In this document: in pieces, positions 1-64,000 of the stretch | Layout of the letters: each line of letters opens with the position of its first letter | Position numbering within the stretch: position 1 is the stretch's first letter | IMG/VR virus record: IMGVR_UViG_2693429668_000006 | Length of the DNA stretch: 64,000 bases | Reading direction: 5' to 3' (one strand) | Origin: a virus | Taxonomy: Duplodnaviria > Heunggongvirae > Uroviricota > Caudoviricetes | Translations under genes and position numbers: made by a program | The notes under the pieces: model-generated | What the model saw: the letters and a program-made list of their open reading frames with translations, nothing else | Databases searched by the model: none | Told to the model about the DNA's origin: nothing

Positions 1-10060: not shown

Positions 10061-10290
10061 GTTGTGCAGATTCGAAGCCTCTTTAAATTTTGCGCTGAAA
10101 ATTGTTATTTTACGGTAAGTAACGCTGTTTTCAGCGCATAAATGTCAGTGAATAATTTGATGCTTGCTGTAACGATGGTACGCTACGTAAAATCCGATAT
10201 TTATGAGACTGATTGCAGGTAAGGACTTACATAGCGCACAAAAATTGCTGATACCAGATGCAATATATGTTTAATGTCAAATTTTAGATA

Positions 10291-10306
10291 GGGGCGTATA
10301 CGCCCC
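10291..10306. terminator. palindromic hairpin GGGGCGTATACGCCCC followed by T-rich tract
   Basis: Perfect 16-bp palindrome then TGTCATTATTTTATTTT; abuts the stop of the lipoprotein gene at 10312. Confidence 0.5.
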
Positions 10307-10311
10307 TGTCA

Positions 10312-10866
10312 TTATTTTATTTTATCTTCTTCTAAACGAGAAAATTTAAATTGTTTATCGGTGATGGTGAGTAGTGTTACACCTTCCTTTTCGTGTAAAA
10401 GACCGGCACCGTTTGACACCATAATCAATCTATCCTTCCCTCGAAAGATTTCATAATATTTACCAGCTCCACAAGTTTTAGTTTCAATACAGTCCATGCC
10501 AGATACTGCTTCTCTGTTAAAAACACGATCTTTTGTAGCAACGGGTTTTCCGTACTCCTTTGTCAGCATTTCACTTATCTGGATGAATGTATACTTACCA
10601 ACATTACTGGTTAATGACATTTCGACTTTTCCGTCGATCAGGTTGCCATTCGTATGCGGTTCTTTTTCAGTCGGACTATTTTTATCTTGAAGAATAAACA
10701 CTTCAACATTTTGTGTTAGCTTCTTGAATTGGGCTTTATAATTTTGTTCAAGTTCACTTTTATCTTTGCCTATTAACGTTAATTCATCTATTTCAGATTC
10801 GTTACACCCTGTTAGTGTTAACGCAATTATTAGAGATGCGAAAATATTGAGATGGCACTTCTTCAT
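10312..10866 (-). CDS. lipoprotein (signal peptide with lipobox LTGC)
   Basis: 184 aa; MKKCHLNIFASLIIALTLTGC N-terminus; AT-rich like the neighbouring membrane protein. Confidence 0.6.
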   Translation of the reverse strand: MKKCHLNIFASLIIALTLTGCNESEIDELTLIGKDKSELEQNYKAQFKKLTQNVEVFILQDKNSPTEKEPHTNGNLIDGKVEMSLTSNVGKYTFIQISEMLTKEYGKPVATKDRVFNREAVSGMDCIETKTCGAGKYYEIFRGKDRLIMVSNGAGLLHEKEGVTLLTITDKQFKFSRLEEDKIK

Positions 10867-10985
10867 TAATTTGTCTCCATGTTTAACTGCTGCGATCTAA
10901 TCAGGAACATGAAGGCAGTCTAACGCTGCCTCGGATCAAAGCGATAAAACGATACGTGAATATAACTAAGTGTCAACAAATCAAA

Positions 10986-11006
10986 AAAGGGGCCGAAGCC
11001 CCTTTG
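10986..11006 (-). terminator. rho-independent terminator downstream of the tRNA cluster
   Basis: Stem AAAGGGGC-CGAA-GCCCCTTT; on the minus strand the stem is followed by a run of 6-7 T. Confidence 0.6.
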
Positions 11007-11159
11007 AATTTTGCGCTGAAAAAAGTGTTGCTAGGATGTTAGCAAGCTATGGTTAAGAACGTCTGCCGTAATTGTCTATCACAGCGTTGAGCGGTCTGGT
11101 TTATGTTAGCGGAGTCTTAATCTGGTTGATTAAAAGGCCAAACCGCTCAACGCTGTGTC

Positions 11160-11246
11160 TGGCGGAGAGTAATGGAATCGAACCATCATCGTTTGCACAA
11201 TGGGACGGTTTTCAAGACCGCTTGAGCACCATGCTCCCTACTCTCC
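11160..11246 (-). tRNA. tRNA-Ser (anticodon UGA), class II with long variable arm
   Basis: Minus-strand 87 nt: perfect 7-bp acceptor stem GGAGAGT/ACTCTCC, anticodon loop CTTGAAA, T-arm GGTTCGATTCC, encoded CCA; D-arm atypically short. Confidence 0.6.
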
Positions 11247-11540
11247 AATTGTGTTGTGTGCTCCGTTTCGTGGAGCTAACGGCGGGTGATCAGACCGCAC
11301 CAGGTTGGACGTATTTCAGCGTTATGCTGTTGCAAGAGAGCCAAATTGTGATGGCCGGTGCTGATCTCCGGCATTGCCTACGTTAGCGGCCTTCAGGCAG
11401 TTCATCCGCTTGCTTCTACGTCGCACATCAGCCTGTGCATTCACCACAATGTTGAGAACACTGGTTGTCACGCTGCAACGCAACATTATATTCATAAATT
11501 GGGATATGAACCCGTTACGCCAATGTTCTCAATATTATGT

Positions 11541-11616
11541 TGGTGCCGGTTAACGGACTTGAACCGCTGGCCATTTGCTTACAAAGCGACTGCTCTACCA
11601 ACTGAGCTAAACCGGC
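11541..11616 (-). tRNA. tRNA-Thr-like (anticodon UGU), possibly pseudo-tRNA
   Basis: 76 nt; acceptor GCCGGTT/AACCGGC, D-arm GCTCAGTTGGTAGAGC, T-arm GGTTCAAGTCC, CCA; anticodon loop TTTGTAA, but anticodon stem GTCGC/GCAAA has two mismatches. Confidence 0.5.
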
Positions 11617-11620
11617 AATT

Positions 11621-11707
11621 TGGTGGGGAGTGATGGAGTCGAACCACCCGAGTCGCAATGACAGTAGATTTACAGTCTACACCGCTACCTCTACGGACTA
11701 ACTCCCC
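11621..11707 (-). tRNA. tRNA-Tyr (anticodon GUA)
   Basis: 87 nt; acceptor GGGGAGT/ACTCCCC, anticodon stem-loop GTAGA-CTGTAAA-TCTAC, long variable arm, T-loop TTCGACT, encoded CCA. Confidence 0.8.
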
Positions 11708-11712
11708 TAAAT

Positions 11713-11787
11713 TGGCGATGGTGGGTGGATTCGAACCACCGATCAGTTGGTTAACAGCCAACTGCTCTACCGCTGAGCTACACCATC
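11713..11787 (-). tRNA. tRNA-Asn (anticodon GUU)
   Basis: 75 nt canonical cloverleaf: GATGGTG-TA-GCTC-AGCGGTA-GAGC-A-GTTGG-CTGTTAA-CCAAC-TGATC-GGTGG-TTCGAAT-CCACC-CACCATC-G-CCA. Confidence 0.85.
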
Positions 11788-12576
11788 AATTCAGCACTGC
11801 CAGTATTTATTACTCAGCAGTGCCAATCGCGGCGGTGTTAGTTTTTGCCAATAAACGCACCGCTACTTGCACTTTTCGTTAGTGCCAGACGTTTTCGACT
11901 TCGCTCAATAGAAGGCAAAATCTTTAAGTAGATGATGTTTCTGAGGACAGCACCTACTTTGTAATTTACATAATGCGGTGTATGGAATCATTTGTTGTGA
12001 AAACAGGCACCAATGGCAACAGTGGTTAAACCTACACAACAATCCTGTCTTCACAACGTTGAGGCCACTACCCCGATTGAATGTTTGCCCAACATGTTAC
12101 ATATCAACGTTCGCCAGTATCTCTGTGAATAGAACCTTAGAATTGATAAAAATGTAATGGCCTCAACGTTGTGTGCTGGCTAACCATACCAGCCGGGCTA
12201 CGTCGCCGCTTTTTAACCCAGTATAAACGACATAATTGAACAAAATGACGTAACAGGATGGGCGGTCAGTGGCTAAGAATCCGGGAGTGATATGGAGTTG
12301 GAAATATACCGACCGCCCATTCTGTTACTTCATCGGAGAGGGCATGGGTGGTGCCGTATCATGCCCTCTCCTGCGTTCTGCAATCACACTCGCTCAGTGT
12401 GTCCCATTTCGGTAACGAGGCTGGAAACTGACCTCGCTGGTGTTTGGCTTATTAGGCTACTGCCAGATAGACTTCTTCGTTTGCACTTGTATTTAAGTTC
12501 AAACAGTCGCGTCTCAACGAAAACAAAGCCATCTTATACATAAAAGATAAGTAAGTAAATACTTATCGTGATGTTT

Positions 12577-12867
12577 TTATTCGGTTGTGACTTTTTTGAT
12601 CATGGCCACTCTACGATCAGGTGTTCTTGTGATGGTTGCAGTGAATCGTTTCGCTTGGATAGTAATGGTTTCGTTCTCCTTAAGTTGCCCGTAGCGAGTT
12701 TCCACCAGGGTGCCAAGACGCCACAGGCAATCATCGATACGTTTATGACTGGCAAATTTAATCAGCAGCAGTTTTACGACTAACTGACCTACGTAAAAGG
12801 CGAATCCGACTCCAGTCGCGATGAAATAGTGTACCAACCACCAGTCCCAAGAAGTTAAATTGCTCAT
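12577..12867 (-). CDS. small membrane protein (96 aa)
   Basis: ORF track; TM segment WWLVHYFIATGVGFAFYVGQLVV; start overlaps stop of an upstream small ORF (ATGA). Confidence 0.45.
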   Translation of the reverse strand: MSNLTSWDWWLVHYFIATGVGFAFYVGQLVVKLLLIKFASHKRIDDCLWRLGTLVETRYGQLKENETITIQAKRFTATITRTPDRRVAMIKKVTTE

Positions 12868-13016
12868 TTTCTCACCTTTGTTTCATGAATTACCCGATAC
12901 ACACGCTTTCCGATGCACAGTGTTTTGGTTTTAAGTTCCTGCTTAATTAAGTCACGACAGATGCCGAAGCCGATAAGGAAACCAGCCATAAAAGCTAATG
13001 AGATGTATGGAATCAT
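12864..13016 (-). CDS. small membrane protein (50 aa, below ORF-track cutoff)
   Basis: Hand-translated: MIPYISLAFMAGFLIGFGICRDLIKQELKTKTL...; ATGA-coupled to both neighbours. Confidence 0.35.
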   Translation of the reverse strand: MIPYISLAFMAGFLIGFGICRDLIKQELKTKTLCIGKRVYRVIHETKVRK

Positions 13017-13228
13017 TCTAACGCTCCTGATTCTACTAATTGCTGTAGCAATACTTTCCCTTTATCAGTTAACTGGTAGTTGGCCGAGCACCACGTTTCA
13101 GAAACGTTTGCAACCAACCCTAACCGCTCTAACTTAGCCCGCGTTTTAGGCTTCCAGTACTCAGGGAACTCCGGCCACTTACTGATTTCATGAAGCGTTT
13201 CCTTCTCCCGCTTACTTAATACGATCAT
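13013..13228 (-). CDS. hypothetical protein (71 aa)
   Basis: ORF track; part of translationally coupled chain downstream of ligase. Confidence 0.45.
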   Translation of the reverse strand: MIVLSKREKETLHEISKWPEFPEYWKPKTRAKLERLGLVANVSETWCSANYQLTDKGKVLLQQLVESGALE

Positions 13229-13391
13229 CCTTAATCTCCTTCACTGTGTGGGTTATTTCTACAATGCGATAAATACGACCGCGTCGTTCTATAACACCGC
13301 TTTTAATGTAGTCATTGATGCAACTGGACATCACCACAATACCGATTAAAAAACCAACCGCTAAAAATGCAATCATCCAGCCGAGCATCAT
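13212..13391 (-). CDS. small membrane protein (59 aa, below ORF-track cutoff)
   Basis: Hand-translated MMLGWMIAFLAVGFLIGIVVMSSCINDYIKSG...; ATG overlaps ligase stop, 3' end overlaps next gene. Confidence 0.35.
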   Translation of the reverse strand: MMLGWMIAFLAVGFLIGIVVMSSCINDYIKSGVIERRGRIYRIVEITHTVKEIKDDRIK

Positions 13392-14710
13392 TCTTTATCT
13401 CCGATTCGATCTTCTGTATCGCGTAAGCAACGCGGCCATTTCAGTCGTGGGTGGCGTAAGCTGCCGTCCGGTGTTTTCTCGTGACAATGAACCTCAACAA
13501 TACGACCACGGTACTTCTCTTTGTTGTTCCAGATCTCGTCCAGATATTTATGCTTAATGCCGCTCGCACGAACAATCACACCGTTTTCAAGGCGAATAAC
13601 AATTTTTCCAAGCGTGTTGGCAAAACCAGAGTCCGGGTCGCCCGACTCAAAGTCGATAATTTCACCATCTTCTGAATCTTCGTCTTTTAACTTCCACCAG
13701 CTGCGGGTACGTTTAAACTCGTAAACAGAGTTCGGATCTTTGCCCATCTCCCCTTCTTCGTTATCGTCAAGGCGTTTCATGAAGCGTTCGATGAAGTCTT
13801 CGTGGCTATGGATGATATAGAACGGATGCAGGTGAATGTCTTGTGTGTAGCCTTCACTGCGATCGTTTTTGAACAACGCCACGAGAATAGCCAGGCGCTC
13901 TTTCAGCTTCATACCTGTCTTTGCATACTCTTTGGATTTAGCCTGTGCCCGCCATTCCGGTAGGAAGAAGTCGAAAACATGATAAATAGCGCCAATTGCC
14001 TGCACGTTCTTTTTGCGCAATGCAGATACGGACTGGTTAAATGAACCGGCTGTTCCTTCACCATCGAAGAAGATGTGTTTGTGGCCTGAAAGTTTGCCTA
14101 ATTCGAGCATTGCTGGCTTTAGGTGATCGAGAGACGTGATTGGATTACCAGTACGAGAAAGGAAGTTAACCTCTTCCTCGTCAACAATAACCTCGCAAAT
14201 TACTCGCAAACCATCGAGCTTAAGACTGCCAATCATCGGCCATTTTGCTTTAGGGTTTGGCTTGAAGGGGTATTTGTCGCCTTTTTCTTTATACGGTGAC
14301 GCCAGCTGCACCTCGAATTTCGGAATGGGATTTTCAAAAACCTTGTTGCATAGGCTAATCCCAACACCCGCTTTCGGGTCTTTTAAGAGGAAACGACGGA
14401 ACACGTCCTGCCCATCGGCGCACATTGACGCCACGATAGACTCAACAGCAGCTATTGCTGCGTTCCCCGTCAGCTCGCGAGAGGCCAGCTTATTCAGTAC
14501 ATCAATGGCTTTTTCGTCACTTGGGACGGACTCACTAAGCGGCTCTGCCACTTTGTATTTCTTTACCCCAAAACGGATGAAAGGGTTGAGCATCAATGAA
14601 ACCATGCTTTGTTCAAAGTCATCCATGTTGGCCAATGCCTCTTTTTTTGCATTGGTTCCCATAGCTTTCATTTCGTCCAGCTTATGCTTAAGTGCGATCA
14701 ACTTTTTCAT
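13388..14710 (-). CDS. ATP-dependent DNA ligase
   Basis: 440 aa; adenylation motif I KxDG in MIGSLKLDGLRVI; size and layout as in T7/T4-type ligases. Confidence 0.85.
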   Translation of the reverse strand: MKKLIALKHKLDEMKAMGTNAKKEALANMDDFEQSMVSLMLNPFIRFGVKKYKVAEPLSESVPSDEKAIDVLNKLASRELTGNAAIAAVESIVASMCADGQDVFRRFLLKDPKAGVGISLCNKVFENPIPKFEVQLASPYKEKGDKYPFKPNPKAKWPMIGSLKLDGLRVICEVIVDEEEVNFLSRTGNPITSLDHLKPAMLELGKLSGHKHIFFDGEGTAGSFNQSVSALRKKNVQAIGAIYHVFDFFLPEWRAQAKSKEYAKTGMKLKERLAILVALFKNDRSEGYTQDIHLHPFYIIHSHEDFIERFMKRLDDNEEGEMGKDPNSVYEFKRTRSWWKLKDEDSEDGEIIDFESGDPDSGFANTLGKIVIRLENGVIVRASGIKHKYLDEIWNNKEKYRGRIVEVHCHEKTPDGSLRHPRLKWPRCLRDTEDRIGDKE

Positions 14711-15177
14711 TGTTGTTTTGCCTCCATATGTTGATCGATTTGCTCATGTGTTTCTTTTGTTGTTTCTTCAATCAACGCCGCATACACGTCAGTGATCGCT
14801 GTTTGTGATGTGGCGCTCTTCTTAACCATGCTATTAATCATTACACTGTCACGTTTTCGTTTTATAGTTCTGGCTTGTTTATTCCGTTCTTCAACCTCCT
14901 TAATGAGTGCGGTCATATCTTCGAAATACAGAGATTCTCCTTTACGAATCTCTTCAACCATCATTTTTAACGCCTTGCATTTGCCTGCTTTAATAGCGGT
15001 TGCGCACGACTGGAAAGACGTTCGAGGAAGACGGTTTTCTTTGAAGGCAAGAATGGTGTGCTGGCAAACGGAGTAGCTGCAATATGCCGACTCACCGTTT
15101 ATCTTTACTTCCTCACAACGAAGTGAATAACCGTTATTTCCTGAAATAGAAGGGACTTTTGACAAATCAGCTTTCAC
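14707..15177 (-). CDS. hypothetical protein (156 aa)
   Basis: ORF track; ATGA-coupled to ligase gene; no motif recognised. Confidence 0.5.
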   Translation of the reverse strand: MKADLSKVPSISGNNGYSLRCEEVKINGESAYCSYSVCQHTILAFKENRLPRTSFQSCATAIKAGKCKALKMMVEEIRKGESLYFEDMTALIKEVEERNKQARTIKRKRDSVMINSMVKKSATSQTAITDVYAALIEETTKETHEQIDQHMEAKQQ

Positions 15178-15244
15178 AATTACCGCCAGAAATAATCTTG
15201 TGCTTACCTATCATTATTTGCGTAAAAAACGACACACAGAGAGC

Positions 15245-16027
15245 TTACCAACTTCCCCAGCTAATCATCTTGCGCTGATCGCTTTCTAAGCGATAGGGGG
15301 CAAGAAGCTCTGTGACATGATTGGTGGCGTATGATTTGGCCTCTTGCTCTATCATCGGTAATTCGTTAGCAATCCTGACCATCTTCCCAGCAAATTCCGC
15401 CATTACGCCATCACACGCCTTACCCGCATCAACAATGATATGCACAAGATCCAACTGGCTTTTGCACATGTCCCAAAGAGTCGAATATTCGCTCTCCCTG
15501 ATTAGGTTTACAGCATCATTAGCCCCTTTATTAATCAAAACCTCCAACAGATTTGTCGGGGTGACGAAATCGGCTTTCAGAGACAATGTTGGTTCAGCTT
15601 TTACCGACAGCAAGTAATCTTCAAAGTTTTGCTTGTCTTCCAGCAAAGCTAAACTACGCATAGCTCGAATTGATTCTCGAATAACGGCTTCAATATGTTC
15701 GTCACCTGGAGGACAGATAATGGTATCTGTATAGATGACTCTGCCATCAAACCACGCCCCAACCTGCACTTTTAGAGTTCGTAAGTTTTCTTTGCGTACA
15801 AAAACAACTAATGCAGAACGTCGTGCATGTGCAGGTTCGCCCCATACGCACAACTTAACCTTCAGATAAGGTAGCCCCGGTAGAGGGATCTCGACCAAAC
15901 GAGTGGCGATATGATCCATTGCCGTATTGACGGCTTTTTCAATGATGTCTAGCCGATTGCTCTCGCTGATTTCTAAACCAGTTTTATCAATGATGTTGCA
16001 GGCTAATCTCTTAATTTCTTCTTTCAT
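15245..16027 (-). CDS. hypothetical protein (260 aa)
   Basis: ORF track; operon-leading gene with promoter-like motif 40-60 nt upstream (16069-16089). Confidence 0.5.
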   Translation of the reverse strand: MKEEIKRLACNIIDKTGLEISESNRLDIIEKAVNTAMDHIATRLVEIPLPGLPYLKVKLCVWGEPAHARRSALVVFVRKENLRTLKVQVGAWFDGRVIYTDTIICPPGDEHIEAVIRESIRAMRSLALLEDKQNFEDYLLSVKAEPTLSLKADFVTPTNLLEVLINKGANDAVNLIRESEYSTLWDMCKSQLDLVHIIVDAGKACDGVMAEFAGKMVRIANELPMIEQEAKSYATNHVTELLAPYRLESDQRKMISWGSW

Positions 16028-16152
16028 ACCAACTCCTAGCTAACGGATGAAAGTATTCTTACAAAAACTTAAGTATGTATCTACTTATCATTTTAGGTGC
16101 AATAGTTCTTTATACTAAGATGCCGGGCATATCCTCAGCCCAGCATTCACCT

Positions 16153-16566
16153 TTAATGAGCTACAGCCTCACTGTTGCACATCTTTCTGTAGACCTGCTT
16201 ATAACGCTGTAAATCATGAGGATCATTAGGTGCCAACGACTTCGATAGGATTTTGTATACCACCCCTTTTGAAAACATGCCCTTTGGCTTCATTTCGAGT
16301 TCAACAACATATGAGTGATAGCCCACGTATGCACCAAAGCCATTTTTGGCGTTTAATTCACCACACACAAAGCCTGTCACACTCCCATCATCATGATCAG
16401 TCCTGACAAACTTATCTTTCCTAAACATCACCGACGTGGGATCTTTCATATCATCCGCAATTGCCTGTTGGCCCAGAGTAATAGCCTTCTCGTCTGTAGG
16501 CTTACACCCAACTAATGCAAACAACGACAATAAAGCACCTGTTAAAATCAACTTCTTTTTGCGCAT
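16153..16566 (-). CDS. lipoprotein (lipobox LVGC)
   Basis: 137 aa; MRKKKLILTGALLSLFALVGC signal/lipobox. Confidence 0.6.
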   Translation of the reverse strand: MRKKKLILTGALLSLFALVGCKPTDEKAITLGQQAIADDMKDPTSVMFRKDKFVRTDHDDGSVTGFVCGELNAKNGFGAYVGYHSYVVELEMKPKGMFSKGVVYKILSKSLAPNDPHDLQRYKQVYRKMCNSEAVAH

Positions 16567-16793
16567 TTTGACTTCCCTTTATTTATATTTATCGTAGGTA
16601 TTAGTTAACCAAAACACGAGCCGTGTCACAATAATTCCATAGCTCATTATTTCCATCAGTGATTAATATCACATCAACTTTACAGTTCATAAATTATCAA
16701 AGCTGACAGATTAACTAAATTTAAGTACCCTTTTCGCACACTTGACGCTTGCCGCGTCTAAACTGTTCATCCTATATCAACAGAACATAAAAT

Positions 16794-18047
16794 ATGAAAC
16801 TCATAAAACCTTCATCGTTGCTGGCATTAGCTTTGCTTTTCGGCCCTGGATACGTTAACGCAGATAATAAACAAACGCTGATCGACGCCGCCACCGCAGG
16901 AGATACCACAGCACAAAGTGCGTTAGGGACAAATTATTTGGATGGGGCTAATGGCTTTGATGAGGATTTAGTAGAGGCCAAGAAGTGGATCGATCTCGCC
17001 GCAGAAAAGGGAGATAAAGTAGCATATTATGCGCTTGGGGTTATGTACACAATTGGGAAGGGAGTAGATAAAGATCTAAATAAGGCCGTTGAGTACTACA
17101 AACTAGCAGGAAATGCTCGCAACGGCAGTGCTTACCATAATCTTGCCGTTATATACGAACGAGGTTGGACTGGAAAGGAGGACCCAGAAGCTGCTTTAAA
17201 ATATCACAAACTAGCAGTAGAAGCTGGTGATATACCTTCGCTTGCCTATATGGGATATTTATATCAATACGGTAAGGGAGTTCCGAAAGATTACAAGAAA
17301 GCATTTAAATCTTATAAAAAGGCTGCGGATAGTGGAAATGCCGCAGGAATGTATGGGCTAGGCTCTATGTACGACGATGGTGTTGCTGTTAAGCGCAACA
17401 ATAAAGAGGCAATTAAGTGGTACTTGAAAGCAGCTGAATTAGGAAATAATAACGCCATGAGCGCGCTTGGATACAAGTTGATGCATGGAGAAGGTATAAA
17501 AAAAGACTATTCGAAGGCCAGAAGTCTTTTAGAACAAGCAATCAGCTTAGGAAATGATTATGCCATGAACCACCTTGGTTACATGTATCTTAAGGGATTG
17601 GGCGTCAAACAGGATTATCGGAAAGCATCAGAGCTTTACCAAGCTGCTTGCGATAAAGATGACGAAACGGGCTGCGAAAACGTTGCTGCAATGAAAGCAA
17701 AAGGTACGTTCCGTTCGCCTTCAAAACAGCAAAATGCCAAATCTGACACTCAGCGACTTATTGCTAAATCCATTGATAAAGGCGTTAACGCAACATTTAC
17801 CTGGCAGGGTGATGATGCCGTCTTCACCGCTAATGATGGCAAAGTTGACTGCACCTTCTTGAAGGATTTTTCAGAGAAAGGAGGCAATCTGGCTACCTCG
17901 TTTGTTTGCACCGATAACGTTCAAATCATCCTGAAGCAATTCAGAGATACCAAGAATGCCTACCTCGCGGTAATGACTGACAACTTCAACACAGAAGTTA
18001 AATCATTTTCGGTCAATGTTTACGTGACTAATACTGGTTCAAACTAA
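16794..18047 (+). CDS. secreted Sel1-repeat (SLR/TPR-like) protein
   Basis: 417 aa; signal peptide MKLIKPSSLLALALLFGPGYVNA; at least 7 tandem ~36-aa Sel1 repeats (A..YxLGxMYxxGxGVxxDxxxAxxWYxKAA pattern). Confidence 0.8.
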   Translation: MKLIKPSSLLALALLFGPGYVNADNKQTLIDAATAGDTTAQSALGTNYLDGANGFDEDLVEAKKWIDLAAEKGDKVAYYALGVMYTIGKGVDKDLNKAVEYYKLAGNARNGSAYHNLAVIYERGWTGKEDPEAALKYHKLAVEAGDIPSLAYMGYLYQYGKGVPKDYKKAFKSYKKAADSGNAAGMYGLGSMYDDGVAVKRNNKEAIKWYLKAAELGNNNAMSALGYKLMHGEGIKKDYSKARSLLEQAISLGNDYAMNHLGYMYLKGLGVKQDYRKASELYQAACDKDDETGCENVAAMKAKGTFRSPSKQQNAKSDTQRLIAKSIDKGVNATFTWQGDDAVFTANDGKVDCTFLKDFSEKGGNLATSFVCTDNVQIILKQFRDTKNAYLAVMTDNFNTEVKSFSVNVYVTNTGSN

Positions 18048-19220
18048 TGCTGCTATACCTTTTACCTTGCTTAAAAGTTCAAGCTGTCGTGAGTAAGGTT
18101 TTGCGCAATAGTAGGCTTTGATAATCTGCCCCGGTGTCGCATCGCCGGGGTCGAGTCCTTCCTCGCCCAAACACGCAACTTTGACATTAAGACCAATACT
18201 GGTCAGTCGCCTGGCTGCGGCCATCGTGTTTCGTATAGCTTGCTTTTCACTATCCCACATCATGATCACATTACGTAATCCACGCGCCTTGAGCGTCAGG
18301 AACGCGCCCAACTGATCTTCTGCATCCTGAGTGGTGTTGCCAGATAGATGCATCCCGAACGTTCCTATTGGCTCCACGTAATCACGTAATGTTTCTTCGT
18401 CGAAAATAGCTCGTTTGACCCCCATAACATCGAACGCACCCTCACAGACAACTACAGTCTGTTTGCCGACTGCATTATGGCCGTTGTAGAGAAATTTACC
18501 TGAAGCTGGAAGCTGCATAGGAAAGAGGTAGCGGCGTTCTGCTGTACCGGTAATGTCTCGTCCCTGAAATGTCTTCATTACCCCATCCAGATCGTAAACC
18601 GGTATCAGTATTCGCATATCGAATATCTGCCCTTTTACCTGATCTGTATACGGATCTACATAAGCGTGCTTGCCTTCGACGCAGTATCGTAGGTCAAAAT
18701 ACTTTGCCATTTCAGGTGATATGTTTCGTTCAACCAGATAGTCTGGAAGACGGCCATCTATAGGAAGCTCGTAATGACGAGGGAGTGCAACTGGCCCCTC
18801 TAACTCGACTGTGCTTGCAAGCACTAGCTCTTCTTTCTTTGGTGTCCACCCCTGGGAAAGAAGAGCGTTCTGCACATATTCCTCGAACTGTCGTCGTGAT
18901 TTACCGCTGTAGTGCTTGAGGAAGACCAGCTTATTGAACTGAATCTCTTCGGGATGATCACCAGCGAAGCATTTGCCGACGCCACTGGTCAGATTGAAAT
19001 ATACCTTCCAGTTGGAGCTGCCGCATACCGGACACTCTTTGATATTCACTTCACGACCGCGAGCACTCACGCCTCCACGTCGATAAACGATACCTTCAGT
19101 ATCCAACCATTGTTCAAAATCTAATTCGGCAATTAGCTCTTTCAGCTCGCTCACGATAATTCCACTTTTAACAGGCAATATTGTGACCAACCTAAATGTT
19201 GATATAACATAAAGGCTCAT
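18039..19220 (-). CDS. DNA primase (zinc-finger plus TOPRIM)
   Basis: Zn-binding CPVCGSSNWKVYFNLTSGVGKCFAGDHPEE; TOPRIM region VVVCEGAFDVMGV. ORF-track start 19292 lies inside a terminator hairpin, so start placed at ATG 19220 (GTG at 19154 also possible). Confidence 0.75.
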   Translation of the reverse strand: MSLYVISTFRLVTILPVKSGIIVSELKELIAELDFEQWLDTEGIVYRRGGVSARGREVNIKECPVCGSSNWKVYFNLTSGVGKCFAGDHPEEIQFNKLVFLKHYSGKSRRQFEEYVQNALLSQGWTPKKEELVLASTVELEGPVALPRHYELPIDGRLPDYLVERNISPEMAKYFDLRYCVEGKHAYVDPYTDQVKGQIFDMRILIPVYDLDGVMKTFQGRDITGTAERRYLFPMQLPASGKFLYNGHNAVGKQTVVVCEGAFDVMGVKRAIFDEETLRDYVEPIGTFGMHLSGNTTQDAEDQLGAFLTLKARGLRNVIMMWDSEKQAIRNTMAAARRLTSIGLNVKVACLGEEGLDPGDATPGQIIKAYYCAKPYSRQLELLSKVKGIAALV

Positions 19221-19271
19221 GTGTTTTTCTTTTGTGGTTTGGCAAAAGAAAAGTTGTTTCACCAATGAATC

Positions 19272-19296
19272 AAGCGTGGAGGTGTTCTCCACGCTT
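19272..19296. terminator. hairpin AAGCGTGGAG-gtgtt-CTCCACGCTT with flanking T-run
   Basis: Perfect 10-bp stem between helicase stop (19302) and primase; T6 follows on plus strand, A6 precedes. Confidence 0.55.
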
Positions 19297-19301
19297 ATTT
19301 T

Positions 19302-20642
19302 TTAGGTAACGTCTAAGATTCGCTCAATGAAGCGCATTTGTTCGAGGTTTTGTTTAACGCGAATGCTGATCCCTCCCTGCTGGTTACGTGAACCGGCAAA
19401 GTAGAGACGAGCCTCTCCTTTCGCTTCTTCTTCTTCGGTTTTGTTGATCGTTATTACCAGGTCAGCAATACGTACTTTTTCGATGTTGTCGGCAGCGTGC
19501 ATCATTGTGGCAACTTCTGACGCGCCACCTTCACGGTTTGTCTGCGATGCCGTGATCCCAGCAACGTTATGCTTGTCATAAAGAGCACGTAAATCGGTGT
19601 AGATACTACGAATGTTGGCGCGATCATCACGAAGGTCATAACTGGCACGCATCAAATCTGCGTAGTCGACAACAACCATGTCAGGCACCATGCCGTTGGC
19701 TTTCATGCTGTTAAGCATACGGTCCAGATCTGCCGGTGACATACTTCCTGACGGACGCTCAACAACCCACAAACTACCAATCCCCTTAGAGGCTCCCAAC
19801 TCTGCCAACTTACGATGAACTTCATCGCGCCGTTCCACCAACTTGGACATTTCCGTCTCCGACAATCTTGCATCAAAACGGTCGGACAAAATGTTGGTGT
19901 GAACCTCCAGCGAGAGATACAGAACATTGTAGCCAGCAAGCGTTGCGTTTATGGAAAACTCGCCCATTGCGGTCGATTTACCGGATTTAGCGAACCCCAT
20001 GAAGAGCACCATTTCGCGCTTTGCCCAGCCTTTTTGGTACAGCAACCTATCGAGAAGAGGGAGTCCAGTTGTAATACTGTTTGGTACATACTCCTCTGAA
20101 GCCTCATATTCACGCGCTTTCAATCGCTCACTTGCGGAGGTGTAGTAGTCATAGATTCCGGTCGCTTCGTTCGATCCAATCTGCTGAACCTTGGCCATGA
20201 TTGCCATCGCCCCCTGAAAGTCGCCCTTCTCTTTCAGTTCAGCAGCCTTAATCAGAGCATCATCAAACGCTACGCTTTTTGCGAAGGTTGATACCTGGTC
20301 AACCATGTACGAGGTATCGGACAATTTTTCTGCAAGGATGCGCTTAAACGCAACAACAACATCGGCGAATAGTTCCTCACGGATAGTCTTATCGCGTTTC
20401 GCACGCTTAAGCATATCCAGAATTGCAGATGAAGAGGGCGCGCTCTTGTACATACGGTAATAGCCCGAAACCATATTAACCAATATGGCATTGGCCGCAT
20501 TGGCAAATTGGCTAGGCACAACCAGATCTCCCGCACGAGTAAGAAACTCGTGATCACGACAAAAATATGCCGTCAGTCTGTTCTGGAAATCTTCATCAAA
20601 CTCTTCGGACAGCCCGCGTCCTGTATGGCAAAGTTCGGTCAT
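19302..20642 (-). CDS. replicative DNA helicase (DnaB-like, RecA-fold)
   Basis: 446 aa; Walker A GFAKSGKST in C-terminal half, N-terminal helical domain, layout of DnaB/T7 gp4-type helicases. Confidence 0.8.
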   Translation of the reverse strand: MTELCHTGRGLSEEFDEDFQNRLTAYFCRDHEFLTRAGDLVVPSQFANAANAILVNMVSGYYRMYKSAPSSSAILDMLKRAKRDKTIREELFADVVVAFKRILAEKLSDTSYMVDQVSTFAKSVAFDDALIKAAELKEKGDFQGAMAIMAKVQQIGSNEATGIYDYYTSASERLKAREYEASEEYVPNSITTGLPLLDRLLYQKGWAKREMVLFMGFAKSGKSTAMGEFSINATLAGYNVLYLSLEVHTNILSDRFDARLSETEMSKLVERRDEVHRKLAELGASKGIGSLWVVERPSGSMSPADLDRMLNSMKANGMVPDMVVVDYADLMRASYDLRDDRANIRSIYTDLRALYDKHNVAGITASQTNREGGASEVATMMHAADNIEKVRIADLVITINKTEEEEAKGEARLYFAGSRNQQGGISIRVKQNLEQMRFIERILDVT

Positions 20643-20685
20643 GTGCTTTCCTTTGTTTTTTAAACAAATTGTTTTCTAGTATTAG

Positions 20686-21435
20686 TTAATTAGATAGGGG
20701 ATCAATAAACCGCCGTGCTTCTTCCAGTTCTTCTGGAAAGTGGGCGGAAATAAGGCGCTCTGGAACGATTTCCATTAGCCAGATAGCGGAGAAAATTGCG
20801 CGTATGCGCTTACTGCGAGGGATGGTGCGCAAACGCTCCAGAATCCACTCAAAATAGCTTTCCTGAATCGGGTTGAACTGCATGTCTCCCATATGCTTAA
20901 AGCTAACCAGAGAGTCATCCAGACGGGTTGTTGCGCGTCTGGCTAATTTCTCTTCAAATATCTCAATCAGTTCTGGCTGCCACAAATGCTGTGGGCGAGG
21001 CAGCTTGTCCCACAGACGTCGTGCAGCTGCGGAAAGAACAGTGGAGATAAAGTAGTCGTATGAGCAGCAATAGCGATCCGCAAACTGGCGTGCTTTCCAT
21101 AGCGACGTTTTATTAGCAGTCGACAACTCCTGATAAGGCAAGCGTTTTAACCCGGTGGTGAACGGAGCTGTTTCAAAGTGTTCACGACCGTGCGTCAGCA
21201 TGATATTTGAGTACTGACGTTTGTATGCCTCCGTAAACAGACAGGTGGCCATGAGAGGATGCATATCGCGGTAATCAAACCACTTCGTCTCAAACAGTTC
21301 AGCCTCGTCTTTGCAGCGCGACAAACCAATGTTTTCAGCAACCCACTTGTCCATAACAGCGGTATTCCACTCTGTCATGAAGTCGTACTGGTCGTTGTCG
21401 ATGGTATCGAAAAAGATTTGGCTCATGTGGCTCAC
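20686..21435 (-). CDS. hypothetical protein (249 aa)
   Basis: ORF track; promoter-like motif GGTAGGTAGTTACTTACTTATC immediately upstream. Confidence 0.5.
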   Translation of the reverse strand: MSHMSQIFFDTIDNDQYDFMTEWNTAVMDKWVAENIGLSRCKDEAELFETKWFDYRDMHPLMATCLFTEAYKRQYSNIMLTHGREHFETAPFTTGLKRLPYQELSTANKTSLWKARQFADRYCCSYDYFISTVLSAAARRLWDKLPRPQHLWQPELIEIFEEKLARRATTRLDDSLVSFKHMGDMQFNPIQESYFEWILERLRTIPRSKRIRAIFSAIWLMEIVPERLISAHFPEELEEARRFIDPLSN

Positions 21436-21540
21436 CTGGTAGGTAGTTACTTACTTATCACAATGAGCGGATGATAGCGACTGGTGGCAGTTTTTGGAAG
21501 TGGAAACGGAAGGGACTTGTTCTGGTGGGTGTCTTTAAAA

Positions 21541-21599
21541 GACCTGCTTCTGTATATACAAATAATAAGTAACTTATTAAATACATACGGAAGCAGGTC
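21541..21599. promoter_or_regulatory. 59-bp near-perfect palindrome (GACCTGCTTC ... AATAAGTAACTTATT ... GAAGCAGGTC)
   Basis: Outer arms GACCTGCTTC/GAAGCAGGTC and AT-rich palindromic core; near-identical inverted copy at 53656-53714. Confidence 0.55.
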
Positions 21600-21607
21600 A
21601 TAATCTA

Positions 21608-23314
21608 TTAATGATTGAGTATTTTATTAACACGCAGCTTATTAAGTGTTGATTTTGAAGCAACTTCCTCCAAAGCTTCTATTGCTTTATCAGTGATGCT
21701 CTTCTGTTCGTCTGTCGGGTGTTGCATACCCTTGAACTTGAGCATAGTCTCTTCTACTAAATTCAAAGCATCCTGATCACAGGATAATATCCAGTTTACG
21801 TAATCATCTTTAGAAAAACTGTTAAGAATATTCACATCACTATGGTTAAATCTTCCACCAGCTATTTTTTTTATAATTTTATCTAAGTTATAGTCATCTG
21901 GATTTCTATCTTTCAATTTTTTTTCAATTCTGAAACCTAATTCTTCATTTCCGAAGATCTCTACTCGCAAAGAATTAAATGTAGCATACGCATTGTCTTT
22001 ATTAACAAAAGCATCTGCATATGCCTCTATAATATTATTACAATCTCTATCCAATTTGATTAGGACATTTATTAAACCTACGAACTGTCCAATTGGTATA
22101 CGCAACAGACTATCGTTAATTACGCGCTCAATTTGAAAAATAAACTCTGATTCATTATCTTTAAAAGAGTTTCTAAAAACATCCCAAATTTTATAAACCT
22201 CACATAAAACCCTATTATCTCTATATTGTTCATTTTTTTCTTTTATTATATTTAGAATATTGCTTTCAGAAGACACATAACCGTTCTTAAGGTAAAAATC
22301 TATATCATCATCGAAAGCACTTTCTGCTCGTTCATAAATAATATCAAGGCTATTAACAAATGAATATACAGAGTTAACTTCTTCCTTTTCATCTTTATCA
22401 TCTAACATATAGTCGAATGCATGTATATTTTTGATTGACTCCTTAAATGAAGCATAATCAACGCTAGGAACACCAAAATAGTAAACCACTGAAAATAAGA
22501 CCAATCTATTAATAAAACTTTCTCTAACCTTATCCTCTGCTAACTTTAGCACATCTCTAAATATAACTAGAGATGATTTTATTTTATTTAATATTCTAAT
22601 GTTTTTGATGTTTAAATCATTTGCTAGGTTTTTTAACAAAAGAAAATCAGGGTCAGTCTCATAAAAAACTTTTCTTAAGTTTTTCTCAGGCGTGGGATCG
22701 TATTTTATTTCCACATCAATTATTTTTTCTCTATACTCTAAAAACTGTTGTTGTGCAGTTTCTTCATGTAAGTTATCTTCATTTAATATTAGAACAACCT
22801 TGCAATTTTTTCTTCTTGCCAACTCATCAATTACCCCCATAATCTCTTTAATTTCTAGCGCACTACCTTTTCGTTCAATATCATCAATGCAAACCAAATA
22901 ATTATTAACAAATTTATACTCAAGAGATGACAGCAGATTATCAGTTTTGAACCCAAAAAAATCGTTCTTTCCAAAATGTATTAAAAATTTTGACAAGGAG
23001 TTGTATTTCAACCATCCCCAAAACCCATTTCTATAACGAATCATAGTTCGATCCGTTTCAGATAAAATCAGTTCTTTATATTTCTTTTCATTAATTGGTG
23101 TGGCACAATGATAAAGAGCTTTTTTAATGTCTCCAATAGAATTTATTCCAAACAAAGAAACATATGAATATGCATTAAAATCTAATTTTTTAGAATGTTT
23201 AGTATAAAAGCTATTCCAATAATGCGTTTTACCTACTCCCCAATTTCCTTTTATGACAGCAACCCGATGATCTGAGTCCAAAAAATTTTTTAAAAATACT
23301 TCTATCGATTCCAT
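21608..23314 (-). CDS. KAP-family P-loop NTPase
   Basis: 568 aa; KAP-type Walker A VIKGNWGVGKTHYW and Walker B-like LVCIDDIERKG (compare GxWGxGKS and IDDLDR of KAP NTPases); gene body strongly AT-rich. Confidence 0.7.
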   Translation of the reverse strand: MESIEVFLKNFLDSDHRVAVIKGNWGVGKTHYWNSFYTKHSKKLDFNAYSYVSLFGINSIGDIKKALYHCATPINEKKYKELILSETDRTMIRYRNGFWGWLKYNSLSKFLIHFGKNDFFGFKTDNLLSSLEYKFVNNYLVCIDDIERKGSALEIKEIMGVIDELARRKNCKVVLILNEDNLHEETAQQQFLEYREKIIDVEIKYDPTPEKNLRKVFYETDPDFLLLKNLANDLNIKNIRILNKIKSSLVIFRDVLKLAEDKVRESFINRLVLFSVVYYFGVPSVDYASFKESIKNIHAFDYMLDDKDEKEEVNSVYSFVNSLDIIYERAESAFDDDIDFYLKNGYVSSESNILNIIKEKNEQYRDNRVLCEVYKIWDVFRNSFKDNESEFIFQIERVINDSLLRIPIGQFVGLINVLIKLDRDCNNIIEAYADAFVNKDNAYATFNSLRVEIFGNEELGFRIEKKLKDRNPDDYNLDKIIKKIAGGRFNHSDVNILNSFSKDDYVNWILSCDQDALNLVEETMLKFKGMQHPTDEQKSITDKAIEALEEVASKSTLNKLRVNKILNH

Positions 23315-23338
23315 TGGTGTCTATCCTTCAACTCATAT

Positions 23339-23361
23339 ATTGGGCGTAACAAACGCCCAAT
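23339..23361. terminator. hairpin ATTGGGCGT-aacaa-ACGCCCAAT between parG-like gene and KAP NTPase gene
   Basis: Perfect 9-bp stem located 5 nt downstream of the ParG-like stop. Confidence 0.45.
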
Positions 23362-23365
23362 ATAA

Positions 23366-23725
23366 TCACCCTTTCTTCATCAACTCGCGTTTAATTTCAT
23401 CGGTACGCATCGTGACATCGGCAGCTGTGATCGCCTCGTTAAGTTTCACGATGTCCTCGATTTCCTGCGGTGTCTTCTCCGCAAGATGGAAAATAGCAGC
23501 ACGAATCACGTCAGAACGAGTGAACTTCTCGAAGCGAGGGATGAACTTCATCATCTCCAGCAGTTCGAAGTATTCGTCCTCCAGTGACATTGTGCGGCTT
23601 TTAATTTTCTCTTTGCCACGAGTCGGGCGTCCCTGTGGTCTGACTGGTTGGCGCAAAGGAGTTGTGTTCTTAGCCGGTGCATCAGGCTCTTTGCGCTTTG
23701 CTAGGTCACCCATTTTCATGGACAT
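23366..23725 (-). CDS. parG: ParG-like centromere-binding protein (putative ribbon-helix-helix)
   Basis: 119 aa; basic flexible N-terminus then short helical C-terminus; stop/start coupled to ParA gene, as in ParF/ParG type Ib systems. Confidence 0.55.
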   Translation of the reverse strand: MSMKMGDLAKRKEPDAPAKNTTPLRQPVRPQGRPTRGKEKIKSRTMSLEDEYFELLEMMKFIPRFEKFTRSDVIRAAIFHLAEKTPQEIEDIVKLNEAITAADVTMRTDEIKRELMKKG

Positions 23726-24393
23726 TATTCTTCTTCCTCCAGACTCAACAGATAATCTACAAATTCTTCAAACTCGGCTTCCGCCTTTTTGTCGCGCTCG
23801 CTACCGGTCATTTCAAAGATAGAACGACCAGACTCTTCCGCATCATCATAGACGTTGCGGTTATATAGATTGACTGGCGCAGACTCGATGCCAAACGTCT
23901 CAACAATCTCTTTAGCCGCCAGAATGCGAGACACTTGTGATGGCAAAGCCGGGCACTGGTTCATGACCGCGCGGACCTTCACTTTATCGTTTACATTACG
24001 AACATTGTCGATAATAGGATCGATGTCACGCAGAGATTTCAAATCACGACGCTTAGGACGAAGCGGGATAATGATAACGTCGGCCATCAGCATCGCTTGT
24101 CGCTGAATTTCGGAGTCAAAGCCACCAGCATCTACCACTACAAACTCAGCTCTACCCTGAAGCGATTTTAGGTGCTTAATGATGTCATCCTGAACGTATG
24201 CAAAAGGAATCAGCTCAAGGTCTTCGTTCTGTCGACGGTCTTCACACCAGCTTGTTGTCGTGCGCTGAATATCTATATCAGTGATATAAACCTTCTTCTT
24301 CTTTTTGACTTTCAGGCAAACGGCAATTTGCTGGGCAACGGTGGATTTGCCAGGCCCGCCCTTTGTGCCGCCAACCACAAAGATCTTGGTCAT
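23725..24393 (-). CDS. parA: ParA/ParF-type partition ATPase (small type Ib)
   Basis: 222 aa; deviant Walker A GGTKGGPGKST at N-terminus. Confidence 0.8.
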   Translation of the reverse strand: MTKIFVVGGTKGGPGKSTVAQQIAVCLKVKKKKKVYITDIDIQRTTTSWCEDRRQNEDLELIPFAYVQDDIIKHLKSLQGRAEFVVVDAGGFDSEIQRQAMLMADVIIIPLRPKRRDLKSLRDIDPIIDNVRNVNDKVKVRAVMNQCPALPSQVSRILAAKEIVETFGIESAPVNLYNRNVYDDAEESGRSIFEMTGSERDKKAEAEFEEFVDYLLSLEEEE

Positions 24394-24672
24394 TGGAGAG
24401 TTCCCTTTGCGTCTATTATTATCGTCTGAAACAACTTGTTTTCTTATATGTGATATAGCCTAAATGCCTACGGCTACGGTGTAAAGGTTAAATGGTAGGT
24501 TGTGGTTAACAATTGGCAATCATAGCTTGTATTTGTCTGTTGAAAAAAGTAACAATGACCTCTATATTACAAGTACGGTGATATGCCGTACACAATTTGA
24601 TAATGCACACGTAATGGGCTATAGCCTTTTAAAGTAATTTTTGAGTCGAAAACTCAGTTTGAACAGAGGAGA

Positions 24673-24981
24673 TTGATGGCCTTCCTACATCACGGCCATC
24701 AGGAGGAATACATGTCAGCACTAAAAAAGCAGCGCATCGATTTGAGATTAACCGATGACGATAAAAGCATCATCGAGGAAGCTGCCGCAATGTCTAACCA
24801 GAGCATTACTCAGTTTATGGTTAGCAGTGCATCTGAACGTGCCGTGAAAGTTATAGAGCAACACCGTAGACTAGTTCTGAATGAAGAATCCTGGAATCTG
24901 GTTATGGACGCTATAAGCAATCCTCCGGCACCGAACGACAAGCTGAAACGAGCTGCTGATCGTCTGAAAAGCATGGAGTAG
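24673..24981 (+). CDS. tacA: antitoxin, TacA/DUF1778-like (RHH) partner of GNAT toxin
   Basis: 102 aa; RIDLRLTDDDKSIIEEAAAMSNQSITQFMVSSASERA matches the DUF1778 pattern; real start probably the internal ATG at 24712; 7-nt gap to toxin gene. Confidence 0.75.
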   Translation: MMAFLHHGHQEEYMSALKKQRIDLRLTDDDKSIIEEAAAMSNQSITQFMVSSASERAVKVIEQHRRLVLNEESWNLVMDAISNPPAPNDKLKRAADRLKSME

Positions 24982-24988
24982 TTTACTC

Positions 24989-25510
24989 GTGAGCAATACA
25001 ACGATAGAGATTTTCTCTGGAGAGAAAGATTATGATCTAAACGGTTTTGATTGCGGCGAAGAGTCACTAAACGCCTTTTTAGCCAACCACTTAAAAAGGC
25101 AGCATGAGGGAAAAATTCTTCGTGCTTATGTGCTTTGCACTCAAGAAGAAAGGCCAAAAGTGTTAGGATATTACACTTTGTCAGGTAGTTGTTTTGAAAA
25201 GGAGTCCTTACCTTCAAGAAGCAAACAAAAGAAGGTTCCTTATCGGAATGTTCCAAGTGTTACTTTGGGTAGGCTGGCTTTGGACAAGTCCCTTCAAGGT
25301 CAAGGATTTGGCTCAATGCTTGTAACACATGCAATGCGCGTTGTGTACAATGCATCTCTTGCTGTAGGCATTCATGGACTTTTCGTTGAGGCGTTAAATG
25401 ACAAAGCCAAGGCGTTTTATAAAAGTTTAGGCTTTATCCAGCTGGTTGGTAACAACGAGCGTTCTTTGTTCTATCCTACAAAATCTATCGAAAAATTGTT
25501 CGAAGAATAA
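24989..25510 (+). CDS. tacT: GNAT-family acetyltransferase toxin (TacT/AtaT-like)
   Basis: 173 aa; GNAT motif A region LQGQGFGSMLV; immediately follows the DUF1778 antitoxin. Confidence 0.8.
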   Translation: MSNTTIEIFSGEKDYDLNGFDCGEESLNAFLANHLKRQHEGKILRAYVLCTQEERPKVLGYYTLSGSCFEKESLPSRSKQKKVPYRNVPSVTLGRLALDKSLQGQGFGSMLVTHAMRVVYNASLAVGIHGLFVEALNDKAKAFYKSLGFIQLVGNNERSLFYPTKSIEKLFEE

Positions 25511-25542
25511 TGTGTTCCCCTCATTTGAGGGGAACTTCGACA

Positions 25543-25758
25543 TCACCAACCACAAACCCTCTCTCCCATCGTATTGTGAAAAAGGATTTGGCGTTCGGTT
25601 TCTTCAGTCATTACATCATTATTGCTGATATAGATAGGCTCAGCCCCATCGCAGAACAACACGCTGGCTGTTTGTGGTTTAATGACGCACCCACTTATCA
25701 TACAACTCACGATGAACGGCAGAAGCATCTTTCTGACGTATTTTACTGCTCGTCTCAT
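25543..25758 (-). CDS. candidate o-spanin-like outer-membrane lipoprotein overlapping the upstream gene
   Basis: 71 aa; lipobox CMISGC after hydrophobic leader; overlaps 3' end of the candidate i-spanin in another frame; not proline-rich, so tentative. Confidence 0.3.
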   Translation of the reverse strand: MRRAVKYVRKMLLPFIVSCMISGCVIKPQTASVLFCDGAEPIYISNNDVMTEETERQILFHNTMGERVCGW

Positions 25759-25930
25759 TCACCACTTTCACTGTGTTTTGAAGTCGTTTTCTGTCTTCCT
25801 GTTTTGCCTTCTCTTCCATTGCTCGTCGCGCCGCATTCCCGCCCATCGTGTAAGCGCCGACAAGAACGAAAAGAACGGCAGCCAGCGTAATCAAAGCAAC
25901 TTTTAGCTTTGTCATCAGGCTGCCTAGCAT
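25679..25930 (-). CDS. candidate i-spanin-like membrane protein
   Basis: 83 aa; N-terminal TM LKVALITLAAVLFVLVGAY then charged helical region; directly downstream of endolysin-like gene. Confidence 0.4.
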   Translation of the reverse strand: MLGSLMTKLKVALITLAAVLFVLVGAYTMGGNAARRAMEEKAKQEDRKRLQNTVKVVNETSSKIRQKDASAVHRELYDKWVRH

Positions 25931-25931
25931 A

Positions 25932-26651
25932 TTAGACCATCCCTTTCTGGTGTTTTCTTACCTGCGACCAGGCAATGAATCCTGCCACAACAATAGTGGC
26001 AATACCGAAGATGATGCGTACTGTATCCCCGCTAGAGATATGACCTTGTGCTTTATCCATAGCAGCGGAAACCTGCGGCATAACATCGGCCAGCTGCGCC
26101 AGACCAATACCTGCTGTAACAGTTGCGCCTGCGGTTTCTTTAGTTACAGGAACAGCCTTCACGGTTTTCACCGGCTTAACAACGCCAGCTCGACGCAGAC
26201 CTTCCTCAATAACTTCTGCCGCATACCAGGTGTTCAGCGTTTTTAGCGGGCCTCGGCCATTCTCGTGGCGAATGATTGCCTCAACCAAAGGTCGAAGGAT
26301 GTCGTAATCATGCAGATCGATGATCATGTCTGCGGTTACACCAACGGCTTTAGACACCTCATTAATGTAGGCGTCAGTATTGTTTTCATTCGGCGGTGCC
26401 CAGCGTTCAATAACTTCACGAATGGTATCGATACTTGTGCCGTCTTTTGCGCGACGTTTATCGTGGTAGGTAATTAGAGTCACCGCCAGCGCACGAATCC
26501 CCCAAACAGGGTCTTTAAACGTGCAAAAGCGCGGTTCGTCTGGATTCGCAACCAGACCTTGCCACGGTGATCCTTTATCAAGATTACCGGGGTTATTATT
26601 ACGAATGCCTCTCGGAGTCTTCATCCTTGATCTCCTGTTATTGCAGTCCAT
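25932..26651 (-). CDS. putative peptidoglycan hydrolase (endolysin-like) with C-terminal transmembrane anchor
   Basis: 239 aa; N-terminal GIRNNNPGNL motif region; C-terminal TM VRIIFGIATIVVAGFIAWSQV; flanked by membrane and spanin-like genes; family assignment from memory only. Confidence 0.4.
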   Translation of the reverse strand: MDCNNRRSRMKTPRGIRNNNPGNLDKGSPWQGLVANPDEPRFCTFKDPVWGIRALAVTLITYHDKRRAKDGTSIDTIREVIERWAPPNENNTDAYINEVSKAVGVTADMIIDLHDYDILRPLVEAIIRHENGRGPLKTLNTWYAAEVIEEGLRRAGVVKPVKTVKAVPVTKETAGATVTAGIGLAQLADVMPQVSAAMDKAQGHISSGDTVRIIFGIATIVVAGFIAWSQVRKHQKGMV

Positions 26652-26961
26652 TTTTTACGCCATACGCGGCTAACCCCAAAAGCAGTGCAGTAATAATGAA
26701 CGACGTTATTTTAGAAACAATGCCGCCAAAGAACCCACTGGAGATGGAATCTAACCGGTTAAGGAGCTTGTCCAGGTTGGAGTGTTGAATACTATGTTGC
26801 GCCGGGGTCATATCACCAAAGTAGGTTTTCAGCTGATCATTGACCTCCTGGCCAATTTCTTCACGTAGCTCTTTGCCTAATTTGCCAACAACCTCCCGAG
26901 CAACGATCGCGGCAATACGCTCAACTTGCTCTGTTGTAACGCCCGCCATCTCGTTCGACAT
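26638..26961 (-). CDS. membrane-anchored small protein, possible holin/lysis-associated
   Basis: 107 aa; single C-terminal TM ITSFIITALLLGLAAYGV; overlaps start of endolysin-like gene. Confidence 0.35.
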   Translation of the reverse strand: MSNEMAGVTTEQVERIAAIVAREVVGKLGKELREEIGQEVNDQLKTYFGDMTPAQHSIQHSNLDKLLNRLDSISSGFFGGIVSKITSFIITALLLGLAAYGVKNGLQ

Positions 26962-27164
26962 GTTTTCCTCCGTGAAAAGTCAAATCGGGATGGCGGATTT
27001 ATATCACACTTCTCCTTTTAATTGTAGGTATATACTTACCTACCTATACATATACCGTTTAACGGTTGTTCATATTCGCATCTAGTAACTCACTAATATA
27101 TCCCTATGATTGCGGCTGTGAAATCGCATTTTTAAACCACACAGCCATATAAATAATGTCTAAA

Positions 27165-30100
27165 TCAGTTACTTGTTGCCCCAACAGTACCTGCAAATTT
27201 CAGCCATTGACCTGACGGACTTCTATTACTACGGTAGTGATAAACGAGGATTGCGTTTGTAATCCCACCATAGTCAGCTTTGTGTGACGTCGTTAAACGA
27301 ATTGTATAATCACCGTTAGGTAGATTAAAAACTTCGATTATAGATTCTGCTAATTCTACAGCACCAAATCCCGTTATATTGTTGATACTGCCAGCATTGA
27401 ATCCCATAGCATCGCCAAAGCCAATCCAATAACTTTTGCTAAACGCCCCATTTGATTTTAGGTGGCTAATGAATGCGGACAAGCTCATGCCCATATCCCC
27501 ACCTGAAACAGAGGAAGTTCGCACAGTCATACTTGGAAGAGCACTGCTCTTCACATAGGAACTTAGAAGGTTTGTTACCTCTGTTTTCGTGTAAGCATTA
27601 AGGTTAGCCGCAGTCAAAGTTATATCGGCAGAGCCATCAAACGCCACACCAGCAATTTTCCTTGCTGTCTGCAATTTTGTGGCGGTTGCGGCATTACCAG
27701 TAGTGTTCTGGTTCCCATCTGCATTCACACCTGGAATGCTGTCTTTTTTAGTATATATCTGAGTCCAGTCCTCTTCGAACCCATAGCCATCACGTGATGA
27801 ACGGTAATACAATCCACCATTTTTATAATGCGCTCGGATTTGGAGAGTCCGACAACTACCTACGCCTATATAAAAATTTGCAACGATATAAGAATCCCCG
27901 GAGCGTGTAACATTATACGCACCTGATTCGGCATTCCACGGGACCGCACCACTAGCATCGGCATAAGTTCCAGTAGCGCGTCGAGCAAAAGCAGATACAT
28001 TTGCAGCTGTTAGTGTTATATCAGCAGAACCATCAAAAGACACGCCGCTTATTTTTCTAGCAGTTTGCAACTTCGTAGCTGTTGAAGCATTACCGTTCAA
28101 ACTACCATTTACGCCACCAGTAACATTTAGTCCATTACCAATGGACACAGCACCGCTGGTATTATTAATTGTAATAGGTCGCAAACCGTTCCATGAACCT
28201 AATGTGTCTCCTGATGCTGTTAGCATGAAATATGTGTTCGATCCATCATTACGGATAAAGAACCCAAAGCTACCGTAAGCAATGCGGAAACCATTTGCAT
28301 ATTTTGAAACGATCTCACCAGAAGACGTTAATCCGCCAGTTAACGCTCCTCCAGATAGTGGTAAAGCTCCGACATCAGCCGCAGTAGGCTTGTTTTTAGT
28401 GTTATACGCTCTGCGCCATCCTGGTGAATAGCTCGTCCCGTTAAATACATAGATAAACTCCGCATTAGTGAGAGCACCAGAGACACTCGCCGTTGTGGCC
28501 GTTGTTATACGGATCGTATAATTGTTTGAGCTACTACCGTTATTAAATACCTCTATAACAGCTCCTGCTAATGGAATAACGCCACAACCAGTTTCACTAT
28601 TTGGTATGGTTGCACTATTGGCATAGGCCCACGCACATCGAGCAATCCATGACTTTGTGTTAAATGCTCCATTATTTTGCAATAACGTCACTAACTGTGC
28701 TGTTGTTATTGCTCCGCCATTACTTCCTGTAGTTAACCAACCAGTAGGAGATGCCGGGCAACCTATATTTGCTGGCGACAAGGAAATATTTGCCGAGCCG
28801 TCAAACGACACCCCATTGATAGTACGCGCAGTCTGCAACTTCGTAGCAGTAGCCGCGTTGCCCGTTGTATTCTGATTACCAGTCGTATTAACACCTGGCA
28901 AATTAATATTCGCAGTACCATCAAAGCTCACGCCGCCGATAGTTCTTGCCGTCTGAAGTTTTGTAGCAGTTGCAGCATTACCAGTGGTGTTCTGATTACC
29001 CGTAGTGTTTACACCTGGAAGGTTAATATTTGCAGAACCGTCGAAAACAACTCCACCGATAGATCTTGCCGTCTGCAATTTCGTGGCTGTACTTGCATTA
29101 CCATTCAATGAACCAGTTAATCCACCTGTAACAGACAACGGACCTGAAACTGTTCCTCCGGTTGTTGGCAGTGCTCCAATATCTGATGGTGTAGGTTTCT
29201 GATGTGAGCTATACATCGTATAAACAACACCATCGGTAACGCTGGAAGGCTTACTCGCTGAATATGTTGGCGAGGTATAAATAGAAACTGTCGCATTTGC
29301 AGTACAATCCCAATGGATATTTACACGAGTCGCATAATTGCCAATCTCAACGTAAATATCATATGTATCGCCGGATGTGTTGATCCAGGCGAAATTCGTT
29401 AATCCGACAGCTGTACGCTTCCACAAAGCACCTGTAATCCCTTTGGGGTTTCCATTGCCTGCTCGTAGAACCAGTTCTGAAATGCCTGCCTGATGTGGGG
29501 AGCCGACGTTGTAACCAGCGCCACCAATCAATGCGATGTAAACGATGGAACTCGCTTGTGGCATGGTAACCGTAGCCAGTTTGAACCACCCTGCCCCGCC
29601 AGAGAAAGACATCGTTACTGAATTTAAAGTACCAATATCTTTCGGCGTTAATGTGATATCCGCAGTCAGTGCTTTACCGTTAACTTTTCGGTTAGATGGC
29701 ACCCTGCTATTCGCATTGTCATTGGCTGCTTTAACTGCTTTTGGCGTTGCGGCCAGCGATTCACTGGTGCTGTCGACAGCACTGCTAAGTTTCACAACAC
29801 CTTTAGTTGTAAGGCTTGCGTCTTCCATCGCAACTGCACCGGCAATCTCTTCAGCACGATCAGCAGCAGCTTCCGCACGGGTCGCAGCGGATTCAGCAGC
29901 AGTTTTGCTCTGAGATGCTGCCGTCGCACTGCCTGCCGCCTCTGTTGCTTTCGTGGATGCCGTCGTGGCACTGCCCTTCGCTGCTGACGCCTGTCTGGTC
30001 GCCTCATCTTTTGAAGCAGACGCAGATGATGCCGATGACGCCGCCGAACTGGCGGACGATGCGGCAGCCGTTTTTGAGGATTCTGCGCTGGTTTCCGACG

Positions 30101-31190
30101 CTTTCGCGTTCGTTTCGGATGTCTTCGCTGCGGAAGCAGACCTCGCTGCTGCGCTAGCCTGTTCAGTGGCTTCGCCAGCCTTCGTTGTGGCTGTTGAAGC
30201 AGACGATGCGGCACTTTCTGCCGATTTTCCGGCGGCGGTGGCACTGGCTGAGGCCTGCCCGGCACTTGTTGACGCGGCACTGGCAGACGACGCAGCCGCT
30301 GTTTTTGAGCCTGCCGCAGCTGAGGCACTCTGTGCTGCTGCCGTCTCAGAAGACTTAGCGTTCGTCTCGGACGTTTTTGCCGCCTTCGCGGAATTGCCTG
30401 CCGCTGTTGCCGAGGAGGCTGCACTACTGGCGCTCAAGGATGCGTTCGTTTCTGATGATTTCGCTGCCTCTTTTGAGGCCGCCGCATCCCGGGCTGAGGT
30501 GGCAGCTTCTGACGCTTTCGTGGTCGCGGTGGATGCAGAAGTGGCTGCTGATTGTTGTGACGCTGCGGCATTCGTTTCAGATTTTTTCGCAGCAGTTGCA
30601 CTCGCACTTGCGGCACTTTGTGAGGATGCCGCAGCGGATGCACTTTGAGACGCTTGAGAGGCTTTTTCTCCAGCGGTATTGGCGCTTTCTGCTGCTGCGG
30701 CAGCACTGGCCGCTGCCTCACGAGCTTTGTCGCCAGCAGCATCAATCGCGTCAGTGTTATTTTTATACCACTCAACGTTTTCGTTGTGCTCGTTGACGAT
30801 CTGCATTAGCGGCTTAACGGTTACTTCTGTACCGTCTTCACGCTCGATTGTCACCTCATCCAGAGCAGTCAACCAACTGCGCATAGACTTGGAATCAGCC
30901 GACATACGCGACATTAGTGCTGTAAAGCGCGCGCTAAACTGTGTTAAGTCGCCTTCATAGGTCGTAATGATTCGGCACGGAACCTCAGACTGAGTTTCGC
31001 CGGTATAAGGTTCTGAGAGAACAATATTCGTATCGCTTATTACGCGCTTGATCTCATACAGCTTATTGTCGGGGCCAATGACGATCATCCCCGGCAACAC
31101 ACCATTAGCTGTTACGTTCCAGGCTGTCCCTGCCCCAACCAGAGTATTGCTACCCTGTGTAAATGTGATAGTACCTTCCCTGTACCACAT
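27165..31190 (-). CDS. side tail fiber protein with Ala/Ser-rich rod and multiple phage tail-fibre repeats
   Basis: 1341 aa; about 300-aa A/S/T-rich low-complexity segment; at least 6 copies of GN(A/S)(A/S)TATKLQTAR(x)I(G/S)GV(x)FDG(S/T)A(N/D)I as in lambda Stf-type fibres. Confidence 0.85.
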   Translation of the reverse strand: MWYREGTITFTQGSNTLVGAGTAWNVTANGVLPGMIVIGPDNKLYEIKRVISDTNIVLSEPYTGETQSEVPCRIITTYEGDLTQFSARFTALMSRMSADSKSMRSWLTALDEVTIEREDGTEVTVKPLMQIVNEHNENVEWYKNNTDAIDAAGDKAREAAASAAAAAESANTAGEKASQASQSASAAASSQSAASASATAAKKSETNAAASQQSAATSASTATTKASEAATSARDAAASKEAAKSSETNASLSASSAASSATAAGNSAKAAKTSETNAKSSETAAAQSASAAAGSKTAAASSASAASTSAGQASASATAAGKSAESAASSASTATTKAGEATEQASAAARSASAAKTSETNAKASETSAESSKTAAASSASSAASSASSASASKDEATRQASAAKGSATTASTKATEAAGSATAASQSKTAAESAATRAEAAADRAEEIAGAVAMEDASLTTKGVVKLSSAVDSTSESLAATPKAVKAANDNANSRVPSNRKVNGKALTADITLTPKDIGTLNSVTMSFSGGAGWFKLATVTMPQASSIVYIALIGGAGYNVGSPHQAGISELVLRAGNGNPKGITGALWKRTAVGLTNFAWINTSGDTYDIYVEIGNYATRVNIHWDCTANATVSIYTSPTYSASKPSSVTDGVVYTMYSSHQKPTPSDIGALPTTGGTVSGPLSVTGGLTGSLNGNASTATKLQTARSIGGVVFDGSANINLPGVNTTGNQNTTGNAATATKLQTARTIGGVSFDGTANINLPGVNTTGNQNTTGNAATATKLQTARTINGVSFDGSANISLSPANIGCPASPTGWLTTGSNGGAITTAQLVTLLQNNGAFNTKSWIARCAWAYANSATIPNSETGCGVIPLAGAVIEVFNNGSSSNNYTIRITTATTASVSGALTNAEFIYVFNGTSYSPGWRRAYNTKNKPTAADVGALPLSGGALTGGLTSSGEIVSKYANGFRIAYGSFGFFIRNDGSNTYFMLTASGDTLGSWNGLRPITINNTSGAVSIGNGLNVTGGVNGSLNGNASTATKLQTARKISGVSFDGSADITLTAANVSAFARRATGTYADASGAVPWNAESGAYNVTRSGDSYIVANFYIGVGSCRTLQIRAHYKNGGLYYRSSRDGYGFEEDWTQIYTKKDSIPGVNADGNQNTTGNAATATKLQTARKIAGVAFDGSADITLTAANLNAYTKTEVTNLLSSYVKSSALPSMTVRTSSVSGGDMGMSLSAFISHLKSNGAFSKSYWIGFGDAMGFNAGSINNITGFGAVELAESIIEVFNLPNGDYTIRLTTSHKADYGGITNAILVYHYRSNRSPSGQWLKFAGTVGATSN
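28780..29140. repeat. three tandem ~120-bp imperfect repeats inside the tail fiber gene
   Basis: Units beginning at roughly 28784, 28904 and 29024 (ATATTTGCCGAGCCGTCAAACGACACC... / ATTCGCAGTACCATCAAAGCTCACGCC... / ATTTGCAGAACCGTCGAAAACAACTCC...); dispersed related copies near 27600 and 27990. Confidence 0.8.
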
Positions 31191-31283
31191 GTTGAATATG
31201 CTCCTTGATTTGGCGGGTTATCCTTGCCCGCCATTAAGTAAATACTTACCTATTTTTACCGATATAAAATTTTTTTTCCACCA

Positions 31284-34200
31284 TCACAGACGGCCAATTC
31301 TTACTCGTAGGACGTTGTTATCGTCATAAACGTCAATCCGCTGACCATTTATAACCAATCTCCCATTGCCGCCGCTATTACCGTTGATCTCAAGCGTTCC
31401 ATTTTTGCCGAACCGCCATCCAGATCTACCGCTAACAAAATTGGTAGATTGCAGATCGCCTACTTTTGCATTGGTGATTGTGCCATCCTTGATATACGCT
31501 CCATTCATATAGGCGATACTGTTTTCGATAACAAATGGCGTTGTGATCTTCCCGTTAACAGAGTTGACCAAACCAAACCTGTCCGCCTGAACCAAAAACT
31601 GAGATAGCCCAGTGGTGTCAATACCAAGCGCAATACCGGCAACATACTTCTGCCCTCCGCTCGTTGAAGTCTCCATTTTCAACGTCCACGCGGTTGATAC
31701 TTTTTTGTTGGTATCAGCAATAGCTGTTGCCTGCTGTTGAATTGTCGCGGTATTTCCATCCACCTCTGCTTTCAGAGTATCGATTCGCCCACTCAGAGCA
31801 TTATCTGCCTGCGTTCTCGCTGTCGTTTCAGTTGTGACCGCCGCAGAAATGTTGGCTGCTGTTTGAGACTCTAAGTTTGTGATTTGAGTCGCCAATGCAG
31901 CATCTTGCTCTGTACGCGTTTTCGTTTCGGTTGCTACAGCCGCTTTAATATCCTCTTTGTATTGAGAGGTCAGCTTGGTGATCTGAGACGACAACGCCGA
32001 GTCAGCATCAGTTCGAGCCTGCGTTTCAACTGCAACGGCCGCACTAATATCTTTCGCTGTCTGTGCTTTTAAACTTGAAACCTCTTTTGTTAAAGCGGTA
32101 TCACCATCTGCACGAGCCGTTGTTTCTCTGGCAAGAGACGCCTCGAGATCATTAGCTTTTGCTGTAAGAGACGTAATCTGGGTAGACAATGCACTATCGG
32201 CATCAGTCCTTGCTTTTGTCTCTACAGCAACCGCTGCGGCAATATCAGTTCCGGTTTGTGCTCGCAGGCTGTTAATTTCTCGTGAGAGCGCCTGGTCAGC
32301 ACTTGCTCTGGCCTCCTGCTCCTGAGTGATGGCCGCGGATATATCACCGTCAACCTTTGACTGAAGCTGGTTTATTTGTTTGGCTAACGCAGAGTCCCCG
32401 CTTGCTCGGGCCTCCTGCTCACTACGTATTGCAGCAGAAATATCATCATCAACCTTTGCCTGAAGTTGGGTGATCTGGCTTGCCAGAGCCGAATCTTCCG
32501 TTGCTCGGGCTTCTTGCTCTTCCTTAATGGCTGCGACGATATCGTTGCTTACTTTCGACTCAAGCTGAGTGATCTGTGTCGTCAGAGCTTCATCGGCAGA
32601 TGTACGAGCCTCCTGCTCTGTACTAATCGCCGCGCTGATATCTCCTTCAAACTTAGATTGCAGCTGAGTGACACGCTTTGCCAACGCTTCATCGCCATCG
32701 GCACGAGCGGTGGACTCTTCCAGAATACTGGCCTTAATGTCTTCGCCAATTTCTACGCGAATTTCCTCAACCTTCGTGGCCATTGCAGACATATCATCAG
32801 CAAAGGTTTTCTGTGTTGTTGCGATCTTCGCGTTATTGACCATCTGCTTGTGCTGGTCTTCATCTTGACGAAGAGCCAGGTCAATATTTGTTTTGGCTAA
32901 CGCCTCAATGTTCGTAGTCAGTTCTGCACTGGCACGATCGACCTCTGCAACCGTCTTTTTCATTTCTTCAACGGCAGCGGAGCTTTCCTCTACCGTTGAC
33001 TGCAACACTTCCAGTTGTTTAGCGTTTGCAGCATCGCCTTCAACACGAGCCTCGCTTTCCTTAGCAATAAGAGCCGCCGCTTCATCTCTTGCAGCCTTTA
33101 TTGCCTCGACTGTATTAGCGAGAGCTTTATCGTGTTCAGATACGGTGTTTTCGATTTCAACAATTGCAGCATCAGTAGCATCAATTTTTTCAAACGCTTC
33201 ATTGACCTTGTCGATCGTTGCCGAAACCTCACCTTTAAGCTCGGTTTGTGCGTTCTCCAAAGCATCGCTACGCTCGTTGAATTTTATTTCAAAATCCGCG
33301 AGGTTATCGCTGAACTGCTTATCTAATTCAGCTATATCTTCCTTAACGTCGTTTACCGCCCCCTCCAAAGATTCGACGCTCTGGTTGATATGCTCATTTA
33401 ACTCGTCAACTGCTTCTTGAGAGGCTTTGCTGTTGATGTCCTCAAGCAGAGCCTGACCAAGCTCGGAAGATGTAATTTTGCCAGTCAGGAACGACAGTAC
33501 ATCGCGAGTTGTCGCCTCTGTACCCAAGTTTGAGTTCGGAGGACTTAACATACCTCGCTTGTTCGATGCTCGAACCCAGTAATACCACGTTTCGCTATCC
33601 CCAAGACCAGCATGTGTAAAGGTGGTGCTTGCAGACTCTGCGATCAGTTTCGCCGTATCCAGATTGTTGGTCTGGGATGCGTAAACATTAATGTGATCAA
33701 GGTCTACCGAATCTGGATTAACCCAATTCAGTATCACATTACGATAGTCTCCAACGGCCGTTAATGACGTTGGGGCATCCGGCGGTGTCATTGTGCCCAA
33801 CACCTGATAAACGGTACTGATAATCTCTGTTTTTTTACCGTTGAATGAAACCGCATACAGCTGGAAGTCGTAGCGTCCATTCTCCGCGACATTAACGATT
33901 TCGTATTGCTCTTCGGTTACACGCGCCGATTGCCAGTTCGATACATTGTTTTCATCAGAACGTCGCCAACTGATCCAATACTCTGGAGATTTCCCTTCCC
34001 ATGTTGCAGTCAGTTTTACTGACAGGTTGCCCGGGCTTGAGAGATAAGTCCCTTCAGTGATTTGCAGATTAGATGGCTTGGAGTAAGTTGGGTCCAATAC
34101 CGTCGTATTCTGCGGGATCAGCGTTGCACCATTGTCGATTGCCTCATATTTAGACGGATTGTTCTCAACAGCGGTGATGTCAAAGCTACCCGGCGTTTCC

Positions 34201-36017
34201 CCCTGCGCGATGTTAACGATGCGAACGCGCATAGGTTCGAGGTCTGGTTCTGTAATAGTCCAGACGCCGTTCAAAACAGGCGTTTCAGCCGAAGACAGGG
34301 CTTTTGAAAACGTAACTTTTGTTATATTTTCGCCAGTTTCAAGAACATCGCGTTCAACGATTTTGCCTTCCTGATTCAGTATTCGAATAAAGCAGCCGCC
34401 TTTGGCTAACGACACAGGCGCATCGAGTGTGACGCTGTTTTTGGTAAACGCCACAATTCGACCTGAGTTACGTTTGCCTGCGCGATATTTGTTCTGAATC
34501 AGAACGGTTTCACCAGGCATCAGAAATGACGCGTCTAAGCCGGCAGTAAATGTAATTACATCCGACTCCATTCTGGCGGTATATAAAAGCCACAAACCAA
34601 CTCGGTGAGCCTGCCCTCGGCTTGTACAGCCAAATGCTACGACTTCTGTTTTACGCTCACCATAACGGCGCATTGCGTCCTGATCTTCGACGTACTCGAT
34701 GTTTTGCTTATAACCGTCCTCCTTGTTGTTGTAGGTTACGAGCGCAACGGATGGGCGATCTTTACGCGCAGAACCTTTATAGGTAAACAATCCATCTTTG
34801 ACGTTAGAGTTGGTAAACATCATTACCGGATCTGATGGGCTATCCTGCATGATGTTAACCATCCCACCAGCCCAAAACACCATGCCGCGGAATGCTCCGG
34901 CAATATCCTGAATTAGCCGGTATGCGTCCTGTCGACTGGTGATCTGCGTATTGATTGCAAAGCGTTTCTCTTTGCCACCAAAGCCATCATCGACCTCTTC
35001 GTCACAATATCGACCAATCTGGTACAACTGGCCAAGGTCAATCATAGATTCCGACACATACTGACCAAGGCCATATCGAGCATTGGTCAGCAAATCAAAG
35101 AGAATCCACGCGGGGTTCGAAGAAGACAACAGCTTAAAAGTGCCATCCCATACCCCAGCGTAAGTGTTACTGGACTCGTTATAGTTTGAAGGTACTCGAA
35201 TTTTTAGGCCACGCACCAGATAAGAGCGAGATGGCATGGTGCTGCCGAATTGCTCAGAGTTTACCTTCAATCCAACCAAAACAGAGTTTGGATAGTTCAT
35301 CGGTGTATCGACAATTTCCCCGATTGAATCCACCCATGTATCGTTATAGAGATACTGGCTACTGTTATCATCGGTAATACGGACCACACGAACCTTGTAT
35401 GCTCGTCCAGGCTTAGGCAGCTTCAGCTCATAGCTACGGTAATAAACGCCGGTCTTCTTTGCTGTTAGCTTAATGCCAACGCTTTTTTCACCTTCAGCGA
35501 CCACATCTACAAATGTTGAGTCGCCATTTGCTATCTGGAACTTGTACTCAACAGTCGTACCGTTCGTGTCACCAGTTTTTTTATCTATGCTTCGCAAAGA
35601 AGGAAACTTCATGATGACACGAACCCGATCAGCTTCATCGTTATCGATTGAAACCGTTACATAATGTGTTTTTTTTAACTGGATATTGACGGATTTAGGC
35701 GTTTCAACGAAATCAAAGCCAGACATTGGAGTCTGGTCTTGTGAACCGTCGCGAAAATCCCATGTGATTCCGCTGAAGTTGGAGGAACCGTCTTCATTTA
35801 CAATCGGCAGATCGTCGATAAAAATAGATCTTGCGCCATTTACTAAGCCGCCAATTACCCCTTCCCCAAGAAGATCGAGGATAGCGGCCATTGCACGAGA
35901 ATTTACGGTATCGTCGGCTTCAACCGGTGTACGGCTGGAGCTTTTGCTGCTTTTTTTACCACCCGCACCGGCAATAAACAGCGGTAGCTTTTTCTTCTTG
36001 AACTGTTCCATGTTCAA
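31284..36017 (-). CDS. host specificity / tail tip protein (lambda gpJ-like) with long C-terminal coiled-coil repeat region
   Basis: 1577 aa; N-terminal two-thirds resembles gpJ-type tip attachment proteins; position after I-K-L-M as in lambda; C-terminal about ten 33-aa tandem repeats. Confidence 0.8.
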   Translation of the reverse strand: MNMEQFKKKKLPLFIAGAGGKKSSKSSSRTPVEADDTVNSRAMAAILDLLGEGVIGGLVNGARSIFIDDLPIVNEDGSSNFSGITWDFRDGSQDQTPMSGFDFVETPKSVNIQLKKTHYVTVSIDNDEADRVRVIMKFPSLRSIDKKTGDTNGTTVEYKFQIANGDSTFVDVVAEGEKSVGIKLTAKKTGVYYRSYELKLPKPGRAYKVRVVRITDDNSSQYLYNDTWVDSIGEIVDTPMNYPNSVLVGLKVNSEQFGSTMPSRSYLVRGLKIRVPSNYNESSNTYAGVWDGTFKLLSSSNPAWILFDLLTNARYGLGQYVSESMIDLGQLYQIGRYCDEEVDDGFGGKEKRFAINTQITSRQDAYRLIQDIAGAFRGMVFWAGGMVNIMQDSPSDPVMMFTNSNVKDGLFTYKGSARKDRPSVALVTYNNKEDGYKQNIEYVEDQDAMRRYGERKTEVVAFGCTSRGQAHRVGLWLLYTARMESDVITFTAGLDASFLMPGETVLIQNKYRAGKRNSGRIVAFTKNSVTLDAPVSLAKGGCFIRILNQEGKIVERDVLETGENITKVTFSKALSSAETPVLNGVWTITEPDLEPMRVRIVNIAQGETPGSFDITAVENNPSKYEAIDNGATLIPQNTTVLDPTYSKPSNLQITEGTYLSSPGNLSVKLTATWEGKSPEYWISWRRSDENNVSNWQSARVTEEQYEIVNVAENGRYDFQLYAVSFNGKKTEIISTVYQVLGTMTPPDAPTSLTAVGDYRNVILNWVNPDSVDLDHINVYASQTNNLDTAKLIAESASTTFTHAGLGDSETWYYWVRASNKRGMLSPPNSNLGTEATTRDVLSFLTGKITSSELGQALLEDINSKASQEAVDELNEHINQSVESLEGAVNDVKEDIAELDKQFSDNLADFEIKFNERSDALENAQTELKGEVSATIDKVNEAFEKIDATDAAIVEIENTVSEHDKALANTVEAIKAARDEAAALIAKESEARVEGDAANAKQLEVLQSTVEESSAAVEEMKKTVAEVDRASAELTTNIEALAKTNIDLALRQDEDQHKQMVNNAKIATTQKTFADDMSAMATKVEEIRVEIGEDIKASILEESTARADGDEALAKRVTQLQSKFEGDISAAISTEQEARTSADEALTTQITQLESKVSNDIVAAIKEEQEARATEDSALASQITQLQAKVDDDISAAIRSEQEARASGDSALAKQINQLQSKVDGDISAAITQEQEARASADQALSREINSLRAQTGTDIAAAVAVETKARTDADSALSTQITSLTAKANDLEASLARETTARADGDTALTKEVSSLKAQTAKDISAAVAVETQARTDADSALSSQITKLTSQYKEDIKAAVATETKTRTEQDAALATQITNLESQTAANISAAVTTETTARTQADNALSGRIDTLKAEVDGNTATIQQQATAIADTNKKVSTAWTLKMETSTSGGQKYVAGIALGIDTTGLSQFLVQADRFGLVNSVNGKITTPFVIENSIAYMNGAYIKDGTITNAKVGDLQSTNFVSGRSGWRFGKNGTLEINGNSGGNGRLVINGQRIDVYDDNNVLRVRIGRL
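31730..32720. repeat. about ten tandem 99-bp (33-aa) coiled-coil repeats within the gpJ-like gene
   Basis: Protein repeats ALxxQITQLxSKVxxDISAAIxxEQEARxxxDx; DNA periodicity visible across this interval. Confidence 0.75.
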
Positions 36018-36028
36018 AAAATCCTTGT

Positions 36029-36622
36029 TTACATTAGCTGGTCAATCGTGATTGAAGAACTCACAACCTGTGAGCCAACCAGAATTTCCTCGCCATAGAT
36101 AAGTTGTACTGGGTTGCCCTGGTTTTCTGTATTTTGAGGGCCGTCGAAATAATAAGAGTTCGAGTTATCTGCCTGTCTCACACTTTCGTTAGTGGCTTGC
36201 GGCGATATGATTTGTGATATGCCGCCCATCATCAGTGACAAACCGAGAGGTGCTAAAGCAGGCATCACTACCGCCGATACAACCAACAAAGCGGCCCCTA
36301 CTACCGTCTGAAACCACCCAAAAGCAGATCCACCGCTTCCTCGCGGAACAGGTGTAATGCGGATTTTGGCAATGTTGTCAGACTGCCCCATCATCTGATA
36401 TTCACTTTCGTCAACAGACCACTTGTGGCCCTGTTTATTGGTGATCTGGATGTGGTAACGGTCATAGGTTTTGATATTGCGCTTCATCCATGCTTTAAAC
36501 CCAGGCTTGTTGGCCTCAATTAAATCCAGAGCCTGTTTTGTATTGCGCACCTTTAGATGCCAGTGGCGGCCAAAATGTTTGGCCATAGGGCCGCCAAGCT
36601 GCACATGAACTAACTCAGACAC
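36029..36622 (-). CDS. tail assembly protein (lambda gpI-like)
   Basis: 197 aa; C-terminal hydrophobic region GWFQTVVGAALLVVSAVVMPALAPLGLSLMMGG typical of gpI family; synteny K-I-J. Confidence 0.7.
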   Translation of the reverse strand: MSELVHVQLGGPMAKHFGRHWHLKVRNTKQALDLIEANKPGFKAWMKRNIKTYDRYHIQITNKQGHKWSVDESEYQMMGQSDNIAKIRITPVPRGSGGSAFGWFQTVVGAALLVVSAVVMPALAPLGLSLMMGGISQIISPQATNESVRQADNSNSYYFDGPQNTENQGNPVQLIYGEEILVGSQVVSSSITIDQLM

Positions 36623-37434
36623 GTCTCATCTCCCTTGAGCAAGTCTCTGTGACGCAAGTGATGCGTCGTATGTTTCTGATACATTCCGCCGTAATAAGCA
36701 CGACAACTAAGACGGTCGATCTGGTGATGAAGAATCATTCCATCGCCGATATAAACCGCGCAGTGATCTGGCATTTTCCCGTATTGAATAAAGAAGACGT
36801 CCCCACGTTGAGGCTCTGTTCTAGGTGCAAGCCGTACCAATCCCTCGTTTCGGTAGTTCTGGTCGAGAATGTCGTTATCGCCGGTGTACCACGATGGAAT
36901 ATGCAGGTGTGCGTTCGGGTTAAGCTCGACGTTAAACTCACGCTTCAAATAGTCCCGACACAACATCCAGCAATCGAATACGCCAAATACATACGGTCTA
37001 CCCAGGTATGGCATTTCGAAACCATCAGGTGTGATCACATTCATCTCGCTAAAATGGAAAGGGGCATCTCCCTCAACATTCTTGCGAATAGCCAGAATCA
37101 TCCACGGAACTTCCGTCGCTTCACAGCCTGCACGATCGGCATCAGATGCTTCTGCTGATTCATCAGTATGTGAATGCCAGATTGCGATTACGTCACCTGC
37201 ATCCTCTGCCGCCATAATGTCGTCAACGTGCATTACAAAAGTGTTCTGCGGGTTCTCCGAAACATTTCGCGCTTCCATAAAGCGATATTTGTCGCCATTA
37301 GTTCTCACCAGAAAGCCACACGCTTCATTAGGGTAGCGATTTATGGCGCAGAGATAGATTTGCTGCATAACATCAGAGCCAAGCTCAGGGATTGCTTTAT
37401 TACCCATATCGCGTAGCTCCAATAAACCCGCCAA
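36610..37434 (-). CDS. tail assembly protein (lambda gpK-like; JAB/MPN plus NlpC/P60 domains)
   Basis: 274 aa; JAMM motif WHSHTDESAEASDAD; Cys-containing DCWMLCRDY consistent with NlpC/P60. Confidence 0.8.
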   Translation of the reverse strand: MAGLLELRDMGNKAIPELGSDVMQQIYLCAINRYPNEACGFLVRTNGDKYRFMEARNVSENPQNTFVMHVDDIMAAEDAGDVIAIWHSHTDESAEASDADRAGCEATEVPWMILAIRKNVEGDAPFHFSEMNVITPDGFEMPYLGRPYVFGVFDCWMLCRDYLKREFNVELNPNAHLHIPSWYTGDNDILDQNYRNEGLVRLAPRTEPQRGDVFFIQYGKMPDHCAVYIGDGMILHHQIDRLSCRAYYGGMYQKHTTHHLRHRDLLKGDETCLS

Positions 37435-38095
37435 AATGGATCACTCCGTTGGCAAAATAATTCCGACGCGCATTACAGGCGTCATAACGTTTTGTGCAGT
37501 AATCAGCACCAGACATAGACGTCTGCTGGTTATTTTTGTCGAAATATGGACCGGTATAGCCGCATTCTGGCCCTCGGTATTTCCACGGGCAGGTGTTTTT
37601 AATGATCTGACGATACGGCAGTTGCACCCCCATCAAATCGAACACACTGGACAATTCAAACTCGACAACCTGATGAGTTTCGAGAGTTTTCTGTTCGATA
37701 AACCACATTTCATCCGGGAAATGTTGGTTTGGATCTGCTGTTGGGTTGCCGTCTTTAAAATTAACGGCATCGAGGAAGCGAGCCAGCGTCATCTTGCGAA
37801 TAATGCGGCAGCCAACAAGATCGTCGTTCGCCTGAACTTCCGCAGAGACGGTTCCGGCAAAGTTCGATACCTGAATTTTTGGACGTGGCAACGTTCCCTG
37901 GCCAGTTTTGTCAAAGCCTGATGCTTTGATTGGCCACGGCTCGTATGTCACTCCTTGCCAGACGACCGGTTGCATCAGTTCGTTTGTTCCGGCGTGGAAG
38001 AATAACTTCCCCCCTGAAGTTGTGTTCGACATATCCAGTACGAACAACTCAATGAGTGCAGAGGGAGATAAGCTCTGAATATCAGCTTTAATTCC
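37400..38095 (-). CDS. minor tail protein (lambda gpL-like)
   Basis: C-terminal Cys cluster CPWKYRGPECGY...C..C; start set to internal ATG 38095 (MGIKAD, SD AAGGA) because ORF-track start 38131 lies inside a hairpin. Confidence 0.75.
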   Translation of the reverse strand, partial: GIKADIQSLSPSALIELFVLDMSNTTSGGKLFFHAGTNELMQPVVWQGVTYEPWPIKASGFDKTGQGTLPRPKIQVSNFAGTVSAEVQANDDLVGCRIIRKMTLARFLDAVNFKDGNPTADPNQHFPDEMWFIEQKTLETHQVVEFELSSVFDLMGVQLPYRQIIKNTCPWKYRGPECGYTGPYFDKNNQQTSMSGADYCTKRYDACNARRNYFANGVIHFGGFIGATRYG

Positions 38096-38180
38096 CATTG
38101 TTTCATCCTTGAAATAAGTAGGCGCTAACATCCTGTCAGCGCCACAATGATAGTAAATTAGTACTTACTTATCCAGATAC

Positions 38181-38516
38181 TTAAGCCTCAAATACTTGTC
38201 TGAATGTAGCAGTTAAGACACAGTACCCCTGATATCGCTTGACCGTATGACTGTCACATACAACTACAATCCGTTTTCCTCTTGGATTAACCCAATAGAA
38301 CGACTCAACGCCTGCTCGCTCAGTCAGGAAGTCATCGATTGCATTAATTTCGTTGTATGATCTGGTAAAGGTTAACGACCATTCTTCTTTAATACGATTA
38401 AGACCTTGAGCCTGTCGCTGCTCGTAGTCATCACCAAAATTAAGTACCGTTACATTCGGTTTTACGCTTTTTTCAGATTCGTAATCTGGATACCAATTAA
38501 ACGTTTGTCTTTCCAT
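38181..38516 (-). CDS. minor tail protein (lambda gpM-like)
   Basis: 111 aa; size and position between tape measure and gpL homolog. Confidence 0.7.
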   Translation of the reverse strand: MERQTFNWYPDYESEKSVKPNVTVLNFGDDYEQRQAQGLNRIKEEWSLTFTRSYNEINAIDDFLTERAGVESFYWVNPRGKRIVVVCDSHTVKRYQGYCVLTATFRQVFEA

Positions 38517-38558
38517 CTCACATCCTTGTGAGACTGCCCCGGTCGGGGCAGTCGATAG

Positions 38559-41500
38559 TTAGTTACGTTGAGTGTTTGGGTTGAGTGATCCGCCAGGGCG
38601 TTTCTCTTGAGCGATAGTCTCAAGCGCGATTGCTTTCATCCGTTGAGCGGCATTGTTCCATATGCTTTCTGTATCGCCGGATTCAGTTGTGCTACCGTCA
38701 CTATGGACGTTGATCTCAATTGATACAGGAGAAAGAACATTTCCTCCTCCACTCATACCATCGGTACTGAGCGTTACAGGGATTGTTCGACCATCAGGCA
38801 ATGGAACATACGCCTCATTCATAGAACCTTCCCCAAACAACGCTAATTGAGGTGAGTTAGCAATACCGCCTTTCTGGTATGCCCGGAGCGGGATCACGCC
38901 GTCTTTTCCGAATATTCCGCCATTTGCAAACTTCGGGATTGCAGGAATGCCTTTAGTTCCGTCAGCCACACTGCTGGTTGCGGTTTTAGCAGAGCTTGAT
39001 GTCACGCTGTCGAAACCACCGCCAGCCCATACTGAAACCAAACCAGATGCAACTGTCGCGCCGAAATTCAACCACTTATTACCAGAGCCGGAAGCATTAG
39101 CTCCAAGCATTGCAAACGCGGCAGACAGAGCGCCGGTAACAGAGCTGAGGTTCTGCATCGAGAAGATGGAGTCCTTCACTGCTTTTGTCTCAGCATCTTT
39201 GGCTTCGGTGCTATTAAATAGCCCTGATACCCAGCTACCAATCGCATTTGTTGCTGTGCCAATTGCGCTGGTGGTCTGCTGTGTCGTTTGCCCCAATCCA
39301 GTTACCGAACTGGACGTCTCCTTCGTGGCTTCTCCTACCGACTTGTCGCCATTAACAGTGTTGCTTATGCGCACACCTTGATTGGCAACTGCGGAAGCAA
39401 CCCCGGTGAGCAAATTACCACTCTGTGAACTACCAGCTGCGGTGGTTCCCATTCCCAACATGTTCATTAGAGGCAGCGTGATCTGCGACTTCACGACCAT
39501 ATTGGTGATATCTTTCAAAATGGACTGAGATAGGCTGGAGAAGCTCATCTTCCCGTTAATAACGAAATCAGTCAGGACATCAGTTAAGCCACTAAACAAA
39601 TCAGTCCAGGTGCTTTCGATCTGCTCTGCCAGATTTTCGTATTCCAGTGCCAACTTCTGCGTCGCAGTCCCCGTCTCTTTAATAAGCGCGGTATTGCCAG
39701 CAGCAATCAGTTGATTGATTTTCTTTGTATAAAGCGCCACAACTTTAGGATCAGACGCCTTATCACGAAGTTCTATCAACGCTTTGAGATTGCGGTTGTA
39801 GGTGTCTTCGAAATCAGCAACTTTCTCTTCGCGAGACGGCGTATAGCCAGCACTAATAATGGAATCCGCCTCCGGTGCCCAAGTGGAGATCATCTGCTCA
39901 ACATTGCGGCGATTAAACATCTCACGATATTCAGGTGTCGCATTTTTGAGGTCTTCAAGACGTTTTTTCGCCTTGTCGATCATCTCTTGAGTGATGAACT
40001 CGTTAGGAACCGCATTAGCCAAATCTGTCAGCGATTTCGTTGTATCGCGAAGAGACTGATCAAACGATACCGTAGCCTTAGAGCTTTCACCCATTTGCCC
40101 CATAAGCTGATCGGCTTTGTCCAGAGCCTTCTGGTATCCGGCTGCCAGTTTCTGTTGCGCTGCCTGTTCCTTCTTGGCCGCACGCTGCGAGGCGTTAGCT
40201 GATCGTTGGGCTGCTTTCTCGGCAGCTGCTGCATCCTGTTCACGAGCTTTAGTAAGTGCGGCAATGGCTGCGGCACGCTCTTCATCGCTCATTTTCTCCA
40301 GAGAGCTGGCACTGGATGCTTTCTGCAAATTAAGCTGCGTCTTGAGTTGTTTAGGCCCAATAATCGGCTTACCTTCGAAGTCCATCATCGGAGTGCCGTC
40401 AGGCAAAGTACGCTGATAAGTCGCAGAATCCATCTGGTTTCGCATATATTGCGCCAACGCCTTCTGAGCAGCTTTATCAGTTGTACCTAACCCAAGAACA
40501 GTCCCCTGGTTTGACATTACGCCCTTACCAGTTTTGGCCGCGTTATCTCTCTCGAACTCTGCCTGAGTAAGTTCCTGAGCAACGGCTTCCAAATGCTCCT
40601 GATAACCACGAATACTGCCTTGCAGTTTCTGGATTTGCTCGGTATTGCCATCCTTTTTGGCTTTTTCAAGCTGATCATTAAGAGTCGCGATTTGCTTCTC
40701 GGTCGCATTCTTACGAGAAGAAAGTGAATCAACCAGTTTTTGCGCAGGCTCCAGATAGCTTTTGTTTACCGTTTCACGTAACGGTGCCAATAGCTTGTTC
40801 TTTTCGTCATCTGAAAGTGAACCGTCATCATTGATTTTCTGGATCTTATCCAGAGCCTCCTGCCGGGCTTTCACGAATGTTGCCGCGAAAATCTGGTTTT
40901 CCGCTCGAATTTTCTCAATCTGAGATTCGGCAGCCTCTTTAGCCAAACGCTTTGCTACAGCGCCGTCACCAAGAGCTATCGTGCCGGTTATCTTTTGATA
41001 CTCTTCCTGATTTTTTTTCAGGCGTGCTTCGATGTCAGCCTTCGACTCTTTGTGAGTAATAACACCGGCAGAGTTAGATACGTAATTAACACCCTCACCA
41101 GTTTTTAATGCTCGTTGATCAGCAAGAATCTGCTTTTCGAGCTTTTCTGCGCGGTCGGCCATTTGTGCACGTTTGGCCGCCGTCATCGCCTCTGGTATTT
41201 TCCTAATCTCGTCAACGACCTTTGAAGTTTCGCTGCGGAGCATGGTCATGTACGTGATTAGGCCAGCAACAGCTACAGTGGCAACTGTAAATGCTGCCCC
41301 TATAGGGTTTGCTGCAATGAACGCCGTTAATCCAGCAAAAGCGCCTTTAAGCCCCGTAATCGCCCCACGGATGGCGAAAATAAGAGAGGGGATCGGAGCC
41401 AGCCCCATACGTGCCGCACGATTGAATCGGGTTACTGCTGTAGCGCCGAGGTTAAATGGAGTCTGTATGGCGGTCGCCATCGTGGCAAAGGTGCTAACCA

Positions 41501-43133
41501 TCTGGCTGCCTGCGCCAACTACCCCCATGATCCCTGCTCGCATCAGTTTGAACGCAACCATCGCGGCCACGACCTTACCGAGATTAATTACCAGCTCTTG
41601 GTTCTTTGCTAACCATTGAGCAAGCTGACGCAACCCATCGATTGCCGTCGTTAACCCCGAGCCTAAAGAATTGGCAAACGAAATCCCTTCGGCGCTATTC
41701 ATGATTGAAGCCAGTTCTTTCATCCCCTTCGATAGAGAATCCAGATATCCGGCCTGACCAACCCGATCAGCAAATAACGTGAATGACGTCTGAAGTTGCG
41801 CCAGCGCACCTGTGTAGGTTTGCATCATGTCTTTCGCTGCGTTCTCATTCTCCGCACGCAGACCAACAAACATCAGAGACAACGCCTGTTTTGCCTCAAC
41901 CGTACCGCTGGCAACGGCTTTAGTCAGTTCCCCCATAGTGATGCCTGCGGCGTCTGCCATTGCCTGCATCGCGTTAGGAACGGCTTCACCTAATTGCTGA
42001 CGTAGCTCTTCCATTGACACAACGCCCTTACCGGACATCTGCTGAACGGCCACAGCCGCACGTTTCAACAGCTCACTATCACCACCAAAACGAGCAACGG
42101 AGTCCACCAGCGCCTTCAGAGAACCATCGGTTGGATCTAAGCCAGCAGAACGAAACTTCACGAAGGAATCTGTTAACGCCTGCATCGCGAACGGCGCATT
42201 TTGCGCCATGTCTACGATGTACTTCATATCATCAGCGGCAGCCTGGCCCGGGTTGGACTTCTCCTTATTCAACCCTCGAAGCATCACCCGCATACGTTCC
42301 ATTTCGGCCGCAGCTTCAACAATAGGCTTCTGCCACCCAAACATGATGTCAGTAACCGTTCTGGCTGCATCTCCGATCTCGCCAAGCAGGAAAATGTTGC
42401 CACGAAGGCCAGAGAATATACCTCCTTCGTTACTTTTACCGCTATGGCCAGAAGCGCCGCTACGCCGCCCGCTACCACCATCGCCACTTCCAGATGTACG
42501 AACGCGTACCGGCTTGCTAATCAGTTGCTGACGTCCGATAACTTCGTCCATCTGCTCACGAACCTTTTTCAGTCCCTCGGCAGCCTGACTCGTTGTGACA
42601 CCCCAATTACTGAGTCGCTTCGTCGTGGTATTAAGGCGCGTATTCATGCCACTCACGGACGCAGAGGCTTCTTTGGCCTCCGTACCAAAGCGGCTTGCGC
42701 TTTTGCTTGCATAGGTCGCCCAATCAGAGAAATCATTTAGCTCTGATTGCACTTTACGTAATGACGCGGTGAGTTTATCTACTGAAGAAGTTGTCGTATC
42801 GACGCGCTCAATCAGGGCTTTAAGACCAGAATTGAGGCTGGTGATGTTGCCACGCATTTTACGCGTAGCATCTGAAGCAAGCTCAAAACCGGCAGCTACA
42901 TCCTGTAGTTTATCTGCCGTAGAATCGAGCTTGCTTTCCAGAACGCCAATGATACGGGCGACCGAACCCAAAGAGCGTTCAAAGGTTTGGATTTTTTGAG
43001 CAGGCTTTGTTACCTGCTCACCAAATCGAGTAAGCAGTTTCCCCGCACGATCGATTGACGCTGTAAACTGTTTGTCTTCCAGCGACAGGATAAACTCTAC
43101 GTTTTGTGACATTCCCTTGTCATCCTCTGCCAA
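38559..43133 (-). CDS. tail tape measure protein
   Basis: 1524 aa, largely alpha-helical/coiled-coil with internal hydrophobic segments and Gly-rich C-terminus; directly downstream of tail chaperone pair. Confidence 0.9.
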   Translation of the reverse strand: MAEDDKGMSQNVEFILSLEDKQFTASIDRAGKLLTRFGEQVTKPAQKIQTFERSLGSVARIIGVLESKLDSTADKLQDVAAGFELASDATRKMRGNITSLNSGLKALIERVDTTTSSVDKLTASLRKVQSELNDFSDWATYASKSASRFGTEAKEASASVSGMNTRLNTTTKRLSNWGVTTSQAAEGLKKVREQMDEVIGRQQLISKPVRVRTSGSGDGGSGRRSGASGHSGKSNEGGIFSGLRGNIFLLGEIGDAARTVTDIMFGWQKPIVEAAAEMERMRVMLRGLNKEKSNPGQAAADDMKYIVDMAQNAPFAMQALTDSFVKFRSAGLDPTDGSLKALVDSVARFGGDSELLKRAAVAVQQMSGKGVVSMEELRQQLGEAVPNAMQAMADAAGITMGELTKAVASGTVEAKQALSLMFVGLRAENENAAKDMMQTYTGALAQLQTSFTLFADRVGQAGYLDSLSKGMKELASIMNSAEGISFANSLGSGLTTAIDGLRQLAQWLAKNQELVINLGKVVAAMVAFKLMRAGIMGVVGAGSQMVSTFATMATAIQTPFNLGATAVTRFNRAARMGLAPIPSLIFAIRGAITGLKGAFAGLTAFIAANPIGAAFTVATVAVAGLITYMTMLRSETSKVVDEIRKIPEAMTAAKRAQMADRAEKLEKQILADQRALKTGEGVNYVSNSAGVITHKESKADIEARLKKNQEEYQKITGTIALGDGAVAKRLAKEAAESQIEKIRAENQIFAATFVKARQEALDKIQKINDDGSLSDDEKNKLLAPLRETVNKSYLEPAQKLVDSLSSRKNATEKQIATLNDQLEKAKKDGNTEQIQKLQGSIRGYQEHLEAVAQELTQAEFERDNAAKTGKGVMSNQGTVLGLGTTDKAAQKALAQYMRNQMDSATYQRTLPDGTPMMDFEGKPIIGPKQLKTQLNLQKASSASSLEKMSDEERAAAIAALTKAREQDAAAAEKAAQRSANASQRAAKKEQAAQQKLAAGYQKALDKADQLMGQMGESSKATVSFDQSLRDTTKSLTDLANAVPNEFITQEMIDKAKKRLEDLKNATPEYREMFNRRNVEQMISTWAPEADSIISAGYTPSREEKVADFEDTYNRNLKALIELRDKASDPKVVALYTKKINQLIAAGNTALIKETGTATQKLALEYENLAEQIESTWTDLFSGLTDVLTDFVINGKMSFSSLSQSILKDITNMVVKSQITLPLMNMLGMGTTAAGSSQSGNLLTGVASAVANQGVRISNTVNGDKSVGEATKETSSSVTGLGQTTQQTTSAIGTATNAIGSWVSGLFNSTEAKDAETKAVKDSIFSMQNLSSVTGALSAAFAMLGANASGSGNKWLNFGATVASGLVSVWAGGGFDSVTSSSAKTATSSVADGTKGIPAIPKFANGGIFGKDGVIPLRAYQKGGIANSPQLALFGEGSMNEAYVPLPDGRTIPVTLSTDGMSGGGNVLSPVSIEINVHSDGSTTESGDTESIWNNAAQRMKAIALETIAQEKRPGGSLNPNTQRN

Positions 43134-43389
43134 ATATTTGCATCAGTTGCTCTTTGGCGTCAGGGTCTGCCTTATCCTGGCTTGGATCGTAGACTTTATC
43201 TGTTACGACTGGTCTTCCAATCCTGAGTTGCAAACCCTCCATGAACGCCTTCACAGCCTCGCCATCCGCCTGGGACGCACGAGCGACTTGTAAGTTGCGG
43301 ACATCCTCTTCCGCACGCAGACGGTCTATATTGCGACTGAGCATCCAGAACATCGTGAGAGGAACGTTCAGTAGCTCTAATGGCGACAC
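43120..43389 (-). CDS. tail assembly chaperone, downstream (-1 frame) segment; likely expressed as a frameshift fusion
   Basis: ORF-track start is GTG with no SD; the same frame is open upstream to 43506, overlapping the 3' end of the G-like gene in the -1 frame. Confidence 0.55.
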   Translation of the reverse strand: MSPLELLNVPLTMFWMLSRNIDRLRAEEDVRNLQVARASQADGEAVKAFMEGLQLRIGRPVVTDKVYDPSQDKADPDAKEQLMQIFGRG

Positions 43390-43469
43390 GGCGTAGTGAG
43401 CAACTACACGACTGAAATAGAATCCGAGATCTATTGAGACGGTCCTTGTCCCGGATTCATCGCGGGAAA

Positions 43470-43787
43470 TTACTTTGCCCCTTCGCCAGCCGCTTTTTCG
43501 TTTTCTTCATCAATCACTTCCATAGCGAAGGTGAAGATCTGCTGGAGTTGCGGAACAGTCAGTTTTTCAAGAACTTCGTCAGGTACTGAAGGGATAACCT
43601 TACGAACCAGATCTGCATAAGCTGTCACTTGCTCAACAGGAGACATATTCATGAGATCTTTGCCTTCCATCTGCTTGATGGAAACGAACAGACCTACCGT
43701 CATTTCAACGATGGGATATTCCTGACCGCCAAATTTGATGCTTTTCTTCGGAGGCAGAATGGAATCTAGATCGAGTAATTTGGTCAT
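43470..43787 (-). CDS. tail assembly chaperone (gpG-like)
   Basis: 105 aa acidic protein between major tail and tape measure genes; SD AAAGGA upstream. Confidence 0.7.
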   Translation of the reverse strand: MTKLLDLDSILPPKKSIKFGGQEYPIVEMTVGLFVSIKQMEGKDLMNMSPVEQVTAYADLVRKVIPSVPDEVLEKLTVPQLQQIFTFAMEVIDEENEKAAGEGAK

Positions 43788-43799
43788 TGGTTAAAATCC

Positions 43800-43828
43800 T
43801 TTTAAAAGAGAGGCCCATCCTGAGCCTC
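43800..43828 (-). terminator. rho-independent terminator directly after the major tail protein gene
   Basis: Stem GAGGC-ccatcctga-GCCTC; on minus strand followed by TCTTTTAAAAGGATTTT. Confidence 0.5.
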
Positions 43829-43842
43829 TGCTTAATTACTGA

Positions 43843-44625
43843 TTAATCTGCGGGGTTAATCGTTACTGACTTAGTTGCCTTCTTACCACCGCTATTGCTG
43901 GTGAAGGAGATATTTGTAGAACCCTGCGCCACACCACGTACCAGACCCGTTTGATCTACCGTGGCCTTTTCCTGGTCTTCGGATTCCCAAACACCGGTTT
44001 TGTCTGCGGCATCAGCTGGAGTGATTTCGGCTGTCAGTTGCACAGTTTCTCCAGCTTTTACGGTTGGAGATTCCGGTGAGATCGACACAGTTTTTACCGG
44101 TTTAGGACCGCTCATTTTGCCCAGAACGCCTTCATCATCCGGGTATGCGCTGAACTGAACAGAGAACACACGAACATCATCAGACTGGTAGGTCATAGTG
44201 AAGTTGCCCGCGGTTGCCGCTTTCGGGATGGTCAACACATAGTCGGTGGTGTCCTGCGGAGTCAGAACCAGCTCCTTCGCCACATCAATCAGGTTAACGC
44301 CCTGTGCAGATGTGATCGTGACAGAGTTGTCATCTTCGCTCAGAGTAGAACCAGGCATCAGGTCAACCATGTTTTGGAGTACAGACTCAGCCAGAGGCGC
44401 GGTGATGGTAATGTTGCGCCCCTGAACTAATTCGGAAATTACGGTCTGCCCCAACTGATCGACGGTGACTTTCAGCGTTTCAGTGGCTACTTCAACCTGA
44501 ACACCACCTTTGGTGTAACCCAAATCCACACCACCAAACGACACCTTACAGGCACCAAGTTTGATGTTTTTTACATGGGTATTAGACATTGATGGAAAAC
44601 TCCTTTTTCCGTTAATTCTACGCAT
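43843..44625 (-). CDS. major tail protein with C-terminal Ig-like (Big_2) domain
   Basis: 260 aa; C-terminal Big_2-like segment; real start possibly the internal ATG (MSNTHV) near 44586. Confidence 0.75.
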   Translation of the reverse strand: MRRINGKRSFPSMSNTHVKNIKLGACKVSFGGVDLGYTKGGVQVEVATETLKVTVDQLGQTVISELVQGRNITITAPLAESVLQNMVDLMPGSTLSEDDNSVTITSAQGVNLIDVAKELVLTPQDTTDYVLTIPKAATAGNFTMTYQSDDVRVFSVQFSAYPDDEGVLGKMSGPKPVKTVSISPESPTVKAGETVQLTAEITPADAADKTGVWESEDQEKATVDQTGLVRGVAQGSTNISFTSNSGGKKATKSVTINPAD

Positions 44626-44663
44626 TCATTGCGCTAATAGTAAGTATATACTTACCAATTGAG

Positions 44664-45020
44664 TTAATTCAATAAATAGCCAGCAAATTCAACAGGAATG
44701 CCTGCTTCTATTAATGCCCCATCATTTTTGGGATAAATGATTGGCATCGCCATCGGTCGTACAAGTCGAAAATAAACACCACCAGATTCCGTTTCCTCTA
44801 CTGGAAACATCTCAATGATTTTATTGGCTTTCTCAACCGTCGTAGTAATTGACGAACCACGCACAATGATTGTGAATGATTCGTGATAAAAGCCCTGTAG
44901 CTCATGATCGATGCTGATACCGGTATTTGGGTTAATAAGCAGGACGCCAGATTTCACATTGGCAGGCAAGTAGTGACAGAAAATATCAGTCCCGACCGTG
45001 CCAATCTTTGCCTTCTGCAT
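44664..45020 (-). CDS. tail terminator / tail completion protein candidate
   Basis: ORF-track ORF trimmed to internal ATG at 45020 (MQKAKIGTVGT) to avoid overlap with upstream gene; position between HK97 gp10-like gene and major tail gene. Confidence 0.5.
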   Translation of the reverse strand: MQKAKIGTVGTDIFCHYLPANVKSGVLLINPNTGISIDHELQGFYHESFTIIVRGSSITTTVEKANKIIEMFPVEETESGGVYFRLVRPMAMPIIYPKNDGALIEAGIPVEFAGYLLN

Positions 45021-45048
45021 CAAACTTGCAAACGCTTCAATAAACACA

Positions 45049-45522
45049 TTAACCTCTCGTAAAACCGGCTTTTCTGGCAGCCTCCAGAATCGCTTCTGAG
45101 AACTGCTTCTCGCTAATTTCCACCGCTCTTTCCAGAAAGTGTGGCCCAACACGAGGTTTAACACCGGCAATTGGTGGGTTTGTCACGTTCTTCATTCGAG
45201 AAAGATAACCGAGTCGGTATTTACCCAGCTCCATGTACTTAGCATAGTCACCTACTTCTACGCCCGGATGCCCCTGACGTGGTTTTGCTCCAGACACAGA
45301 AAGCTCAATGCGCAGCCCTGAATAACCTTCTTTAATCACCCTGGCAAAGATAGCTGTCTCCAGAGATCCGGTTTCCAGCGGAGCCATTGCACGGCTGAGA
45401 CGCTCAACCAAACGCGCCAGCTTTTCCATGTCCCGGATAAGATATCGCTTAAATGCTTTCTGGCTGTTGTTGAGTCGATTCCCCGCACGTTTGAACTGAT
45501 GCGCATCGTATTTCAGACCCAT
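45049..45522 (-). CDS. HK97 gp10-like tail-component protein
   Basis: 157 aa; position and size; assignment from synteny and general similarity. Confidence 0.5.
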   Translation of the reverse strand: MGLKYDAHQFKRAGNRLNNSQKAFKRYLIRDMEKLARLVERLSRAMAPLETGSLETAIFARVIKEGYSGLRIELSVSGAKPRQGHPGVEVGDYAKYMELGKYRLGYLSRMKNVTNPPIAGVKPRVGPHFLERAVEISEKQFSEAILEAARKAGFTRG

Positions 45523-45953
45523 ATATTCGCCCCTACTTCAAGATGCCCAGGTCTTCCTCGTAGCCCCCAGCGGCGATGAACACTGGACACCTTTAATTTT
45601 TGACCTTCAAGGATCAGCACATCATCAAGTTGTACAGCCGCTTCTAAAGGGACAACTAACACAGCATCAAACAGCTCCAGACTCGCCTTACCACGACTAC
45701 CAGAGCTATCAGCACGAACTGACGATTTCTCATTACTCTGTTCGAACTTAACCACGCCGACATTCGTCTTCCTGACGAATTGTAATTGCGCCTCGCCGTA
45801 AACGTTCTTTGCGCCAAAGCGGTAGATCGCAATTTCTGTTTGCCACGAAATATTCATGCTCTCTCTCTGTTGTTGTCGGTCGCTCTCATTACTGGCCAAA
45901 AACCCTTTCGACCAAAAGTAAATAATGCGACTGGCGTTACGCACGGCGAACAA
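45513..45953 (-). CDS. head-tail joining / head closure protein candidate
   Basis: ORF track; alternative internal start MNISWQ at 45857; between connector-region genes. Confidence 0.45.
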   Translation of the reverse strand: MFAVRNASRIIYFWSKGFLASNESDRQQQRESMNISWQTEIAIYRFGAKNVYGEAQLQFVRKTNVGVVKFEQSNEKSSVRADSSGSRGKASLELFDAVLVVPLEAAVQLDDVLILEGQKLKVSSVHRRWGLRGRPGHLEVGANIWV

Positions 45954-46770
45954 TCATACGGTTGTTGATGTAACTGACCAGCAAGCGCCAGGTACTGCGA
46001 GCCACATGAACGTTTGCAGCTTTACCGGTACGGTACATGTTGGTTGTTTCACCGATTGACTCTGACAAAATGCCATCCTCTCGTGCTGCGGCAACATCAT
46101 TGCCATTTGCGATCTCACACGCTTCGTTGACAACGGCAAGCATCAACGCTTCTTTGAAGTAGTCAGGGAACTCTTCAAACTGCTCCTGCGTCATCTTTTC
46201 CCAATCGACTAAATCATGCCGGTACGCTCCATCTGCTCCCCACGGAATGTCATACACATTCAGCATATTTTGAGGGCGATCGTATCGGTCAAAGTCGATA
46301 CGTAGAATTTTGCGGATTGAGAACGGTAAAGTTTTAATTCGTCTGGTAGCCTCAATGAGACGCTTGCGCATTAAGCCTTCACCATCCGACAGCAAAGTGT
46401 CCCCATTCAGCATATCGATCGCCTGCATTTGAGCATCAGCGACAGTTGCAAACGACTGTTCTGGTATCGACAGTTCAAAACTATTCAGCAGAACATACAT
46501 TTGCCGCTCTTCATGCGTCAGACCCGATGCAACAGCCTTCACAATGACGTACCGCAGATCGCGTTCTTTCTCAGAGAGCTGGTTATATTCAGCCGACACG
46601 ACAACCGGAATCGACATTTGACCGCTGGTAATTTCTAGCGGCTCGCCATCAACGAGAATAGCCCCGGTGCTGTCCTTTACTGTGTAGGTAGCAGATTCGA
46701 TATCCAGCACGTTGAAGGCAAATGAAAGGGAAACAGCTTCACCGCTACGATACGAGTCGATCTGCGCCAT
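45937..46770 (-). CDS. hypothetical structural protein (277 aa)
   Basis: ORF track; within head-tail connector region. Confidence 0.45.
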   Translation of the reverse strand: MAQIDSYRSGEAVSLSFAFNVLDIESATYTVKDSTGAILVDGEPLEITSGQMSIPVVVSAEYNQLSEKERDLRYVIVKAVASGLTHEERQMYVLLNSFELSIPEQSFATVADAQMQAIDMLNGDTLLSDGEGLMRKRLIEATRRIKTLPFSIRKILRIDFDRYDRPQNMLNVYDIPWGADGAYRHDLVDWEKMTQEQFEEFPDYFKEALMLAVVNEACEIANGNDVAAAREDGILSESIGETTNMYRTGKAANVHVARSTWRLLVSYINNRMIVRRA

Positions 46771-47204
46771 TACTCACCGCCTTGTGCTTTCAGGATGCCT
46801 TCAATCATCTCGACAATTCCTTTCGCTTTGACACCAACCTGATTACCAATCACACGTAGACCGGCAATGCCTTCATTGTCTGCAATTGACTCCAACTCTT
46901 CTCGTGTGAAAGTCTGGATCTGTTTGGCCGGTTCATCTGGTGTCCCACGTTTCATTGGCACAATGTCAGGTGCTGCTGGCTCGGTAATCAGGTCTGCGGT
47001 CAACTCGCCACGATCACTGTATGCGGCAGACGGAGAAACATTTTTGCCCTCGACTGTTGATGCTCGCATTGAGGCACAAATCCTTTGCTGATCGATAAAA
47101 GGCAACTCCGCTACGGACACCCCGTTCTCGAACTGAACGCCGCACAACATTCCCGAATAACCGGAAAATTGCGGTTCTAATAAAACAATTTTTGCTGGTT
47201 TCAT
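46770..47204 (-). CDS. hypothetical structural protein (144 aa)
   Basis: ORF track; stop/start overlap with downstream gene. Confidence 0.45.
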   Translation of the reverse strand: MKPAKIVLLEPQFSGYSGMLCGVQFENGVSVAELPFIDQQRICASMRASTVEGKNVSPSAAYSDRGELTADLITEPAAPDIVPMKRGTPDEPAKQIQTFTREELESIADNEGIAGLRVIGNQVGVKAKGIVEMIEGILKAQGGE

Positions 47205-47248
47205 AACGCATTCTCTCTACTTGGGCGGCTTTCGCCGCCCAATATTGA

Positions 47249-48169
47249 TTATTCCTGTGCAGCAGTGACTTCTACGGTCGCTGTCGCTTTGTGGCTACCA
47301 TCTTGGGTAGTAACCTCGATTGTGGCAGTACCAGCCGCAACGCCAGTTACAACACCGGTTTCGCTATCCACCGTTGCAAACTCGGTATTTTTGGATTCCC
47401 AAGTAACGGTTTTATTTGTTGCTCCTGCCGGCTCGACATTTGCGGTCAGCTGAACAGTTTTGTTTGCCTCAACGGTTGTGCTATTTGGGTCGATTTCGAC
47501 GCCGGTAACAGCCACAACAGGCGCAGTTACTTCCACCGTTGCAGTTCCCTTTTTGCTGCCATCTTGGGAAACGATCTCAATCGTCGCAGTGCCAACTTCT
47601 ACACCAGTAACGTTCCCGCTCTGGTCTACCGTTGCCTTGTCTTCATTTTTGGAAGACCAAGTAACTGCCTTATTCGTCGCATTTGACGGCTGAACATTCG
47701 CTTTCAGACTGACTGATTTCCCTTTCTCAACAGAGGTTGAGTCTGGCGTTACCGTTACGGATTGAACGGCTACCGGATTTACGGTGACTTCCACTGACGC
47801 GGAAAGCTGGGTTTCCTGATCAGTTGCGGTAATTTTCACTTTGCCTGGTGCTACGCCAGTTACTAATCCAGTGCCGTTGACGGTTGCAATTTGATCATTG
47901 GCTGACTTCCAGGTGAATGAACTGGCACTCTTACCCATAGTAATACCTGCACTAAGTTGAACAGTTTTCCCAACCAAAACTGACGGTGAAGCCGGGGTTA
48001 TGTTTACGGATTGGGAGAAGGGAACCGCCTGCAAACAAGCAGATAGCTGACTTTGTTGTCGCTCGGTTAAAGGTTCATCGGAGATAGAATTGGTAAATCC
48101 GGCACGGCACATATGCCCCGTAAAATCCGAAAATGCCTCTTCCGTAATCTTCATCTTTTGTTCTGGCAT
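47249..48169 (-). CDS. Ig-like (Big_2) domain protein, probable capsid decoration protein
   Basis: 306 aa; three tandem Big_2-like repeats (VTVTP..V..G....L.A.V.P..AT.K.VTW.S.N...ATVD..G.VTGV..G.ATI); immediately after major capsid gene. Confidence 0.6.
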   Translation of the reverse strand: MPEQKMKITEEAFSDFTGHMCRAGFTNSISDEPLTERQQSQLSACLQAVPFSQSVNITPASPSVLVGKTVQLSAGITMGKSASSFTWKSANDQIATVNGTGLVTGVAPGKVKITATDQETQLSASVEVTVNPVAVQSVTVTPDSTSVEKGKSVSLKANVQPSNATNKAVTWSSKNEDKATVDQSGNVTGVEVGTATIEIVSQDGSKKGTATVEVTAPVVAVTGVEIDPNSTTVEANKTVQLTANVEPAGATNKTVTWESKNTEFATVDSETGVVTGVAAGTATIEVTTQDGSHKATATVEVTAAQE

Positions 48170-48178
48170 TTCTCGCTC

Positions 48179-48208
48179 CTACAAAAAGGGTGGGCGTATA
48201 GCCCACCC
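48179..48208 (-). terminator. rho-independent terminator directly after the major capsid protein gene
   Basis: Stem GGGTGGGC-gtata-GCCCACCC (48188-48208); on minus strand followed by CCTTTTTGT, then SD and decoration gene start. Confidence 0.55.
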
Positions 48209-48242
48209 TTTAACATAGATAATTACTTATCTACTTCACTGA

Positions 48243-49118
48243 TTAAATTTTTACATTGGTCAGTGCAGCGATAGCCTTATCGTGCTTATTCGCCAGAGAG
48301 CAGTACCACTTCACACGGGTACGTACTGCGTCTTTGTTCTGTACAGTACCAATGTTTTCAACAACGATACCTGCGTTGTCGCCGCCATACAGACCAGTAA
48401 CGCCGTTCTCTTCTGACAGATGCAGGCAGTAGATGCTTGCTTTGCCAGAATCGGTCGGGATGAAGTCGTTGATGATGAACGGAACGCCGTTATGACACAG
48501 CATCGGACGACCGAAGTTCTCCATCATGATTTCAGACGGACCTACGTTTACTGTACGCAGCAGCGCACGGTAAGCACGCAGGTGCTCTGAACGCATCATG
48601 ATGCAGTCAGCACCAAGATCTTTCACCGCATCGACCAGTTCGTCGAACATAGAGAAAGTCATAGATGCACCGGCGATATCGATCTTCTGATCTGCGTGCA
48701 TCAGGCGTGGAATGCCGTCAAACGCCTTGTTGTTGGAGCTGGAGTCACCCAAAATCAGGTTGCGACGGAACGCACGAGCCAGACCTTTAACTTTCTGACG
48801 AACCTGAATAGCCAACTGGTTGTTGGTGTCGGCCATAGTGGTCGCCAGGAATTTATCAACGTCTACGTCACCAGCCAGAATACGCAGTTTCGCAACGCAT
48901 TCTTCGAAGGTTGCTGCACCTTCAGGGATGGTGTCGTTAACGTCGATGAAGGTAGCTTCACTCAGCGTTTTTTCACGGTTGTACAGATATGCCTTTGAAT
49001 TAATTTTCATAAAAGGCAGGATGGCAAACAGGTCATCGCGATCGATGATAGTTTCGATCACACCCTGTTCAAGTTCGTTGTTAGACAGCTTTTCAGCTTC
49101 TTCACGCAGTAATGGCAT
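48243..49118 (-). CDS. major capsid protein
   Basis: 291 aa; follows scaffold gene and precedes terminator plus decoration gene; assignment by synteny. Confidence 0.65.
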   Translation of the reverse strand: MPLLREEAEKLSNNELEQGVIETIIDRDDLFAILPFMKINSKAYLYNREKTLSEATFIDVNDTIPEGAATFEECVAKLRILAGDVDVDKFLATTMADTNNQLAIQVRQKVKGLARAFRRNLILGDSSSNNKAFDGIPRLMHADQKIDIAGASMTFSMFDELVDAVKDLGADCIMMRSEHLRAYRALLRTVNVGPSEIMMENFGRPMLCHNGVPFIINDFIPTDSGKASIYCLHLSEENGVTGLYGGDNAGIVVENIGTVQNKDAVRTRVKWYCSLANKHDKAIAALTNVKI

Positions 49119-49143
49119 CTATCAATTCCCTTTGATTTAGATG

Positions 49144-50031
49144 TTACTTAAGTCCAATTTTCCCCAGACCGGAGGCCAACTTATCCATAGTCGACTTGTT
49201 CTTCGGTTGGGATATTGTGTAGGTCGATTTGGAATGTGAGCCTACACCCTGCTTGGCTTCGCTACGCATCAATGCGTCAGCTTCCGGATCTGCCCGCACA
49301 ATGCGTTCAATCGCGGATTCAAACGGCAACGGCTTACCTTCACCGTCAACCAGAACAGCTCGTTCTTTGTGACCTGCCGGTTTGTCATAACCCACTACGC
49401 TACCGTCTTCACCCACTTCAAAATGAGAACCGTAGATCACGCGGGCTTTTGCCGGGGTCATCAGAACTTTGTCACGTAGGAAGAGAGAGTTACTGAAGGA
49501 AGCGCCCACGGTCATCTCGACTAATTGAGATTTCAGTGATGCGTTTTCACTTTCCAGTGCTGCATAACGTTCGTCACGCTGTGCCAGCTCTGCCTGGTGT
49601 GCTTCGATCATCTGTTTTTTAACAGCATCGAACTCACCACGACGCTCCAGTTCAGCTTGCTCCGCCTCACGACGTGCGTTTTCTGCGGCCTGTTCAGCTT
49701 CTAAAAGCTGGCGAGCACGAGCCGGATCGATATCACCGTACTGAGCAAGCTGATCGGCCAATGTGCGCTCTTTCTCTTTGCGCTTCATGTTCTCCTTCAG
49801 CAGTTCAGCACCAGCTTTCTTGGTTTTACGAAGTTCGGCCAGTAACTCTTCCTGAGTCATGCCAGCGTATTCGTCATCGCCCTTCGGCTGCTCTTTTTGT
49901 TCACCCTGTTTGTCAGGATCTTGTGTACTCTGCTCATTATCAGCAGCTACACCGCCAGCGCCTCCACGCTCATGCGCTTCAGCGACATCCATCAGACCAC
50001 GACGGGCCAAAAGCATTTGCCACAGATTCAT
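49144..50031 (-). CDS. capsid scaffolding protein
   Basis: 295 aa; E/A/Q/R-rich coiled-coil core (QLLEAEQAAENARREAEQAELERR); between portal and capsid genes. Confidence 0.65.
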   Translation of the reverse strand: MNLWQMLLARRGLMDVAEAHERGGAGGVAADNEQSTQDPDKQGEQKEQPKGDDEYAGMTQEELLAELRKTKKAGAELLKENMKRKEKERTLADQLAQYGDIDPARARQLLEAEQAAENARREAEQAELERRGEFDAVKKQMIEAHQAELAQRDERYAALESENASLKSQLVEMTVGASFSNSLFLRDKVLMTPAKARVIYGSHFEVGEDGSVVGYDKPAGHKERAVLVDGEGKPLPFESAIERIVRADPEADALMRSEAKQGVGSHSKSTYTISQPKNKSTMDKLASGLGKIGLK

Positions 50032-50052
50032 AAAAATTCCTTTTGTTACTTA

Positions 50053-51627
50053 TCACTCGTTCTCTTGAGTAGATGAGTCCCCATTCCCTCGGGGTTGATC
50101 TTGCCCGCTTTCTTGGGCTGCACCACGATCATAGGTAAGTACTGACTTATTTTCAAGGGTATTTAGATCATTTTTTGGAGGAAAATTCAAGAGATCTTTA
50201 TCAAATTCCTTTTTCATCGCCTCAGTAATGTTCGGGAAAATCTTCTCAATAAGCATTTCCATCTGGTGACGACGTACAGAGTCCGGTGCCTGAAGTAATG
50301 ACAGTTTCTCGGCAACAGAAAATTCATCAGTAAGGCCACGAATATCGAAACTTTCTGGATATGCAATTAAAGAGTGGTCTTCGTCCAGATCTACCCCCAT
50401 CCATTTCGCAACCAGTAGCATGATTTGGCGTTCAGCCCTTTCCAGACGCTCTGCTTTTGTGACAAGCAAGCTATTTACACGCTGGAAGTCATACATTTTT
50501 GCGGCACCAGATGAATTATCGATTCCCTGTGCGTTGTCCTGCTTCGTTCGCTCACCAGCTACACCAACTGAATGGTAGATTTCGTTAATCACCGTCTTAA
50601 TCGTAGTGATGATCATCTGAGCTTGTTTCGGGTCTGGTGACAGATAAAACGGCTGGTTTCCACCTTCAGAATCGTAGGTGAAGACTCGCTTTGTGCCCAT
50701 TTCAAGCACTTTAGTGTGGTTTTCATCACCAGGTAAAAGCGACTGTACCGGTATAGCCAACTGGCTAAATGTCTGATCCTGAATAATGGCATCAAGGTTT
50801 GACAGATAGTTTGCAACCGCACGATCAAGATAAGCGATATCATCGATCAACGATGGGCTGAAATACGGTGATTCACTTTCTCCAATACAATCAACAGGAA
50901 ACACAGGAACTACGCCGAGATTATGCTCACCGCTATCCTCTAAAATAACTTTTGCCTGACGGCGACCTGCTCCACCAGCGCCCTTCTTCACTTCCTCACG
51001 GAACAGATACCACTCGTTTTGTGTCCACAGACGATAACGTTGGTATTCCTGACCTGTAGAAGTAAAAGGATCTGCGTCATCACGAGCGACTTCCACAATT
51101 AACGCCCACAACATATTCCCGTCGTCGTCCCATGCCACATCCAGCATTTGCTGAGGTGAAATCCAGTAGGCGTAGGCGCGAGCATCTTTCTTTTTCTCGT
51201 CAGCTACTGACTCAACATCACCACTCATCGTGCTATCGACAACAACCCATATGCGACCGTAAATAGACGACTGCAAATCAATAGCGGCCATAAATGAGTC
51301 AATAGAGGCATTCTGGCGAGTCGCACGTTTCCAGAAATTGCGGATCTGCTCTGGTGCCTCTTCGATATTTCTATGAATGTCTTCTTTAAAGAGATATTTG
51401 TTGATGAGGTTTACCACCTCACGAGTGTGGTTGAAGCGATAAGCACGTTCAACTCGCTCCTTAAACTCCTGATCTCCCTCTTTAAAGTAACGAAAGATAT
51501 TGTCTGTAAACCAACCACGCCCGCCAGCGTAAGTGCTGGCGAGGAAGTCCCAATGTTCTTTTTTCTTTTCGTATTCCGGGTGGCGTCGCGCCACCAGATC
51601 CTTAATTTGTTTGTCGTTCAATTCCAT
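50053..51627 (-). CDS. portal protein
   Basis: 524 aa; immediately downstream of terminase large subunit; acidic C-terminus. Confidence 0.75.
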   Translation of the reverse strand: MELNDKQIKDLVARRHPEYEKKKEHWDFLASTYAGGRGWFTDNIFRYFKEGDQEFKERVERAYRFNHTREVVNLINKYLFKEDIHRNIEEAPEQIRNFWKRATRQNASIDSFMAAIDLQSSIYGRIWVVVDSTMSGDVESVADEKKKDARAYAYWISPQQMLDVAWDDDGNMLWALIVEVARDDADPFTSTGQEYQRYRLWTQNEWYLFREEVKKGAGGAGRRQAKVILEDSGEHNLGVVPVFPVDCIGESESPYFSPSLIDDIAYLDRAVANYLSNLDAIIQDQTFSQLAIPVQSLLPGDENHTKVLEMGTKRVFTYDSEGGNQPFYLSPDPKQAQMIITTIKTVINEIYHSVGVAGERTKQDNAQGIDNSSGAAKMYDFQRVNSLLVTKAERLERAERQIMLLVAKWMGVDLDEDHSLIAYPESFDIRGLTDEFSVAEKLSLLQAPDSVRRHQMEMLIEKIFPNITEAMKKEFDKDLLNFPPKNDLNTLENKSVLTYDRGAAQESGQDQPRGNGDSSTQENE

Positions 51628-51653
51628 TTGAATAACCTTAGATAATTACTTAC

Positions 51654-52910
51654 CTATCGAGAACCACCAAGAATAACACGGTTTTTGACTGGATACCTAC
51701 GATGTACTGGATAGCCCAATGCGTCTGCACTATGCTCAATGCCACCTGTCTTATCCATATCTCGTGTTCCAGGCTTGTAGATGACTTTTTCCAGTGAATC
51801 AATCAAATGCTTGCACTTCGGATCGATATACAGCCGGATATCTCCAGATGCGGTCATCAGCATTCGGTTAACAGCATTAACACGATCCGCAATTGGCGGG
51901 TGCTTTTTCGAATAATCGACACGTAAGAATCCCTTCTCTTTGAATATGTCGACGTCAGACTCCCCGCGAGCATGTTGGCGATAAGCACCTGCCGGATCTG
52001 GAAATACCGTTATCTGTGATTTCCAGCGCCAGAAGCGTCTCTCAAGCTCATCACAAACCTCTGCCGTGTTAGAGGAAAAGAGCACCAATTCATCAATTGC
52101 CCATAGCTCACCATTTGGCTGAGGTTGCAAAATTACTGAAGACATCGGGTCAATGTTGAAGTCCTGCCCTACCCATATAGGCAACCGAGGGTTGAACTGA
52201 AGCGGTTTTACATGCACGTTACGATCGAACGGGTAGTAAACGCGCCCGGACATGTTCTCAAAGCTCGCCAGGTACTCCTGAGCGAACGATTTCGGGTCCA
52301 TATCGTTCTTAGCAGCTTCAATTTCCGCCGTAGGTACAAACGGAGAATCGGCAGTTACAAACTGCCAGCTCTTCCACTGTCCCTTTCTTTGCAGCTCTAC
52401 GTTCTGGCCTATAGTCCACAGTTTGTGAAATTCCGAGAAGCCTTTTGGCGTACCAATGATCAGTGCACCGCCGCGTGTCGATGAAAGAGTAGGTCGTAAC
52501 ACCTTGTACCAGGTGTCAGCCTTCATATCCTGAAATTCATCAAGCACTACAAAATGCAACGCTACGCCGCGCAGAGTGTCAGGCTTATCAGCACCTTTGA
52601 GGGCGATCTCCGAACCGTTCTTCAACACGATTGTCATCGTGGTGTCGTTCTTTTTCCTAACCCACTTACGAGGCAGAACTTCCTGTAGATCGTCCCACAA
52701 AATCTGGCGAGCCATCTGGTAAGTAGGAGCGACATACCAGACTCTTTGCTTTTTTTCCTTTGCCGCCGCACGAATAATAGTGGAGATCGACAACCGGGAT
52801 TTTCCCCAGCGTCGACCAGCACAAACAACTTTAAATCGATGCGGAGACTGGAAGACTTTCATCTGTCCAGAATGCAGTTGCACAAGACTGAGCGAGGACG
52901 GGATTGCCAT
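51654..52910 (-). CDS. terminase large subunit
   Basis: 418 aa; N-terminal Walker A VVCAGRRWGKS, Walker B-like LHFVVLDEFQD, C-terminal nuclease region. Confidence 0.85.
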   Translation of the reverse strand: MAIPSSLSLVQLHSGQMKVFQSPHRFKVVCAGRRWGKSRLSISTIIRAAAKEKKQRVWYVAPTYQMARQILWDDLQEVLPRKWVRKKNDTTMTIVLKNGSEIALKGADKPDTLRGVALHFVVLDEFQDMKADTWYKVLRPTLSSTRGGALIIGTPKGFSEFHKLWTIGQNVELQRKGQWKSWQFVTADSPFVPTAEIEAAKNDMDPKSFAQEYLASFENMSGRVYYPFDRNVHVKPLQFNPRLPIWVGQDFNIDPMSSVILQPQPNGELWAIDELVLFSSNTAEVCDELERRFWRWKSQITVFPDPAGAYRQHARGESDVDIFKEKGFLRVDYSKKHPPIADRVNAVNRMLMTASGDIRLYIDPKCKHLIDSLEKVIYKPGTRDMDKTGGIEHSADALGYPVHRRYPVKNRVILGGSR

Positions 52911-53542
52911 TATTCGTCCTCCCCTTCACTTCCATCATCTGTCGCATCAAATTCGCTTAGAGCTTCTTCTTCCAACGTCTCAAGCAATTCGTCATCGATG
53001 ATTTCAGGCTCGTCGTCTTCCTGACGTAATTTCGCCACCTGGGAAGGCGTAAGCTCACCAAATACCAGGTTCGGAATTTCTTCCTCGTCATTTTCCGCAT
53101 GATCCATGCCCAATGCTTTGGACGAAACTTCAAAGCATTTTGCAAGGGTATTACTGGCTCTCTGTAAGCTCTTGAGAGAATCCTCAATCGCCCCTAAAGG
53201 CTTACCCTCACGTTTGGCCGTAGTGACTTCGACCATCACCATCTGCCCCAACGCATACGCCCAGCCGTCATAACGTGTACGACGTTCTTCTATCTTTTCC
53301 GCACGGGCTTTAGCGCGAAGCTCTGCGTCAGATTTAAGAGACTCACGAACCATCTTCCCAACAGAGTCCGCGCCTTTCTCTAATCCTCGCTTTTTGAAAT
53401 GTCTGGAGAGTGTTTCACGACGAATGCCGTACTCTTCCTCCAGCTTTGAGAGTGTATATTCGCCTGACGTCCATTTGGCTTCAGCTTCGGCCCACTCCGC
53501 TGGTGTCAGGCGAGTTTTTACCTCGTCTTTTTCGACCGTCAT
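52910..53542 (-). CDS. terminase small subunit candidate
   Basis: 210 aa; HTH-like N-terminal segment, highly acidic C-terminal tail; 1-nt overlap with large subunit start. Confidence 0.55.
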   Translation of the reverse strand: MTVEKDEVKTRLTPAEWAEAEAKWTSGEYTLSKLEEEYGIRRETLSRHFKKRGLEKGADSVGKMVRESLKSDAELRAKARAEKIEERRTRYDGWAYALGQMVMVEVTTAKREGKPLGAIEDSLKSLQRASNTLAKCFEVSSKALGMDHAENDEEEIPNLVFGELTPSQVAKLRQEDDEPEIIDDELLETLEEEALSEFDATDDGSEGEDE

Positions 53543-53655
53543 AGATCCCTCTAAAACACACAGAGCGCGTCCATGCGCTCTAAAACAACTTGTTTACTGC
53601 ATCTGCTAACCAACTTGTTTTCTGGGGTGTTTAATTAGGTCTGGCATGTCTTACG

Positions 53656-53714
53656 AAGCCTGCTTCCGTATATATTTAATAAGTTACTTATTATTTATAT
53701 ATACAGATGCAGGT
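53656..53714. promoter_or_regulatory. 59-bp near-perfect palindrome, inverted near-identical copy of 21541-21599
   Basis: GCCTGCTTCCGTATATATTTAATAAGTTACTTATTATTTATATATACAGATGCAGGTC; about 55/59 identical to reverse complement of 21541-21599. Confidence 0.55.
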
Positions 53715-53737
53715 CTTTAAATAAGCTCCCAGACCGA

Positions 53738-54004
53738 TTACATCACCAGTAACTTCGCTTTGGCTCGACCTAAAGTGGTTAACCCAAGAGTCCGGCGGTG
53801 ATAGCGATTGTCACTGCGTTGGCGCGTATGCCCTTTCTCCACCAGCCCCTTTTTTATCAGAGCGCGAATTGAGAACTGGATACTTTGCTTGGTTGTCTTG
53901 TACGGCAAAACTTCAAGCAATTCGTCCAGGTCAAGTAGATGACCTCGCTCATAACCGAGATTGAGCGTTTTGATGATGTCCTTTTGTTTGTCGGTTAACG
54001 TCAT
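53738..54004 (-). CDS. small basic putative DNA-binding protein (winged-helix-like)
   Basis: 88 aa; last gene of the ParB/ABC operon, 10-nt gap from upstream gene. Confidence 0.4.
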   Translation of the reverse strand: MTLTDKQKDIIKTLNLGYERGHLLDLDELLEVLPYKTTKQSIQFSIRALIKKGLVEKGHTRQRSDNRYHRRTLGLTTLGRAKAKLLVM

Positions 54005-54013
54005 GGCAAATCC

Positions 54014-54904
54014 TTATGCCGGTAAAGCAATTTCTAACGGTTTATCCAAAGGTTGTTTGTCGAATGCCAGCAGTGGCAGCGTGTCAGGCAGTCGACGGCC
54101 AAAGTCAGGGTTTCGGTACACACCATACAACGGAGACGTAAAGCTCAGGTTGTGAATGTCCTTGAGCAGCTTCACAATGCTGGCCTCGTCCACCAGACTG
54201 TCGGCAATGTCCTGAATCGTCGTGCCACGATTCCGCCCAGCTTTTGCCAGGGAACTGTTCTTATGGTAGTCCGCCACCAAATCGCGCAGCGCACGGCGAC
54301 GACGAGACTCGCTCATAGCGAACAACTCTTTGACGATCGCCTCGTTATCACCCGGGTCGGAGCGGAAATGGCGCTGGAACACACGCAGTGCACTTTCATA
54401 GCTCTTCGGTCGCTCAGGGCGGATGAACTTAAACCCTGCTTTCATGGCGAAGGGATTGTATTTGCTCATCGAGGACTGGATCTCAATGATTGGCCGGTCA
54501 TGCATCCTGCTAACCAGGTTAATCATTCTATAAGAGACGCCTACGCCACGATACTGAGTATCCACAACTGAGCGACTGATCACCGCAAAGTTGTTATTCA
54601 CGTACCGACCCCAGTACTGGTTAGCCACGGTGGTATTAGTGGTTGGTTTCAACTTAGGAAACATGCGGTGGCGAGGTGCCAACAGTAGTTTCGGGTAAGC
54701 CATAACCACGACGCCCACCAGACGGTCATCAAGTTCGCAGCGATAGTAAGTTGGCGCGAAAGGTTTGCCGTCTGTTTTGTAGTGAAGCGACTTAAGAGCG
54801 TGCCAGTCCTCTACAGTTCCCTTTGTAACAGTCATTCGCTCCAGAAAGTCCAGATGACGCGGAAACTCTTCAGGGCGGTAGCGTTTAATGATGATGTCCG
54901 TCAT
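54014..54904 (-). CDS. GNAT-like acetyltransferase-fold protein with C-terminal extension
   Basis: 296 aa; GNAT motif A-like VVDTQYRGVGVSYRMINLV and terminal strand AMKAGFKFIR; ATGA-coupled to ABC ATPase gene. Confidence 0.5.
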   Translation of the reverse strand: MTDIIIKRYRPEEFPRHLDFLERMTVTKGTVEDWHALKSLHYKTDGKPFAPTYYRCELDDRLVGVVVMAYPKLLLAPRHRMFPKLKPTTNTTVANQYWGRYVNNNFAVISRSVVDTQYRGVGVSYRMINLVSRMHDRPIIEIQSSMSKYNPFAMKAGFKFIRPERPKSYESALRVFQRHFRSDPGDNEAIVKELFAMSESRRRRALRDLVADYHKNSSLAKAGRNRGTTIQDIADSLVDEASIVKLLKDIHNLSFTSPLYGVYRNPDFGRRLPDTLPLLAFDKQPLDKPLEIALPA

Positions 54905-55566
54905 GAATGGACCTCATCATGACTACCATTGTGATATTCCACCTTCACGCGTTCTTTGTAGTGCTTGGTGATCTGCATATCAGGGCGCAGCGCGTTCTTC
55001 AGGTCTTCGTGAGTCGTCGCCACCATTACCGTCGCACCAACCTTTCGAGCGGCACGCTGGAGGTTAGACGCCACAACCTGAGCGGTTACACGGTCGAGAA
55101 CAGCGCCGAACTCGTCAGCAGCCCATACTTTAGCGCCTGACTCAATCAGTTTGGCAATCTTGAGACGATATTTCTGGCCGTCTGACATTTCAGAAGGCTT
55201 GCGAACAAACAGATATGCATCGTTCAGACCAGCCATAGATAACAACCCAAGCGCATCACTGGTCGTTTTGCCCAACTGATCGATGACGTTAACCTCATTA
55301 TCGAAGGTAAAATCATCGATGGAGGCTACAGACAGCCCTTCATCCTTCATCTGTCGTTGCAACTCGCGCAGCACAACGGATTTGCCGGAACCGGATTGGC
55401 CGGTGATGTACACCACATCGCCCTGCTTCACTTCCAGCTCCAGATTGTCGTAAAGCGTCCACTCTTTTTCGTCCAGGCCAAGCCCGAACGACTCAGCGAT
55501 TTCCAACGTGCGCGTGGTTTTATTTACGCGTGTCTGAAACGATACGTTGATGATGTATTTGCTCAT
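54901..55566 (-). CDS. stand-alone ABC-type ATPase (nucleotide-binding domain only)
   Basis: 221 aa; Walker A GQSGSGKS, signature-like MSDGQKYRLKIA, Walker B VWAADEFGAVLD, H-loop TTHE; no permease gene adjacent. Confidence 0.75.
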   Translation of the reverse strand: MSKYIINVSFQTRVNKTTRTLEIAESFGLGLDEKEWTLYDNLELEVKQGDVVYITGQSGSGKSVVLRELQRQMKDEGLSVASIDDFTFDNEVNVIDQLGKTTSDALGLLSMAGLNDAYLFVRKPSEMSDGQKYRLKIAKLIESGAKVWAADEFGAVLDRVTAQVVASNLQRAARKVGATVMVATTHEDLKNALRPDMQITKHYKERVKVEYHNGSHDEVHS

Positions 55567-56264
55567 GCAGCCATCTCCCCGGAAGAGATCTTCTCCGCAT
55601 ATGCCACAAATGCGTCTACCCCGCTTTCTCCCGTCATTTCTTCCATATGGGCAAGCAAATCACCAACAACAATGGCAGAGCCAGCAGGGAGCGTTTTAAA
55701 GCCCAATACGTCGACAACACGTACTTCTTCCGCTGCAACTTCACGACTGATCTCGGTGTGTTCATCCTTCTGTCGTTTAGTTTCTTCGCCAAGATCGATA
55801 ACTAGCGAGTCGGTGTCCATTTCTTCTGTCATACTGCCAACGAGAACATTCAACTCACGCTCTTCAAAGCCGAAAACCTCGATATCGTCCAGAACAAGCG
55901 ACTCAAGCTCTTTCTGTAGCTTAATTGCATCGTAATCAATGCTGGCAAGTCGGTTATCTTCAAGGCGCTTCGCACGAACCTCGTCATCACTGAGATCATC
56001 GCGAACAATAACCGGTACGCGCTCAAGTCCAGCAAAAATTGCAGCCTCACGGCGGCCGTGGCCAGTAATAATTACGTCGTTCTTATCGACCGTAATTGGC
56101 TGGTCAAATCCGCGCTTTTTAATGGCTGCGGCTAGATCTCGGATCTGCTGTTCATCATGCTTTTTGGCATTCATCTCATAGGGAATAAGATCTGCCGGGT
56201 CGCGATATACGATTTCAAACTTTTTGGTCATTACATACGCTCCTTGTAGTAGTCGACCAGCCAC
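55563..56264 (-). CDS. ParB-like nuclease-domain protein (ParB/Srx fold)
   Basis: 233 aa; ParB N-domain motif IITGHGRREAA; acidic C-terminal half. Confidence 0.7.
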   Translation of the reverse strand: MAGRLLQGAYVMTKKFEIVYRDPADLIPYEMNAKKHDEQQIRDLAAAIKKRGFDQPITVDKNDVIITGHGRREAAIFAGLERVPVIVRDDLSDDEVRAKRLEDNRLASIDYDAIKLQKELESLVLDDIEVFGFEERELNVLVGSMTEEMDTDSLVIDLGEETKRQKDEHTEISREVAAEEVRVVDVLGFKTLPAGSAIVVGDLLAHMEEMTGESGVDAFVAYAEKISSGEMAA

Positions 56265-56929
56265 ACCAGAGCCTCACCAGCGTTCTCCATTTCATTACCG
56301 GTGTTAATAGCCTGCTCTTTGATGATGTTTTTTATGGTTTCTGCAACACGATCTGACGCATCGAAAGTTACTTTGAAGCGCATGGTCTGATGTTCCGCAC
56401 CCACACGTTCGGTTTTCTCTCGTTTGTCGGTATCGACAGGCTCATCACTACCACGAGACAACGCCTCCAGTGCTTCAAGGTCGATTGCCGCCTCTTTTGC
56501 TAAAACCATCGAGATTTCGTCGTCATACGGAGCGATTTCAGACAGTTGATAGTCAAGTTCTGACTGAATTTCTTCAATGAAGCGTTGCAATGCGATTTGG
56601 TCGTCTTCACCGTATCGCTCGTTGTCCACCAGTGACATCTGTTTAGCTACGACATCGCTAATTTTGCCCACAGAAAGCACCGGAACCGTTGAAATTCCTT
56701 GCTCAATAGCAGCACGCCAGCGATGTTCGCCGCCGAGGATTTCAAAAAATCCATCTTCAAGTTCACGAGCCAAAATTGGCTTAAAAAAGCCCAATTTTTC
56801 GATAGAACCTTTCAGTTTTTCAAAATTCTGCGCACCAACCGAATTGGTGTTCCAGGTATTCGGGCGAAGGTTGGCAACATCAACCTGCAAAATCGTGATT
56901 TTTACATCCATTTTATTGCTACAATCCAC
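56231..56929 (-). CDS. ParB-like nuclease-domain protein (second paralog)
   Basis: 232 aa; ParB N-domain motif ILGGEHRWRAA; overlaps downstream paralog by 34 nt. Confidence 0.7.
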   Translation of the reverse strand: MDCSNKMDVKITILQVDVANLRPNTWNTNSVGAQNFEKLKGSIEKLGFFKPILARELEDGFFEILGGEHRWRAAIEQGISTVPVLSVGKISDVVAKQMSLVDNERYGEDDQIALQRFIEEIQSELDYQLSEIAPYDDEISMVLAKEAAIDLEALEALSRGSDEPVDTDKREKTERVGAEHQTMRFKVTFDASDRVAETIKNIIKEQAINTGNEMENAGEALVWLVDYYKERM

Positions 56930-56993
56930 TAAGTAATCACTTACTTATTATAATAGCCAAATAACATACAAAAGGCACTAAGGAAAGAGGTTT

Positions 56994-58553
56994 ATGACTG
57001 TTCGGATTGTATCTAACGCAGTAAATGCGCTTATTTCTGGCGCAGATGACAAGGTAAAGCAACTGGTGCAGCAAATGTTGAGCTACGAAGTCGAGACTGG
57101 CGACTGGAAGGGCACAAGCACGATGTTCAACTGGAGTAAAAACTCGTTCCCTGCTGGCTTTGCCAAGCCTGTAGCGGCGAACTTGAACAAGGCGGGCATC
57201 AAATGTGTTCATATCCGCAAAGACAAAGCCCCGGCGCTTGGTAAACCAAATCCTGCGGTTAACCCATTCCCATACAATCCTGATTATGCGTATCAGGATC
57301 AGACTGTGGAAACACTGGTTCGAGAGGGAATGATGATTGCGCAGATCGCTACTGGTGGCGGGAAATCTAACGTTGCCTGCAAAGCAGCTGCACGTATCGG
57401 TCGAATGACATTATTTTTAACAACCCGCTCTGTTCTGATGTTTCAAATGGCCGAAAACTTCCAGAGATCCATCGACTACCGCGCCGAAAATGGCGAACCG
57501 TGGTTAAAAGACCAAAAGGTTGGAGTCATTGGCTCGGGTGAGTTCCAGGTATCACGACATATCAACGTCGCTACAGTTCAAACTCTTGCAAGTTTCCTCG
57601 AAGAACCACCACGCGATGCAACACCAGATAAGAAAAGCTACCACCTCAAACGTCGGGAGTTGGTGAAACGCTTCCTTTCAAGTGTCTCTCTTCTTATTCT
57701 GGAAGAGGCGCATGAGTCTTCAGGCTCAAATTTCTATGACATCGCCAGATTATGTGTGAACGCAGACTATCGTCTGGCGCTTACAGCCACGCCGTTCATG
57801 AAGGATTCGACGGAAGCCAACATGCGCCTGATGGCGGTGGCCGGGCGAATTGAAATTAAAGTCACAGAAAAGTACCTGATTGATCGAGGCATTCTGGCAA
57901 AGCCGTACTTCCTTTATCATAAAGTTGCCTACAAGCCAGACGAGGCCAGAATCAAGGCCGAACTTGCCAACAAACACCTCAATTTTAGAGTTGGTATGAG
58001 CACCGCCTACCAAAAGGCTTATCAGTTGGGGATCGTGTATAATTTGGGACGTAACGAGGCCATAGTGCGCGAGGCATTGCTTTATAAGCAACATTCACTC
58101 AACTGCATGACTCTGGTTCGTCTTAAACGCCACGGGCAAATCCTGATGGAGATGATGAAGGAGTCAGGTCTTAAAGTTGATTTCATCTATGGGGAATCTA
58201 ACCAGACGACAAGGCAAGCAAAGCTGAATAGTTTAGCGTCTGGTGAAATAGATGTTTTAATAGGCTCGACTATTCTGGATGTTGGTGTTGATGTGCCAAG
58301 CGTTGGTGCGGTCATTCTTGCTGGTGGTGGGAAAGCAGAAGTTGAAATGAGACAGCGTGTCGGTCGTGGCTTACGAGCCAAAAAAAATCAGGCAAACGTG
58401 TGTTTTATCACCGATTTCATTGACATTAGCAACAAATACCTGTTGTCTCACTCTTATGAGCGAAAACACATCATCGACACCACACCTGGCTTTGCAGAAG
58501 GTGTATTGCCTATTGATGGAGCATTCGATTTTGGAGTTCTGAAACGAGATTAG
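56994..58553 (+). CDS. superfamily 2 DEAD/DEAH-box-type helicase
   Basis: 519 aa; motif I IATGGGKS, motif II LILEEAHES, motif III LTATP, motif VI QRVGRGLR; strong SD AAGGAAAGAGG. Confidence 0.8.
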   Translation: MTVRIVSNAVNALISGADDKVKQLVQQMLSYEVETGDWKGTSTMFNWSKNSFPAGFAKPVAANLNKAGIKCVHIRKDKAPALGKPNPAVNPFPYNPDYAYQDQTVETLVREGMMIAQIATGGGKSNVACKAAARIGRMTLFLTTRSVLMFQMAENFQRSIDYRAENGEPWLKDQKVGVIGSGEFQVSRHINVATVQTLASFLEEPPRDATPDKKSYHLKRRELVKRFLSSVSLLILEEAHESSGSNFYDIARLCVNADYRLALTATPFMKDSTEANMRLMAVAGRIEIKVTEKYLIDRGILAKPYFLYHKVAYKPDEARIKAELANKHLNFRVGMSTAYQKAYQLGIVYNLGRNEAIVREALLYKQHSLNCMTLVRLKRHGQILMEMMKESGLKVDFIYGESNQTTRQAKLNSLASGEIDVLIGSTILDVGVDVPSVGAVILAGGGKAEVEMRQRVGRGLRAKKNQANVCFITDFIDISNKYLLSHSYERKHIIDTTPGFAEGVLPIDGAFDFGVLKRD

Positions 58554-58555
58554 TT

Positions 58556-58834
58556 ATGAGTGAAAAGAAAACAACTTACTGTCAGGTAGCATTGTCTGAT
58601 AAGGCCAATGACAAACTTGGAAAGTTTCAAGTGAAACTAAAAGAAAAAAATATCAAAATGTCTAAGGCTGAAGTCATAAATACCATTCTGGAACAATTGA
58701 CAATGGCCGACTTTGACAAGGTTATATCTTCTGTCGGGGCTTCCGCTAAGACTCGTGAGAAAATCATGCGTATCTATGAGAACTCTAATATGACAAAGGA
58801 AGATCTCGAAACGCTATTAAGCAGATTAAAATAA
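58556..58834 (+). CDS. hypothetical protein (92 aa)
   Basis: ORF track; 2-nt gap after helicase. Confidence 0.45.
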   Translation: MSEKKTTYCQVALSDKANDKLGKFQVKLKEKNIKMSKAEVINTILEQLTMADFDKVISSVGASAKTREKIMRIYENSNMTKEDLETLLSRLK

Positions 58835-58860
58835 TCACGCTATCAATTAGGGAGACAAAG

Positions 58861-59325
58861 ATGAAGTCTCCCATACTGTTCACTTTCTGTTCTAAAACTA
58901 TCATGAAATACTCGCTTCTCCCTCTACTAACGTTACCAGTGTTGATGCTTGCCGCGTGCCAATCACACCCAATATCAATCCATGACGCCAAACCAGCACC
59001 GCAGGCCAAAGTGTTAAAGTATCAAAGCGCAGCGCCAGCTACGTTGGTGGTAATGAGAGACACAGGTTTTGTAGGAGCTGGATGTGATGCTTCCATTTTC
59101 ATCAACGGCGAAACTGTCGCAAAACTGGCTACAGGCGAAAAAGCGACTTTCCATTTAAATGCCGGAGAATTAATTGTGGGTGCATCTCTTGAAGGTGCAG
59201 GTTTATGTGCTCTAAACCCCGCTCGTCAAGAGCGAGAAACGACTCTGAAGAATGGAGACACAAAAGCGTTCAGGGTGTTTACCAGCAATTCTGGTGACAT
59301 CGACATTCTGCCAACAACTCTGTGA
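58861..59325 (+). CDS. lipoprotein (lipobox LAAC)
   Basis: Signal/lipobox LLPLLTLPVLMLAAC; start may be the internal ATG (MKYSLLP). Confidence 0.55.
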   Translation: MKSPILFTFCSKTIMKYSLLPLLTLPVLMLAACQSHPISIHDAKPAPQAKVLKYQSAAPATLVVMRDTGFVGAGCDASIFINGETVAKLATGEKATFHLNAGELIVGASLEGAGLCALNPARQERETTLKNGDTKAFRVFTSNSGDIDILPTTL

Positions 59326-59329
59326 TGAC

Positions 59330-59854
59330 ATGACAACCAAAGATATTACCTACGGTATCCAAGCTGAACTCTGGCCGCGAGATTACACTAACGTTGAAAA
59401 ACTACTGATGTTCTGGCGCAGAGAACAAATTCCTGTAAGGGTCACTCTCGAAGATGGCCAGGCGTTTTGCATGTACGTTTATGGCCTCATGCCATCTCGT
59501 AACAAAGTTGACCTTTGCCCAGCCCCTTTTGACAAAGAAAATCGTATAAGGCTCCCACTTGAACGCATTAGTACAATTGAATCAGGTGTGGTTGACAGTA
59601 TCGCTCACGATTTCAAAGGTCGACTAACAGTTCACCCTGATTATGTCGATAATCGGCCATCACGCCGCGATTTTTTTGCAATTTGCAACCAAGCCTACAA
59701 AGCAAACAAATCTATAAGGGTGTACATGGCGGATGGCCGTGAAATTGAGGGGGTGTCAGCAGGCGCAGATGCTTGTCAGGTTACACTACGTGTCGAGAAC
59801 GGTAGAAAAATAGTTGTTTTGTTCGATTGGGTTGAACGAATTTTGCCTTTTTGA
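59330..59854 (+). CDS. hypothetical protein (175 aa)
   Basis: ORF-track ORF 59252-59854 trimmed to ATG at 59330 (MTTKDITYG), which begins 5 nt after the upstream stop. Confidence 0.45.
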   Translation: MTTKDITYGIQAELWPRDYTNVEKLLMFWRREQIPVRVTLEDGQAFCMYVYGLMPSRNKVDLCPAPFDKENRIRLPLERISTIESGVVDSIAHDFKGRLTVHPDYVDNRPSRRDFFAICNQAYKANKSIRVYMADGREIEGVSAGADACQVTLRVENGRKIVVLFDWVERILPF

Positions 59855-59857
59855 GTT

Positions 59858-60166
59858 ATGAAATCGATATTGTTACCACCATTATTTTTACTTTGCTCAG
59901 TTGCGGCAAATGCAATGGACTATAAGCCTGTCATTCAGTCGCTGATGAATGACGTGTGCTCAACGTCTCAGAATGTATCAGTTTGCATGTATCAATTTTC
60001 GGCAGCCGTAAAAGCAGGAAAAGCGATAGGCGAGAATGTGGAACTGTGTAAGAAAGTGGCAAATGAAGAACGGGCAATGTTGGATTGCGAATCTAGCGAG
60101 TCATCGGCACAGTTCGTTGATGCGCTATTTGACACCAATCGTAAGGCTGTAGAGTCTGTTCAATAA
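59858..60166 (+). CDS. small secreted protein (signal peptide)
   Basis: 102 aa; MKSILLPPLFLLCSVAANA signal peptide; four Cys. Confidence 0.5.
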   Translation: MKSILLPPLFLLCSVAANAMDYKPVIQSLMNDVCSTSQNVSVCMYQFSAAVKAGKAIGENVELCKKVANEERAMLDCESSESSAQFVDALFDTNRKAVESVQ

Positions 60167-60180
60167 ATCTATAAGGTTAA

Positions 60181-60208
60181 TAACCGGCTAAGTCCGGTTA
60201 TTATTTTT
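60181..60208 (+). terminator. rho-independent terminator
   Basis: Stem TAACCGG-ctaagt-CCGGTTA followed by TTATTTTT, 15 nt after stop at 60166. Confidence 0.7.
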
Positions 60209-60356
60209 CACATCACTTCTTTATATCTACAAATCAAATAACCTAAATATATATAAGGTCTAAAGCCGCAATCAATTATTTATTTAGGGAACACCTTCGA
60301 CGATCTCGCTTTTATTTCTAGGACTTTCATCCCTGCAAAAAATTTAAAAAAAACAC

Positions 60357-60384
60357 TTGCAATCTTTTTTCGCATATCGATAAT
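60357..60384 (+). promoter_or_regulatory. sigma70-like promoter
   Basis: TTGCAA, 16-nt spacer, GATAAT; about 65 nt upstream of ATG at 60450 in an AT-rich intergenic region. Confidence 0.45.
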
Positions 60385-60449
60385 TGAACTCGTCGAAAGC
60401 GAAGACGCTAACGACAATAAATTTTAAATTTACATAAGGAAAAATTATC

Positions 60450-61100
60450 ATGGCTAACATTATCATTTCTAAAAAATCCATCATTGAAGCTGCTTCCATT
60501 GTATCCGATGAACTGCGCGAAAAAGCAGATCTGGCAACTCAAACATATAACGAACATTATAAAAATGGTACGCACACTAAAGCAGACAAAGCAAATATGC
60601 AAGCTGCGACCACTAAACTTGCTTACTTCATCAACAACGTCGTAAACGCAGTAGAAGACGAAAAATTATGCTCTGTTTTCTACTATGCGATTAAAGCAAG
60701 CAAACAAGCGCCAGAAGTATTTTTCCGTGATGCAATGACTAATAGTTATTCTCTGGAAAAACTGGTTTATCTGGTTAAATCAATTAAATCTGGTAAATGC
60801 GTTTATTCCATCGCTGATATGTCTGGATCTCGTGTATTCGCTTTAATCGATATGATTAACGACGAGATCGACACGTTCACTAATGGCGCTGTTTTCGATT
60901 TAATGAATGAAGCTAAAAAAGCGTGTGAAATTAAATTGGACGCTGGTTATACTCAAGCCAACCAGTTGATCAATCTTTGCGAACGTCTTGGACTTGTTGA
61001 AAAAGTCAAAGGAGCTGGGAGCGCGAAAGCTGGTACTCAGCAATATCGCTTCATTAAAAATGATTTCTACAATTATTTAGCTGATGCTTTCAAAGCGTAA
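60450..61100 (+). CDS. hypothetical protein (216 aa)
   Basis: ORF track; own promoter; no motif recognised. Confidence 0.5.
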   Translation: MANIIISKKSIIEAASIVSDELREKADLATQTYNEHYKNGTHTKADKANMQAATTKLAYFINNVVNAVEDEKLCSVFYYAIKASKQAPEVFFRDAMTNSYSLEKLVYLVKSIKSGKCVYSIADMSGSRVFALIDMINDEIDTFTNGAVFDLMNEAKKACEIKLDAGYTQANQLINLCERLGLVEKVKGAGSAKAGTQQYRFIKNDFYNYLADAFKA

Positions 61101-61148
61101 TTAATGGAATCAAGCGCCCACTATGGGCGCTTTAAAGGAGCTTTGAAA

Positions 61149-61352
61149 ATGGTCAGCTATGACAAGATCCGCGCGGAATATCGCGCAAAGTATCGCGCTT
61201 ATAAACTAGAATTAATCGATGATTTAATCGCGCAACGCGACCAATTAAATTTTACGTTTTCTGATTTGCTTAACAGCAAGCGAGATTGCAAGCGCAAACG
61301 TGAATACTTACGTTTAAGCGCATTAATCGGAAAACTTCAAAATTCTATTTAA
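61149..61352 (+). CDS. small basic hypothetical protein (67 aa)
   Basis: ORF-track ORF 61104-61352 trimmed to ATG at 61149 (MVSYDK), which follows hairpin 61113-61131 and SD AAAGGAG. Confidence 0.4.
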   Translation: MVSYDKIRAEYRAKYRAYKLELIDDLIAQRDQLNFTFSDLLNSKRDCKRKREYLRLSALIGKLQNSI

Positions 61353-61372
61353 TTTTTTTAAGGAGCTTAATC

Positions 61373-61603
61373 ATGTTTGTTCTTATCGCTGGCGTTAACG
61401 TCCATAACGAATATTATGTTAATCGCATCGCTGGGATCGCTGGTTACGCTGGGCGCGCAGTCGAGTTTATCGATGAAACAACGCGTAAAATTGATTTATT
61501 GAGCGACCAGGAGCGAAAAAAAGCAGACGTGAACGACGCTGATATATTTTTAATGTTAAAAGCGTTTGTAGAAATGGGATTTAAAATCAGTTTACACAAA
61601 TAA
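61373..61603 (+). CDS. hypothetical protein (76 aa)
   Basis: ORF track; SD AAGGAG upstream; followed by two tandem terminators. Confidence 0.45.
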   Translation: MFVLIAGVNVHNEYYVNRIAGIAGYAGRAVEFIDETTRKIDLLSDQERKKADVNDADIFLMLKAFVEMGFKISLHK

Positions 61604-61608
61604 AATCG

Positions 61609-61632
61609 AGCGCCCACTATGGGCGCTTTTTT
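61609..61632 (+). terminator. rho-independent terminator (GAGCGCCC-acta-GGGCGCTT plus T-run)
   Basis: Hairpin then TTTTTTCG; same hairpin without T-run also at 61113-61131. Confidence 0.7.
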
Positions 61633-61653
61633 CGTTTCCAATACTTCCACAAT

Positions 61654-61680
61654 AACGCGCCATTGATGGCGCGTTTTTTA
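61654..61680 (+). terminator. second tandem rho-independent terminator
   Basis: Stem AACGCGCCA-ttga-TGGCGCGTT followed by TTTTTTA. Confidence 0.65.
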
Positions 61681-62094
61681 TTGTCTTTAACTCACTCCAA
61701 CAACATAAAAATAAGCGCCAAAATAACGCCATAAACGCGCTTTTATATCCTTACCAGTACATACCCATTACTTAACACATTAACGCGCTTAAAACGCGTT
61801 ATATTGCGCTATAGCGTATGGTTAATCATTGGCTTTTAGTCTTGCTATGTGATCCGCGTTTATTTGTCGGCGCGGATCGGCATTTTGTTTTGTTCCGTAT
61901 CCGCTCGCGTATTATGTGCGCGTGATTTTTCACATAATCACACCACTTAATCACGTATGTGATTATGCTACGAAAGAAATCTGGATGTCTCAGGCGACGA
62001 AAGTCATCATAATTTTCCCCGCTCGCCTGTCCGACAACCGCTGGTTGGATTCCACCAGCTTCCCGATGTTTTTTTCTACATAAAGGCGAATGCA

Positions 62095-62208
62095 GCCGTT
62101 TCCCGAAAAAATCCTGGCCGTTTCCCGTCGGCTCATGAATACGTTCCTCGCCGTTTCTGAAAATTTCCCTGCGGCAGCTGGTGGCTATAGAGAAAGGGCC
62201 GTTTCTGG
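62095..62208. repeat. four direct repeats GCCGTTTC(C/T)(C/T)G in non-coding DNA
   Basis: Exact 11-mer GCCGTTTCCCG at 62095 and 62117; variants at 62150 and 62198, the last embedded in hairpin GGGCC-gtttct-GGCCC. Confidence 0.5.
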
Positions 62209-62220
62209 CCCTCTTCTCAG

Positions 62221-62703
62221 TTACACGCCATCAAGGATGTGGATGCGGTTGCTTGCGTATACATTCAGCATAAAGTTAGCGCAAAACAGTTTCCATGTAT
62301 CAACGCCAGCGGTATACGTAATGTTTTTGCATTTAATCGCATTGTTGGCGATCCGCATCCCCTGCGATACTGCTTCATCGTCGGAAAATTTGAACGACGA
62401 TTGAGTTTTAATCCAGACAGAAATCTGCGTAGCGAACTCAATCAGCTTGGACTGGCAGAATCGCCCGGAGCGCACCGGAAAGACGAACGTTCCGAATCCA
62501 GAATTTACCACATATGCTTTCTCAAATACCCGCGAGTAACGACGATTGCCAATGATGTCGCGTGCAATAATGCATTTTTCTTGTGCTGACAGTTCTACCG
62601 TCTCATTGTCGCGCCATGCACCAAGTACTCGTTTTTCAATGTCAGAGAACGTTACAGCGATATTGCCATGTGCGGGTGCGTTTACAGTAGCGATAAAATT
62701 CAT
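62221..62703 (-). CDS. hypothetical protein (160 aa)
   Basis: ORF track; SD AAGGA; conserved upstream element at 62728-62785 shared with the next cassette. Confidence 0.5.
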   Translation of the reverse strand: MNFIATVNAPAHGNIAVTFSDIEKRVLGAWRDNETVELSAQEKCIIARDIIGNRRYSRVFEKAYVVNSGFGTFVFPVRSGRFCQSKLIEFATQISVWIKTQSSFKFSDDEAVSQGMRIANNAIKCKNITYTAGVDTWKLFCANFMLNVYASNRIHILDGV

Positions 62704-62880
62704 GATTAATTCCTTATCGTAAATAACAAATTGTTTTCTTGTTGGTGTTAATTATCGTTGTACGAATAAGGCGTCAAAGTGGAAAGTTGCGGTAGCCGGA
62801 CGGGAACAGGTGGGTTTGTCGGTTGCCTGGAGGTAAGAGGTTGGTGTTTTTAGCCTGCGGGAAACAGGATGGTCATTTAA

Positions 62881-62900
62881 GGCCACCAGCATTGGTGGCC
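62881..62900. terminator. hairpin GGCCACC-agcatt-GGTGGCC
   Basis: Directly downstream of stop at 62908; near-identical copy with inverted loop at 63351-63370. Confidence 0.5.
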
Positions 62901-62907
62901 TTAATCT

Positions 62908-63195
62908 TTAGTGGAGCAGACCGATGTCGATGGTATCCCCTGAATCATCCACACGGATCATCAGCATGGCAAAGGCGTTTAGTGGATAGCTTGCGTGCCA
63001 TTCAGGGAAGCGGTCATCTCGCATGAAGTCGGCAATGTCGTAAACGCATCCCTCAAAGTGGAAGAATCGCGTGCTTACCTGCTCGTCATAATCCACATGA
63101 TCCATTTCTTGCTGTTCTGTTTCCGGCAAGTCCAGCCATGATTCAAGAAATACATTTTGTGCTTTAGGGGTAATGGTGAAATCAGTCATGAGCAT
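62908..63195 (-). CDS. small acidic hypothetical protein (95 aa)
   Basis: ORF-track ORF trimmed to ATG 63195 (MLMTDFT) with SD GTGAGGAT; D/E-rich. Confidence 0.45.
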   Translation of the reverse strand: MLMTDFTITPKAQNVFLESWLDLPETEQQEMDHVDYDEQVSTRFFHFEGCVYDIADFMRDDRFPEWHASYPLNAFAMLMIRVDDSGDTIDIGLLH

Positions 63196-63350
63196 ATCCT
63201 CACTGCGTAAACATGTTGTTTTCTTGTTGGTGTAATTATCGCAGTGTAGATAAGGCATAAAAGAAGTTAATACAGGCTGAATACACAAGAAAGGTTCTGG
63301 AAGTTGATAGCCAGGTTTCAAACTAACCTTCGGTTATTAAAAGTCATTTA

Positions 63351-63370
63351 AGACCACCAATGCTGGTGGC
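63351..63370. terminator. hairpin GACCACC-aatgct-GGTGGCC (loop-inverted copy of 62881-62900)
   Basis: Downstream of stop at 63525; shares flanks CATTTAA...TTAAT with the first copy. Confidence 0.45.
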
Positions 63371-63524
63371 CTTAATAATTATCGCCCGATTACGCTAAGG
63401 ATCTTTTCCTCAACTGATTTGTTGTTGCGACTAAACTGCCTTGCGTATCTGATGACAGAAGAGGCGTTTTGCTTTCTGACCATCTCGGCTCTTTCCTTCA
63501 GGCGTTTCTTGAAATCGCCCATAT

Positions 63525-63899
63525 TTACCACCAGGCGCAGAAGGTCAGTCTGTTATTGTGAAAGTCGTGGTTCTTAATCAGATCTTCCACAAGCTCTTTC
63601 AACTCCCCCACATCATGCCAGTAACCTTCATCGTACTCCTGACTGCCGAAGAAAAAACCTTCCCGGGTAGGCAAGTACTCTTCGCAATTACTTTCGTTTA
63701 TGTGCATCAAATGAGCCTTCAGAAAACAAATGTCATTCATCGTTAATTCTAAAAGCTCACAATTTTCGACTTCACCTACGTTGCGCTCCATCCACCCAAC
63801 GAGCGCATTGAACTTACGGAAGTAAGCAACCTGCTTTCTGGATGCCTCGTTATTCAGATCGTTTTTAGGCTGTGTCTCGATATAGATATCAAGTCCCAT
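63525..63899 (-). CDS. hypothetical protein (124 aa)
   Basis: ORF-track ORF trimmed to ATG 63899 (MGLDIYIET) with SD AAGGAAA; acidic. Confidence 0.45.
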   Translation of the reverse strand: MGLDIYIETQPKNDLNNEASRKQVAYFRKFNALVGWMERNVGEVENCELLELTMNDICFLKAHLMHINESNCEEYLPTREGFFFGSQEYDEGYWHDVGELKELVEDLIKNHDFHNNRLTFCAWW

Positions 63900-64000
63900 G
63901 ATGGTTTCCTTATTAAGTTGCTTCAGTGAAATCATTTTCACAAATCAGATAAGGCAGAAAACAAATTGTTATCGGGCTTAATAAAATGGCGCGGTTTACG

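What the first reader, a model, noticed from the sequence alone, without database searches (positions are those of the whole stretch)
10986..12566. tRNA cluster (Ser, Thr-like, Tyr, Asn) followed by ~750 bp of hairpin-rich non-coding sequence
Four minus-strand tRNAs lie at 11160-11787, with a ~290-bp gap between tRNA-Ser and the Thr-like gene that may hold degenerate tRNA remnants. Upstream, 11790-12540 has no credible ORF but several long perfect inverted repeats: CAACGTTGAGGCC (12054-12066) with GGCCTCAACGTTG (12160-12172); ATGGGCGGTC/GACCGCCCAT (12258-12322); GAGAGGGCATG/CATGCCCTCTC (12335-12370). A 16-bp inverted repeat also flanks tRNA-Ser (11080-11095 with 11141-11156). This could encode structured ncRNA, decayed tRNA genes, or a recombination/attachment region.
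Basis: seen in the sequence. Interest (0 to 1): 0.5.

Follow-up and report, generated by a model that had tools for sequence, protein, structure and literature searches.

The report
Phage tmRNA-like RNA beside tRNAs
The "non-coding" stretch upstream of this phage-plasmid's tRNA genes encodes a structured RNA that copies the message-carrying half of the bacterial ribosome-rescue RNA (tmRNA) but lacks its tRNA-like half. The same unannotated element occurs in phage P1, lambda-like prophages, Felix O1-like phages and the plague and typhoid plasmids pMT1 and pHCM2.

Summary
There are four minus-strand tRNAs (Asn, Tyr, Thr, Ser), every listed inverted repeat is present, and the RNA folds far better than shuffles (z = -9.5). 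The region is one untranslated RNA operon on the minus strand of an SSU5-like phage-plasmid, running from a promoter near 12559-12531 to a terminator at 11005-10986.

Its first 152 nt (12524-12373) resemble the coding half of tmRNA. They hold a GCA resume codon with the critical A at -4, and a 10-codon SsrA-like tag, ANEEVYLAVA, with two stop codons. A helix-5-like hairpin and two pseudoknots follow; across 55 distinct copies 93% of cells pair, against 49% or less when partners are slid.

No tRNA-like domain, SmpB gene or canonical tmRNA was found in the window.

Downstream lie long-stem hairpin cassettes and an STnc100-like unit, interleaved with the tRNAs.

The core recurs in P1, HK620-type prophages, Felix O1-like phages, Klebsiella siphophages, pMT1 and pHCM2. 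It reaches no Rfam threshold and is not annotated in the records inspected.

Function is inferred, not shown. My preferred reading is a mimic that engages the host trans-translation machinery. The main rival is that it is the coding piece of a split tmRNA.

The parts
12531..12559 (-). Putative sigma-70 promoter: -35 TTTACT (12559-12554), 17-nt spacer, -10 TAAGAT (12536-12531). The inferred transcription start is at about 12525, just before GUUUUCG.
   Evidence: Read directly from the sequence. It matches only 8 of 12 consensus positions, so the scan did not list it. Better promoters sit at the same position in three other lineages: TTGACA-17-TAGATT in Klebsiella siphophages, TTGACA-17-TATAGT in EC6, and TTTACC-17-TATAGT in Klebsiella SSU5-type plasmids.
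12373..12524 (-). tmRNA-like core. It resembles the 5' region of tmRNA and holds the resume codon, tag reading frame, helix-5-like hairpin and two pseudoknots. It has no tRNA-like domain.
   Evidence: The core is identical in Cyrano. 55-63 distinct copies were aligned (A3, A4). Rfam gives a sub-threshold hit to beta_tmRNA at 12401-12503 (E = 0.009). Homologous cores hit tmRNA-clan models. MAFFT aligns it with E. coli ssrA.
12449..12484 (-). Tag reading frame: GCA AAC GAA GAA GTC TAT CTG GCA GTA GCC TAA TAA, encoding ANEEVYLAVA followed by two stops. The base at -4 (12488) is A and the base at -5 is C.
   Evidence: One search found 14 tag peptides, all of 10 codons plus a stop. One search found 21 nucleotide alleles. 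(PMC2481249) shows that A86 is essential and that U85C is tolerated. At a relaxed threshold ARAGORN reports this same tag.
12445..12465 (-). Helix-5-like hairpin spanning the end of the tag frame, with the stop codons in or next to the loop (UGGC/GCCA in the window).
   Evidence: Helix 1 is 99% paired. The changes seen are G.U to G-C on one side only.
12402..12437 (-). Pseudoknot 1. Hairpin A pairs GCGAGG (12437-12432) with CCUCGU (12420-12415). Its loop UUCCA (12426-12422) pairs with UGGGA (12406-12402).
   Evidence: The stem shows compensatory variants: UGAGG/CCUCA, CAAGG/CCUUG, CAGGG/CCCUG, CGAGG/CCUCG, and CGGGG/CCCCG in P1. So does the loop-to-downstream helix: CCGA/UCGG, CCAG/CUGG, CCAA/UUGG, CUCCA/UGGAG, and GUCG/CGAC in P1.
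12385..12401 (-). Hairpin B: CACACU (12401-12396) pairs with AGUGUG (12390-12385). In other lineages its loop forms a second pseudoknot with a downstream GGGC.
   Evidence: Helix 4 is 100% paired and two of its pairs change on both sides. The second pseudoknot is supported by co-expansions GCCC/GGGC, GCCCUGA/UCAGGGC, GCCCAC/GUGGGC (EC6) and UCCCCG/CGGGGA (P1). It is weak or unclear in the window's own SSU5-type lineage.
12335..12371 (-). Hairpin GGAGAGGGCAUG-loop-CAUGCCCUCUCC. This is the short form of the cassette stem GGUAAGAGCA/UGCUCUUUCC seen in other phages.
   Evidence: repeat I8. One search shows it is fully compensated in Cyrano and CMS-2020a (GGAGGGAACA/UGUUCCCUCC) and in SSU5 (GGAUAGGGCAUG/CAUGCCCUAUUC).
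12245..12333 (-). Long hairpin with 26-nt arms.
   Evidence: repeat I1. One search shows compensation: CAGAAUGGG/CCCAUCCUG against CGAGAUGGG/CCCAUCUCG in the Klebsiella type, and GGGUGG/CCGCCC against GGGUAG/CUACCC.
12175..12194 (-). Small hairpin GCUGG-loop-CCAGC. It marks the end of the unit that is conserved across all SSU5-like plasmids.
   Evidence: locus L077 has the two strands swapped (GCCAGC...GCUGGC).
11994..12173 (-). Two further hairpins: 12173-12052 (CACAACGUUGAGGCC...GGCCUCAACGUUGUG) and 12057-11994. They are present in the E. coli, Salmonella, Yersinia, Kluyvera and Buttiauxella type only.
11541..11787 (-). tRNA-Asn(GUU) 11713-11787, tRNA-Tyr(GUA) 11621-11707 and tRNA-Thr(UGU) 11541-11616.
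   Evidence: The same module sits in the P1, P7, D6 and Ro157c2 ban operon.
11247..11540 (-). Thr-Ser spacer. It contains a hairpin cassette (11542-11442) with a T-arm-like GGGUUCAUAUCCC inside. An STnc100-like cloverleaf unit follows (11450-11345): AUUGUGGUG-AAU-[GCACA GGCUGA UGUGC]...[GCCGG AGAUCAGCA CCGGC]-CAUCACAAU.
   Evidence: It is 82% identical to P1 69716-70005; see also alignment A1 and the motif search. STnc100 hits below threshold on the equivalent units in P1 (33.4 bits) and L013. The P1 ORFs upl and plp on the opposite strand are not conserved.
11160..11246 (-). tRNA-Ser(UGA), atypical.
   Evidence: Called by ARAGORN. Its best Rfam fit is tRNA-Sec at 44.8 bits, below the cut-off of 47. 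It is also present in Cyrano, CMS-2020a, P7 and D6.
11080..11157 (-). Hairpin CACAGCGUUGAGCGG...CCGCUCAACGCUGUG, starting 2 nt after the CCA of tRNA-Ser.
   Evidence: repeat I2. It belongs to the same stem family as 12052-12173 and 11442-11542.
10986..11005 (-). Intrinsic terminator (AAAGGGGCUUCGGCCCCUUU followed by a U run), the likely 3' end of the operon.

Best explanation
Region 10986-12559 is one untranslated, promoter-driven RNA operon on the minus strand of an SSU5-like phage-plasmid.

Its 5' module (12524-12373) appears to derive from tmRNA. It keeps a 5' stretch resembling the D-loop/P2 region of tmRNA. It also keeps the A-rich upstream sequence with the critical A at -4, a GCA resume codon and a 10-codon SsrA-like tag (ANEEVYLAVA, two stops). 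A helix-5-like hairpin and two small pseudoknots follow. It lacks the tRNA-like domain: there is no acceptor stem with G3.U70, no adjacent T arm and no CCA end.

The rest of the operon is a chain of long-stem hairpin cassettes and one STnc100-like unit. These bracket four tRNAs, and the operon ends at an intrinsic terminator.

Shown here: the anatomy, the covariation, the resemblance to the tmRNA coding region, and the wide spread among enterobacterial phages.

Inferred: the RNA is made whenever the operon is on. That would be plasmid carriage or lytic growth here, the C1-controlled ban operon in P1, and the Q-dependent late transcript in lambdoid prophages. It cannot be charged with alanine. 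I therefore think it most likely acts as a mimic of the mRNA-like half of tmRNA. In that role it would engage host trans-translation components, meaning the ligand that reads the sequence upstream of the resume codon (SmpB or S1) or the ribosome itself. The effect would be to modulate ribosome rescue while the phage tRNAs sustain translation.
For: Anatomy:
- tRNAs, repeats, terminator and strongly non-random folding.

Resemblance to tmRNA:
- The best non-tRNA Rfam hits on four versions of the core are all tmRNA-clan models. These are the window (beta_tmRNA, E 0.009) and P1 (tmRNA_permuted, E 0.017). The others are L010 (tmRNA model positions 83-140, E 0.022) and L013 (E 0.013 and 0.042).
- In the L013 alignment AUAAAUGCAAACGAU and GCCUAA match the model's tag region at top posterior probability.
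- At a relaxed threshold ARAGORN reports a 'resume consensus' and the tag.
- MAFFT against E. coli ssrA aligns GGAUUCGACGGGAUUUGCG with GUUUUCGU..GCGACUUUGCGG, and aligns the two tag frames.

Tag frame:
- 21 nucleotide alleles encode 14 peptides, all of 10 codons plus a stop. All three stop codons are used.
- Several allele pairs differ only synonymously: ACG/ACA, GAG/GAA, GTC/GTG, TTC/TTT, GCC/GCT.
- Position 6 is aromatic (Y or F) in all non-P1 types; P1 and P7 have M there.
- Most types have no in-frame start codon upstream.
- A at -4 is kept throughout the aligned copies. This corresponds to E. coli A86, which is essential.

Structure:
- 26 pairs, including both pseudoknots, are 93.4% paired. 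With partners slid the figure is 49% or less.
- 78 cells change on both sides, against 18.6 +/- 3.2 in shuffles (0 of 500 reach the observed value).
- P1 keeps the topology with different sequence.
- Many conserved G.U pairs fit only the tRNA-sense strand.

Missing tRNA-like domain:
- ARAGORN at default settings finds none in the window, although it finds E. coli ssrA.
- A motif scan of all 64 kb finds only the four tRNAs.
- tblastn finds no SmpB in the window.

Spread:
- 317 phage records and 773 plasmid records match.
- 79 IMG/VR loci match the pattern.
- 157 of 5,426 complete E. coli genomes carry the HK620 type.
- P1, pMT1 and pHCM2 also carry it.
Against: - No expression data were available. 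The window's promoter matches only 8 of 12 consensus positions.
- nhmmer with E. coli ssrA finds no hit, and no tmRNA model reaches gathering score. The homology therefore rests on motifs, architecture and sub-threshold hits on sequences that are related to one another.
- The IMG/VR copies were retrieved with a pattern that fixes TGCAAACGA, CTGGCNGTAG and AAACACCAG. Invariance of those motifs, and of codons 1-2 and 7-9, is therefore partly by construction in that set.
- A mimic or decoy does not obviously need a conserved frame length and stop codon. That argues for actual decoding, which is the rival reading.
- The core always sits at the 5' end of a transcript and is followed by varied cargo: tRNAs, lysis genes or small ORFs. 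That would also fit a purely cis-acting leader.
- The control shuffles are not probabilities for related sequences.
Confidence: 0.45

Rival explanations
1. It is the coding piece of a working split tmRNA. The tag is really decoded, so stalled ribosomes append a phage-specified ...YLAVA (or, in P1, ...MMVAA) tail. The tRNA-like, alanine-accepting part is supplied separately, by a phage-encoded mini tRNA-like domain as in Felix O1-like phages, by a processed cassette, or by the host.
For: - The frame is always 10 codons plus a stop. TAA, TAG and TGA all occur, and the window and EC6 have double stops.
- Synonymous-only allele pairs exist. Replacements are conservative (D/E, Y/F, A/V), and A is kept at -4.
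- EC6 carries a closed tRNA-like domain about 130 nt after the stop. Its acceptor CGGGGCG/CGCCUCG has G3.U70, followed by A73 and CCA. It has no D stem. Its T arm, GCGGGUUCGAGUCCUGC, is close to that of E. coli tmRNA (GCGGGUUCAACUCCCGC).
- Two-piece tmRNAs exist in nature (established knowledge).
Against: - No tRNA-like domain with G3.U70 and CCA is present in the window, and none was found downstream of any other core type.
- In EC6 the gene order (coding part first, then a complete closed tRNA-like domain) differs from known permuted genes. No helix joining the two pieces was identified.
- The cloverleaf unit in HK620 ends in GCCA, but its acceptor has U3-A70 rather than G3.U70.
- Part of the codon conservation is imposed by the search pattern.
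Confidence: 0.25
2. It is a cis-acting 5' leader. The pseudoknotted core and hairpin chain would stabilise the transcript, resist Rho, act as an antiterminator (as put or EAR do), or scaffold RNase III/P/E processing. On this reading the resemblance to tmRNA reflects ancestry only.
For: - The core is always promoter-proximal or sits right after the late terminator. There is one core per array, and varied cargo follows in the same orientation.
- That cargo is tRNAs (window, P1, EC6, Carvaje), lysis genes (HK620, L013), small ORFs (L010), or an ORF in Klebsiella SSU5-type plasmids.
- Hairpins abut the tRNA 3' ends.
Against: - It does not explain the conserved frame, the stop codon or the A at -4.
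- In P1 and in lambdoid prophages a strong terminator lies immediately upstream of the core, so the core cannot help RNA polymerase past it.
- HK620 has an annotated terminator downstream of the core that still functions as annotated.
Confidence: 0.15
3. It is non-functional debris: decayed tRNA and ssrA fragments plus recombination scars, carried along with the tRNA genes.
For: - T-arm-like remnants sit inside the cassettes. Cassette content is mosaic and differs even between close relatives.
- The tRNA content varies: Cyrano lacks Tyr and the spacer, SSU5 keeps only Asn, and pMT1 has none.
Against: - Compensatory changes occur in every helix tested, including both pseudoknots.
- The element is kept across unrelated phage families, each with its own promoter.
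- It is not a recent copy of host ssrA, since nhmmer finds no hit.
Confidence: 0.08
4. It works at the DNA level, as an attachment, origin or packaging site, or it encodes small proteins such as P1 Upl and Plp.
For: Inverted repeats can be protein-binding sites. P1 annotates upl and plp across the homologous spacer.
Against: - Conserved G.U pairs become C.A mismatches on the other strand.
- Stem sequences differ between copies while pairing is kept.
- Plp and Upl are broken by frameshifts or stops in the window, P7, Ro157c2 and CMS-2020a.
- A 13-nt indel falls inside the 83-aa plus-strand ORF.
Confidence: 0.04

Closest known systems
tmRNA (SsrA), one-piece and two-piece (permuted) forms
   Same: It has a GCA resume codon preceded by an A-rich stretch with A at -4. 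The 10-codon tag begins AND/ANE and ends in small hydrophobic residues, and the stop codon lies in or beside a hairpin. Pseudoknots follow the frame. The 5' stretch resembles the D-loop/P2 region.
   Different: No acceptor stem, T arm or CCA end is attached, so it cannot be alanylated. Only two small pseudoknots follow the frame. It does not reach any Rfam tmRNA threshold or the ARAGORN default. The tag ends in LAVA rather than LAA.
Phage-encoded tmRNAs: the mycobacteriophage Bxz1 group, Bacillus phage G, and the DS6A form that has only the tRNA-like domain
   Same: These are tmRNA-related genes carried by phages. DS6A shows that a phage can carry just half of a tmRNA, and it has been proposed to inhibit tmRNA by titrating SmpB (PMC4131195).
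   Different: This element is the complementary half: the coding part plus pseudoknots, without the tRNA-like domain. It occurs in enterobacterial phages, where that survey found no ssrA. Only ARAGORN calls in the Felix O1-like phage Moogle have been reported. In EC6 the equivalent call pairs the tag with halves of neighbouring tRNAs, which is an artefact.
STnc100 / PasD family of prophage sRNAs (Rfam RF02076)
   Same: The unit GUGGUGAAU-hairpin-...-CACCAC that follows the cassettes aligns to STnc100 in P1 (33.4 bits) and in L013. These sRNAs are described as prophage-borne, with differing seed regions, and as associated with tRNA-like hits (10.64898/2026.05.13.724894).
   Different: All the hits are below the gathering score of 47. 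The window's own unit (11450-11345) gives no STnc100 hit at E up to 10. It also has no terminator of its own.
The tRNA region of the P1 ban operon (dicF-like region, tRNA-Asn, tRNA-Thr, upl/plp, tciABC, tRNA-Ile, ban)
   Same: The Asn-(Tyr)-Thr module and the spacer are homologous at 82-89% identity. P1 also carries a diverged core upstream of tRNA-Asn.
   Different: In P1 the element lies behind the C1-controlled Pban promoter and the dicF-like terminator. In the window it has its own promoter and sits in an SSU5-type backbone.
GOLLD and ROOL, large ornate phage RNAs found next to tRNA genes
   Same: The context is similar: a large, highly structured, unexplained RNA next to tRNA genes in phages (own knowledge).
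   Different: No Rfam match was found, the hosts are different (Enterobacteriaceae), and this element is modular rather than a single ornate fold.

Membership tests
tmRNA (SsrA) | A tag reading frame that starts at a resume codon without a start codon and is preceded by the conserved upstream A (E. coli A86). | tested here: met
   GCA lies at 12484-12482 with A at -4. Most types have no in-frame ATG, GTG or TTG after the preceding stop. All copies have 10 codons plus a stop.
tmRNA (SsrA) | A tag peptide resembling SsrA degrons: AND... at the N-terminus and a small hydrophobic C-terminus. | tested here: met
   ANEEVYLAVA in the window against ANDENYALAA in E. coli (ARAGORN on L096). Fourteen variants were found. 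Whether LAVA acts as a degron was not tested.
tmRNA (SsrA) | A tRNA-like domain: acceptor stem with G3.U70, T arm and 3' CCA. | tested here: not met
   ARAGORN at default settings finds no tmRNA in the window, nor in the P1, HK620, L010, EC6 or L013 loci. A scan of the whole window finds only the four tRNAs. A scan downstream of every core finds such a domain only in EC6 (L012 4508-4589).
tmRNA (SsrA) | Pseudoknots flanking the reading frame. | tested here: inconclusive
   Two pseudoknots after the frame are supported by covariation. A PK1 equivalent before the frame could not be established, and canonical tmRNA has four pseudoknots.
tmRNA (SsrA) | A match to curated covariance models at gathering score. 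| tested here: not met
   The best hit in the window is 17.3 bits against a cut-off of 84 (beta_tmRNA). Related cores score 24.1 and 21.1 bits against 47 (tmRNA_permuted).
tmRNA (SsrA) | SmpB as an obligate partner. | tested here: not met
   tblastn with E. coli SmpB gives no hit in the window below E = 7.7. The host SmpB would have to serve, and binding cannot be tested with these tools.
STnc100 (RF02076) | A match to the Rfam model, with the GGUGAAU...CACCA closing helix and a terminator. | tested here: not met
   No hit at E up to 10 in window 10800-13000. The motif architecture is present at 11450-11345. P1 and L013 give sub-threshold hits.
tRNA | A cloverleaf with an anticodon, scored by ARAGORN and Rfam. 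| tested here: met
   Asn, Tyr and Thr pass both tools. Ser passes ARAGORN only.
Bacterial Y RNA (YrlA) | A GNCGAAN0-1G motif near the 5' end, T- and D-arm mimics, and a neighbouring Ro60 gene. | tested here: not met
   No YrlA hit in the window. The motif is absent, and no TROVE protein occurs among the neighbours. The only YrlA hit in P1 overlaps real tRNAs.
GOLLD / ROOL | A match to the Rfam models. | tested here: not met
   No hit at gathering score or at E up to 10.

The most novel reading that the evidence does not exclude
Enterobacterial phages and phage-plasmids share a mobile 'half tmRNA'. The carriers include P1, P7, HK620-type lambdoid prophages, Felix O1-like phages, Klebsiella siphophages and SSU5-like plasmids, among them Y. 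pestis pMT1 and S. Typhi pHCM2. On this reading its tag frame is truly decoded, so the phage hijacks host ribosome rescue to append its own ...LAVA tail, or otherwise reprograms trans-translation. It would do so through a split architecture or a mechanism not seen in any known tmRNA.
Probability: 0.25. Interest if true: 0.9.

Novelty: new variant of a known kind. Interest (0 to 1): 0.75.

Why it matters
tmRNA is regarded as a universal bacterial ribosome-rescue RNA. The tmRNA Website survey found phage copies only in a few mycobacteriophages and Bacillus phage G, plus one phage with the tRNA-like half alone.

Here the complementary half turns up, conserved and structurally compensated, in some of the best-studied enterobacterial phages and in plasmids of major pathogens. 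It reaches no Rfam threshold and is unannotated in the records inspected. In P1 the homologous tRNA spacer is annotated as two doubtful proteins.

If it acts on trans-translation, it would be a new way for phages to control host translation quality control. It is also directly testable in P1 or HK620 with standard genetics.

Even if it is only a leader, three results stand. The window's spacers are reassigned from 'junk' to a defined RNA family. They are linked to the STnc100/PasD prophage sRNAs. The P1 genes upl and plp are flagged as probably spurious.

Tried and rejected
- **Y-RNA/Ro idea.** A long stem plus a T arm suggested YrlA. Rfam gave no hit, the GNCGAA motif is absent, and no TROVE gene lies in the window. 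The EC6 neighbour gp023 (DUF2828 + DUF7788) matched no sequence of a solved structure.
- **boxA/Nus idea.** The common cassette strand UGCUCUUUCC resembles rrn boxA. Other cassettes change this sequence while keeping the pairing (GGUAAGGGUA/UACCCUUACC, GCAGCUUUCC and others). The helix is what is selected, not the boxA sequence.
- **Leader peptide in the ATG-CAA-ACG frame (MQT...WQ*).** Rejected because the start codon is GTG in the window and CTG in SSU5, no Shine-Dalgarno sequence is present, and a stop lies directly upstream.
- **Integron attC-like or MITE reading of the CACAAC...GUUGUG ends.** The core-site consensus is not met, and the arms differ between copies while pairing is kept.
- **Published transcriptomes.** The two pMT1 sRNAs from Y. 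pestis RNA-seq (sR082, sR083) map elsewhere on the plasmid.
- **Literature searches.** Searches for sequence strings and for tag peptides found nothing relevant.
- **nhmmer with E. coli ssrA.** No hit.
- **Search for a tRNA-like domain.** Strict motif scans downstream of all cores and across the whole window found only true tRNAs and the EC6 element. Relaxed ARAGORN (-ps75 and -ps60) recovers the tags, but among many false calls.
- **First model of the hairpin over the stop codon (CUGG/CCAG plus AGCC/GGCU).** It fits the variation less well than UGGC/GYYA plus GU/AC.
- **Covariance model.** I did not build one; the pattern and BLAST sets sufficed.


Full report
**1. Checking the observation**

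ARAGORN finds four minus-strand tRNAs and nothing else in the 64-kb window:
- Ser(tga) 11160-11246
- Thr(tgt) 11541-11616
- Tyr(gta) 11621-11707
- Asn(gtt) 11713-11787

Rfam passes Asn, Thr and Tyr at gathering score. tRNA-Ser fits the tRNA-Sec model best, at 44.8 bits against a cut-off of 47.

The repeat at 11080/11141 does not flank tRNA-Ser. It forms a hairpin just 3' of it. An intrinsic terminator on the minus strand lies at 11005-10986.

As minus-strand RNA, 11790-12570 folds at -270 kcal/mol against -210 +/- 6 for shuffles (z = -9.5). The stretch 11006-11545 gives z = -5.4.

**2. Where the window comes from, and who shares the region**

The window is an SSU5-like phage-plasmid. Its closest relatives are Escherichia phages CMS-2020a and Cyrano. 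The neighbouring genes encode an integrase, a CobT/CobS-like pair, a ligase, a primase and a DnaB-like helicase.

The tRNA module is mosaic. Cyrano has Asn-Thr-Ser with no spacer, SSU5 has only Asn, and CMS-2020a matches the window.

The same Asn-(Tyr)-Thr-spacer-(Ser) block occurs in P1, P7, D6 and Ro157c2. There it lies in the C1-controlled ban operon.

The 294-bp Thr-Ser gap is 82% identical to the P1 interval annotated as upl and plp on the opposite strand. Those ORFs are interrupted by frameshifts or stops in the window, P7, Ro157c2 and CMS-2020a. They are therefore probably not genes.

**3. A widely shared core**

A sensitive BLAST of 11788-12576 hit 317 phage and 773 plasmid records. 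Most phage hits cover only a stretch of about 100 nt (window about 12430-12528). They come from very different phages:
- Felix O1-like phages, where the element lies inside the tRNA cluster.
- HK620, between pR' and the lysis genes.
- Klebsiella siphophages of about 47 kb.
- Carvaje, upstream of a tRNA-Ser.

A pattern scan of IMG/VR returned 79 loci. Of 5,426 complete E. coli genomes, 157 carry the HK620 type, with nothing annotated there. P1 has a diverged copy upstream of its tRNA-Asn, directly after the terminator of its 'dicF-like' region. A scan of one genome per species found only Buttiauxella, Kluyvera and Pseudocitrobacter, so the element appears confined to Enterobacteriaceae and their phages.

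In lambdoid prophages the element sits between the Q-like gene and the holin. In three lineages a sigma-70-type promoter ends 7-10 nt before the conserved GUUUUCG. The window has TTTACT-17-TAAGAT at 12559-12531, which is a weaker match to consensus.

**4. Structure of the core**

RNAalifold on 63 distinct copies predicts three hairpins. Inspection adds two pseudoknots. In the first, the loop of hairpin A pairs with a downstream segment. The variants seen are CCGA/UCGG, CCAG/CUGG, CCAA/UUGG, CUCCA/UGGAG, UUCCA/UGGGA in the window, and GUCG/CGAC in P1.

In the second, the loop of hairpin B pairs after GAUUAAUAA. The variants are GCCC/GGGC, with co-expansions GCCCUGA/UCAGGGC, GCCCAC/GUGGGC in EC6, and UCCCCG/CGGGGA in P1.

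Counted over 26 pairs on 55 distinct sequences:
- 93.4% of cells pair, against 35-49% when partners are slid.
- 78 cells change on both sides, against 18.6 +/- 3.2 in shuffles (0 of 500 reach the observed value).
- The covariation score is 0.230 against 0.129.

Two caveats apply. The sequences are related to one another, so the shuffles are not probabilities. The IMG/VR set was also gathered with a pattern that fixes TGCAAACGA, CTGGCNGTAG and AAACACCAG. The helices that covary lie outside those fixed motifs.

Several conserved G.U pairs would be C.A mismatches on the other strand. This points to RNA of the tRNA-sense strand.

**5. What the core is**

Rfam searches at permissive thresholds kept returning tmRNA-clan models on this element:

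| Sequence | Model | E-value |
|---|---|---|
| window 12401-12503 | beta_tmRNA | 0.009 |
| P1 | tmRNA_permuted | 0.017 |
| L010 | tmRNA, model positions 83-140 | 0.022 |
| L013 | beta_tmRNA / tmRNA_permuted | 0.013 / 0.042 |

In the L013 alignment the model's tag region (..AUAAAUGCAAACGAU.. and ..GCCUAA) matches at top posterior probability.

Read from GCA, every copy encodes a 10-residue SsrA-like peptide followed by a stop:
- ANEEVYLAVA: window, Cyrano, CMS-2020a
- ANEEMYLAVA: HK620, Klebsiella siphophages
- ANDEQFLAVA and ANDDQFLAVA: lambdoid prophages
- ANEDTYLAVA: SSU5, pMT1, pHCM2
- ANDTQYLAVA: Klebsiella SSU5-type plasmids
- ANDNVFLAVA: EC6
- ANDDLMMVAA: P1
- ANDDLMMAAA: P7

The E. coli tag is ANDENYALAA.

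There are 21 nucleotide alleles for 14 peptides, and several pairs differ only synonymously. All three stop codons occur, and the window and EC6 have double stops. In most types no start codon lies in frame upstream.

The base four positions before GCA is always A. This matches E. coli A86, whose mutation abolishes tmRNA activity. The -5 base is U, or C in the window, and U85C is tolerated in E. coli (PMC2481249).

MAFFT aligns the E. coli ssrA 5' region GGAUUCGACGGGAUUUGCG with GUUUUCGU..GCGACUUUGCGG, and aligns the two tag frames. At a relaxed threshold ARAGORN reports a 'resume consensus' and the same tags.

**6. What is missing**

Canonical tmRNA needs a tRNA-like domain charged with alanine. 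ARAGORN at default settings finds none in the window, P1, HK620, L010, EC6 or L013, although it finds E. coli ssrA. A motif scan of the whole window for a T arm followed by a 7-nt acceptor strand and NCCA returns only the four tRNAs. tblastn finds no SmpB in the window, and nhmmer with E. coli ssrA finds no overall sequence similarity.

Only EC6 has a closed tRNA-like domain (L012 4508-4589), about 130 nt after the stop. Its features are:
- an acceptor CGGGGCG/CGCCUCG with G3.U70, followed by A73 and CCA;
- no D stem;
- a T arm nearly identical to that of E. coli tmRNA.

The published ARAGORN 'ssrA' call in the Felix O1-like phage Moogle (PMC4319497) probably reflects the same tag. In EC6 the permuted call pairs the tag with halves of neighbouring tRNAs, which is an artefact.

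The tmRNA Website survey found phage ssrA only in mycobacteriophages and Bacillus phage G. It also found DS6A, which has the tRNA-like domain only, and suggested that DS6A inhibits tmRNA by titrating SmpB (PMC4131195).

**7. The rest of the operon**

After the core come long hairpins whose stems are conserved or compensated while their interiors vary.

In SSU5-type plasmids the hairpins at 12371-12335 and 12333-12245 and the small hairpin at 12194-12175 all show compensatory changes. One case is a complete strand swap.

In other phages the common cassette has this form:
- a closing stem CACAAC-AGGUAAGAGCAUU ... AGUGCUCUUUCC-GUUGUG,
- around a variable interior of 33-80 nt,
- followed by GUGAAU-[GCGCA GGCUGA UGCGC]-...-[GCCGG AGAUCAGCR CCGGC]-CACCACAAC.

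The same interiors recur in unrelated phages, and some contain tRNA T arms.

The unit that follows each cassette is what Rfam calls STnc100, with sub-threshold hits in P1 and L013. A 2026 preprint relates STnc100 to the PasD prophage sRNAs and notes tRNA-like hits nearby. The window's Thr-Ser gap contains one such cassette (11542-11442) and one such unit (11450-11345). A third hairpin of the CACARCGUUGAG type follows tRNA-Ser (11157-11080).

Klebsiella SSU5-type plasmids keep the core and two hairpins but have an ORF in place of the tRNAs. pMT1 is truncated after the 12173-12052 equivalent, next to caf1R.

**8. How it most likely works**

Shown: the anatomy, the covariation, the tmRNA-like coding region, the absence of a tRNA-like domain, and the distribution.

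Inferred: the RNA is expressed with the tRNAs and, because it cannot be charged, acts as a mimic of the coding half of tmRNA. The upstream sequence and pseudoknots 2 and 3 are the parts of tmRNA that crosslink to S1, and U85 is the base that SmpB protects from chemical modification (PMC2481249). I give this reading about 0.45.

Against it, the conserved frame length and stop codon fit real decoding better. That is the split-tmRNA rival, at about 0.25.

The constant 5' position ahead of varied cargo fits a cis-acting leader, at about 0.15.

Debris (0.08) and DNA-level or protein-coding readings (0.04) fit the covariation poorly.

**9. Novelty and verdict**

I could not find the element described. 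It reaches no Rfam threshold and is unannotated in the E. coli RefSeq hits and the phage records inspected. Its sequences and tag peptides appear in no searchable paper. Only bare ARAGORN 'ssrA' mentions in Felix O1-like genome announcements come near it.

It is best classed as a new variant of a known kind: a tmRNA-derived RNA without the tRNA-like domain, linked to STnc100-like sRNAs and phage tRNAs.

It is of high interest because it occurs in classical model phages and in pathogen plasmids, and because it makes phage interference with ribosome rescue directly testable.

Noticed in passing
window 11160-11246 (-): tRNA-Ser(UGA) is atypical. It misses the Rfam tRNA cut-off and scores best on the tRNA-Sec model (44.8 bits against 47). 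An 8-bp acceptor stem (GGAGAGUA/UACUCUCC) is possible, and the D arm is short. The D6 annotators made a similar remark. Its variable arm carries UGCAAACGAUGA, the same 12-mer as the resume region of the prophage-type core.
   Followed up: partly
L002 (P1) 2465-3034 (+), homologous to window 11258-11556: The P1 genes upl and plp ('putative lipoprotein') overlap the hairpin and STnc100-like RNA on the other strand. They are broken by frameshifts or stops in related phages. The C-terminus of Plp is antisense to tRNA-Thr. Both are probably misannotations.
   Followed up: yes
L012 (Escherichia phage EC6) 4508-4589 and 1355-2770: A Felix O1-like phage has a mini-RNA resembling the tmRNA tRNA-like domain, with G3.U70, A73, CCA and no D stem. 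It lies downstream of the tmRNA-like core. A DUF2828 + DUF7788 'RNA-binding protein' (gp023) is encoded right next to the 20-tRNA cluster. I recall DUF2828 being related to Ro/TROVE proteins, but I could not test that.
   Followed up: partly
L098 (Y. pestis KIM10+ pMT1) 1544-2007; L099 (S. Typhi pHCM2) 1544-2328: Both pathogen plasmids carry the core with the tag ANEDTYLAVA, differing only by a synonymous ACG/ACA change. In pMT1 the element is cut off after the fourth hairpin, 12 bp from caf1R of the F1 capsule locus, and no tRNA follows. The two pMT1 sRNAs from published RNA-seq map elsewhere.
   Followed up: partly
L017, L036, L052, L077, L082, L091 (Klebsiella-type SSU5-like contigs): These contigs have the core plus two hairpins but no tRNAs. 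About 370 nt after the inferred transcription start an ORF begins (MQDVDELKRAAATLFVKAIQQNRGDYGS...), so here the RNA is a long 5' leader of a protein-coding gene.
   Followed up: no
L008 (HK620) about 1750-1785: The feature annotated as 'qut' overlaps a strong terminator-like hairpin (AAAGCCCUGAGUUAAUAGCUCGGGGCUUUUU). This looks like tR'. In prophage-type loci the tmRNA-like element follows just such a terminator.
   Followed up: no
window 8732-10060 (+) and 10312-10866 (-): Two ORFs of unknown function (phrog_18168 and phrog_15156, no Pfam match) lie just downstream of the RNA operon. Cyrano has a glutaredoxin and other small genes in this region instead, so this is a variable cargo site.
   Followed up: no
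window 21608-23314 (-) and 16794-18047 (+): A protein with KAP-family P-loop and nSTAND3-like NTPase matches, and a protein with seven Sel1 repeats. Both are possible defence or counter-defence cargo of the phage-plasmid.
   Followed up: no
L010, L016, L020, L032, L058, L066 (Klebsiella siphophage contigs): A tRNA-Arg(UCU)-like sequence lies about 350-780 nt downstream of the core in several of these phages, although ARAGORN called none in L010. The EC6 tRNA-like element also has a CUUCUAA loop, so it may descend from the same tRNA.
   Followed up: no

What the first reader, a model, noticed from the sequence alone, without database searches (positions are those of the whole stretch)
21541..21599. 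Two near-identical 59-bp palindromes in inverted orientation bracket a ~32-kb block
21541-21599 and 53656-53714 are each near-perfect palindromes (arms GACCTGCTTC/GAAGCAGGTC around an AT-rich AATAAGTAACTTATT core) and are about 55/59 identical to each other's reverse complement. Between them lie the KAP NTPase, partition, toxin-antitoxin, lysis and the whole morphogenesis block. Elements this long and this conserved could be bidirectional terminators or operators, recombination sites, or packaging/replication signals.
Basis: seen in the sequence. Interest (0 to 1): 0.6.

Follow-up and report, generated by a model that had tools for sequence, protein, structure and literature searches.

The report
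Repeated boundary hairpins in a phage-plasmid
The two 59-bp palindromes are real, but they are two of three copies of a conserved hairpin element that marks the borders between the three big gene blocks of SSU5-like phage-plasmids, most likely as transcription stops, and they are not a switch that flips the 32-kb block.

Summary
A (21541-21599) and B (best register 53657-53715) are quasi-palindromes, 54/59 identical as reverse complements, and they are the only such pair in the window.

The "inverted pair bracketing a block" reading does not hold:
- The window is an SSU5-like phage-plasmid. A third copy (C) lies outside the window, next to a DNA methylase gene.
- More than 120 copies in IMG/VR all map to the same three orthologous positions.
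- In most relatives A and B are direct copies, several identical 55/55. Only this lineage has A's interior flipped.
- 38 of 38 relatives that carry both flanking genes keep the same gene order, so there is no sign of inversion.

The arms and core are more conserved than the neighbouring coding sequence. In Moellerella, all three sites carry a different arm sequence that is specific to that lineage, and interior lengths range from 25 to about 100 nt. So the arms act as a stem, and the three sites evolve in concert.

A and C are followed by a T-run in the direction of transcription, as in an intrinsic terminator. B is not. B sits 134 bp upstream of terS, and the linear SSU5 GenBank record begins and ends inside it, so B could be a cos site.

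Best reading, at confidence 0.45: these are module-boundary transcription-punctuation hairpins kept alike by gene conversion. Function is untested, and I found no published description.

The parts
21541..21599 (-). Palindrome A. It has a 10-bp GC-containing outer stem (GACCTGCTTC/GAAGCAGGTC), an AT-rich inner stem and a 7+7 core (AATAAGT-A-ACTTATT). It starts 8 nt after the stop of the KAP NTPase gene.
   Evidence: The same sequence is in the 99.8% identical plasmid NZ_CP031136.1. The interior is flipped relative to the usual A site of relatives.
53657..53715 (-). Palindrome B. Its arms are imperfect (AGCCTGCTTCC / GATGCAGGTC) and its core is AATAAGT-T-ACTTATT. It lies about 22 nt after the stop of an 88-aa gene, and its nearest edge is 114 nt (its dyad centre about 143 nt) upstream of the terS start. 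The linear SSU5 GenBank record is broken at the position equivalent to 53677|53676.
21533..21540 (-). T-run directly 3' of hairpin A in the sense direction (TTTTAAAG). At least 4 T in 8 nt in 47 of 51 distinct A sites of relatives.
21519..21525 (.). Outer flanking motif GTTCTGG (CCAGAAC in gene sense), 15 nt outside palindrome A. It is one half of an outer inverted motif (GTCTGGGAG ... CTCCCAGAC) seen at all three sites. The other half at A has been lost on the variable side.
53638..53644 (.). Outer flanking motif GGTCTGG, to the left of palindrome B.
53726..53735 (.). Outer flanking motif CTCCCAGACC, to the right of palindrome B. It is the inverted partner of 53638-53644.
21471..21499 (-). 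Conserved sigma-70-like promoter candidate downstream of A (TTCCAA - 17 nt - TATCAT). It would serve the phrog_2500 / DnaB / primase operon.
   Evidence: Read from the sequence. The block is conserved across relatives. The consensus scanner did not flag it, so this is inference only.
20686..21435 (-). First gene downstream of A (249 aa, phrog_2500, function unknown). DnaB-like helicase and primase follow it.
21608..23314 (-). KAP-family P-loop NTPase gene ending 8 nt before A. It lies in the variable region: homology with most relatives stops at the edge of the palindrome.
53738..54004 (-). 88-aa gene (phrog_900, annotated in some records as DNA-binding) ending about 22 nt before B. A small gene holds this position even in distant relatives.
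52910..53542 (-). terS (phrog_867), the first gene of the morphogenesis block downstream of B. TerL follows at 51654-52910.
53561..53582 (-). Conserved GC hairpin plus T-run (terminator-like) between B and the terS ribosome-binding site.
53579..53623 (.). Two copies of the AAACAAnTTGKTT motif between B and terS. The motif also occurs at other operon starts.

Best explanation
A and B are two of three paralogous hairpin elements (A, B, C) that sit at fixed intergenic positions in all SSU5-like phage-plasmids. Together they divide the co-directionally transcribed genome into three blocks: B to A holds packaging, head, tail, lysis and plasmid maintenance; A to C holds replication and nucleotide metabolism; C to B holds cargo, plasmid replication and early genes. 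I propose that they act as transcriptional punctuation. When RNA polymerase crosses an element, the two GC-containing arms pair into the base of a long stem-loop. At A and C a U-run follows directly, so transcription from the upstream block ends there (intrinsic termination). This keeps genes expressed in the plasmid state, such as par and the KAP NTPase, from reading into the lytic replication and late operons. A stem this long would also be an RNase III substrate and a 3'-end stabiliser. The three copies are kept alike by gene conversion between them, which also explains why the interior of A has flipped in this lineage. Shown here: the copy number, positions, conservation, stem potential, U-runs at A and C, concerted evolution of the arms, and absence of inversions. 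Inferred, not shown: that termination or processing actually occurs, and that gene conversion rather than a co-evolving binding factor keeps the copies alike.
For: - Position: each copy lies between co-directional genes, just after a stop codon. A is 8 nt after the KAP NTPase stop, B about 22 nt after the 88-aa gene, and C (in SSU5) 28 nt after the methyltransferase stop.
- Stem potential: about -26 to -28 kcal/mol in the sense strand, z = -7 to -8.
- T-run directly 3' of the stem in the sense direction: at least 4 T in 8 nt in 47/51 distinct A sites and 23/27 C sites.
- Candidate promoters or leaders follow downstream.
- The arms behave as a stem rather than as fixed-spacing duplex half-sites. 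Interior length varies from 52-57 nt overall in Enterobacteriaceae to about 80-130 nt in Moellerella while arm complementarity is kept. In more distant relatives the B position carries a palindrome of the same build with quite different arms.
- In Aeromonas the A and B positions carry ordinary GC hairpins followed by T-runs, so a hairpin at these boundaries is the conserved feature.
- Gene conversion is plausible. A equals B 55/55 in several E. coli lineages, A and B share lineage-specific changes, and all three Moellerella sites share a new arm sequence.
- The three sites coincide with the module borders.
Against: - B has no T-run after the stem in the sense direction in 38/39 distinct B sites. 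The B-position palindromes of Moellerella and of the distant relatives L372 and L373 lack one too. So B is not a canonical intrinsic terminator, yet it is as conserved as A.
- Arms and AT core are more conserved (majority fraction 0.94-0.99) than the adjoining coding sequence (0.905) and far more than the adjoining spacers (0.53-0.81). Substitutions in the arms are often uncompensated. That points to sequence-specific recognition, which a plain terminator does not need.
- There is no clear bias towards G-U over A-C mismatches in the sense strand (19 versus 14 variant classes), and sense versus antisense stability is inconsistent among the three sites.
- The consensus terminator scanner did not flag either element because of the long, bulged stem.
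- I examined no transcript data.
Confidence: 0.45

Rival explanations
1. The elements are recognition sites for a sequence-specific factor encoded by the phage-plasmid. The factor would bind the conserved stem or arms (as RNA hairpin, DNA cruciform or looped duplex) together with the dyad core TAAGT-N-ACTTA. It would control whether transcription passes from one block to the next, either as an antitermination site like lambda nut or HK022 put, or as a repressor roadblock like mycobacteriophage stoperators. The three sites stay alike because they must fit one protein.
For: - Arms and core are more conserved than neighbouring coding DNA.
- All arms at all three sites change together between lineages (E. 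coli CCTGCTTCCGTATA versus Moellerella CTAGCTCCCATAGTA).
- B is followed about 75 nt later by a conserved GC hairpin plus T-run just before terS. That is the layout expected for an antitermination site upstream of a terminator.
- Core-like perfect palindromes (ATATTAGTAAGTGCTTACTAATAT) recur at 5 or more sites in an Acinetobacter relative, without GC arms. Core-like motifs also sit at the A and B positions in Aeromonas. This pattern looks like an operator.
- A small gene, annotated as DNA-binding in some records, always lies directly upstream of B.
Against: No binding protein has been identified. The arms occur nowhere else as single half-sites. The spacing between arms is not fixed, which argues against a simple dimer on duplex DNA. 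Gene conversion alone could produce the concerted change. C lacks the TAAGT-N-ACTTA core in this plasmid.
Confidence: 0.2
2. B is the cos (or pac) site, where terminase cuts concatemers to make virion DNA ends. Its dyad symmetry would reflect a symmetric staggered cut in the AT-rich core. A and C would be related copies that are not used as ends, or that are skipped because the head is not yet full.
For: - B lies 134 bp upstream of terS-terL, the usual place for cos.
- The linear GenBank record of virion-derived phage SSU5 starts and ends inside B. The break is 9-10 nt from the dyad centre, and the joined ends rebuild exactly the palindrome found in plasmids. An arbitrary break would fall in this 55-59 nt with probability of about 0.0006.
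- A palindrome of the same build sits at this position in distant relatives and lacks a terminator T-run.
- The B flank carries repeated short motifs that could be TerS binding sites.
Against: - SSU5 itself carries A and C with the same arms, yet its genome is one 103-kb molecule.
- The Cyrano record is merely pLF82 re-annotated, and its start, 1 nt from SSU5's, may simply follow SSU5's, so I do not count it as independent evidence.
- No other virion-derived relative in the phage collection starts at B.
- The break could be an assembly break at a repeated hairpin.
- The nearest TerL relatives (25-41% identity) include phages I recall as terminal-repeat or headful packagers; this is from my own knowledge, not a tool result, and gives no support for cos.
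- I found no paper on SSU5 termini.
- The AACAAnTTGTT motifs are not specific to the B flank.
Confidence: 0.15
3. The palindromes are DNA-level replication or recombination signals. They would be lytic origins (an AT-rich unwinding core between inverted arms, as in herpes simplex virus oriS) or programmed hairpin breakage sites. In the second case the element's own Mre11/Rad50-like nuclease would cut them to start recombination-dependent replication, making them recombination hot spots.
For: - The phage-plasmid encodes its own DnaB, primase, Pol III alpha, ligase, RecA-like and SbcCD-like proteins.
- A lies directly upstream of the helicase-primase operon.
- Homology with relatives breaks exactly at the edge of A, and 10 or more different junction types lie on its upstream side.
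- There are traces of recombination at the elements: the flipped interior, identical A and B copies, and TA-repeat slippage.
Against: There is no initiator, no iterons and no DnaA boxes at the sites, and GC skew shows no turn at either copy. Breakpoints at a conserved island next to a variable region are expected whatever the island does. 59-bp quasi-palindromes are shorter than those I recall being attacked by SbcCD in vivo (my own knowledge, not tested). B and C have conserved flanks on both sides.
Confidence: 0.08
4. A and B are crossover sites of a site-specific recombinase that inverts (or excises) the 32-kb block between them.
For: In this window the two copies are in inverted relative orientation. 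A tyrosine recombinase gene exists elsewhere in the plasmid.
Against: 38/38 relatives keep the same relative orientation of terS and the phrog_2500 gene. In most relatives A and B are direct copies. A third copy exists. No recombinase gene is adjacent. The architecture (17-nt arms with a 25-nt or longer variable spacer) does not fit known core sites of tyrosine or serine recombinases (my own knowledge). Inverting the block would turn the late operon against all other transcription.
Confidence: 0.02
5. The three copies are dispersed partition (centromere) sites bound by the plasmid's ParB- or ParG-like protein, as in phage N15.
For: There are three copies spread around a low-copy plasmid prophage. 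The elements have dyad symmetry. The par locus lies 2 kb from A.
Against: The region next to A that holds par is variable among relatives, while the palindromes stay the same. The interior length is variable. The palindrome upstream of parA is the unrelated AACAACTTGTT motif. I ran no direct test.
Confidence: 0.03

Closest known systems
Rho-independent (intrinsic) transcription terminators, including long or bidirectional ones at phage module borders
   Same: The element is a stable stem-loop placed a few nucleotides after a stop codon, between co-directional operons. A and C are followed by a U-run. An ordinary GC hairpin plus T-run occupies the same positions in Aeromonas.
   Different: The stem is very long (about 25-28 pairs with an AT-rich interior). 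The same 17-nt arm sequence is kept at three sites and across genera. B has no U-run. The loop and core sequence is conserved.
RNase III processing hairpins of phage T7 early mRNA (R0.3, R0.5, R1 and others)
   Same: There are several similar, irregular hairpins of 50-60 nt between genes of long polycistronic units, conserved in position among relatives. The stem is long enough to be a substrate. The comparison rests on my own knowledge of T7.
   Different: No cleavage data exist. There are only three copies, and each is at a block border rather than between most genes. The arms change in concert between lineages, although the host enzyme does not.
Lambda nut sites and HK022 put sites (cis-acting antitermination RNA hairpins present in two copies per genome)
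   Same: A few copies per genome have the same hairpin sequence, which is lineage-specific, and lie upstream of terminators. B is followed by a conserved terminator-like hairpin.
   Different: nut and put sites lie just downstream of early promoters. Here the elements lie at the ends of upstream blocks, and A and C look like terminators themselves. No N-like or Q-like protein has been identified.
Cohesive end sites (cos) of lambda-like and HK97-like phages
   Same: B lies just upstream of terS-terL, has dyad symmetry with an AT-rich centre, and coincides with the ends of the SSU5 record.
   Different: There are three copies per genome. No end mapping exists. The flanking repeats are not specific to B.
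Small hairpin-associated inversions in chloroplast intergenic regions
   Same: The interior of a stem-loop downstream of a gene is found in either orientation in close relatives while the flanks stay unchanged, exactly as for A in this lineage against its relatives. The comparison rests on my own knowledge.
   Different: The genetic system is different, and here the flipped unit is itself quasi-palindromic.
Dispersed regulatory or structural sites of plasmid prophages: P1 C1 operators, N15 dispersed centromeres, mycobacteriophage stoperators and ESAS inverted repeats
   Same: A short conserved sequence is repeated at a few intergenic sites around a temperate phage genome and is tied to control of lytic blocks.
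   Different: Those sites are 13-17 bp duplex protein-binding sites. Here the element is a 55-130 nt stem-loop with variable interior length.

Membership tests
Intrinsic terminator | Stable stem-loop immediately downstream of a gene, on the transcribed strand | tested here: met
   A: -28.3 kcal/mol, z = -8.2, starting 8 nt after the stop codon. B: -26.3 kcal/mol, z = -7.2, about 22 nt after the stop codon.
Intrinsic terminator | U-rich tract directly 3' of the stem in the direction of transcription | tested here: inconclusive
   Met at A (47/51 distinct sites have at least 4 T in 8 nt) and at C (23/27). Not met at B (38/39 have 2 T or fewer).
Intrinsic terminator | Transcript 3' ends map to the site | not testable with these tools
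   No transcript data were available.
cos site | Virion DNA ends map to the site | tested here: inconclusive
   The SSU5 linear record is broken inside B. How that end was chosen is unknown, Cyrano is not independent evidence, and no other virion record starts there.
cos site | Adjacent to the terminase genes | tested here: met
   B is 134 bp upstream of terS, which is followed by TerL. A and C are not adjacent to terminase genes.
cos site | Single functional copy per unit genome | tested here: not met
   There are three copies with the same arms in this plasmid and in SSU5. A also shares B's core.
Invertible segment bounded by recombinase crossover sites | Both orientations of the segment occur among or within strains | tested here: not met
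   38/38 contigs show the same relative orientation of terS and the phrog_2500 gene.
Invertible segment bounded by recombinase crossover sites | The sites are in inverted orientation as a conserved feature, with a recombinase gene next to one of them | tested here: not met
   A and B are direct copies in most relatives. Neighbouring genes are the KAP NTPase, phrog_2500, an 88-aa protein and terS.
Protelomerase target (telRL of N15-like linear plasmid prophages) | Single palindrome of about 50-56 bp, a protelomerase gene, and a linear plasmid with hairpin ends | tested here: not met
   There are three copies. Related records are circular plasmids. No protelomerase is annotated in the plasmid regions examined.
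REP/ERIC/MITE-like mobile intergenic palindromes | Many copies at non-orthologous sites, with presence or absence varying between strains | tested here: not met
   There are only three copies. All 120 IMG/VR copies map to the same three orthologous positions.
RNase III processing site | Double-stranded RNA stem of about 20 bp or more within a polycistronic transcript | tested here: met
   The predicted stem has 25-28 pairs with small bulges. Whether it is transcribed and cut is not testable here.
Dispersed centromere (N15-type) | Sites co-vary with, and are bound by, the plasmid's partition protein | not tested
   Only indirect evidence is available: the par-containing region next to A is variable while the palindromes are constant.

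The most novel reading that the evidence does not exclude
The three elements form a co-evolving three-site system. A hairpin (or cruciform) with a lineage-specific stem sequence and a dyad core would be read by one phage-plasmid-encoded factor. That factor would gate passage between the plasmid-state, replication and late gene blocks, and at B it might double as the packaging start. This would be a genome-wide switch for the plasmid-to-phage transition that has not been described for any phage-plasmid.
Probability: 0.25. Interest if true: 0.65.

Novelty: new variant of a known kind. Interest (0 to 1): 0.38.

Why it matters
SSU5-like phage-plasmids are common in E. coli, Klebsiella, Salmonella, Enterobacter and Yersinia pestis (pMT1). 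They carry resistance and defence genes. How they keep about 80 kb of lytic genes silent while plasmid genes on the same strand are expressed is not known. Three conserved hairpins placed exactly at the block borders are obvious candidates for that insulation.

One of them borders the hot spot where cargo such as the KAP NTPase is swapped. Another may mark the virion DNA end. Knowing their role would help in three ways: annotating these elements, predicting which variants are still active phages, and engineering them.

If they turn out to be plain terminators, the practical value is smaller. They would still be a reliable landmark for module borders, and a caution that 55-60 nt repeats break short-read assemblies at these points.

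Tried and rejected
- Inversion of the A-B block: rejected, 38/38 relatives are collinear.
- 'Inverted orientation' as a design feature: rejected. A and B are direct copies in most relatives, and the window's A is a lineage-specific flip.
- Known RNA family: an Rfam scan of the whole window found only three tRNAs.
- RNA-strand signal: G-U versus A-C mismatch classes (19 versus 14) and sense versus antisense folding energies gave no consistent answer.
- Packaging type from TerL: the Pfam match is Terminase_6N/6C. The nearest phage relatives are 25-41% identical and of mixed or unknown packaging type, so this was not informative.
- Literature on SSU5 or Cyrano termini, cos or palindromes: seven full-text searches and several look-ups found nothing. 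The SSU5 genome announcement and the Gilcrease and Casjens plasmid-prophage paper are not held. The Cyrano paper shows that record is pLF82 re-annotated.
- Contig ends in IMG/VR as a proxy for virion ends: none of the whole-contig loci I inspected ends inside a palindrome, and breaks near repeats are expected anyway.
- Shared-arm families in more distant relatives: the Acinetobacter and Aeromonas plasmids have none. They have AT-rich perfect palindromes or ordinary terminators instead.
- Half-sites elsewhere in the plasmid: none found.
- The first single-arm scan of IMG/VR was mostly chance hits and was replaced by a two-arm pattern.
- Protein structure prediction for the 88-aa and phrog_2500 proteins was considered and not run, because it could not link either protein to the sites.

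Full report
**What the window is.** The window is part of an SSU5-like phage-plasmid. It is 100% identical over the tested stretches to 'uncultured bacterium' plasmid pTIC (MF554642.1) and 99.8% identical to E. coli plasmid pGMI17-003_2. It is related to Salmonella phage SSU5, E. coli phage Cyrano (pLF82), Klebsiella phage-plasmids and Yersinia pestis plasmids (which I take to be pMT1). Nearly all genes run on the minus strand.

**The observation.**
- Site A (21541-21599) is exactly as described.
- Site B is best placed at 53657-53715 and has less perfect outer arms.
- A against the reverse complement of B is 54/59. The direct comparison gives 35/59.
- The repeat finder extends the pair to 63 nt at 94%, by far the longest inverted pair in the window.
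- The arm pattern occurs only at the four arms of A and B, against 0.22 matches expected by chance.
- Both sites fold far better than shuffled sequence, as RNA and as DNA (z = -5 to -9).

Two caveats apply. Each site is a bulged quasi-palindrome rather than a near-perfect one. B's register is one base off the stated coordinates.

**There are three copies, not two.** I rebuilt the rest of the plasmid from MF554642.1 and searched it. A third copy, C, lies between a small gene and a DNA methylase gene, at about MF554642.1 14810-14868. It has the same arms (AGCCTGCTTCYGTATAT) but a different AT-rich core. Phage SSU5 also has all three: A at 33458-33513, C at 78304-78360, and B split across the ends of the record.

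A two-arm pattern scan of IMG/VR returned at least 120 palindromes. Every one maps to the A, B or C position (46, 46 and 28). The element is therefore neither a generic repeat nor a mobile one. It is a three-member family at fixed, orthologous sites.

In the direction of transcription the three sites cut the circle into three blocks:
- B to A: terS, TerL, head, tail, lysis, par and variable cargo (32 kb).
- A to C: phrog_2500, DnaB, primase, ligase, Pol III alpha, recombination and nucleotide-metabolism genes, and the methylase (about 49 kb).
- C to B: cargo, plasmid replication and early genes (about 31 kb).

**Orientation and inversion.** I sampled A and B sites without bias by fetching the DNA upstream of terS and of the phrog_2500 gene in relatives. 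Read in gene sense, most relatives have A and B as direct copies, and in several E. coli lineages they are identical 55/55.

The window's A is the reverse complement of the usual A plus two substitutions, with unchanged flanks. The same flipped A is in the 99.8% identical plasmid. So the 'inverted orientation' is a lineage-specific flip of the hairpin interior, of the kind known for stem-loops bounded by inverted arms. It is not a design feature.

Among 38 contigs that carry both marker genes, all 38 keep the same relative gene orientation. Nothing suggests that the 32-kb block inverts.

**Anatomy and conservation.** The unit has four parts:
- an outer inverted motif (GTCTGGGAG ... CTCCCAGAC) lying 10-19 nt outside the arms;
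- 17-nt arms (CCTGCTTCYGTATATAT);
- a TA-rich inner stem that varies by TA slippage, giving 52-57 nt overall;
- in A and B, a 7+7 core (AATAAGT-N-ACTTATT) whose central base is free.

In the alignment of 46 distinct B regions, the majority-base fractions are 0.945 and 0.987 for the arms and 0.941 for the core. The neighbouring coding sequence scores 0.905 and the adjoining spacers 0.53-0.81. Substitutions in the arms are often uncompensated.

**Evidence from more distant relatives.**
- Moellerella wisconsensis pW1-b (TerL 80.6% identical) has palindromes at the same three positions, with different arms shared among its own sites (GCCTAGCTCCCATAGTATTTATA). Its elements span about 80-130 nt overall.
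- Two metagenomic relatives (TerL 63-70% identical) carry, at the B position, palindromes of the same build with yet other arms.
- An Aeromonas relative has ordinary GC hairpins followed by T-runs at the A and B positions.
- An Acinetobacter relative has no GC-armed family. Instead it has five or more copies of an AT-rich perfect palindrome that resembles the E. coli core.

Two conclusions follow. First, because complementarity is kept while spacing varies several-fold, the arms work as a stem, not as fixed-distance duplex half-sites. Second, the three sites of one genome evolve in concert, through gene conversion, a shared binding factor, or both.

**What they do.** A begins 8 nt after the KAP NTPase stop. 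In the sense direction it is followed by TTTT, a T-run present in 47/51 distinct A sites, and C has one in 23/27. Downstream of A lie a conserved promoter-like block and leader for the helicase-primase operon. A and C therefore have the full anatomy of intrinsic terminators, placed where the upstream block should stop.

B does not: 38/39 distinct B sites lack a T-run in the sense direction, as do the B-position palindromes of Moellerella and of the two metagenomic relatives. Between B and terS lie two AACAAnTTGTT motifs and a very conserved GC hairpin plus T-run just before the terS ribosome-binding site.

I commit to transcription punctuation and insulation at module borders as the best single explanation, at confidence 0.45. 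In this view A and C are terminators, the long stem is a likely RNase III substrate, and the copies are homogenised by gene conversion. The conservation of sequence, not only of pairing, and the behaviour of B keep a factor-recognised hairpin (an antitermination or roadblock site) as the main rival (0.2).

**The packaging lead.** The linear GenBank record of phage SSU5, sequenced from virions, begins and ends inside B. The break lies 9-10 nt from the dyad centre, and the joined ends recreate exactly the palindrome found in plasmids. With B lying 134 bp upstream of terS, this is what a cos site would look like. A symmetric cut would give an overhang of about 17-19 nt, which is inference only.

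Several points count against it. The Cyrano record, which starts one base away, is pLF82 re-annotated and may simply follow SSU5's start, so it is not independent. No other virion-derived relative starts there. SSU5 also carries A and C. An assembler could break at a repeated hairpin. TerL relatives are too distant to predict the packaging mode. I found no paper that maps the ends. I give cos at B a confidence of 0.15. It is compatible with A and C being terminators.

**Module border and cargo hot spot.** Homology with most relatives stops at the edge of A on the KAP NTPase side. At least ten junction types occur there. In five relatives the parG-like gene abuts the palindrome, so the KAP NTPase gene is an insertion between par and A. 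This fits a conserved element beside a swap-prone region. It does not by itself show that the palindrome promotes recombination.

**Novelty and verdict.** I found no description of these elements in the searchable literature. They are best classed as a new variant of a known kind: terminator-like intergenic hairpins, unusual in being a three-copy, concertedly evolving family at module borders, one copy of which may mark the genome end. Interest is moderate at 0.38. The structure is solid and widespread in clinically common phage-plasmids, but the function is inferred, and the most likely answer is fairly ordinary.

Noticed in passing
window 6110, 20663, 24430, 53579, 53604, 62725, 63210 (12 exact copies in the whole plasmid): An 11-mer palindrome, AACAAnTTGTT, recurs. 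In gene sense it is often part of a roughly 28-nt conserved block, TAATTAA-N8-10-AGAAAACAAnTTG. It lies just upstream of DnaB, parA, terS and other gene starts. It may be a phage-specific promoter or operator. An Acinetobacter relative annotates its own sigma-70 family sigma factor.
   Followed up: partly
window 21446-21459 and about 20 other places in the plasmid (e.g. 8650, 12547, 38162, 50131, 51647): The motif ATAAGTAAGTA has stop codons in all three frames and occurs mostly in gene sense. It sits in the conserved leader upstream of the phrog_2500 gene. Related dyads (AGTAAGTGCTTACT, AAGTAATTACTT) recur in the Acinetobacter and Aeromonas relatives and resemble the core of palindromes A and B.
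   Followed up: partly
window 53561-53582 (-): A GC hairpin (GAGCGCATGGACGCGCTC) plus T-run lies directly before the terS ribosome-binding site. It is very conserved (0.96 majority fraction). It looks like a regulated terminator in the leader of the late operon.
   Followed up: partly
window 21608-23314 (and the low-GC stretch 22001-24000): The KAP-family NTPase gene sits in a 35% GC stretch and is missing from most relatives. In five relatives the parG-like gene abuts palindrome A, so this gene is inserted cargo at a hot spot with 10 or more alternative junctions.
   Followed up: partly
window 11544-11787 (-): There is a cluster of three tRNA genes.
   Followed up: no
window 62877-62904 / 63348-63375 and 61103-61133 / 61599-61629: Two pairs of near-identical GC-rich terminator-like hairpins lie about 470-500 nt apart (TTAAGGCCACCAGCATTGGTGGCCTTAA and GAGCGCCCACTATGGGCGCTTT). 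This suggests duplicated small gene cassettes.
   Followed up: no
window 32271-32666 and 27604-29103: A 99-nt unit is repeated four times in tandem, and diverged repeats with 120- and 396-nt spacings are also present, probably inside tail or tail-fibre genes (not checked against the ORFs).
   Followed up: no
window 1-20500 versus MF554642.1: The otherwise identical plasmid pTIC has 1324 bp more than the window somewhere in this stretch, probably an insertion sequence. The window is therefore not exactly that record.
   Followed up: no
window 54014-57000 (-) and L003, L005, L376, L378, L382: A conserved operon upstream of B encodes two ParB/Srx-like nuclease-domain proteins, an ABC-type ATPase, a protein of about 296 aa and a small 88-aa protein. 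It is kept from E. coli to Acinetobacter and Aeromonas, and its function is unknown.
   Followed up: no
L379 about 14215 (NZ_CP093257.1 about 64215): The Moellerella plasmid has a lone fourth copy of its arm sequence (AAGCCTAGCTCCCATAGTATTTATATA). It lies inside another palindrome, between a hypothetical gene and an AAA ATPase gene.
   Followed up: no

What the first reader, a model, noticed from the sequence alone, without database searches (positions are those of the whole stretch)
21608..23314. AT-rich island encoding a KAP-family P-loop NTPase (PifA-like) between replication and partition modules
The 568-aa protein has the KAP-type P-loop (GNWGVGKTHYW) and Walker B (CIDDIERKG). The KAP family is named partly after PifA, the F-plasmid protein that excludes phage T7. 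The gene is far more AT-rich than its neighbours, stands alone between two hairpin/palindrome elements (21541-21599 and 23339-23361), and is adjacent to the plasmid partition genes. That fits a horizontally acquired exclusion or abortive-infection gene carried by a phage-plasmid.
Basis: partly seen in the sequence, partly recalled or inferred. Interest (0 to 1): 0.75.

Follow-up and report, generated by a model that had tools for sequence, protein, structure and literature searches.

The report
KAP ATPase in phage-plasmid defence slot
An SSU5-type phage-plasmid of E. coli carries, in a swap-in slot between its partition and replication genes, a foreign AT-rich gene for a soluble KAP-type ATPase that is very probably an anti-phage gene, though from an untested candidate family and only distantly related to PifA.

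Summary
A 568-aa ORF (21608-23314, minus strand) has 29.5% GC against 47-50% in its neighbours, which is the lowest value anywhere in the window. It carries KAP-type Walker A and Walker B motifs and lies between two real hairpins.

The window is an SSU5-like phage-plasmid. The gene fills a sharply bounded slot (21600-23365) between a conserved backbone hairpin and the stop codon of the small par gene. Relatives carry PD-T4-3 (GIY-YIG) or DUF2971/PDC-S31 in the same slot.

The protein passes Pfam KAP_NTPase weakly (26 bits). It matches only the PADLOC candidate PDC-S49 and the unannotated PHROG 4740. It does not match PifA, QatA or Tmn models, and its similarity to F-plasmid PifA is limited to the P-loop domain.

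It has no transmembrane helices and no recognisable effector. The C-terminal 310 aa fold as an α-solenoid, and this is the fast-diverging part.

Homologues sit in other prophage cargo sites. In P2-like prophages they lie between gpA and the portal gene, next to PD-T4-10 or PD-Lambda-5. In Pseudomonas-type prophages they lie beside the S24 repressor.

Verdict: a probable single-gene, prophage-encoded defence ATPase. It is a new member of a catalogued but unvalidated family, and its mechanism is unknown. "PifA-like" is true only at superfamily level.

The parts
21608..23314 (-). Complete KAP-clade NTPase gene (568 aa), the only gene in the slot
   Evidence: ORF list. Pfam KAP_NTPase E 6.6e-6, 26 bits against cutoff 20. 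PADLOC PDC-S49 E 2.1e-21. PHROG 4740, 553 bits, full length, function unknown. GC 0.295.
22541..23314 (-). N-terminal KAP/AAA+-like NTPase domain (aa 1-258), including a soluble helical insert (aa 56-135) where membrane KAPs carry TM helices
   Evidence: The Pfam match covers aa 18-258. The AF2 model has strands at 18-23, 48-53, 139-144, 172-178 and 201-204, with pLDDT above 90 outside aa 98-123. Foldseek hits are RFC, ORC/Cdc6, MuB, TnsC, Avs4 and NOD2. No TM segment is predicted; the maximum KD19 is 1.6.
23225..23248 (-). Walker A motif, G23-N-W-G-V-G-K-T30
   Evidence: G23, W25, G26, G28, K29 and T30 are invariant in 47 homologues.
22871..22900 (-). Walker B motif, Y139-LVCIDDIER148 (hhhCxDDxER)
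   Evidence: Y139, C142, D144, D145, E147 and R148 are invariant. Also invariant are N178 (sensor-1 position after strand 172-178), Y194-R195-E196-K197 and R240.
21611..22540 (-). C-terminal all-helical alpha-solenoid domain (aa 259-568); proposed sensor or specificity domain with no recognisable enzymatic effector
23336..23364 (.). Short perfect hairpin (12-bp stem, 5-nt loop) abutting the parB-like stop codon, 22 nt upstream of the KAP start; part of the cassette
   Evidence: dG -18.3, z -4.8. It lies inside the segment that differs between cargo types. Most other cargo variants have their own, different hairpin at this position; the Salmonella, Citrobacter and Klebsiella ones have T-runs. 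There is no U-tract here, so it is not a canonical terminator.
21541..21599 (.). Long imperfect hairpin followed (on the minus strand) by UUUUAAAG; conserved backbone element that marks the left edge of the slot and is probably the terminator for whatever cargo is present
   Evidence: dG -28.3, z -7.6. It is conserved in 8 SSU5-like elements from 4 genera whatever the cargo. The 15-bp basal stem is kept with only wobble-compatible changes, and no compensatory pairs are seen.
21600..23365 (.). The exchangeable cargo slot (hotspot), about 1.77 kb here
   Evidence: Backbone homology to Cyrano, PhiR41_1 and SSU5 stops at 21598-21605 and resumes at 23365-23370. GC is 0.297.
23366..24393 (-). Right flank: parA (23725-24393) and its 119-aa partner (23366-23725), same strand as and upstream of the KAP gene
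   Evidence: NCBIfam ParA_partition E 1.9e-33, 115.7 bits, below the curated cutoff of 180. The 119-aa protein is PHROG 5111, function unknown. The only sigma-70-like sites on this strand upstream of the KAP gene are at 24492-24546.
20686..21435 (-). Left flank: conserved 249-aa backbone ORF heading the helicase-primase module
   Evidence: PHROG 2500, function unknown. It is 98% aa identical in the E. coli relative and 85-89% in Salmonella, Citrobacter and Klebsiella.

Best explanation
The gene is a single-gene anti-phage (superinfection-exclusion) module carried as exchangeable cargo in a defence hotspot of an SSU5-type phage-plasmid. The following points are shown. It is a soluble KAP-clade AAA+/STAND-like ATPase with an intact catalytic set, fused to a roughly 310-aa alpha-solenoid. 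It has no TM helices, no recognisable enzymatic effector and no conserved partner gene. It belongs to a large family of uniform length (PADLOC candidate PDC-S49, PHROG 4740). Its slot alternatively holds PD-T4-3 or DUF2971/PDC-S31. The proposed mechanism is inferred. The gene would be transcribed at a low level in the plasmid (lysogenic) state by read-through from the par promoter across the short hairpin. The long backbone hairpin would terminate that transcript. The variable C-terminal solenoid would bind a protein of an infecting phage. Binding would switch the NTPase into an ATP-dependent oligomeric or active state. That state would block the infection itself: by sequestering or remodelling the bound phage protein, by draining ATP, or, as with PifA, by disturbing the membrane. 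Which of these outputs applies is unknown.
For: KAP identity rests. Family size and uniform length: 1659 representative clusters at E<=1e-30, and nearly all of the 150 best listed are 511-607 aa matched over almost the whole profile. PADLOC matches PDC-S49 only. Hotspot: exact shared boundaries. Alternative cargo is PD-T4-3 (E 1.6e-23) or PDC-S31/DUF2971 (E 3e-41). In PLSDB, 23 records hold KAP, 26 DUF2971 and about 135 PD-T4-3, while 196 records carry the left flank. Foreign origin: GC 0.295, and about 0.30 for the alleles in all four host genera. KAP dS between two E. coli elements is 0.58, against 0.04-0.14 for flanking genes. Diversification: dN 0.13 against 0-0.007 for flanks, dN/dS 0.22 against 0-0.10, with the C-terminal third most divergent. 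Independent contexts: P2-like prophages carry it between gpA and portal/terminase next to PD-T4-10 (E 4e-74 and 1.7e-168) or PD-Lambda-5 (E 1.5e-168). Pseudomonas-type prophages carry it beside the S24 repressor. Its GC is always 9-21 points below the flanks. It is dispensable for the element, since most relatives lack it. Precedent: other KAP NTPases with uncharacterised C-terminal regions protect E. faecalis in a Walker-B-dependent way (PMC12632615), and PifA excludes T7 (PMC13001434).
Against: No phenotype exists for this family: 'PDC-S49' returns no paper, and the family is a PADLOC candidate, not a validated system. The PDC-S49 HMM aligns only to aa 3-347. No effector domain, toxin or partner gene was found, so the output step is conjecture. 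dN/dS stays below 1 everywhere, with a maximum of 0.4. No promoter was found immediately upstream, and the short hairpin could instead terminate par transcription and leave the gene silent. The gene is rare, found in 28 of 5426 complete E. coli genomes. One chromosomal homologue (Pragia) sits alone among housekeeping genes.
Confidence: 0.65

Rival explanations
1. The gene is an inter-element competition gene rather than an anti-phage gene. The ATPase would act against rival plasmids or phage-plasmids (entry, replication or partition of a competitor), or stabilise its carrier as an addiction-like function.
For: It lies directly downstream of parAB, on the same strand and probably in the same transcript. 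A GNAT/TacA-type toxin-antitoxin pair sits on the other side of par. The RADS preprint notes that phage restriction is probably not PifA's primary function. Allelic turnover would also fit competition between related elements.
Against: Homologues occur in integrated P2-like and lambda-like prophages and as solitary chromosomal genes with no plasmid functions nearby. The alternative occupants of the slot match anti-phage models (PD-T4-3, PDC-S31). No antitoxin-like partner is present.
Confidence: 0.15
2. The gene is a housekeeping accessory of the phage-plasmid: an ATPase that assists partition or replication initiation, as its position between the par and helicase/primase modules might suggest.
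For: Its position. The structural neighbours of the NTPase domain are ORC/Cdc6, DnaA, RFC, MuB and TnsC. A homologue occupies the same slot in E. coli, Salmonella, Citrobacter and Klebsiella elements.
Against: About 88% of E. coli relatives replace it with unrelated genes at identical boundaries. It is compositionally foreign. It diverges 20- to 100-fold faster in dN than the par and rep genes. Family members are found outside plasmids. The structural matches are generic AAA+ folds with TM-score at most 0.3.
Confidence: 0.05
3. The gene is a counter-defence (anti-defence) or host-takeover gene that protects the phage-plasmid from host immunity. Phage hotspots carry such genes as well as defence genes.
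For: Hotspot cargo in temperate phages can be either defence or anti-defence (established knowledge). SSU5-group elements carry anti-defence genes such as Rad (bioRxiv 10.1101/2025.09.12.675607).
Against: It is a large ATPase of 570 aa, a size typical of sensors rather than inhibitors. PADLOC derives its candidates from embedding in defence loci (PMC12881386). Solitary chromosomal copies exist. Its neighbours in P2-like prophages are defence systems.
Confidence: 0.07

Closest known systems
PADLOC candidate system PDC-S49 (PADLOC-DB v2.0.0)
   Same: It is the only PADLOC family matched (PDLC05031, E 2.1e-21; also PDLC05029 and PDLC05030). Homologues from P2-like and Pseudomonas-type prophages match it too. 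It is a single gene of about 570-620 aa.
   Different: The match covers only aa 3-347 of a 624-position profile, so the C-terminal solenoid is not shared at HMM level. PDC-S49 is a candidate without published validation.
PifA of the F plasmid (KAP NTPase that excludes T7)
   Same: Both pass Pfam KAP_NTPase. Both are plasmid-borne and lack TM helices (PMC13001434). Both have large C-terminal regions with no annotated domain.
   Different: PifA scores 148 bits on KAP_NTPase against 26 here. The PADLOC PifA model gives 963 bits for PifA and no listing here. BLASTP gives E 0.14, and hhalign gives 45% probability over aa 2-180 only. The proteins are 741 and 568 aa. PifA sits in the pifC-pifA operon, whereas this gene sits in a par-rep slot.
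EF_KAP and metagenomic KAP NTPases from the RADS study (bioRxiv 10.1101/2025.10.07.681051)
   Same: Each has a KAP NTPase followed by a roughly 300-aa C-terminal region with no known domain. Each is a single gene on a mobile element. Defence is shown there to depend on Walker B.
   Different: EF_KAP has two N-terminal TM helices and comes from Firmicutes. The protein here is soluble.
Tmn (YobI-family transmembrane NTPase) and QatA (KAP component of QatABCD)
   Same: Both are P-loop NTPases of anti-phage systems. Tmn raises ATP turnover after binding a phage protein (PMC13001434, abstract).
   Different: Tmn has two TM helices inside the P-loop domain and belongs to a different family. QatA works with three partner proteins. 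Neither PADLOC model lists this protein at E<=1, whereas PifA does hit QatA models.
STAND/Avs anti-phage NTPases
   Same: Both combine an NTPase switch with a helical-repeat C-terminal domain. Avs4, NOD2 and a TPR-STAND are among the fold neighbours. There is a weak nSTAND3 hit (E 7.6e-4, below cutoff).
   Different: There is no effector domain of any kind (nuclease, protease, TIR and so on). The protein is much shorter, and its motifs are KAP-type.
Defence hotspots of temperate phages
   Same: A fixed site is bounded by conserved core genes, holds mutually exclusive low-GC cargo and mostly carries defence genes. Family members actually sit in the P2-type gpA-portal site.
   Different: Here the site is between the par operon and the replication module of an extrachromosomal phage-plasmid. 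It is bounded by a conserved hairpin and a stop codon. I found no description of this slot in the papers searched.

Membership tests
KAP P-loop NTPase (Pfam PF07693) | Score above the Pfam gathering threshold | tested here: met
   26.0 bits against a cutoff of 20, E 6.6e-6, aa 18-258 on profile positions 22-282 of 293. The pass is marginal. Homologues carry precomputed PF07693.
KAP P-loop NTPase (Pfam PF07693) | KAP-type motifs: Walker A GxWGxGK[ST], Walker B hhhhDDxxR, and a downstream Y-x-E-K-h-h motif | tested here: met
   G23xWGVGKT30, C142xDDxER148 and Y194REK197 are invariant in 47 sequences. They align with PifA's GAWGSGKT, MDDLDR and YLQKII.
KAP P-loop NTPase (Pfam PF07693) | Transmembrane helices associated with the P-loop domain (typical of membrane KAPs but absent in PifA) | tested here: not met
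   Maximum Kyte-Doolittle 19-residue mean is 1.6, with no segment above it. The insert at aa 56-135 has a maximum 11-residue mean of 0.46. This feature is not obligatory for the family (PMC13001434).
PifA family | Match to a PifA-specific profile | tested here: not met
   PADLOC PifA (PDLC02361) scores 963 bits on F PifA as a positive control. It is not listed for this protein at E<=1.
PifA family | Full-length similarity including the C-terminal region | tested here: not met
   BLASTP best E is 0.14, with 23% identity over the NTPase domain only. hhalign of the family profile against PifA gives 45% probability, E 2.2e-4, aa 2-180 only.
PifA family | pifC-pifA operon context | tested here: not met
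   F plasmid: pifC lies immediately upstream of pifA. Here the upstream genes are parA and a 119-aa partner.
PifA family | Exclusion of T7 triggered by gp1.2/gp10, with membrane leakage | not testable with these tools
   This requires infection assays.
PADLOC PDC-S49 | Match to PDC-S49 HMMs as a stand-alone gene | tested here: met
   E 2.1e-21, 6.3e-15 and 7.6e-13 for the three models. The slot contains no other gene. Coverage is limited to aa 3-347.
PADLOC PDC-S49 | Demonstrated anti-phage activity | not testable with these tools
   No paper holds the term 'PDC-S49'. The PDC candidates tested in PMC12881386 do not include it.
Tmn / YobI NTPases | Two TM helices inserted within the P-loop domain, and a profile match | tested here: not met
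   No TM segment. No Tmn model is listed by PADLOC at E<=1.
STAND / Avs | Tripartite architecture with a dedicated effector domain | tested here: not met
STAND / Avs | STAND-type NTPase profile (NACHT, NB-ARC, nSTAND) | tested here: inconclusive
   nSTAND3 scores 19.6 bits against a cutoff of 27.2, over aa 15-67 only. Avs4, NOD2 and a TPR-STAND are among weak fold neighbours with TM about 0.2.
Mobile-element defence hotspot cargo | Mutually exclusive alternative cargo between identical conserved boundaries | tested here: met
   Breakpoints are at 21598-21605 and 23365-23370 against Cyrano, PhiR41_1 and SSU5. PLSDB record counts are KAP 23, DUF2971 26 and PD-T4-3 about 135, while 196 records carry the left flank.
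Mobile-element defence hotspot cargo | Alternative cargo are recognised defence genes | tested here: met
   The PhiR41_1 cargo matches PD-T4-3, E 1.6e-23, with a GIY-YIG domain. The Cyrano and SSU5 cargo match PDC-S31/DUF2971, a candidate only. DefenseFinder-based detection of PD-T4-3 in E. coli/Shigella SSU5-group elements is reported in bioRxiv 10.1101/2025.09.12.675607.

The most novel reading that the evidence does not exclude
This family may be a mechanistically new kind of one-protein immune sensor: a soluble KAP ATPase with only an alpha-solenoid attached and no effector domain. The ATPase cycle itself would be the antiviral output, for example ATP-driven capture or disassembly of a phage protein complex, or trigger-dependent ATP drain. 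New specificities would arise by swapping the solenoid through intragenic recombination. The par-rep slot of SSU5-type phage-plasmids would then be a previously undescribed defence hotspot. That would explain why DefenseFinder reports 'no defence system' in some epidemic Shigella and E. coli phage-plasmids.
Probability: 0.25. Interest if true: 0.7.

Novelty: new member of a known kind. Interest (0 to 1): 0.45.

Why it matters
SSU5-type phage-plasmids are common in clinical E. coli, Shigella, Salmonella and Klebsiella. This work identifies one fixed slot in them that carries interchangeable anti-phage cargo, which gives a simple marker for typing them. It also predicts which phages, including therapeutic ones, their hosts will resist.

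The KAP gene is a large family with no tested member (1659 representative clusters at E<=1e-30) and no recognisable effector. A positive phage-challenge result would validate PADLOC PDC-S49. It would also provide a tractable soluble model for how KAP NTPases, including the long-unresolved PifA, stop phage.

If the result were negative, the gene would still be an example of hotspot cargo whose function is not defence.

Tried and rejected
- **PifA membership** was rejected. There is no PifA-model hit, although the positive control works, and only NTPase-domain similarity exists.
- **Membrane KAP or Tmn-like architecture** was rejected because there is no TM segment.
- **Two-gene system** was rejected. 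The slot holds one gene, and neighbours differ between contexts.
- **Partition or replication accessory role** was rejected on dispensability and evolutionary rate.
- **Structured RNA in the slot** was not found. Rfam gives only sub-threshold chance hits.
- **The long hairpin as part of the island** was rejected, because it is backbone. Covariation support for it as an RNA was sought, but no compensatory pairs were found.
- **A promoter directly upstream of the gene** was not found by the consensus scan.
- **Published validation** was sought under the terms PDC-S49, KAP NTPase with anti-phage, DefensePredictor with KAP, and KAP family P-loop with prophage. Nothing was found for this family.
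- **NCBIfam** has no model for the protein.
Full report
**1. Observation**

The ORF at 21608-23314 (minus strand) is real, intact and 568 aa long. GNWGVGKTHYW lies at aa 23-33 and CIDDIERKG at aa 142-150.

Its GC content is 0.295 and its GC3 is 0.239. The primase, helicase, 249-aa ORF, parB-like and parA genes around it have GC 0.47-0.50 and GC3 0.46-0.57. It is the lowest-GC 1707-bp stretch of the whole 64-kb window (mean 0.456, sd 0.041).

Both palindromes fold far better than shuffled sequence:
- The 21541-21599 hairpin has dG -28.3 kcal/mol and z -7.6.
- The 23336-23364 hairpin has a 12-bp stem, dG -18.3 and z -4.8.

**2. What the replicon is, and what the island is**

The region is 100% identical to plasmid pTIC (MF554642.1, 113 kb) and 99-100% identical to several E. 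coli plasmids of about 110 kb. Its flanks match the phages Cyrano, PhiR41_1, CMS-2020a and, at about 80-86%, Salmonella phage SSU5. The window is therefore an SSU5-type phage-plasmid.

Pairwise BLAST against relatives that lack the gene shows where backbone homology breaks. It stops at window position 21598-21605 and resumes at 23365-23370.

- The left edge is the end of the long hairpin. That hairpin is conserved in eight elements from Escherichia, Salmonella, Citrobacter and Klebsiella whatever lies next to it.
- The right edge is the stop codon of the 119-aa gene that follows parA.

The long hairpin is thus backbone. The short hairpin is part of the cassette. Most other cargo variants examined have their own, unrelated hairpin in the same position right after that stop codon.

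**3. The slot is a cargo hotspot, and the alternatives are defence genes**

| Element | Cargo in the slot | Family match |
|---|---|---|
| PhiR41_1 | 255-aa GIY-YIG protein, opposite strand | PADLOC PD-T4-3, E 1.6e-23 |
| Cyrano | DUF2971 protein | PADLOC candidate PDC-S31, E 3e-41 |
| SSU5 | DUF2971 protein plus three small ORFs | PDC-S31, E 2e-33 |

In PLSDB, 196 records carry the left flank. Of the cargo types, 23 records carry the KAP gene, 26 the Cyrano-type DUF2971 cassette and about 135 the PD-T4-3 cassette.

Among complete E. coli genomes, 28 of 5426 have the KAP gene. It is always on a plasmid, nearly all of about 110 kb, and never on the chromosome.

A recent survey reports PD-T4-3 in E. 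coli and Shigella SSU5-group elements but does not describe the slot or the KAP gene (bioRxiv 10.1101/2025.09.12.675607).

**4. The same slot holds divergent KAP alleles in four genera**

| Host | aa identity to the window protein |
|---|---|
| E. coli, second allele | 76-77% |
| Salmonella | 44% |
| Citrobacter | 42% |
| Klebsiella | 39-40% |

All sit between the parB-like gene and the 249-aa ORF, and all have about 30% GC.

Between the window and the second E. coli allele, the flanking genes differ by dN 0-0.007 and dS 0.04-0.14. The KAP gene differs by dN 0.13 and dS 0.58, giving dN/dS 0.22 against 0-0.10. The alleles are therefore much older than the backbones that carry them, which indicates replacement by recombination.

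Divergence is strongly polar. Residues 61-150 are 98-100% identical with dS of about 0.13-0.16. Residues 365-568 are 52-60% identical with dS 0.66-1.55 and dN/dS up to 0.4. This mosaic pattern suggests that the C-terminal domain is exchanged or diversified separately. That reading is an inference; no formal recombination test was run.

**5. What the protein is**

*Family matches.* Pfam KAP_NTPase is passed, but only just (26 bits against a cutoff of 20, aa 18-258). NCBIfam has nothing. PHROGs places the protein full-length in phrog_4740, which has no known function. PADLOC matches only candidate PDC-S49 (E 2e-21, aa 3-347).

*Family size.* A database search found 964 relatives. A profile search of representative clusters found 1659 at E<=1e-30. 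Nearly all of the 150 best listed are 511-607 aa long and match over almost the whole profile. This is a large family with one fixed architecture. Named members come from Shewanella, Pragia, Oleispira, Vreelandella, Pseudomonas and Desulfobacterales.

*Invariant residues in 47 diverse members.*
- Walker A: G23, W25, G26, G28, K29, T30.
- Walker B: C142, D144, D145, E147, R148.
- N178, at the end of strand 172-178, which is the sensor-1 position.
- Y194-R195-E196-K197, then R240 and K244.
- In the C-terminal part, only G345, W508, N558 and R561.

Assigning R195 and R240 as arginine finger and sensor 2 is my inference from their positions in the model. It was not tested.

*Structure.* The AF2 model is confident (pLDDT 85). 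It shows an AAA+-like core, a helical insert between Walker A and Walker B that is disordered at aa 98-123, and an all-helical C-terminal half. Structural neighbours of the whole model are generic AAA+/STAND proteins: RFC, ORC/Cdc6, MuB, TnsC, Avs4 and NOD2. TM-scores are at most 0.3.

No TM helix is predicted; the maximum 19-residue hydropathy is 1.6. The insert where membrane KAPs carry their helices is not hydrophobic, although aa 96-125 are 30% aromatic.

The protein is therefore a soluble KAP ATPase joined to a solenoid, with no recognisable effector.

**6. Relation to PifA**

F-plasmid PifA was retrieved (741 aa, downstream of pifC).

| Test | F PifA | Window protein |
|---|---|---|
| Pfam KAP_NTPase | 148 bits | 26 bits |
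| PADLOC PifA model | 963 bits | not listed at E<=1 |
| PADLOC QatA models | weak hits | not listed |
| PADLOC PDC-S20 models | weak hits | not listed |

BLASTP between the two proteins gives E 0.14, with 23% identity across the NTPase domain. Profile-to-sequence hhalign gives 45% probability over aa 2-180 only.

The two proteins share the KAP P-loop domain and nothing else. "PifA-like" is correct at superfamily level and wrong at family level.

**7. Independent contexts**

- In IMG/VR, non-SSU5 relatives (27-32% identical) lie in P2-like prophages between the replication gene gpA (PF05840) and the portal/terminase genes. They sit directly next to PD-T4-10 A+B (E 4e-74 and 1.7e-168) or PD-Lambda-5 A+B (E 1.5e-168 and 1e-122).
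- In my knowledge of P2, this is the tin/old cargo site described as a defence hotspot by Rousset et al. 2022.
- In Pseudomonas-type prophages the gene lies beside the S24 (cI/LexA-like) repressor.
- In Oleispira it lies near IS66 and T5orf172 genes.
- In Pragia it is a solitary insert between housekeeping genes.
- In all 12 viral loci examined, its GC is 9-21 points below the flanks.
- No partner gene is conserved across contexts, so it acts as a single-gene unit.

**8. Expression (inferred)**

parA, the 119-aa gene and the KAP gene are co-oriented. The only sigma-70-like sites upstream on that strand are at 24492-24546, ahead of parA.

The 51-bp spacer holds the short hairpin and an AAGGA Shine-Dalgarno sequence 9 nt before the ATG. 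The hairpin has no U-tract.

I therefore propose attenuated read-through from the par promoter, which would give low expression in the plasmid state. The long hairpin followed by UUUUAAAG would terminate the transcript. An alternative is that the short hairpin ends par transcription and the gene is poorly expressed.

**9. Mechanism**

*Shown:* the anatomy, the intact catalytic motifs, cargo behaviour, hotspot co-occupancy and the diversifying C-terminus.

*Inferred:* the solenoid senses a phage protein, and the NTPase switches or oligomerises. The block is then delivered without a dedicated effector. Precedents bracket the possibilities:
- PifA causes membrane permeability lesions in T7 infection (PMC13001434).
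- Tmn raises ATP turnover on binding T2 RIIB (PMC13001434 abstract).
- Enterococcal KAP proteins protect without abortive infection and need Walker B (PMC12632615).

I put about 0.65 on "anti-phage gene". I put no more than 0.25 on any specific output.

**10. Novelty and score**

KAP NTPases in phage exclusion are known (PifA, QatA and the 2025 RADS preprint). This family is already listed as a PADLOC candidate and as a PHROG. The finding is therefore a new member of a known kind.

Three things seem to be new:
- No member of the family has been validated.
- The soluble, effector-less architecture.
- The definition of the par-rep slot of SSU5-type phage-plasmids as a three-way cargo hotspot with exact boundaries.

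Interest is 0.45.

Noticed in passing
window 59252-59854 (+): A 200-aa ORF in a low-GC patch (about 0.37) matches Pfam Flag1_repress (FljA-like repressor of phase-1 flagellin) at 282 bits, E 2.5e-84. No flagellin gene was seen among the adjacent ORFs checked; the upstream 519-aa ORF is a DEAD/ResIII helicase. A phage-plasmid that may switch off host flagellin could change motility, H antigen or sensitivity to flagellotropic phages.
   Followed up: partly
window 24673-25510 (+): A TacA-like antitoxin (PF08681, E 8.6e-26) and a GNAT acetyltransferase toxin (a KacAT/TacAT-type TA pair) lie just beyond parA. The pair is present in Cyrano and some KAP-carrying relatives. In PhiR41_1 and SSU5 unrelated genes take its place. 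This indicates a second variable slot on the other side of the par operon.
   Followed up: partly
window 7033-8136 (-) and the surrounding low-GC patch, about 7750-8500: A 367-aa tyrosine recombinase (Phage_integrase, E 2.9e-10) sits in another AT-rich patch, next to a 442-aa ORF (8732-10060) with no Pfam or PADLOC match.
   Followed up: no
window 21436-21540 (backbone between the long hairpin and the 249-aa ORF): This non-coding stretch is highly conserved (CCCTTCCGTTTCCACTTCCAAAAAC...CCAGTCGCTATCAT...TAAGTAAGTAACTACCTA) and nearly invariant across four genera. It is more conserved than the neighbouring coding sequence, so it may hold the promoter or operator of the replication module, or an origin-related site.
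   Followed up: no
L002 (phage Cyrano) 3921-4280; equivalent to window 23366-23725: The 119-aa gene after parA is annotated 'RelE/ParE putative toxin' in Cyrano. Here it has no Pfam or toxin match, only PHROG 5111 and weak sub-threshold NCBIfam hits. By position it is more likely the centromere-binding partner of the small ParA, so the annotation is probably wrong.
   Followed up: partly
Related proteins P0007, P0013, P0014, P0027 (E. coli/Shigella KAP allele 2): The second allele is very common in Shigella sonnei assemblies on contigs of about 109 kb; P0007 alone was seen on 928 contigs. A surveillance preprint reports 'no detected defence systems' (DefenseFinder) in the epidemic S. sonnei pWPMR2-like SSU5 phage-plasmids. 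The KAP gene may be what fills the slot there. The identity of those contigs with pWPMR2 was not verified.
   Followed up: no
L031 and L035 3940-5669; L028 4042-5663: In P2-like prophages the genes just upstream of the KAP homologue are PD-T4-10-like pairs. The L031/L035 version is highly divergent (A: E 1e-11; B: E 1.8e-5, DUF6575 plus DUF7226). It may be a distant variant of that system.
   Followed up: no

What the first reader, a model, noticed from the sequence alone, without database searches (positions are those of the whole stretch)
23366..25510. Plasmid-maintenance cluster (ParA, ParG-like, TacA/TacT-like toxin-antitoxin) inside a phage genome
A small deviant-Walker-A ParA (23725-24393) coupled to a 119-aa ParG-like protein, and a divergently oriented DUF1778 antitoxin / GNAT toxin pair (24673-25510), are hallmarks of a low-copy plasmid. 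Together with the full virion module this indicates an extrachromosomal prophage. The 280-bp region between parA and the antitoxin (24394-24672) contains TACGG-type repeats (CTACGGCTACGGTG; GTACGGTGATATGCCGTAC) that could be a centromere or operator.
Basis: partly seen in the sequence, partly recalled or inferred. Interest (0 to 1): 0.5.

Follow-up and report, generated by a model that had tools for sequence, protein, structure and literature searches.

The report
Partition and toxin-antitoxin genes, known phage-plasmid

Summary
All four genes exist at the stated coordinates. The window is an SSU5-type phage-plasmid, 97-99% identical here to Escherichia phage Cyrano/pLF82 and to about 110-kb circular E. 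coli plasmids.

- **parA (23725-24393, -)** is a short ParF-like type Ib ATPase.
- **The 119-aa gene** overlaps the parA stop codon. It has a disordered, conserved N-terminus and sub-threshold ribbon-helix-helix (RHH) signals. It shows no detectable homology to ParG and none to RelE/ParE, which is how Cyrano annotates it.
- **The toxin-antitoxin pair** belongs to the KacAT/AtaRT subgroup. The toxin is 70% identical to AtaT and the antitoxin 80% identical to KacA.
- **The inverted repeat GTACGG-N7-CCGTAC (24573-24591)** has the same arms and spacing as the crystallised kacAT operator. It lies just after the predicted -10, so it is the toxin-antitoxin operator, not a centromere.
- **The CTACGGCTACGG tandem** lies in the spacer of the putative parA promoter. 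Its second copy is not conserved.

The conserved par cassette is 23366-24500, flanked on both sides by variable cargo; the toxin-antitoxin pair is one such cargo. A 76-bp non-coding block (24425-24500) is as conserved as first and second codon positions. No centromere repeat array could be identified.

Its palindrome AAACA-N3-TGTTT recurs before at least seven other operons, which suggests a shared regulator.

The element is already known, so interest is low.

The parts
23725..24393 (-). parA: short (222 aa) type Ib, ParF-like partition ATPase with deviant Walker A (K11...GK16ST) and no N-terminal DNA-binding domain
   Evidence: ORF. Pfam MipZ 7e-14, AAA_31, CbiA. PDB ParF 4dzz and TP228 ParA 5u1g at E=1.2e-10. 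PHROG 164 'ParA-like partition protein' 4e-51. NCBIfam ParA_partition 115.7 bits, below its 180-bit cutoff.
23366..23725 (-). 119-aa candidate centromere-binding/adaptor protein. It has a conserved N-terminal MGDLAKR motif, a variable disordered linker, a basic stretch, a probable RHH core (KSRTMSLEDEY...FTRSDVIRAAI) and two extra C-terminal helices. The start may instead be M3 (117 aa, as in RefSeq).
   Evidence: The start overlaps the parA stop. No Pfam hit. PHROG 5111, unknown function. Only 18 relatives among 1.84 billion representatives, always next to this kind of parA. The AF2 monomer has residues 1-25 at pLDDT below 50 and helices at 48-61, 70-82, 86-98 and 101-118. Sub-threshold RHH signals.
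24425..24500 (-). Conserved 76-bp non-coding block upstream of parA. It holds the putative promoter, reading the - strand: -35 TTTACA at 24485-24480 and -10 TAGGCT at 24462-24457, 17-nt spacer. The spacer contains the CCGTAG(CCGTAG) element. This block is the best candidate for the par operator/centromere.
   Evidence: Pairwise identity is 0.94 across six lineages. Third codon positions of the adjacent genes score 0.58-0.68. Identity falls to 0.27 immediately beyond 24500. The hexamers were read from the sequence. The equivalent TTGACC-N17-TAACAT is present in distant L007.
24429..24441 (.). Palindrome AAACAACTTGTTT (core AAACA-N3-TGTTT) in the parA leader. It is one member of a dispersed family of sites before other operons.
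   Evidence: 8 sites in the window at up to 1 mismatch against 0.40 expected. Positions relative to genes. Orthologous sites before parA and the helicase gene in other genera.
24468..24479 (.). It lies in the spacer of the putative parA promoter.
   Evidence: Only the first copy is conserved. The second is CTGCGG, CGACGG or CTGCTG in most relatives. One CCGTAG is kept in distant L007 and L014.
24540..24568 (+). Predicted sigma-70 promoter of the toxin-antitoxin operon (TTGAAA-17-TATATT)
   Evidence: It is the best promoter-like match in the region, 10 of 12. It is conserved in the 90%-identical allele L018.
24573..24591 (.). Toxin-antitoxin operator: inverted repeat GTACGG-TGATATG-CCGTAC, 5 nt downstream of the -10
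   Evidence: The arms and the 7-bp spacing are identical to the crystallised kacAT operator AAATGTACGGTTATTAACCGTACATGA (PMC6698736; comparison). The arms are invariant and the spacer varies in L018 and in the separate Citrobacter cassette L009. There is a single occurrence in 64 kb.
24712..24981 (+). Antitoxin, KacA/AtaR-type DUF1778 RHH protein (89 aa). The open frame extends upstream to TTG 24673.
   Evidence: Pfam TacA1 8.6e-26. KacA 5zgn_A E=6.6e-42, 80% identity. The DNA-contacting residues R8, D10 and R12 are identical.
24989..25510 (+). Toxin, KacT/AtaT-type GNAT aminoacyl-tRNA acetyltransferase (173 aa, GTG start)
   Evidence: AtaT 6gts/6ajm E about 1e-79, 70% identity. KacT 5zgn_C 3.9e-75. 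Salmonella TacT 5fvj only 1.9e-11. Y144 in AFYKSLGF corresponds to KacT Y145. The QGQGFG acetyl-CoA motif is present (read).
25514..25535 (.). G+C-rich hairpin between the toxin stop and the convergent Rz/Rz1 lysis genes; a probable bidirectional terminator
   Evidence: Terminator-like site.

Best explanation
The window is part of an SSU5-type phage-plasmid of E. coli, a Cyrano/pLF82-like element. The locus consists of two independent maintenance modules placed back to back.

**1. A core type Ib partition cassette (23366-24500), found in every member of the group.** A ParF-like ParA ATPase is translationally coupled to a 119-aa adaptor protein.

- Inferred mechanism: the adaptor dimerises through an RHH core and binds DNA in the 76-bp conserved block upstream of parA. 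That binding would both repress the operon and mark the plasmid as cargo.
- Its conserved, disordered N-terminus (MGDLAKR) would stimulate ATP hydrolysis by nucleoid-bound ParA, so that plasmid copies move apart before division, as in ParF/ParG of TP228.
- Shown here: the gene order, the ParA family, the coupling, the disorder and conservation pattern, and the selective constraint on the 76-bp block.
- Inferred: DNA binding, the RHH fold, stimulation of ParA, and the identity of the centromere.

**2. An accessory KacAT/AtaRT-type type II toxin-antitoxin cassette (about 24501-25545), carried by the E. coli/Shigella lineage only.** It sits in a slot that holds other cargo in relatives.

- By homology to KacT/AtaT, the GNAT toxin acetylates the amino group of charged tRNAs and blocks translation.
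- The RHH antitoxin neutralises it, probably as a T-A2-A2-T heterohexamer that binds the GTACGG-N7-CCGTAC operator at the transcription start.
- On this low-copy replicon (about 5 copies per cell reported for Cyrano) the most likely role is post-segregational killing, the role phd-doc plays on P1. A role in defence against other phages is possible.
For: **Identity of the element**
- 97-99% identity to Cyrano and to circular plasmids of about 110 kb; 86% to SSU5 over par.
- Virion genes are in the window: large terminase, a 1524-aa tape-measure-sized ORF, a 1341-aa tail fibre, and holin, endolysin and Rz.
- Cyrano is published at about 5.5 copies per cell with virions. In lysogens the toxin, antitoxin and 119-aa gene are transcribed at 35, 60 and 9 times background (PMC9928086).

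**Partition cassette**
- ParA matches ParF.
- parA and the 119-aa gene are adjacent in every relative examined, including Xenorhabdus/Morganella-type contigs at 25-40% identity.
- N-terminal and RHH-like motifs are conserved.
- The 76-bp block scores 0.94 identity against 0.58-0.68 at third codon positions. Homology ends exactly at 23366 and 24500.

**Toxin-antitoxin cassette**
- PDB matches to AtaT, KacT, KacA and AtaR.
- The operator is identical in arms and spacing to the kacAT operator, and the base-contacting residues are the same.
- Operator arms are invariant while the spacer varies in two other alleles.
- The cassette occurs in 145 PLSDB plasmids, 140 of them Escherichia.
- Relatives carry other genes at the same site.
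Against: - No iterated repeat array of the kind that marks type Ib centromeres (TP228 parH, the pSM19035 heptads) was found next to parA.
- hhalign against ParG gives probability 0.1.
- The most conserved palindrome in the parA leader is not specific to par.
- Two ParB_N-domain proteins are encoded 30 kb away. They could in principle be the real ParA partners.
- Nothing here tests toxicity, plasmid stabilisation or the physical state of this particular element.
Confidence: 0.85

Rival explanations
1. The 119-aa protein is an omega-like global regulator (as in pSM19035). It would bind the dispersed AAACA-N3-TGTTT palindromes before parA, the helicase-primase operon, the cobT-like gene, the terminase operon and others. 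Those dispersed sites would together act as operators and as centromeres.
For: - The palindrome lies in the par leader and is strongly over-represented: 8 sites against 0.40 expected.
- It sits at a fixed position 18-41 nt before start codons.
- It is conserved before parA and the helicase gene in several genera.
- The region around the HTH repressor gene holds a different palindrome, GGTAAGCACTTACC, and lacks this one.
- RHH proteins can bind closely spaced inverted half-sites (general knowledge).
Against: - The Xenorhabdus/Morganella/Photorhabdus relatives keep the same beta-strand residues (KSRT-S) but have no such palindrome before parA. No motif shared between their parA and other promoters was found.
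- Sites before the terminase operon fit a lytic-cycle regulator better than a partition protein.
- The 119-aa gene is transcribed at 9 times background in Cyrano lysogens. That fits a locally autoregulated operon as well as a global one.
Confidence: 0.12
2. The toxin-antitoxin pair is mainly an anti-phage (abortive infection) or inter-element competition module, not an addiction module. It would be one of several defence cargos carried in the slots that flank par.
For: - The same slot, and the slot on the other side of par, carry defence-like genes in relatives: HEPN/ApeA, Abi_2, a HEPN-domain protein, and here a KAP NTPase matching the PADLOC candidate PDC-S49.
- The cassette is accessory, not core.
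Against: - PADLOC has no model that matches either protein.
- KacAT/AtaRT are described in the papers read here as translation-inhibiting, persistence-type modules.
- A low-copy replicon benefits directly from post-segregational killing.
- The two roles are not exclusive.
Confidence: 0.2
3. The 119-aa protein is a RelE/ParE-type toxin, as annotated in the Cyrano record (CYRAN_29), and parA is an orphan.
For: Only the product name in OV696614 and the Cyrano paper.
Against: - No member of the family matches any RelE/ParE model, even at E up to 10.
- There is no PDB toxin match.
- The predicted structure is a disordered tail plus four helices with no beta-sheet core.
- The gene is translationally coupled to parA and always follows it.
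Confidence: 0.02

Closest known systems
Escherichia phage Cyrano (pLF82, OV696614) and the SSU5_pHCM2 group of phage-plasmids (Salmonella phage SSU5, pHCM2)
   Same: The gene order is the same: primase, helicase, variable slot, 119-aa gene, parA, variable slot, Rz/endolysin/holin, tail fibre. The locus is 99% identical to Cyrano and 86% to SSU5 over par. The group is already described as plasmid prophages (PMC7969092, PMC9928086).
   Different: The window carries a KAP-family NTPase downstream of par, where Cyrano has a 267-aa hypothetical protein and SSU5 has three small ORFs. SSU5 has no toxin-antitoxin pair at this site.
ParF-ParG-parH of plasmid TP228 (type Ib partition)
   Same: A short ParA without a DNA-binding domain, detectably homologous to ParF. 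It is followed by a small protein with a flexible N-terminal tail and a probable RHH core. The regulatory DNA lies upstream of the ATPase gene.
   Different: The 119-aa protein shows no detectable homology to ParG. It is longer (119 against 76 aa) and has two extra C-terminal helices. No array of short repeats like parH was found.
KacAT of Klebsiella pneumoniae and AtaRT of E. coli O157:H7 (GNAT-RHH type II toxin-antitoxin systems)
   Same: The toxin is 70% identical to AtaT and the antitoxin 80% identical to KacA. The catalytic Tyr and the residues R8, D10 and R12 are kept. The operator has the same arms and spacing and sits at the transcription start.
   Different: It lies on a phage-plasmid next to the par operon rather than in the genomic setting of the studied kacAT and ataRT loci. 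The operator spacer differs (TGATATG against TTATTAA). There is a leader of about 120 nt between operator and start codon. Substrate tRNA specificity is unknown.
phd-doc plus parABS of phage-plasmid P1
   Same: The same logic applies: a low-copy plasmid prophage that combines active partition with a type II toxin-antitoxin pair (P1 phd-doc is mentioned in PMC7969092).
   Different: The protein families are unrelated. P1 uses type Ia ParA/ParB-parS and a Fic-type toxin (general knowledge).

Membership tests
Type Ib (ParF-like) partition ATPase | Deviant Walker A motif KGGxxK[ST] with the signature lysine | tested here: met
   GGTKGGPGKST at residues 8-18 (translation).
Type Ib (ParF-like) partition ATPase | About 200-230 aa with no N-terminal DNA-binding domain, and sequence homology to ParF/ParA-MinD family members | tested here: met
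   222 aa. ParF 4dzz and 5u1g at E=1.2e-10 over residues 9-200. Pfam MipZ, AAA_31 and CbiA. NCBIfam ParA_partition scores only 115.7 bits against a 180-bit cutoff, so it is a divergent member.
Type Ib (ParF-like) partition ATPase | A small centromere-binding partner encoded immediately downstream in the same operon | tested here: met
   The stop and start codons overlap (TAATG) at 23723-23727. The pairing is kept in all relatives examined.
Type Ib (ParF-like) partition ATPase | ATP-dependent nucleoid binding and partner-stimulated ATPase; stabilisation of a replicon | not testable with these tools
   Needs biochemistry and stability assays.
ParG family (TP228 ParG, RHH centromere-binding protein) | Detectable sequence homology to ParG | tested here: not met
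   hhalign of the family alignment A2 against ParG gives probability 0.1 and E=0.53. The ParG sequence was verified as 1p94_A. No Pfam hit, including ParG, for any of 13 members.
ParG family (TP228 ParG, RHH centromere-binding protein) | Ribbon-helix-helix DNA-binding core | tested here: inconclusive
ParG family (TP228 ParG, RHH centromere-binding protein) | Flexible N-terminal tail carrying the ATPase-stimulating residue(s) | tested here: inconclusive
   Residues 1-25 have pLDDT below 50. The MGDLAK(R/K) motif is invariant in close relatives and recognisable in distant ones (GGLGKK, FGDLTS, MAGLAKQ). Function was not tested.
ParG family (TP228 ParG, RHH centromere-binding protein) | Binds an array of short repeats upstream of the ATPase gene (parH-like centromere/operator) | tested here: not met
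   No iterated array exists in 24394-24500. There are only two-copy hexamers (CCGTAG, CATTTA, AAACAA). Binding itself is not testable here.
GNAT-RHH type II toxin-antitoxin, KacAT/AtaRT subgroup | GNAT toxin homologous to KacT/AtaT with the catalytic tyrosine and the acetyl-CoA motif | tested here: met
   AtaT E about 1e-79 with 70% identity; KacT 3.9e-75. Y144 aligns with KacT Y145, the residue changed in the Y145F variant used in PMC6698736. QGQGFG is at residues 102-107.
GNAT-RHH type II toxin-antitoxin, KacAT/AtaRT subgroup | DUF1778 RHH antitoxin encoded just upstream, with the DNA-contacting R8, D10 and R12 | tested here: met
   Pfam TacA1 8.6e-26. KacA 6.6e-42 with 80% identity. The sequence KKQRIDLRL is identical. 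There is a 7-nt gap to the toxin start.
GNAT-RHH type II toxin-antitoxin, KacAT/AtaRT subgroup | Palindromic operator spanning the transcription start site | tested here: met
   GTACGG-N7-CCGTAC lies at 24573-24591, 5 nt after the predicted -10. It has the same arms and spacing as the crystallised kacAT operator. The arms are conserved across alleles.
GNAT-RHH type II toxin-antitoxin, KacAT/AtaRT subgroup | Toxin arrests growth; antitoxin neutralises it; post-segregational killing | not testable with these tools
   Known for KacT and AtaT (PMC6698736, PMC7595197), not for this allele.
SSU5-type phage-plasmid | Phage structural, lysis and replication modules together with plasmid partition genes on a circular replicon of about 100-115 kb | tested here: met
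   25 kb of the window is collinear at 96-100% identity with circular plasmids of 109-115 kb. Terminase, tape-measure-sized ORF, tail fibre, lysis, helicase and primase genes are present.
SSU5-type phage-plasmid | Maintained extrachromosomally in lysogens and able to form virions | not testable with these tools
   Published for the 99%-identical Cyrano (5.5 copies per cell, virions seen). It cannot be shown for the source of this window.
RelE/ParE toxin (the Cyrano annotation of the 119-aa protein) | Homology to RelE/ParE superfamily toxins | tested here: not met
   No such Pfam, NCBIfam or PDB match at permissive thresholds.

The most novel reading that the evidence does not exclude
The 119-aa protein founds an uncharacterised, very narrow family of partition adaptors (18 representatives among 1.84 billion proteins). 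It may also act as an omega-like global regulator. By binding the AAACA-N3-TGTTT palindromes before the par, helicase-primase, cobT-like and terminase operons, it would tie plasmid segregation to control of phage replication and late genes. The dispersed operators would serve together as the centromere.
Probability: 0.1. Interest if true: 0.6.

Novelty: already known. Interest (0 to 1): 0.2.

Why it matters
SSU5-type phage-plasmids are common in clinical E. coli, Shigella, Salmonella and Klebsiella, and they can carry resistance genes. Knowing what keeps them in the cell is therefore useful. This analysis adds little that is new about the overall picture, because the element, its ParA and its KacT-type toxin are already annotated in the literature. 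It does add four things:

1. It corrects a published annotation: the gene after parA is not a RelE/ParE toxin.
2. It assigns the inverted repeat to the toxin-antitoxin operator by direct comparison with a crystallised operator.
3. It delimits the minimal par cassette to 1,135 bp between two cargo slots. The cargo in those slots includes toxin-antitoxin and defence-like genes, and in one plasmid an aac(6')-Ib-cr gene.
4. It points to a shared operator-like palindrome before several operons, whose binding protein is unknown.

Tried and rejected

**Sequence searches with the 119-aa protein.**
- phmmer and profile searches of PDB gave nothing significant.
- hhalign against ParG was negative.

**Search for a centromere repeat array.**
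- The repeat finder and k-mer enumeration in 23300-24720 gave only short two-copy matches consistent with chance, apart from the toxin-antitoxin operator and the palindrome.
- Third-codon-position conservation is mildly raised inside the 119-aa gene (23474-23576: 0.83-0.88 against about 0.6-0.7). The local repeats there (GAACTTC, TTCGAA) can be explained by the repeated Phe-Glu codons, so I did not call it a cis site.

**A motif shared between parA and other promoters in the Xenorhabdus/Morganella/Photorhabdus relatives.** Only A+T-rich noise turned up.

**RNA fold of the toxin-antitoxin leader (24576-24720).** The z-score was -0.30, so the overall fold is no more stable than shuffled sequences.

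**Literature on an SSU5/pHCM2 centromere or operator.** None was found in the held library.

**The idea that the TACGG motif links the par and toxin-antitoxin control regions.** Rejected. The par-side tandem is not conserved, and the par-side CTACGG is also present in relatives that lack the toxin-antitoxin cassette.

One search was an uninformative comparison made by mistake.
Full report
**1. What is in the sequence**

- parA is at 24393..23725 on the minus strand, 222 aa.
- A 119-aa ORF is at 23725..23366 on the same strand.
- A DUF1778 ORF ends at 24981 on the plus strand.
- A GNAT ORF is at 24989..25510 on the plus strand.

On the minus strand the parA stop and the next start overlap as TAATG (read), so the two genes are translationally coupled.

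The start that aligns residue for residue with KacA, and that RefSeq uses in identical plasmids, is ATG 24712, giving 89 aa. RefSeq also starts the 119-aa gene two codons later (117 aa). Both quoted repeats are there: CTACGGCTACGG at 24468-24479 and GTACGGTGATATGCCGTAC at 24573-24591.

**2. What the element is**

- The 2.3-kb region is 99.0% identical to Escherichia phage Cyrano and 97-99% identical to two 'Escherichia phage CMS-2020a' records. Only its par half is similar to Salmonella phage SSU5 (86%) and to Klebsiella SSU5-like phages (80%).
- In PLSDB it matches 712 plasmids. 143 of them cover the whole region. Nearly all are non-mobilizable and about 105-116 kb.
- A 25-kb piece of the window is collinear at 96-100% identity with such circular plasmids.
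- The window holds a large terminase, a 1524-aa tape-measure-sized ORF, a 1341-aa tail fibre, holin, endolysin and Rz, and DnaB-like helicase and primase genes.
- SSU5-like elements are an established phage-plasmid supergroup (PMC7969092).
- Cyrano (= pLF82) was shown to be present at about 5.5 copies per cell and to produce siphovirus particles. In lysogens its toxin, antitoxin and 119-aa genes are transcribed at 35, 60 and 9 times the local background (PMC9928086).

**3. The partition cassette**

*ParA.* It has the deviant Walker A motif (GGTKGGPGKST). It matches Pfam MipZ, AAA_31 and CbiA and PHROG 'ParA-like partition protein'. Its best solved relatives are ParF and the TP228 ParA (E=1.2e-10). 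At 222 aa with no N-terminal DNA-binding domain it is a type Ib ATPase. It scores below NCBIfam's ParA_partition cutoff, so it is divergent.

*The 119-aa protein.* It has no Pfam family and belongs to PHROG 5111, of unknown function.

- Its family is tiny. There were 25 hits in the 5.8-billion-protein collection. A profile search of 1.84 billion representatives found only 18.
- The relatives whose genomic context I retrieved all sit directly after a parA of this kind, between the lysis genes and the helicase gene of SSU5-like contigs. This includes distant ones at 25-40% identity.
- The alignments show three parts: an invariant N-terminal MGDLAK(R/K), a variable linker, and then a basic stretch followed by IKSRTMS-EDE(Y/F)...FTRSDVIRAAI.
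- AlphaFold (monomer, pLDDT 65) gives a disordered segment at residues 1-25 and four helices.

*Is it ParG-like?* By sequence, no. hhalign against ParG gives probability 0.1. I verified the ParG sequence as 1p94_A first.

The evidence for an RHH core is sub-threshold only, but it is consistent, because every signal falls on the same segment:

- Pfam RHH_1 at E=0.005 and 0.11 in two relatives, starting exactly at the predicted strand.
- NCBIfam aCcr1 at E=2.3e-4.
- PDB ORF56 of pRN1 at E=1.4.

That aCcr1 and ORF56 are RHH proteins is from my own knowledge. Fold searches were uninformative.

The Cyrano annotation 'RelE/ParE putative toxin' has no support at any threshold.

My reading is that this protein is the centromere-binding adaptor of a type Ib system. 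It would be analogous to ParG (flexible tail plus RHH) but is not a member of that family.

**4. The non-coding DNA upstream of parA**

I aligned twelve loci from Escherichia, Salmonella, Citrobacter, Enterobacter and Klebsiella. Homology runs from 23366 to 24500 and stops abruptly at both ends.

Mean pairwise identity over six lineages:

| Region | Identity |
|---|---|
| 24425-24500 (non-coding block) | 0.94 |
| First and second codon positions of the two genes | 0.91-0.96 |
| Third codon positions | 0.58-0.68 |
| 24394-24424 | 0.79 |
| Beyond 24500 | 0.27 |

The 76-bp block is therefore under strong constraint, and the whole par cassette is 1,135 bp.

Reading the minus strand, the block contains TTTACA-N17-TAGGCT. 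The distant Klebsiella locus L007 has TTGACC-N17-TAACAT at the equivalent place. I take this as the parA promoter, which is an inference.

The first copy is conserved, even in L007 and L014. The second is CTGCGG, CGACGG or CTGCTG in most relatives.

I found no repeat array of the parH or heptad type. The centromere is therefore not identified. The 76-bp block is the best candidate only because nothing else non-coding is conserved with the cassette.

**5. A dispersed palindrome**

The most conserved element of the leader is AAACAACTTGTTT (24429-24441). It is not specific to par.

- AAACAANTTGTTT occurs 8 times in the window at up to 1 mismatch, against 0.40 expected. No shuffle out of 100 reached that number.
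- The core AAACA-N3-TGTTT occurs 4 times exactly, against 0.14 expected.
- The sites lie 18-41 nt before the start codons of a cobT-like gene (start at 6089), the DnaB-like helicase (20642), parA (24393), a terS-like DNA-binding protein that precedes the large terminase (53542, two copies), and two small ORFs (62703 and about 63192). One more faces rightward at 63956.
- Most are preceded by a TAATTA -10-like hexamer.
- Orthologous sites stand before parA and before the helicase gene in Klebsiella, Kluyvera, Buttiauxella and other relatives. They are absent from the Xenorhabdus/Morganella/Photorhabdus clade.
- The region around the HTH repressor gene (6652-7038) carries a different palindrome, GGTAAGCACTTACC.

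This looks like the operator of a shared regulator. Which protein binds it is open. The omega-like possibility, that it is the 119-aa protein, is kept as a rival at low probability. The reason is that the distant clade keeps the same putative DNA-reading residues without the palindrome.

**6. The toxin-antitoxin cassette**

*Toxin.* It is 70% identical to AtaT (E about 1e-79) and nearly as close to KacT (3.9e-75). Salmonella TacT matches only at 1.9e-11. Y144 corresponds to KacT Y145, and the QGQGFG acetyl-CoA motif is present.

*Antitoxin.* It is 80% identical to KacA, with identical R8, D10 and R12. Those are the residues shown to read the operator bases.

*Operator.* The kacAT operator used for the crystal structure is AAATGTACGGTTATTAACCGTACATGA (PMC6698736). 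The window has ACAAGTACGGTGATATGCCGTACACAA. The arms are the same and so is the 7-bp spacing.

- It starts 5 nt after the best promoter-like site in the region, TTGAAA-17-TATATT at 24540-24568. The published kacAT operator likewise spans the transcription start.
- The pattern occurs once in 64 kb.
- In a 90%-identical allele (L018) and in a separate DUF1778/GNAT cassette of a Citrobacter phage-plasmid (L009), the arms are unchanged while the spacer differs.

The inverted repeat is therefore the toxin-antitoxin operator, not a partition site.

*Mechanism by homology.* The toxin acetylates aminoacyl-tRNAs. AtaT does this for Met-tRNAfMet and several elongator tRNAs (PMC7595197). The antitoxin-toxin heterohexamer represses the operon with conditional cooperativity (PMC6698736).

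**7. The cassette is accessory cargo**

At 90% identity or more it occurs in 145 PLSDB plasmids, 140 of them Escherichia. The par cassette occurs in 774.

At the same site relatives carry other cargo:

- SSU5 and several others have two unrelated ORFs.
- pJN2-26 has a 185-aa ORF.
- A Klebsiella element has a HEPN-domain protein.
- A metagenomic relative has ApeA-HEPN plus a Peptidase_S24 protein.
- AnCo3 has nothing.

The slot on the other side of par is also variable. The window has a KAP-family NTPase matching the PADLOC candidate PDC-S49. Cyrano has a 267-aa hypothetical protein. One relative has an Abi_2 protein.

Post-segregational killing is the most economical role on a replicon of about 5 copies. 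A defence role cannot be excluded, and the two are compatible.

**8. Verdict**

- The system is ordinary for its class and already known at the level of the finding: a published phage-plasmid with annotated ParA and KacT.
- What remains open is the biochemistry of the 119-aa adaptor, the location of the centromere, and the binder of the dispersed palindrome.

Noticed in passing
window 6109-6121, 20662-20674, 24429-24441, 53583-53595, 53608-53620, 62724-62736, 63209-63221, 63956-63971: A dispersed palindrome, AGAAAACAAnTTGTT (core AAACA-N3-TGTTT), occurs 8 times against 0.40 expected. It lies 18-41 nt before the start codons of the cobT-like, helicase, parA, terS-like and small unknown genes, usually after a TAATTA -10-like hexamer. 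Sites before parA and the helicase gene are conserved in other genera. It looks like the operator of a shared regulator whose identity is unknown.
   Followed up: partly
window 21608-23314 (-) and the two junctions at about 23365 and 24500: The par cassette is bracketed by two variable cargo slots. In this window the downstream slot holds a 568-aa KAP-family P-loop NTPase that matches the PADLOC candidate defence family PDC-S49. Relatives carry HEPN/ApeA, Abi_2, Peptidase_S24 or unknown genes in the two slots.
   Followed up: partly
L012 (MF554642.1 pTIC, 68376-69057) versus window 24819-25507: Plasmid pTIC ('uncultured bacterium clone AA-105') is 100% identical to the window on both sides. 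It has an aac(6')-Ib-cr gene in place of the 3' part of the antitoxin gene and the whole toxin gene, up to the toxin stop codon. The replacement is very precise. I could not tell whether it is natural or engineered.
   Followed up: partly
L001 4002-4361 (OV696614 CYRAN_29) = window 23366-23725: The published Cyrano record and paper name this gene 'RelE/ParE putative toxin' and count it among the prophage's toxins. No search supports that name. It is the gene coupled to parA.
   Followed up: yes
window 54901-56929 (-): Two tandem ParB N-terminal-domain proteins (55563-56264, 56231-56929) and an ABC-type ATPase (54901-55566) lie a little upstream of the terS-like/terminase operon, 30 kb from parA. 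Their role is unknown: packaging, a nuclease, or a second partition-like function.
   Followed up: no
window 59252-59854 (+): A 200-aa protein matches Pfam Flag1_repress (repressor of phase-1 flagellin, FljA-like) at E=2.5e-84. This is a possible lysogenic-conversion gene affecting host flagellin expression.
   Followed up: no
window 6608-6621, 6652-7038 (+), 7033-8136 (-): An HTH repressor gene (the Cyrano CYRAN_45 homologue) is preceded by a perfect palindrome, GGTAAGCACTTACC, and is followed by a convergent tyrosine recombinase gene annotated 'integrase'. In a plasmid prophage this recombinase may resolve multimers rather than integrate (my inference).
   Followed up: no
window 23474-23576: Third-codon-position identity inside the 119-aa gene rises to 0.83-0.88, against about 0.6-0.7 elsewhere in the operon. 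This could be an embedded cis site, or just codon constraints and recombination history.
   Followed up: partly
window 24592-24711: The toxin-antitoxin operon has a leader of about 120 nt between operator and start codon. It has local hairpins (GAGTCGAAAACTC at 24644-24656; TGATGGCC...GGCCATCA at 24675-24702, abutting the Shine-Dalgarno sequence) that are conserved in a 90% allele. The whole-leader fold is not more stable than shuffles (z = -0.30).
   Followed up: partly
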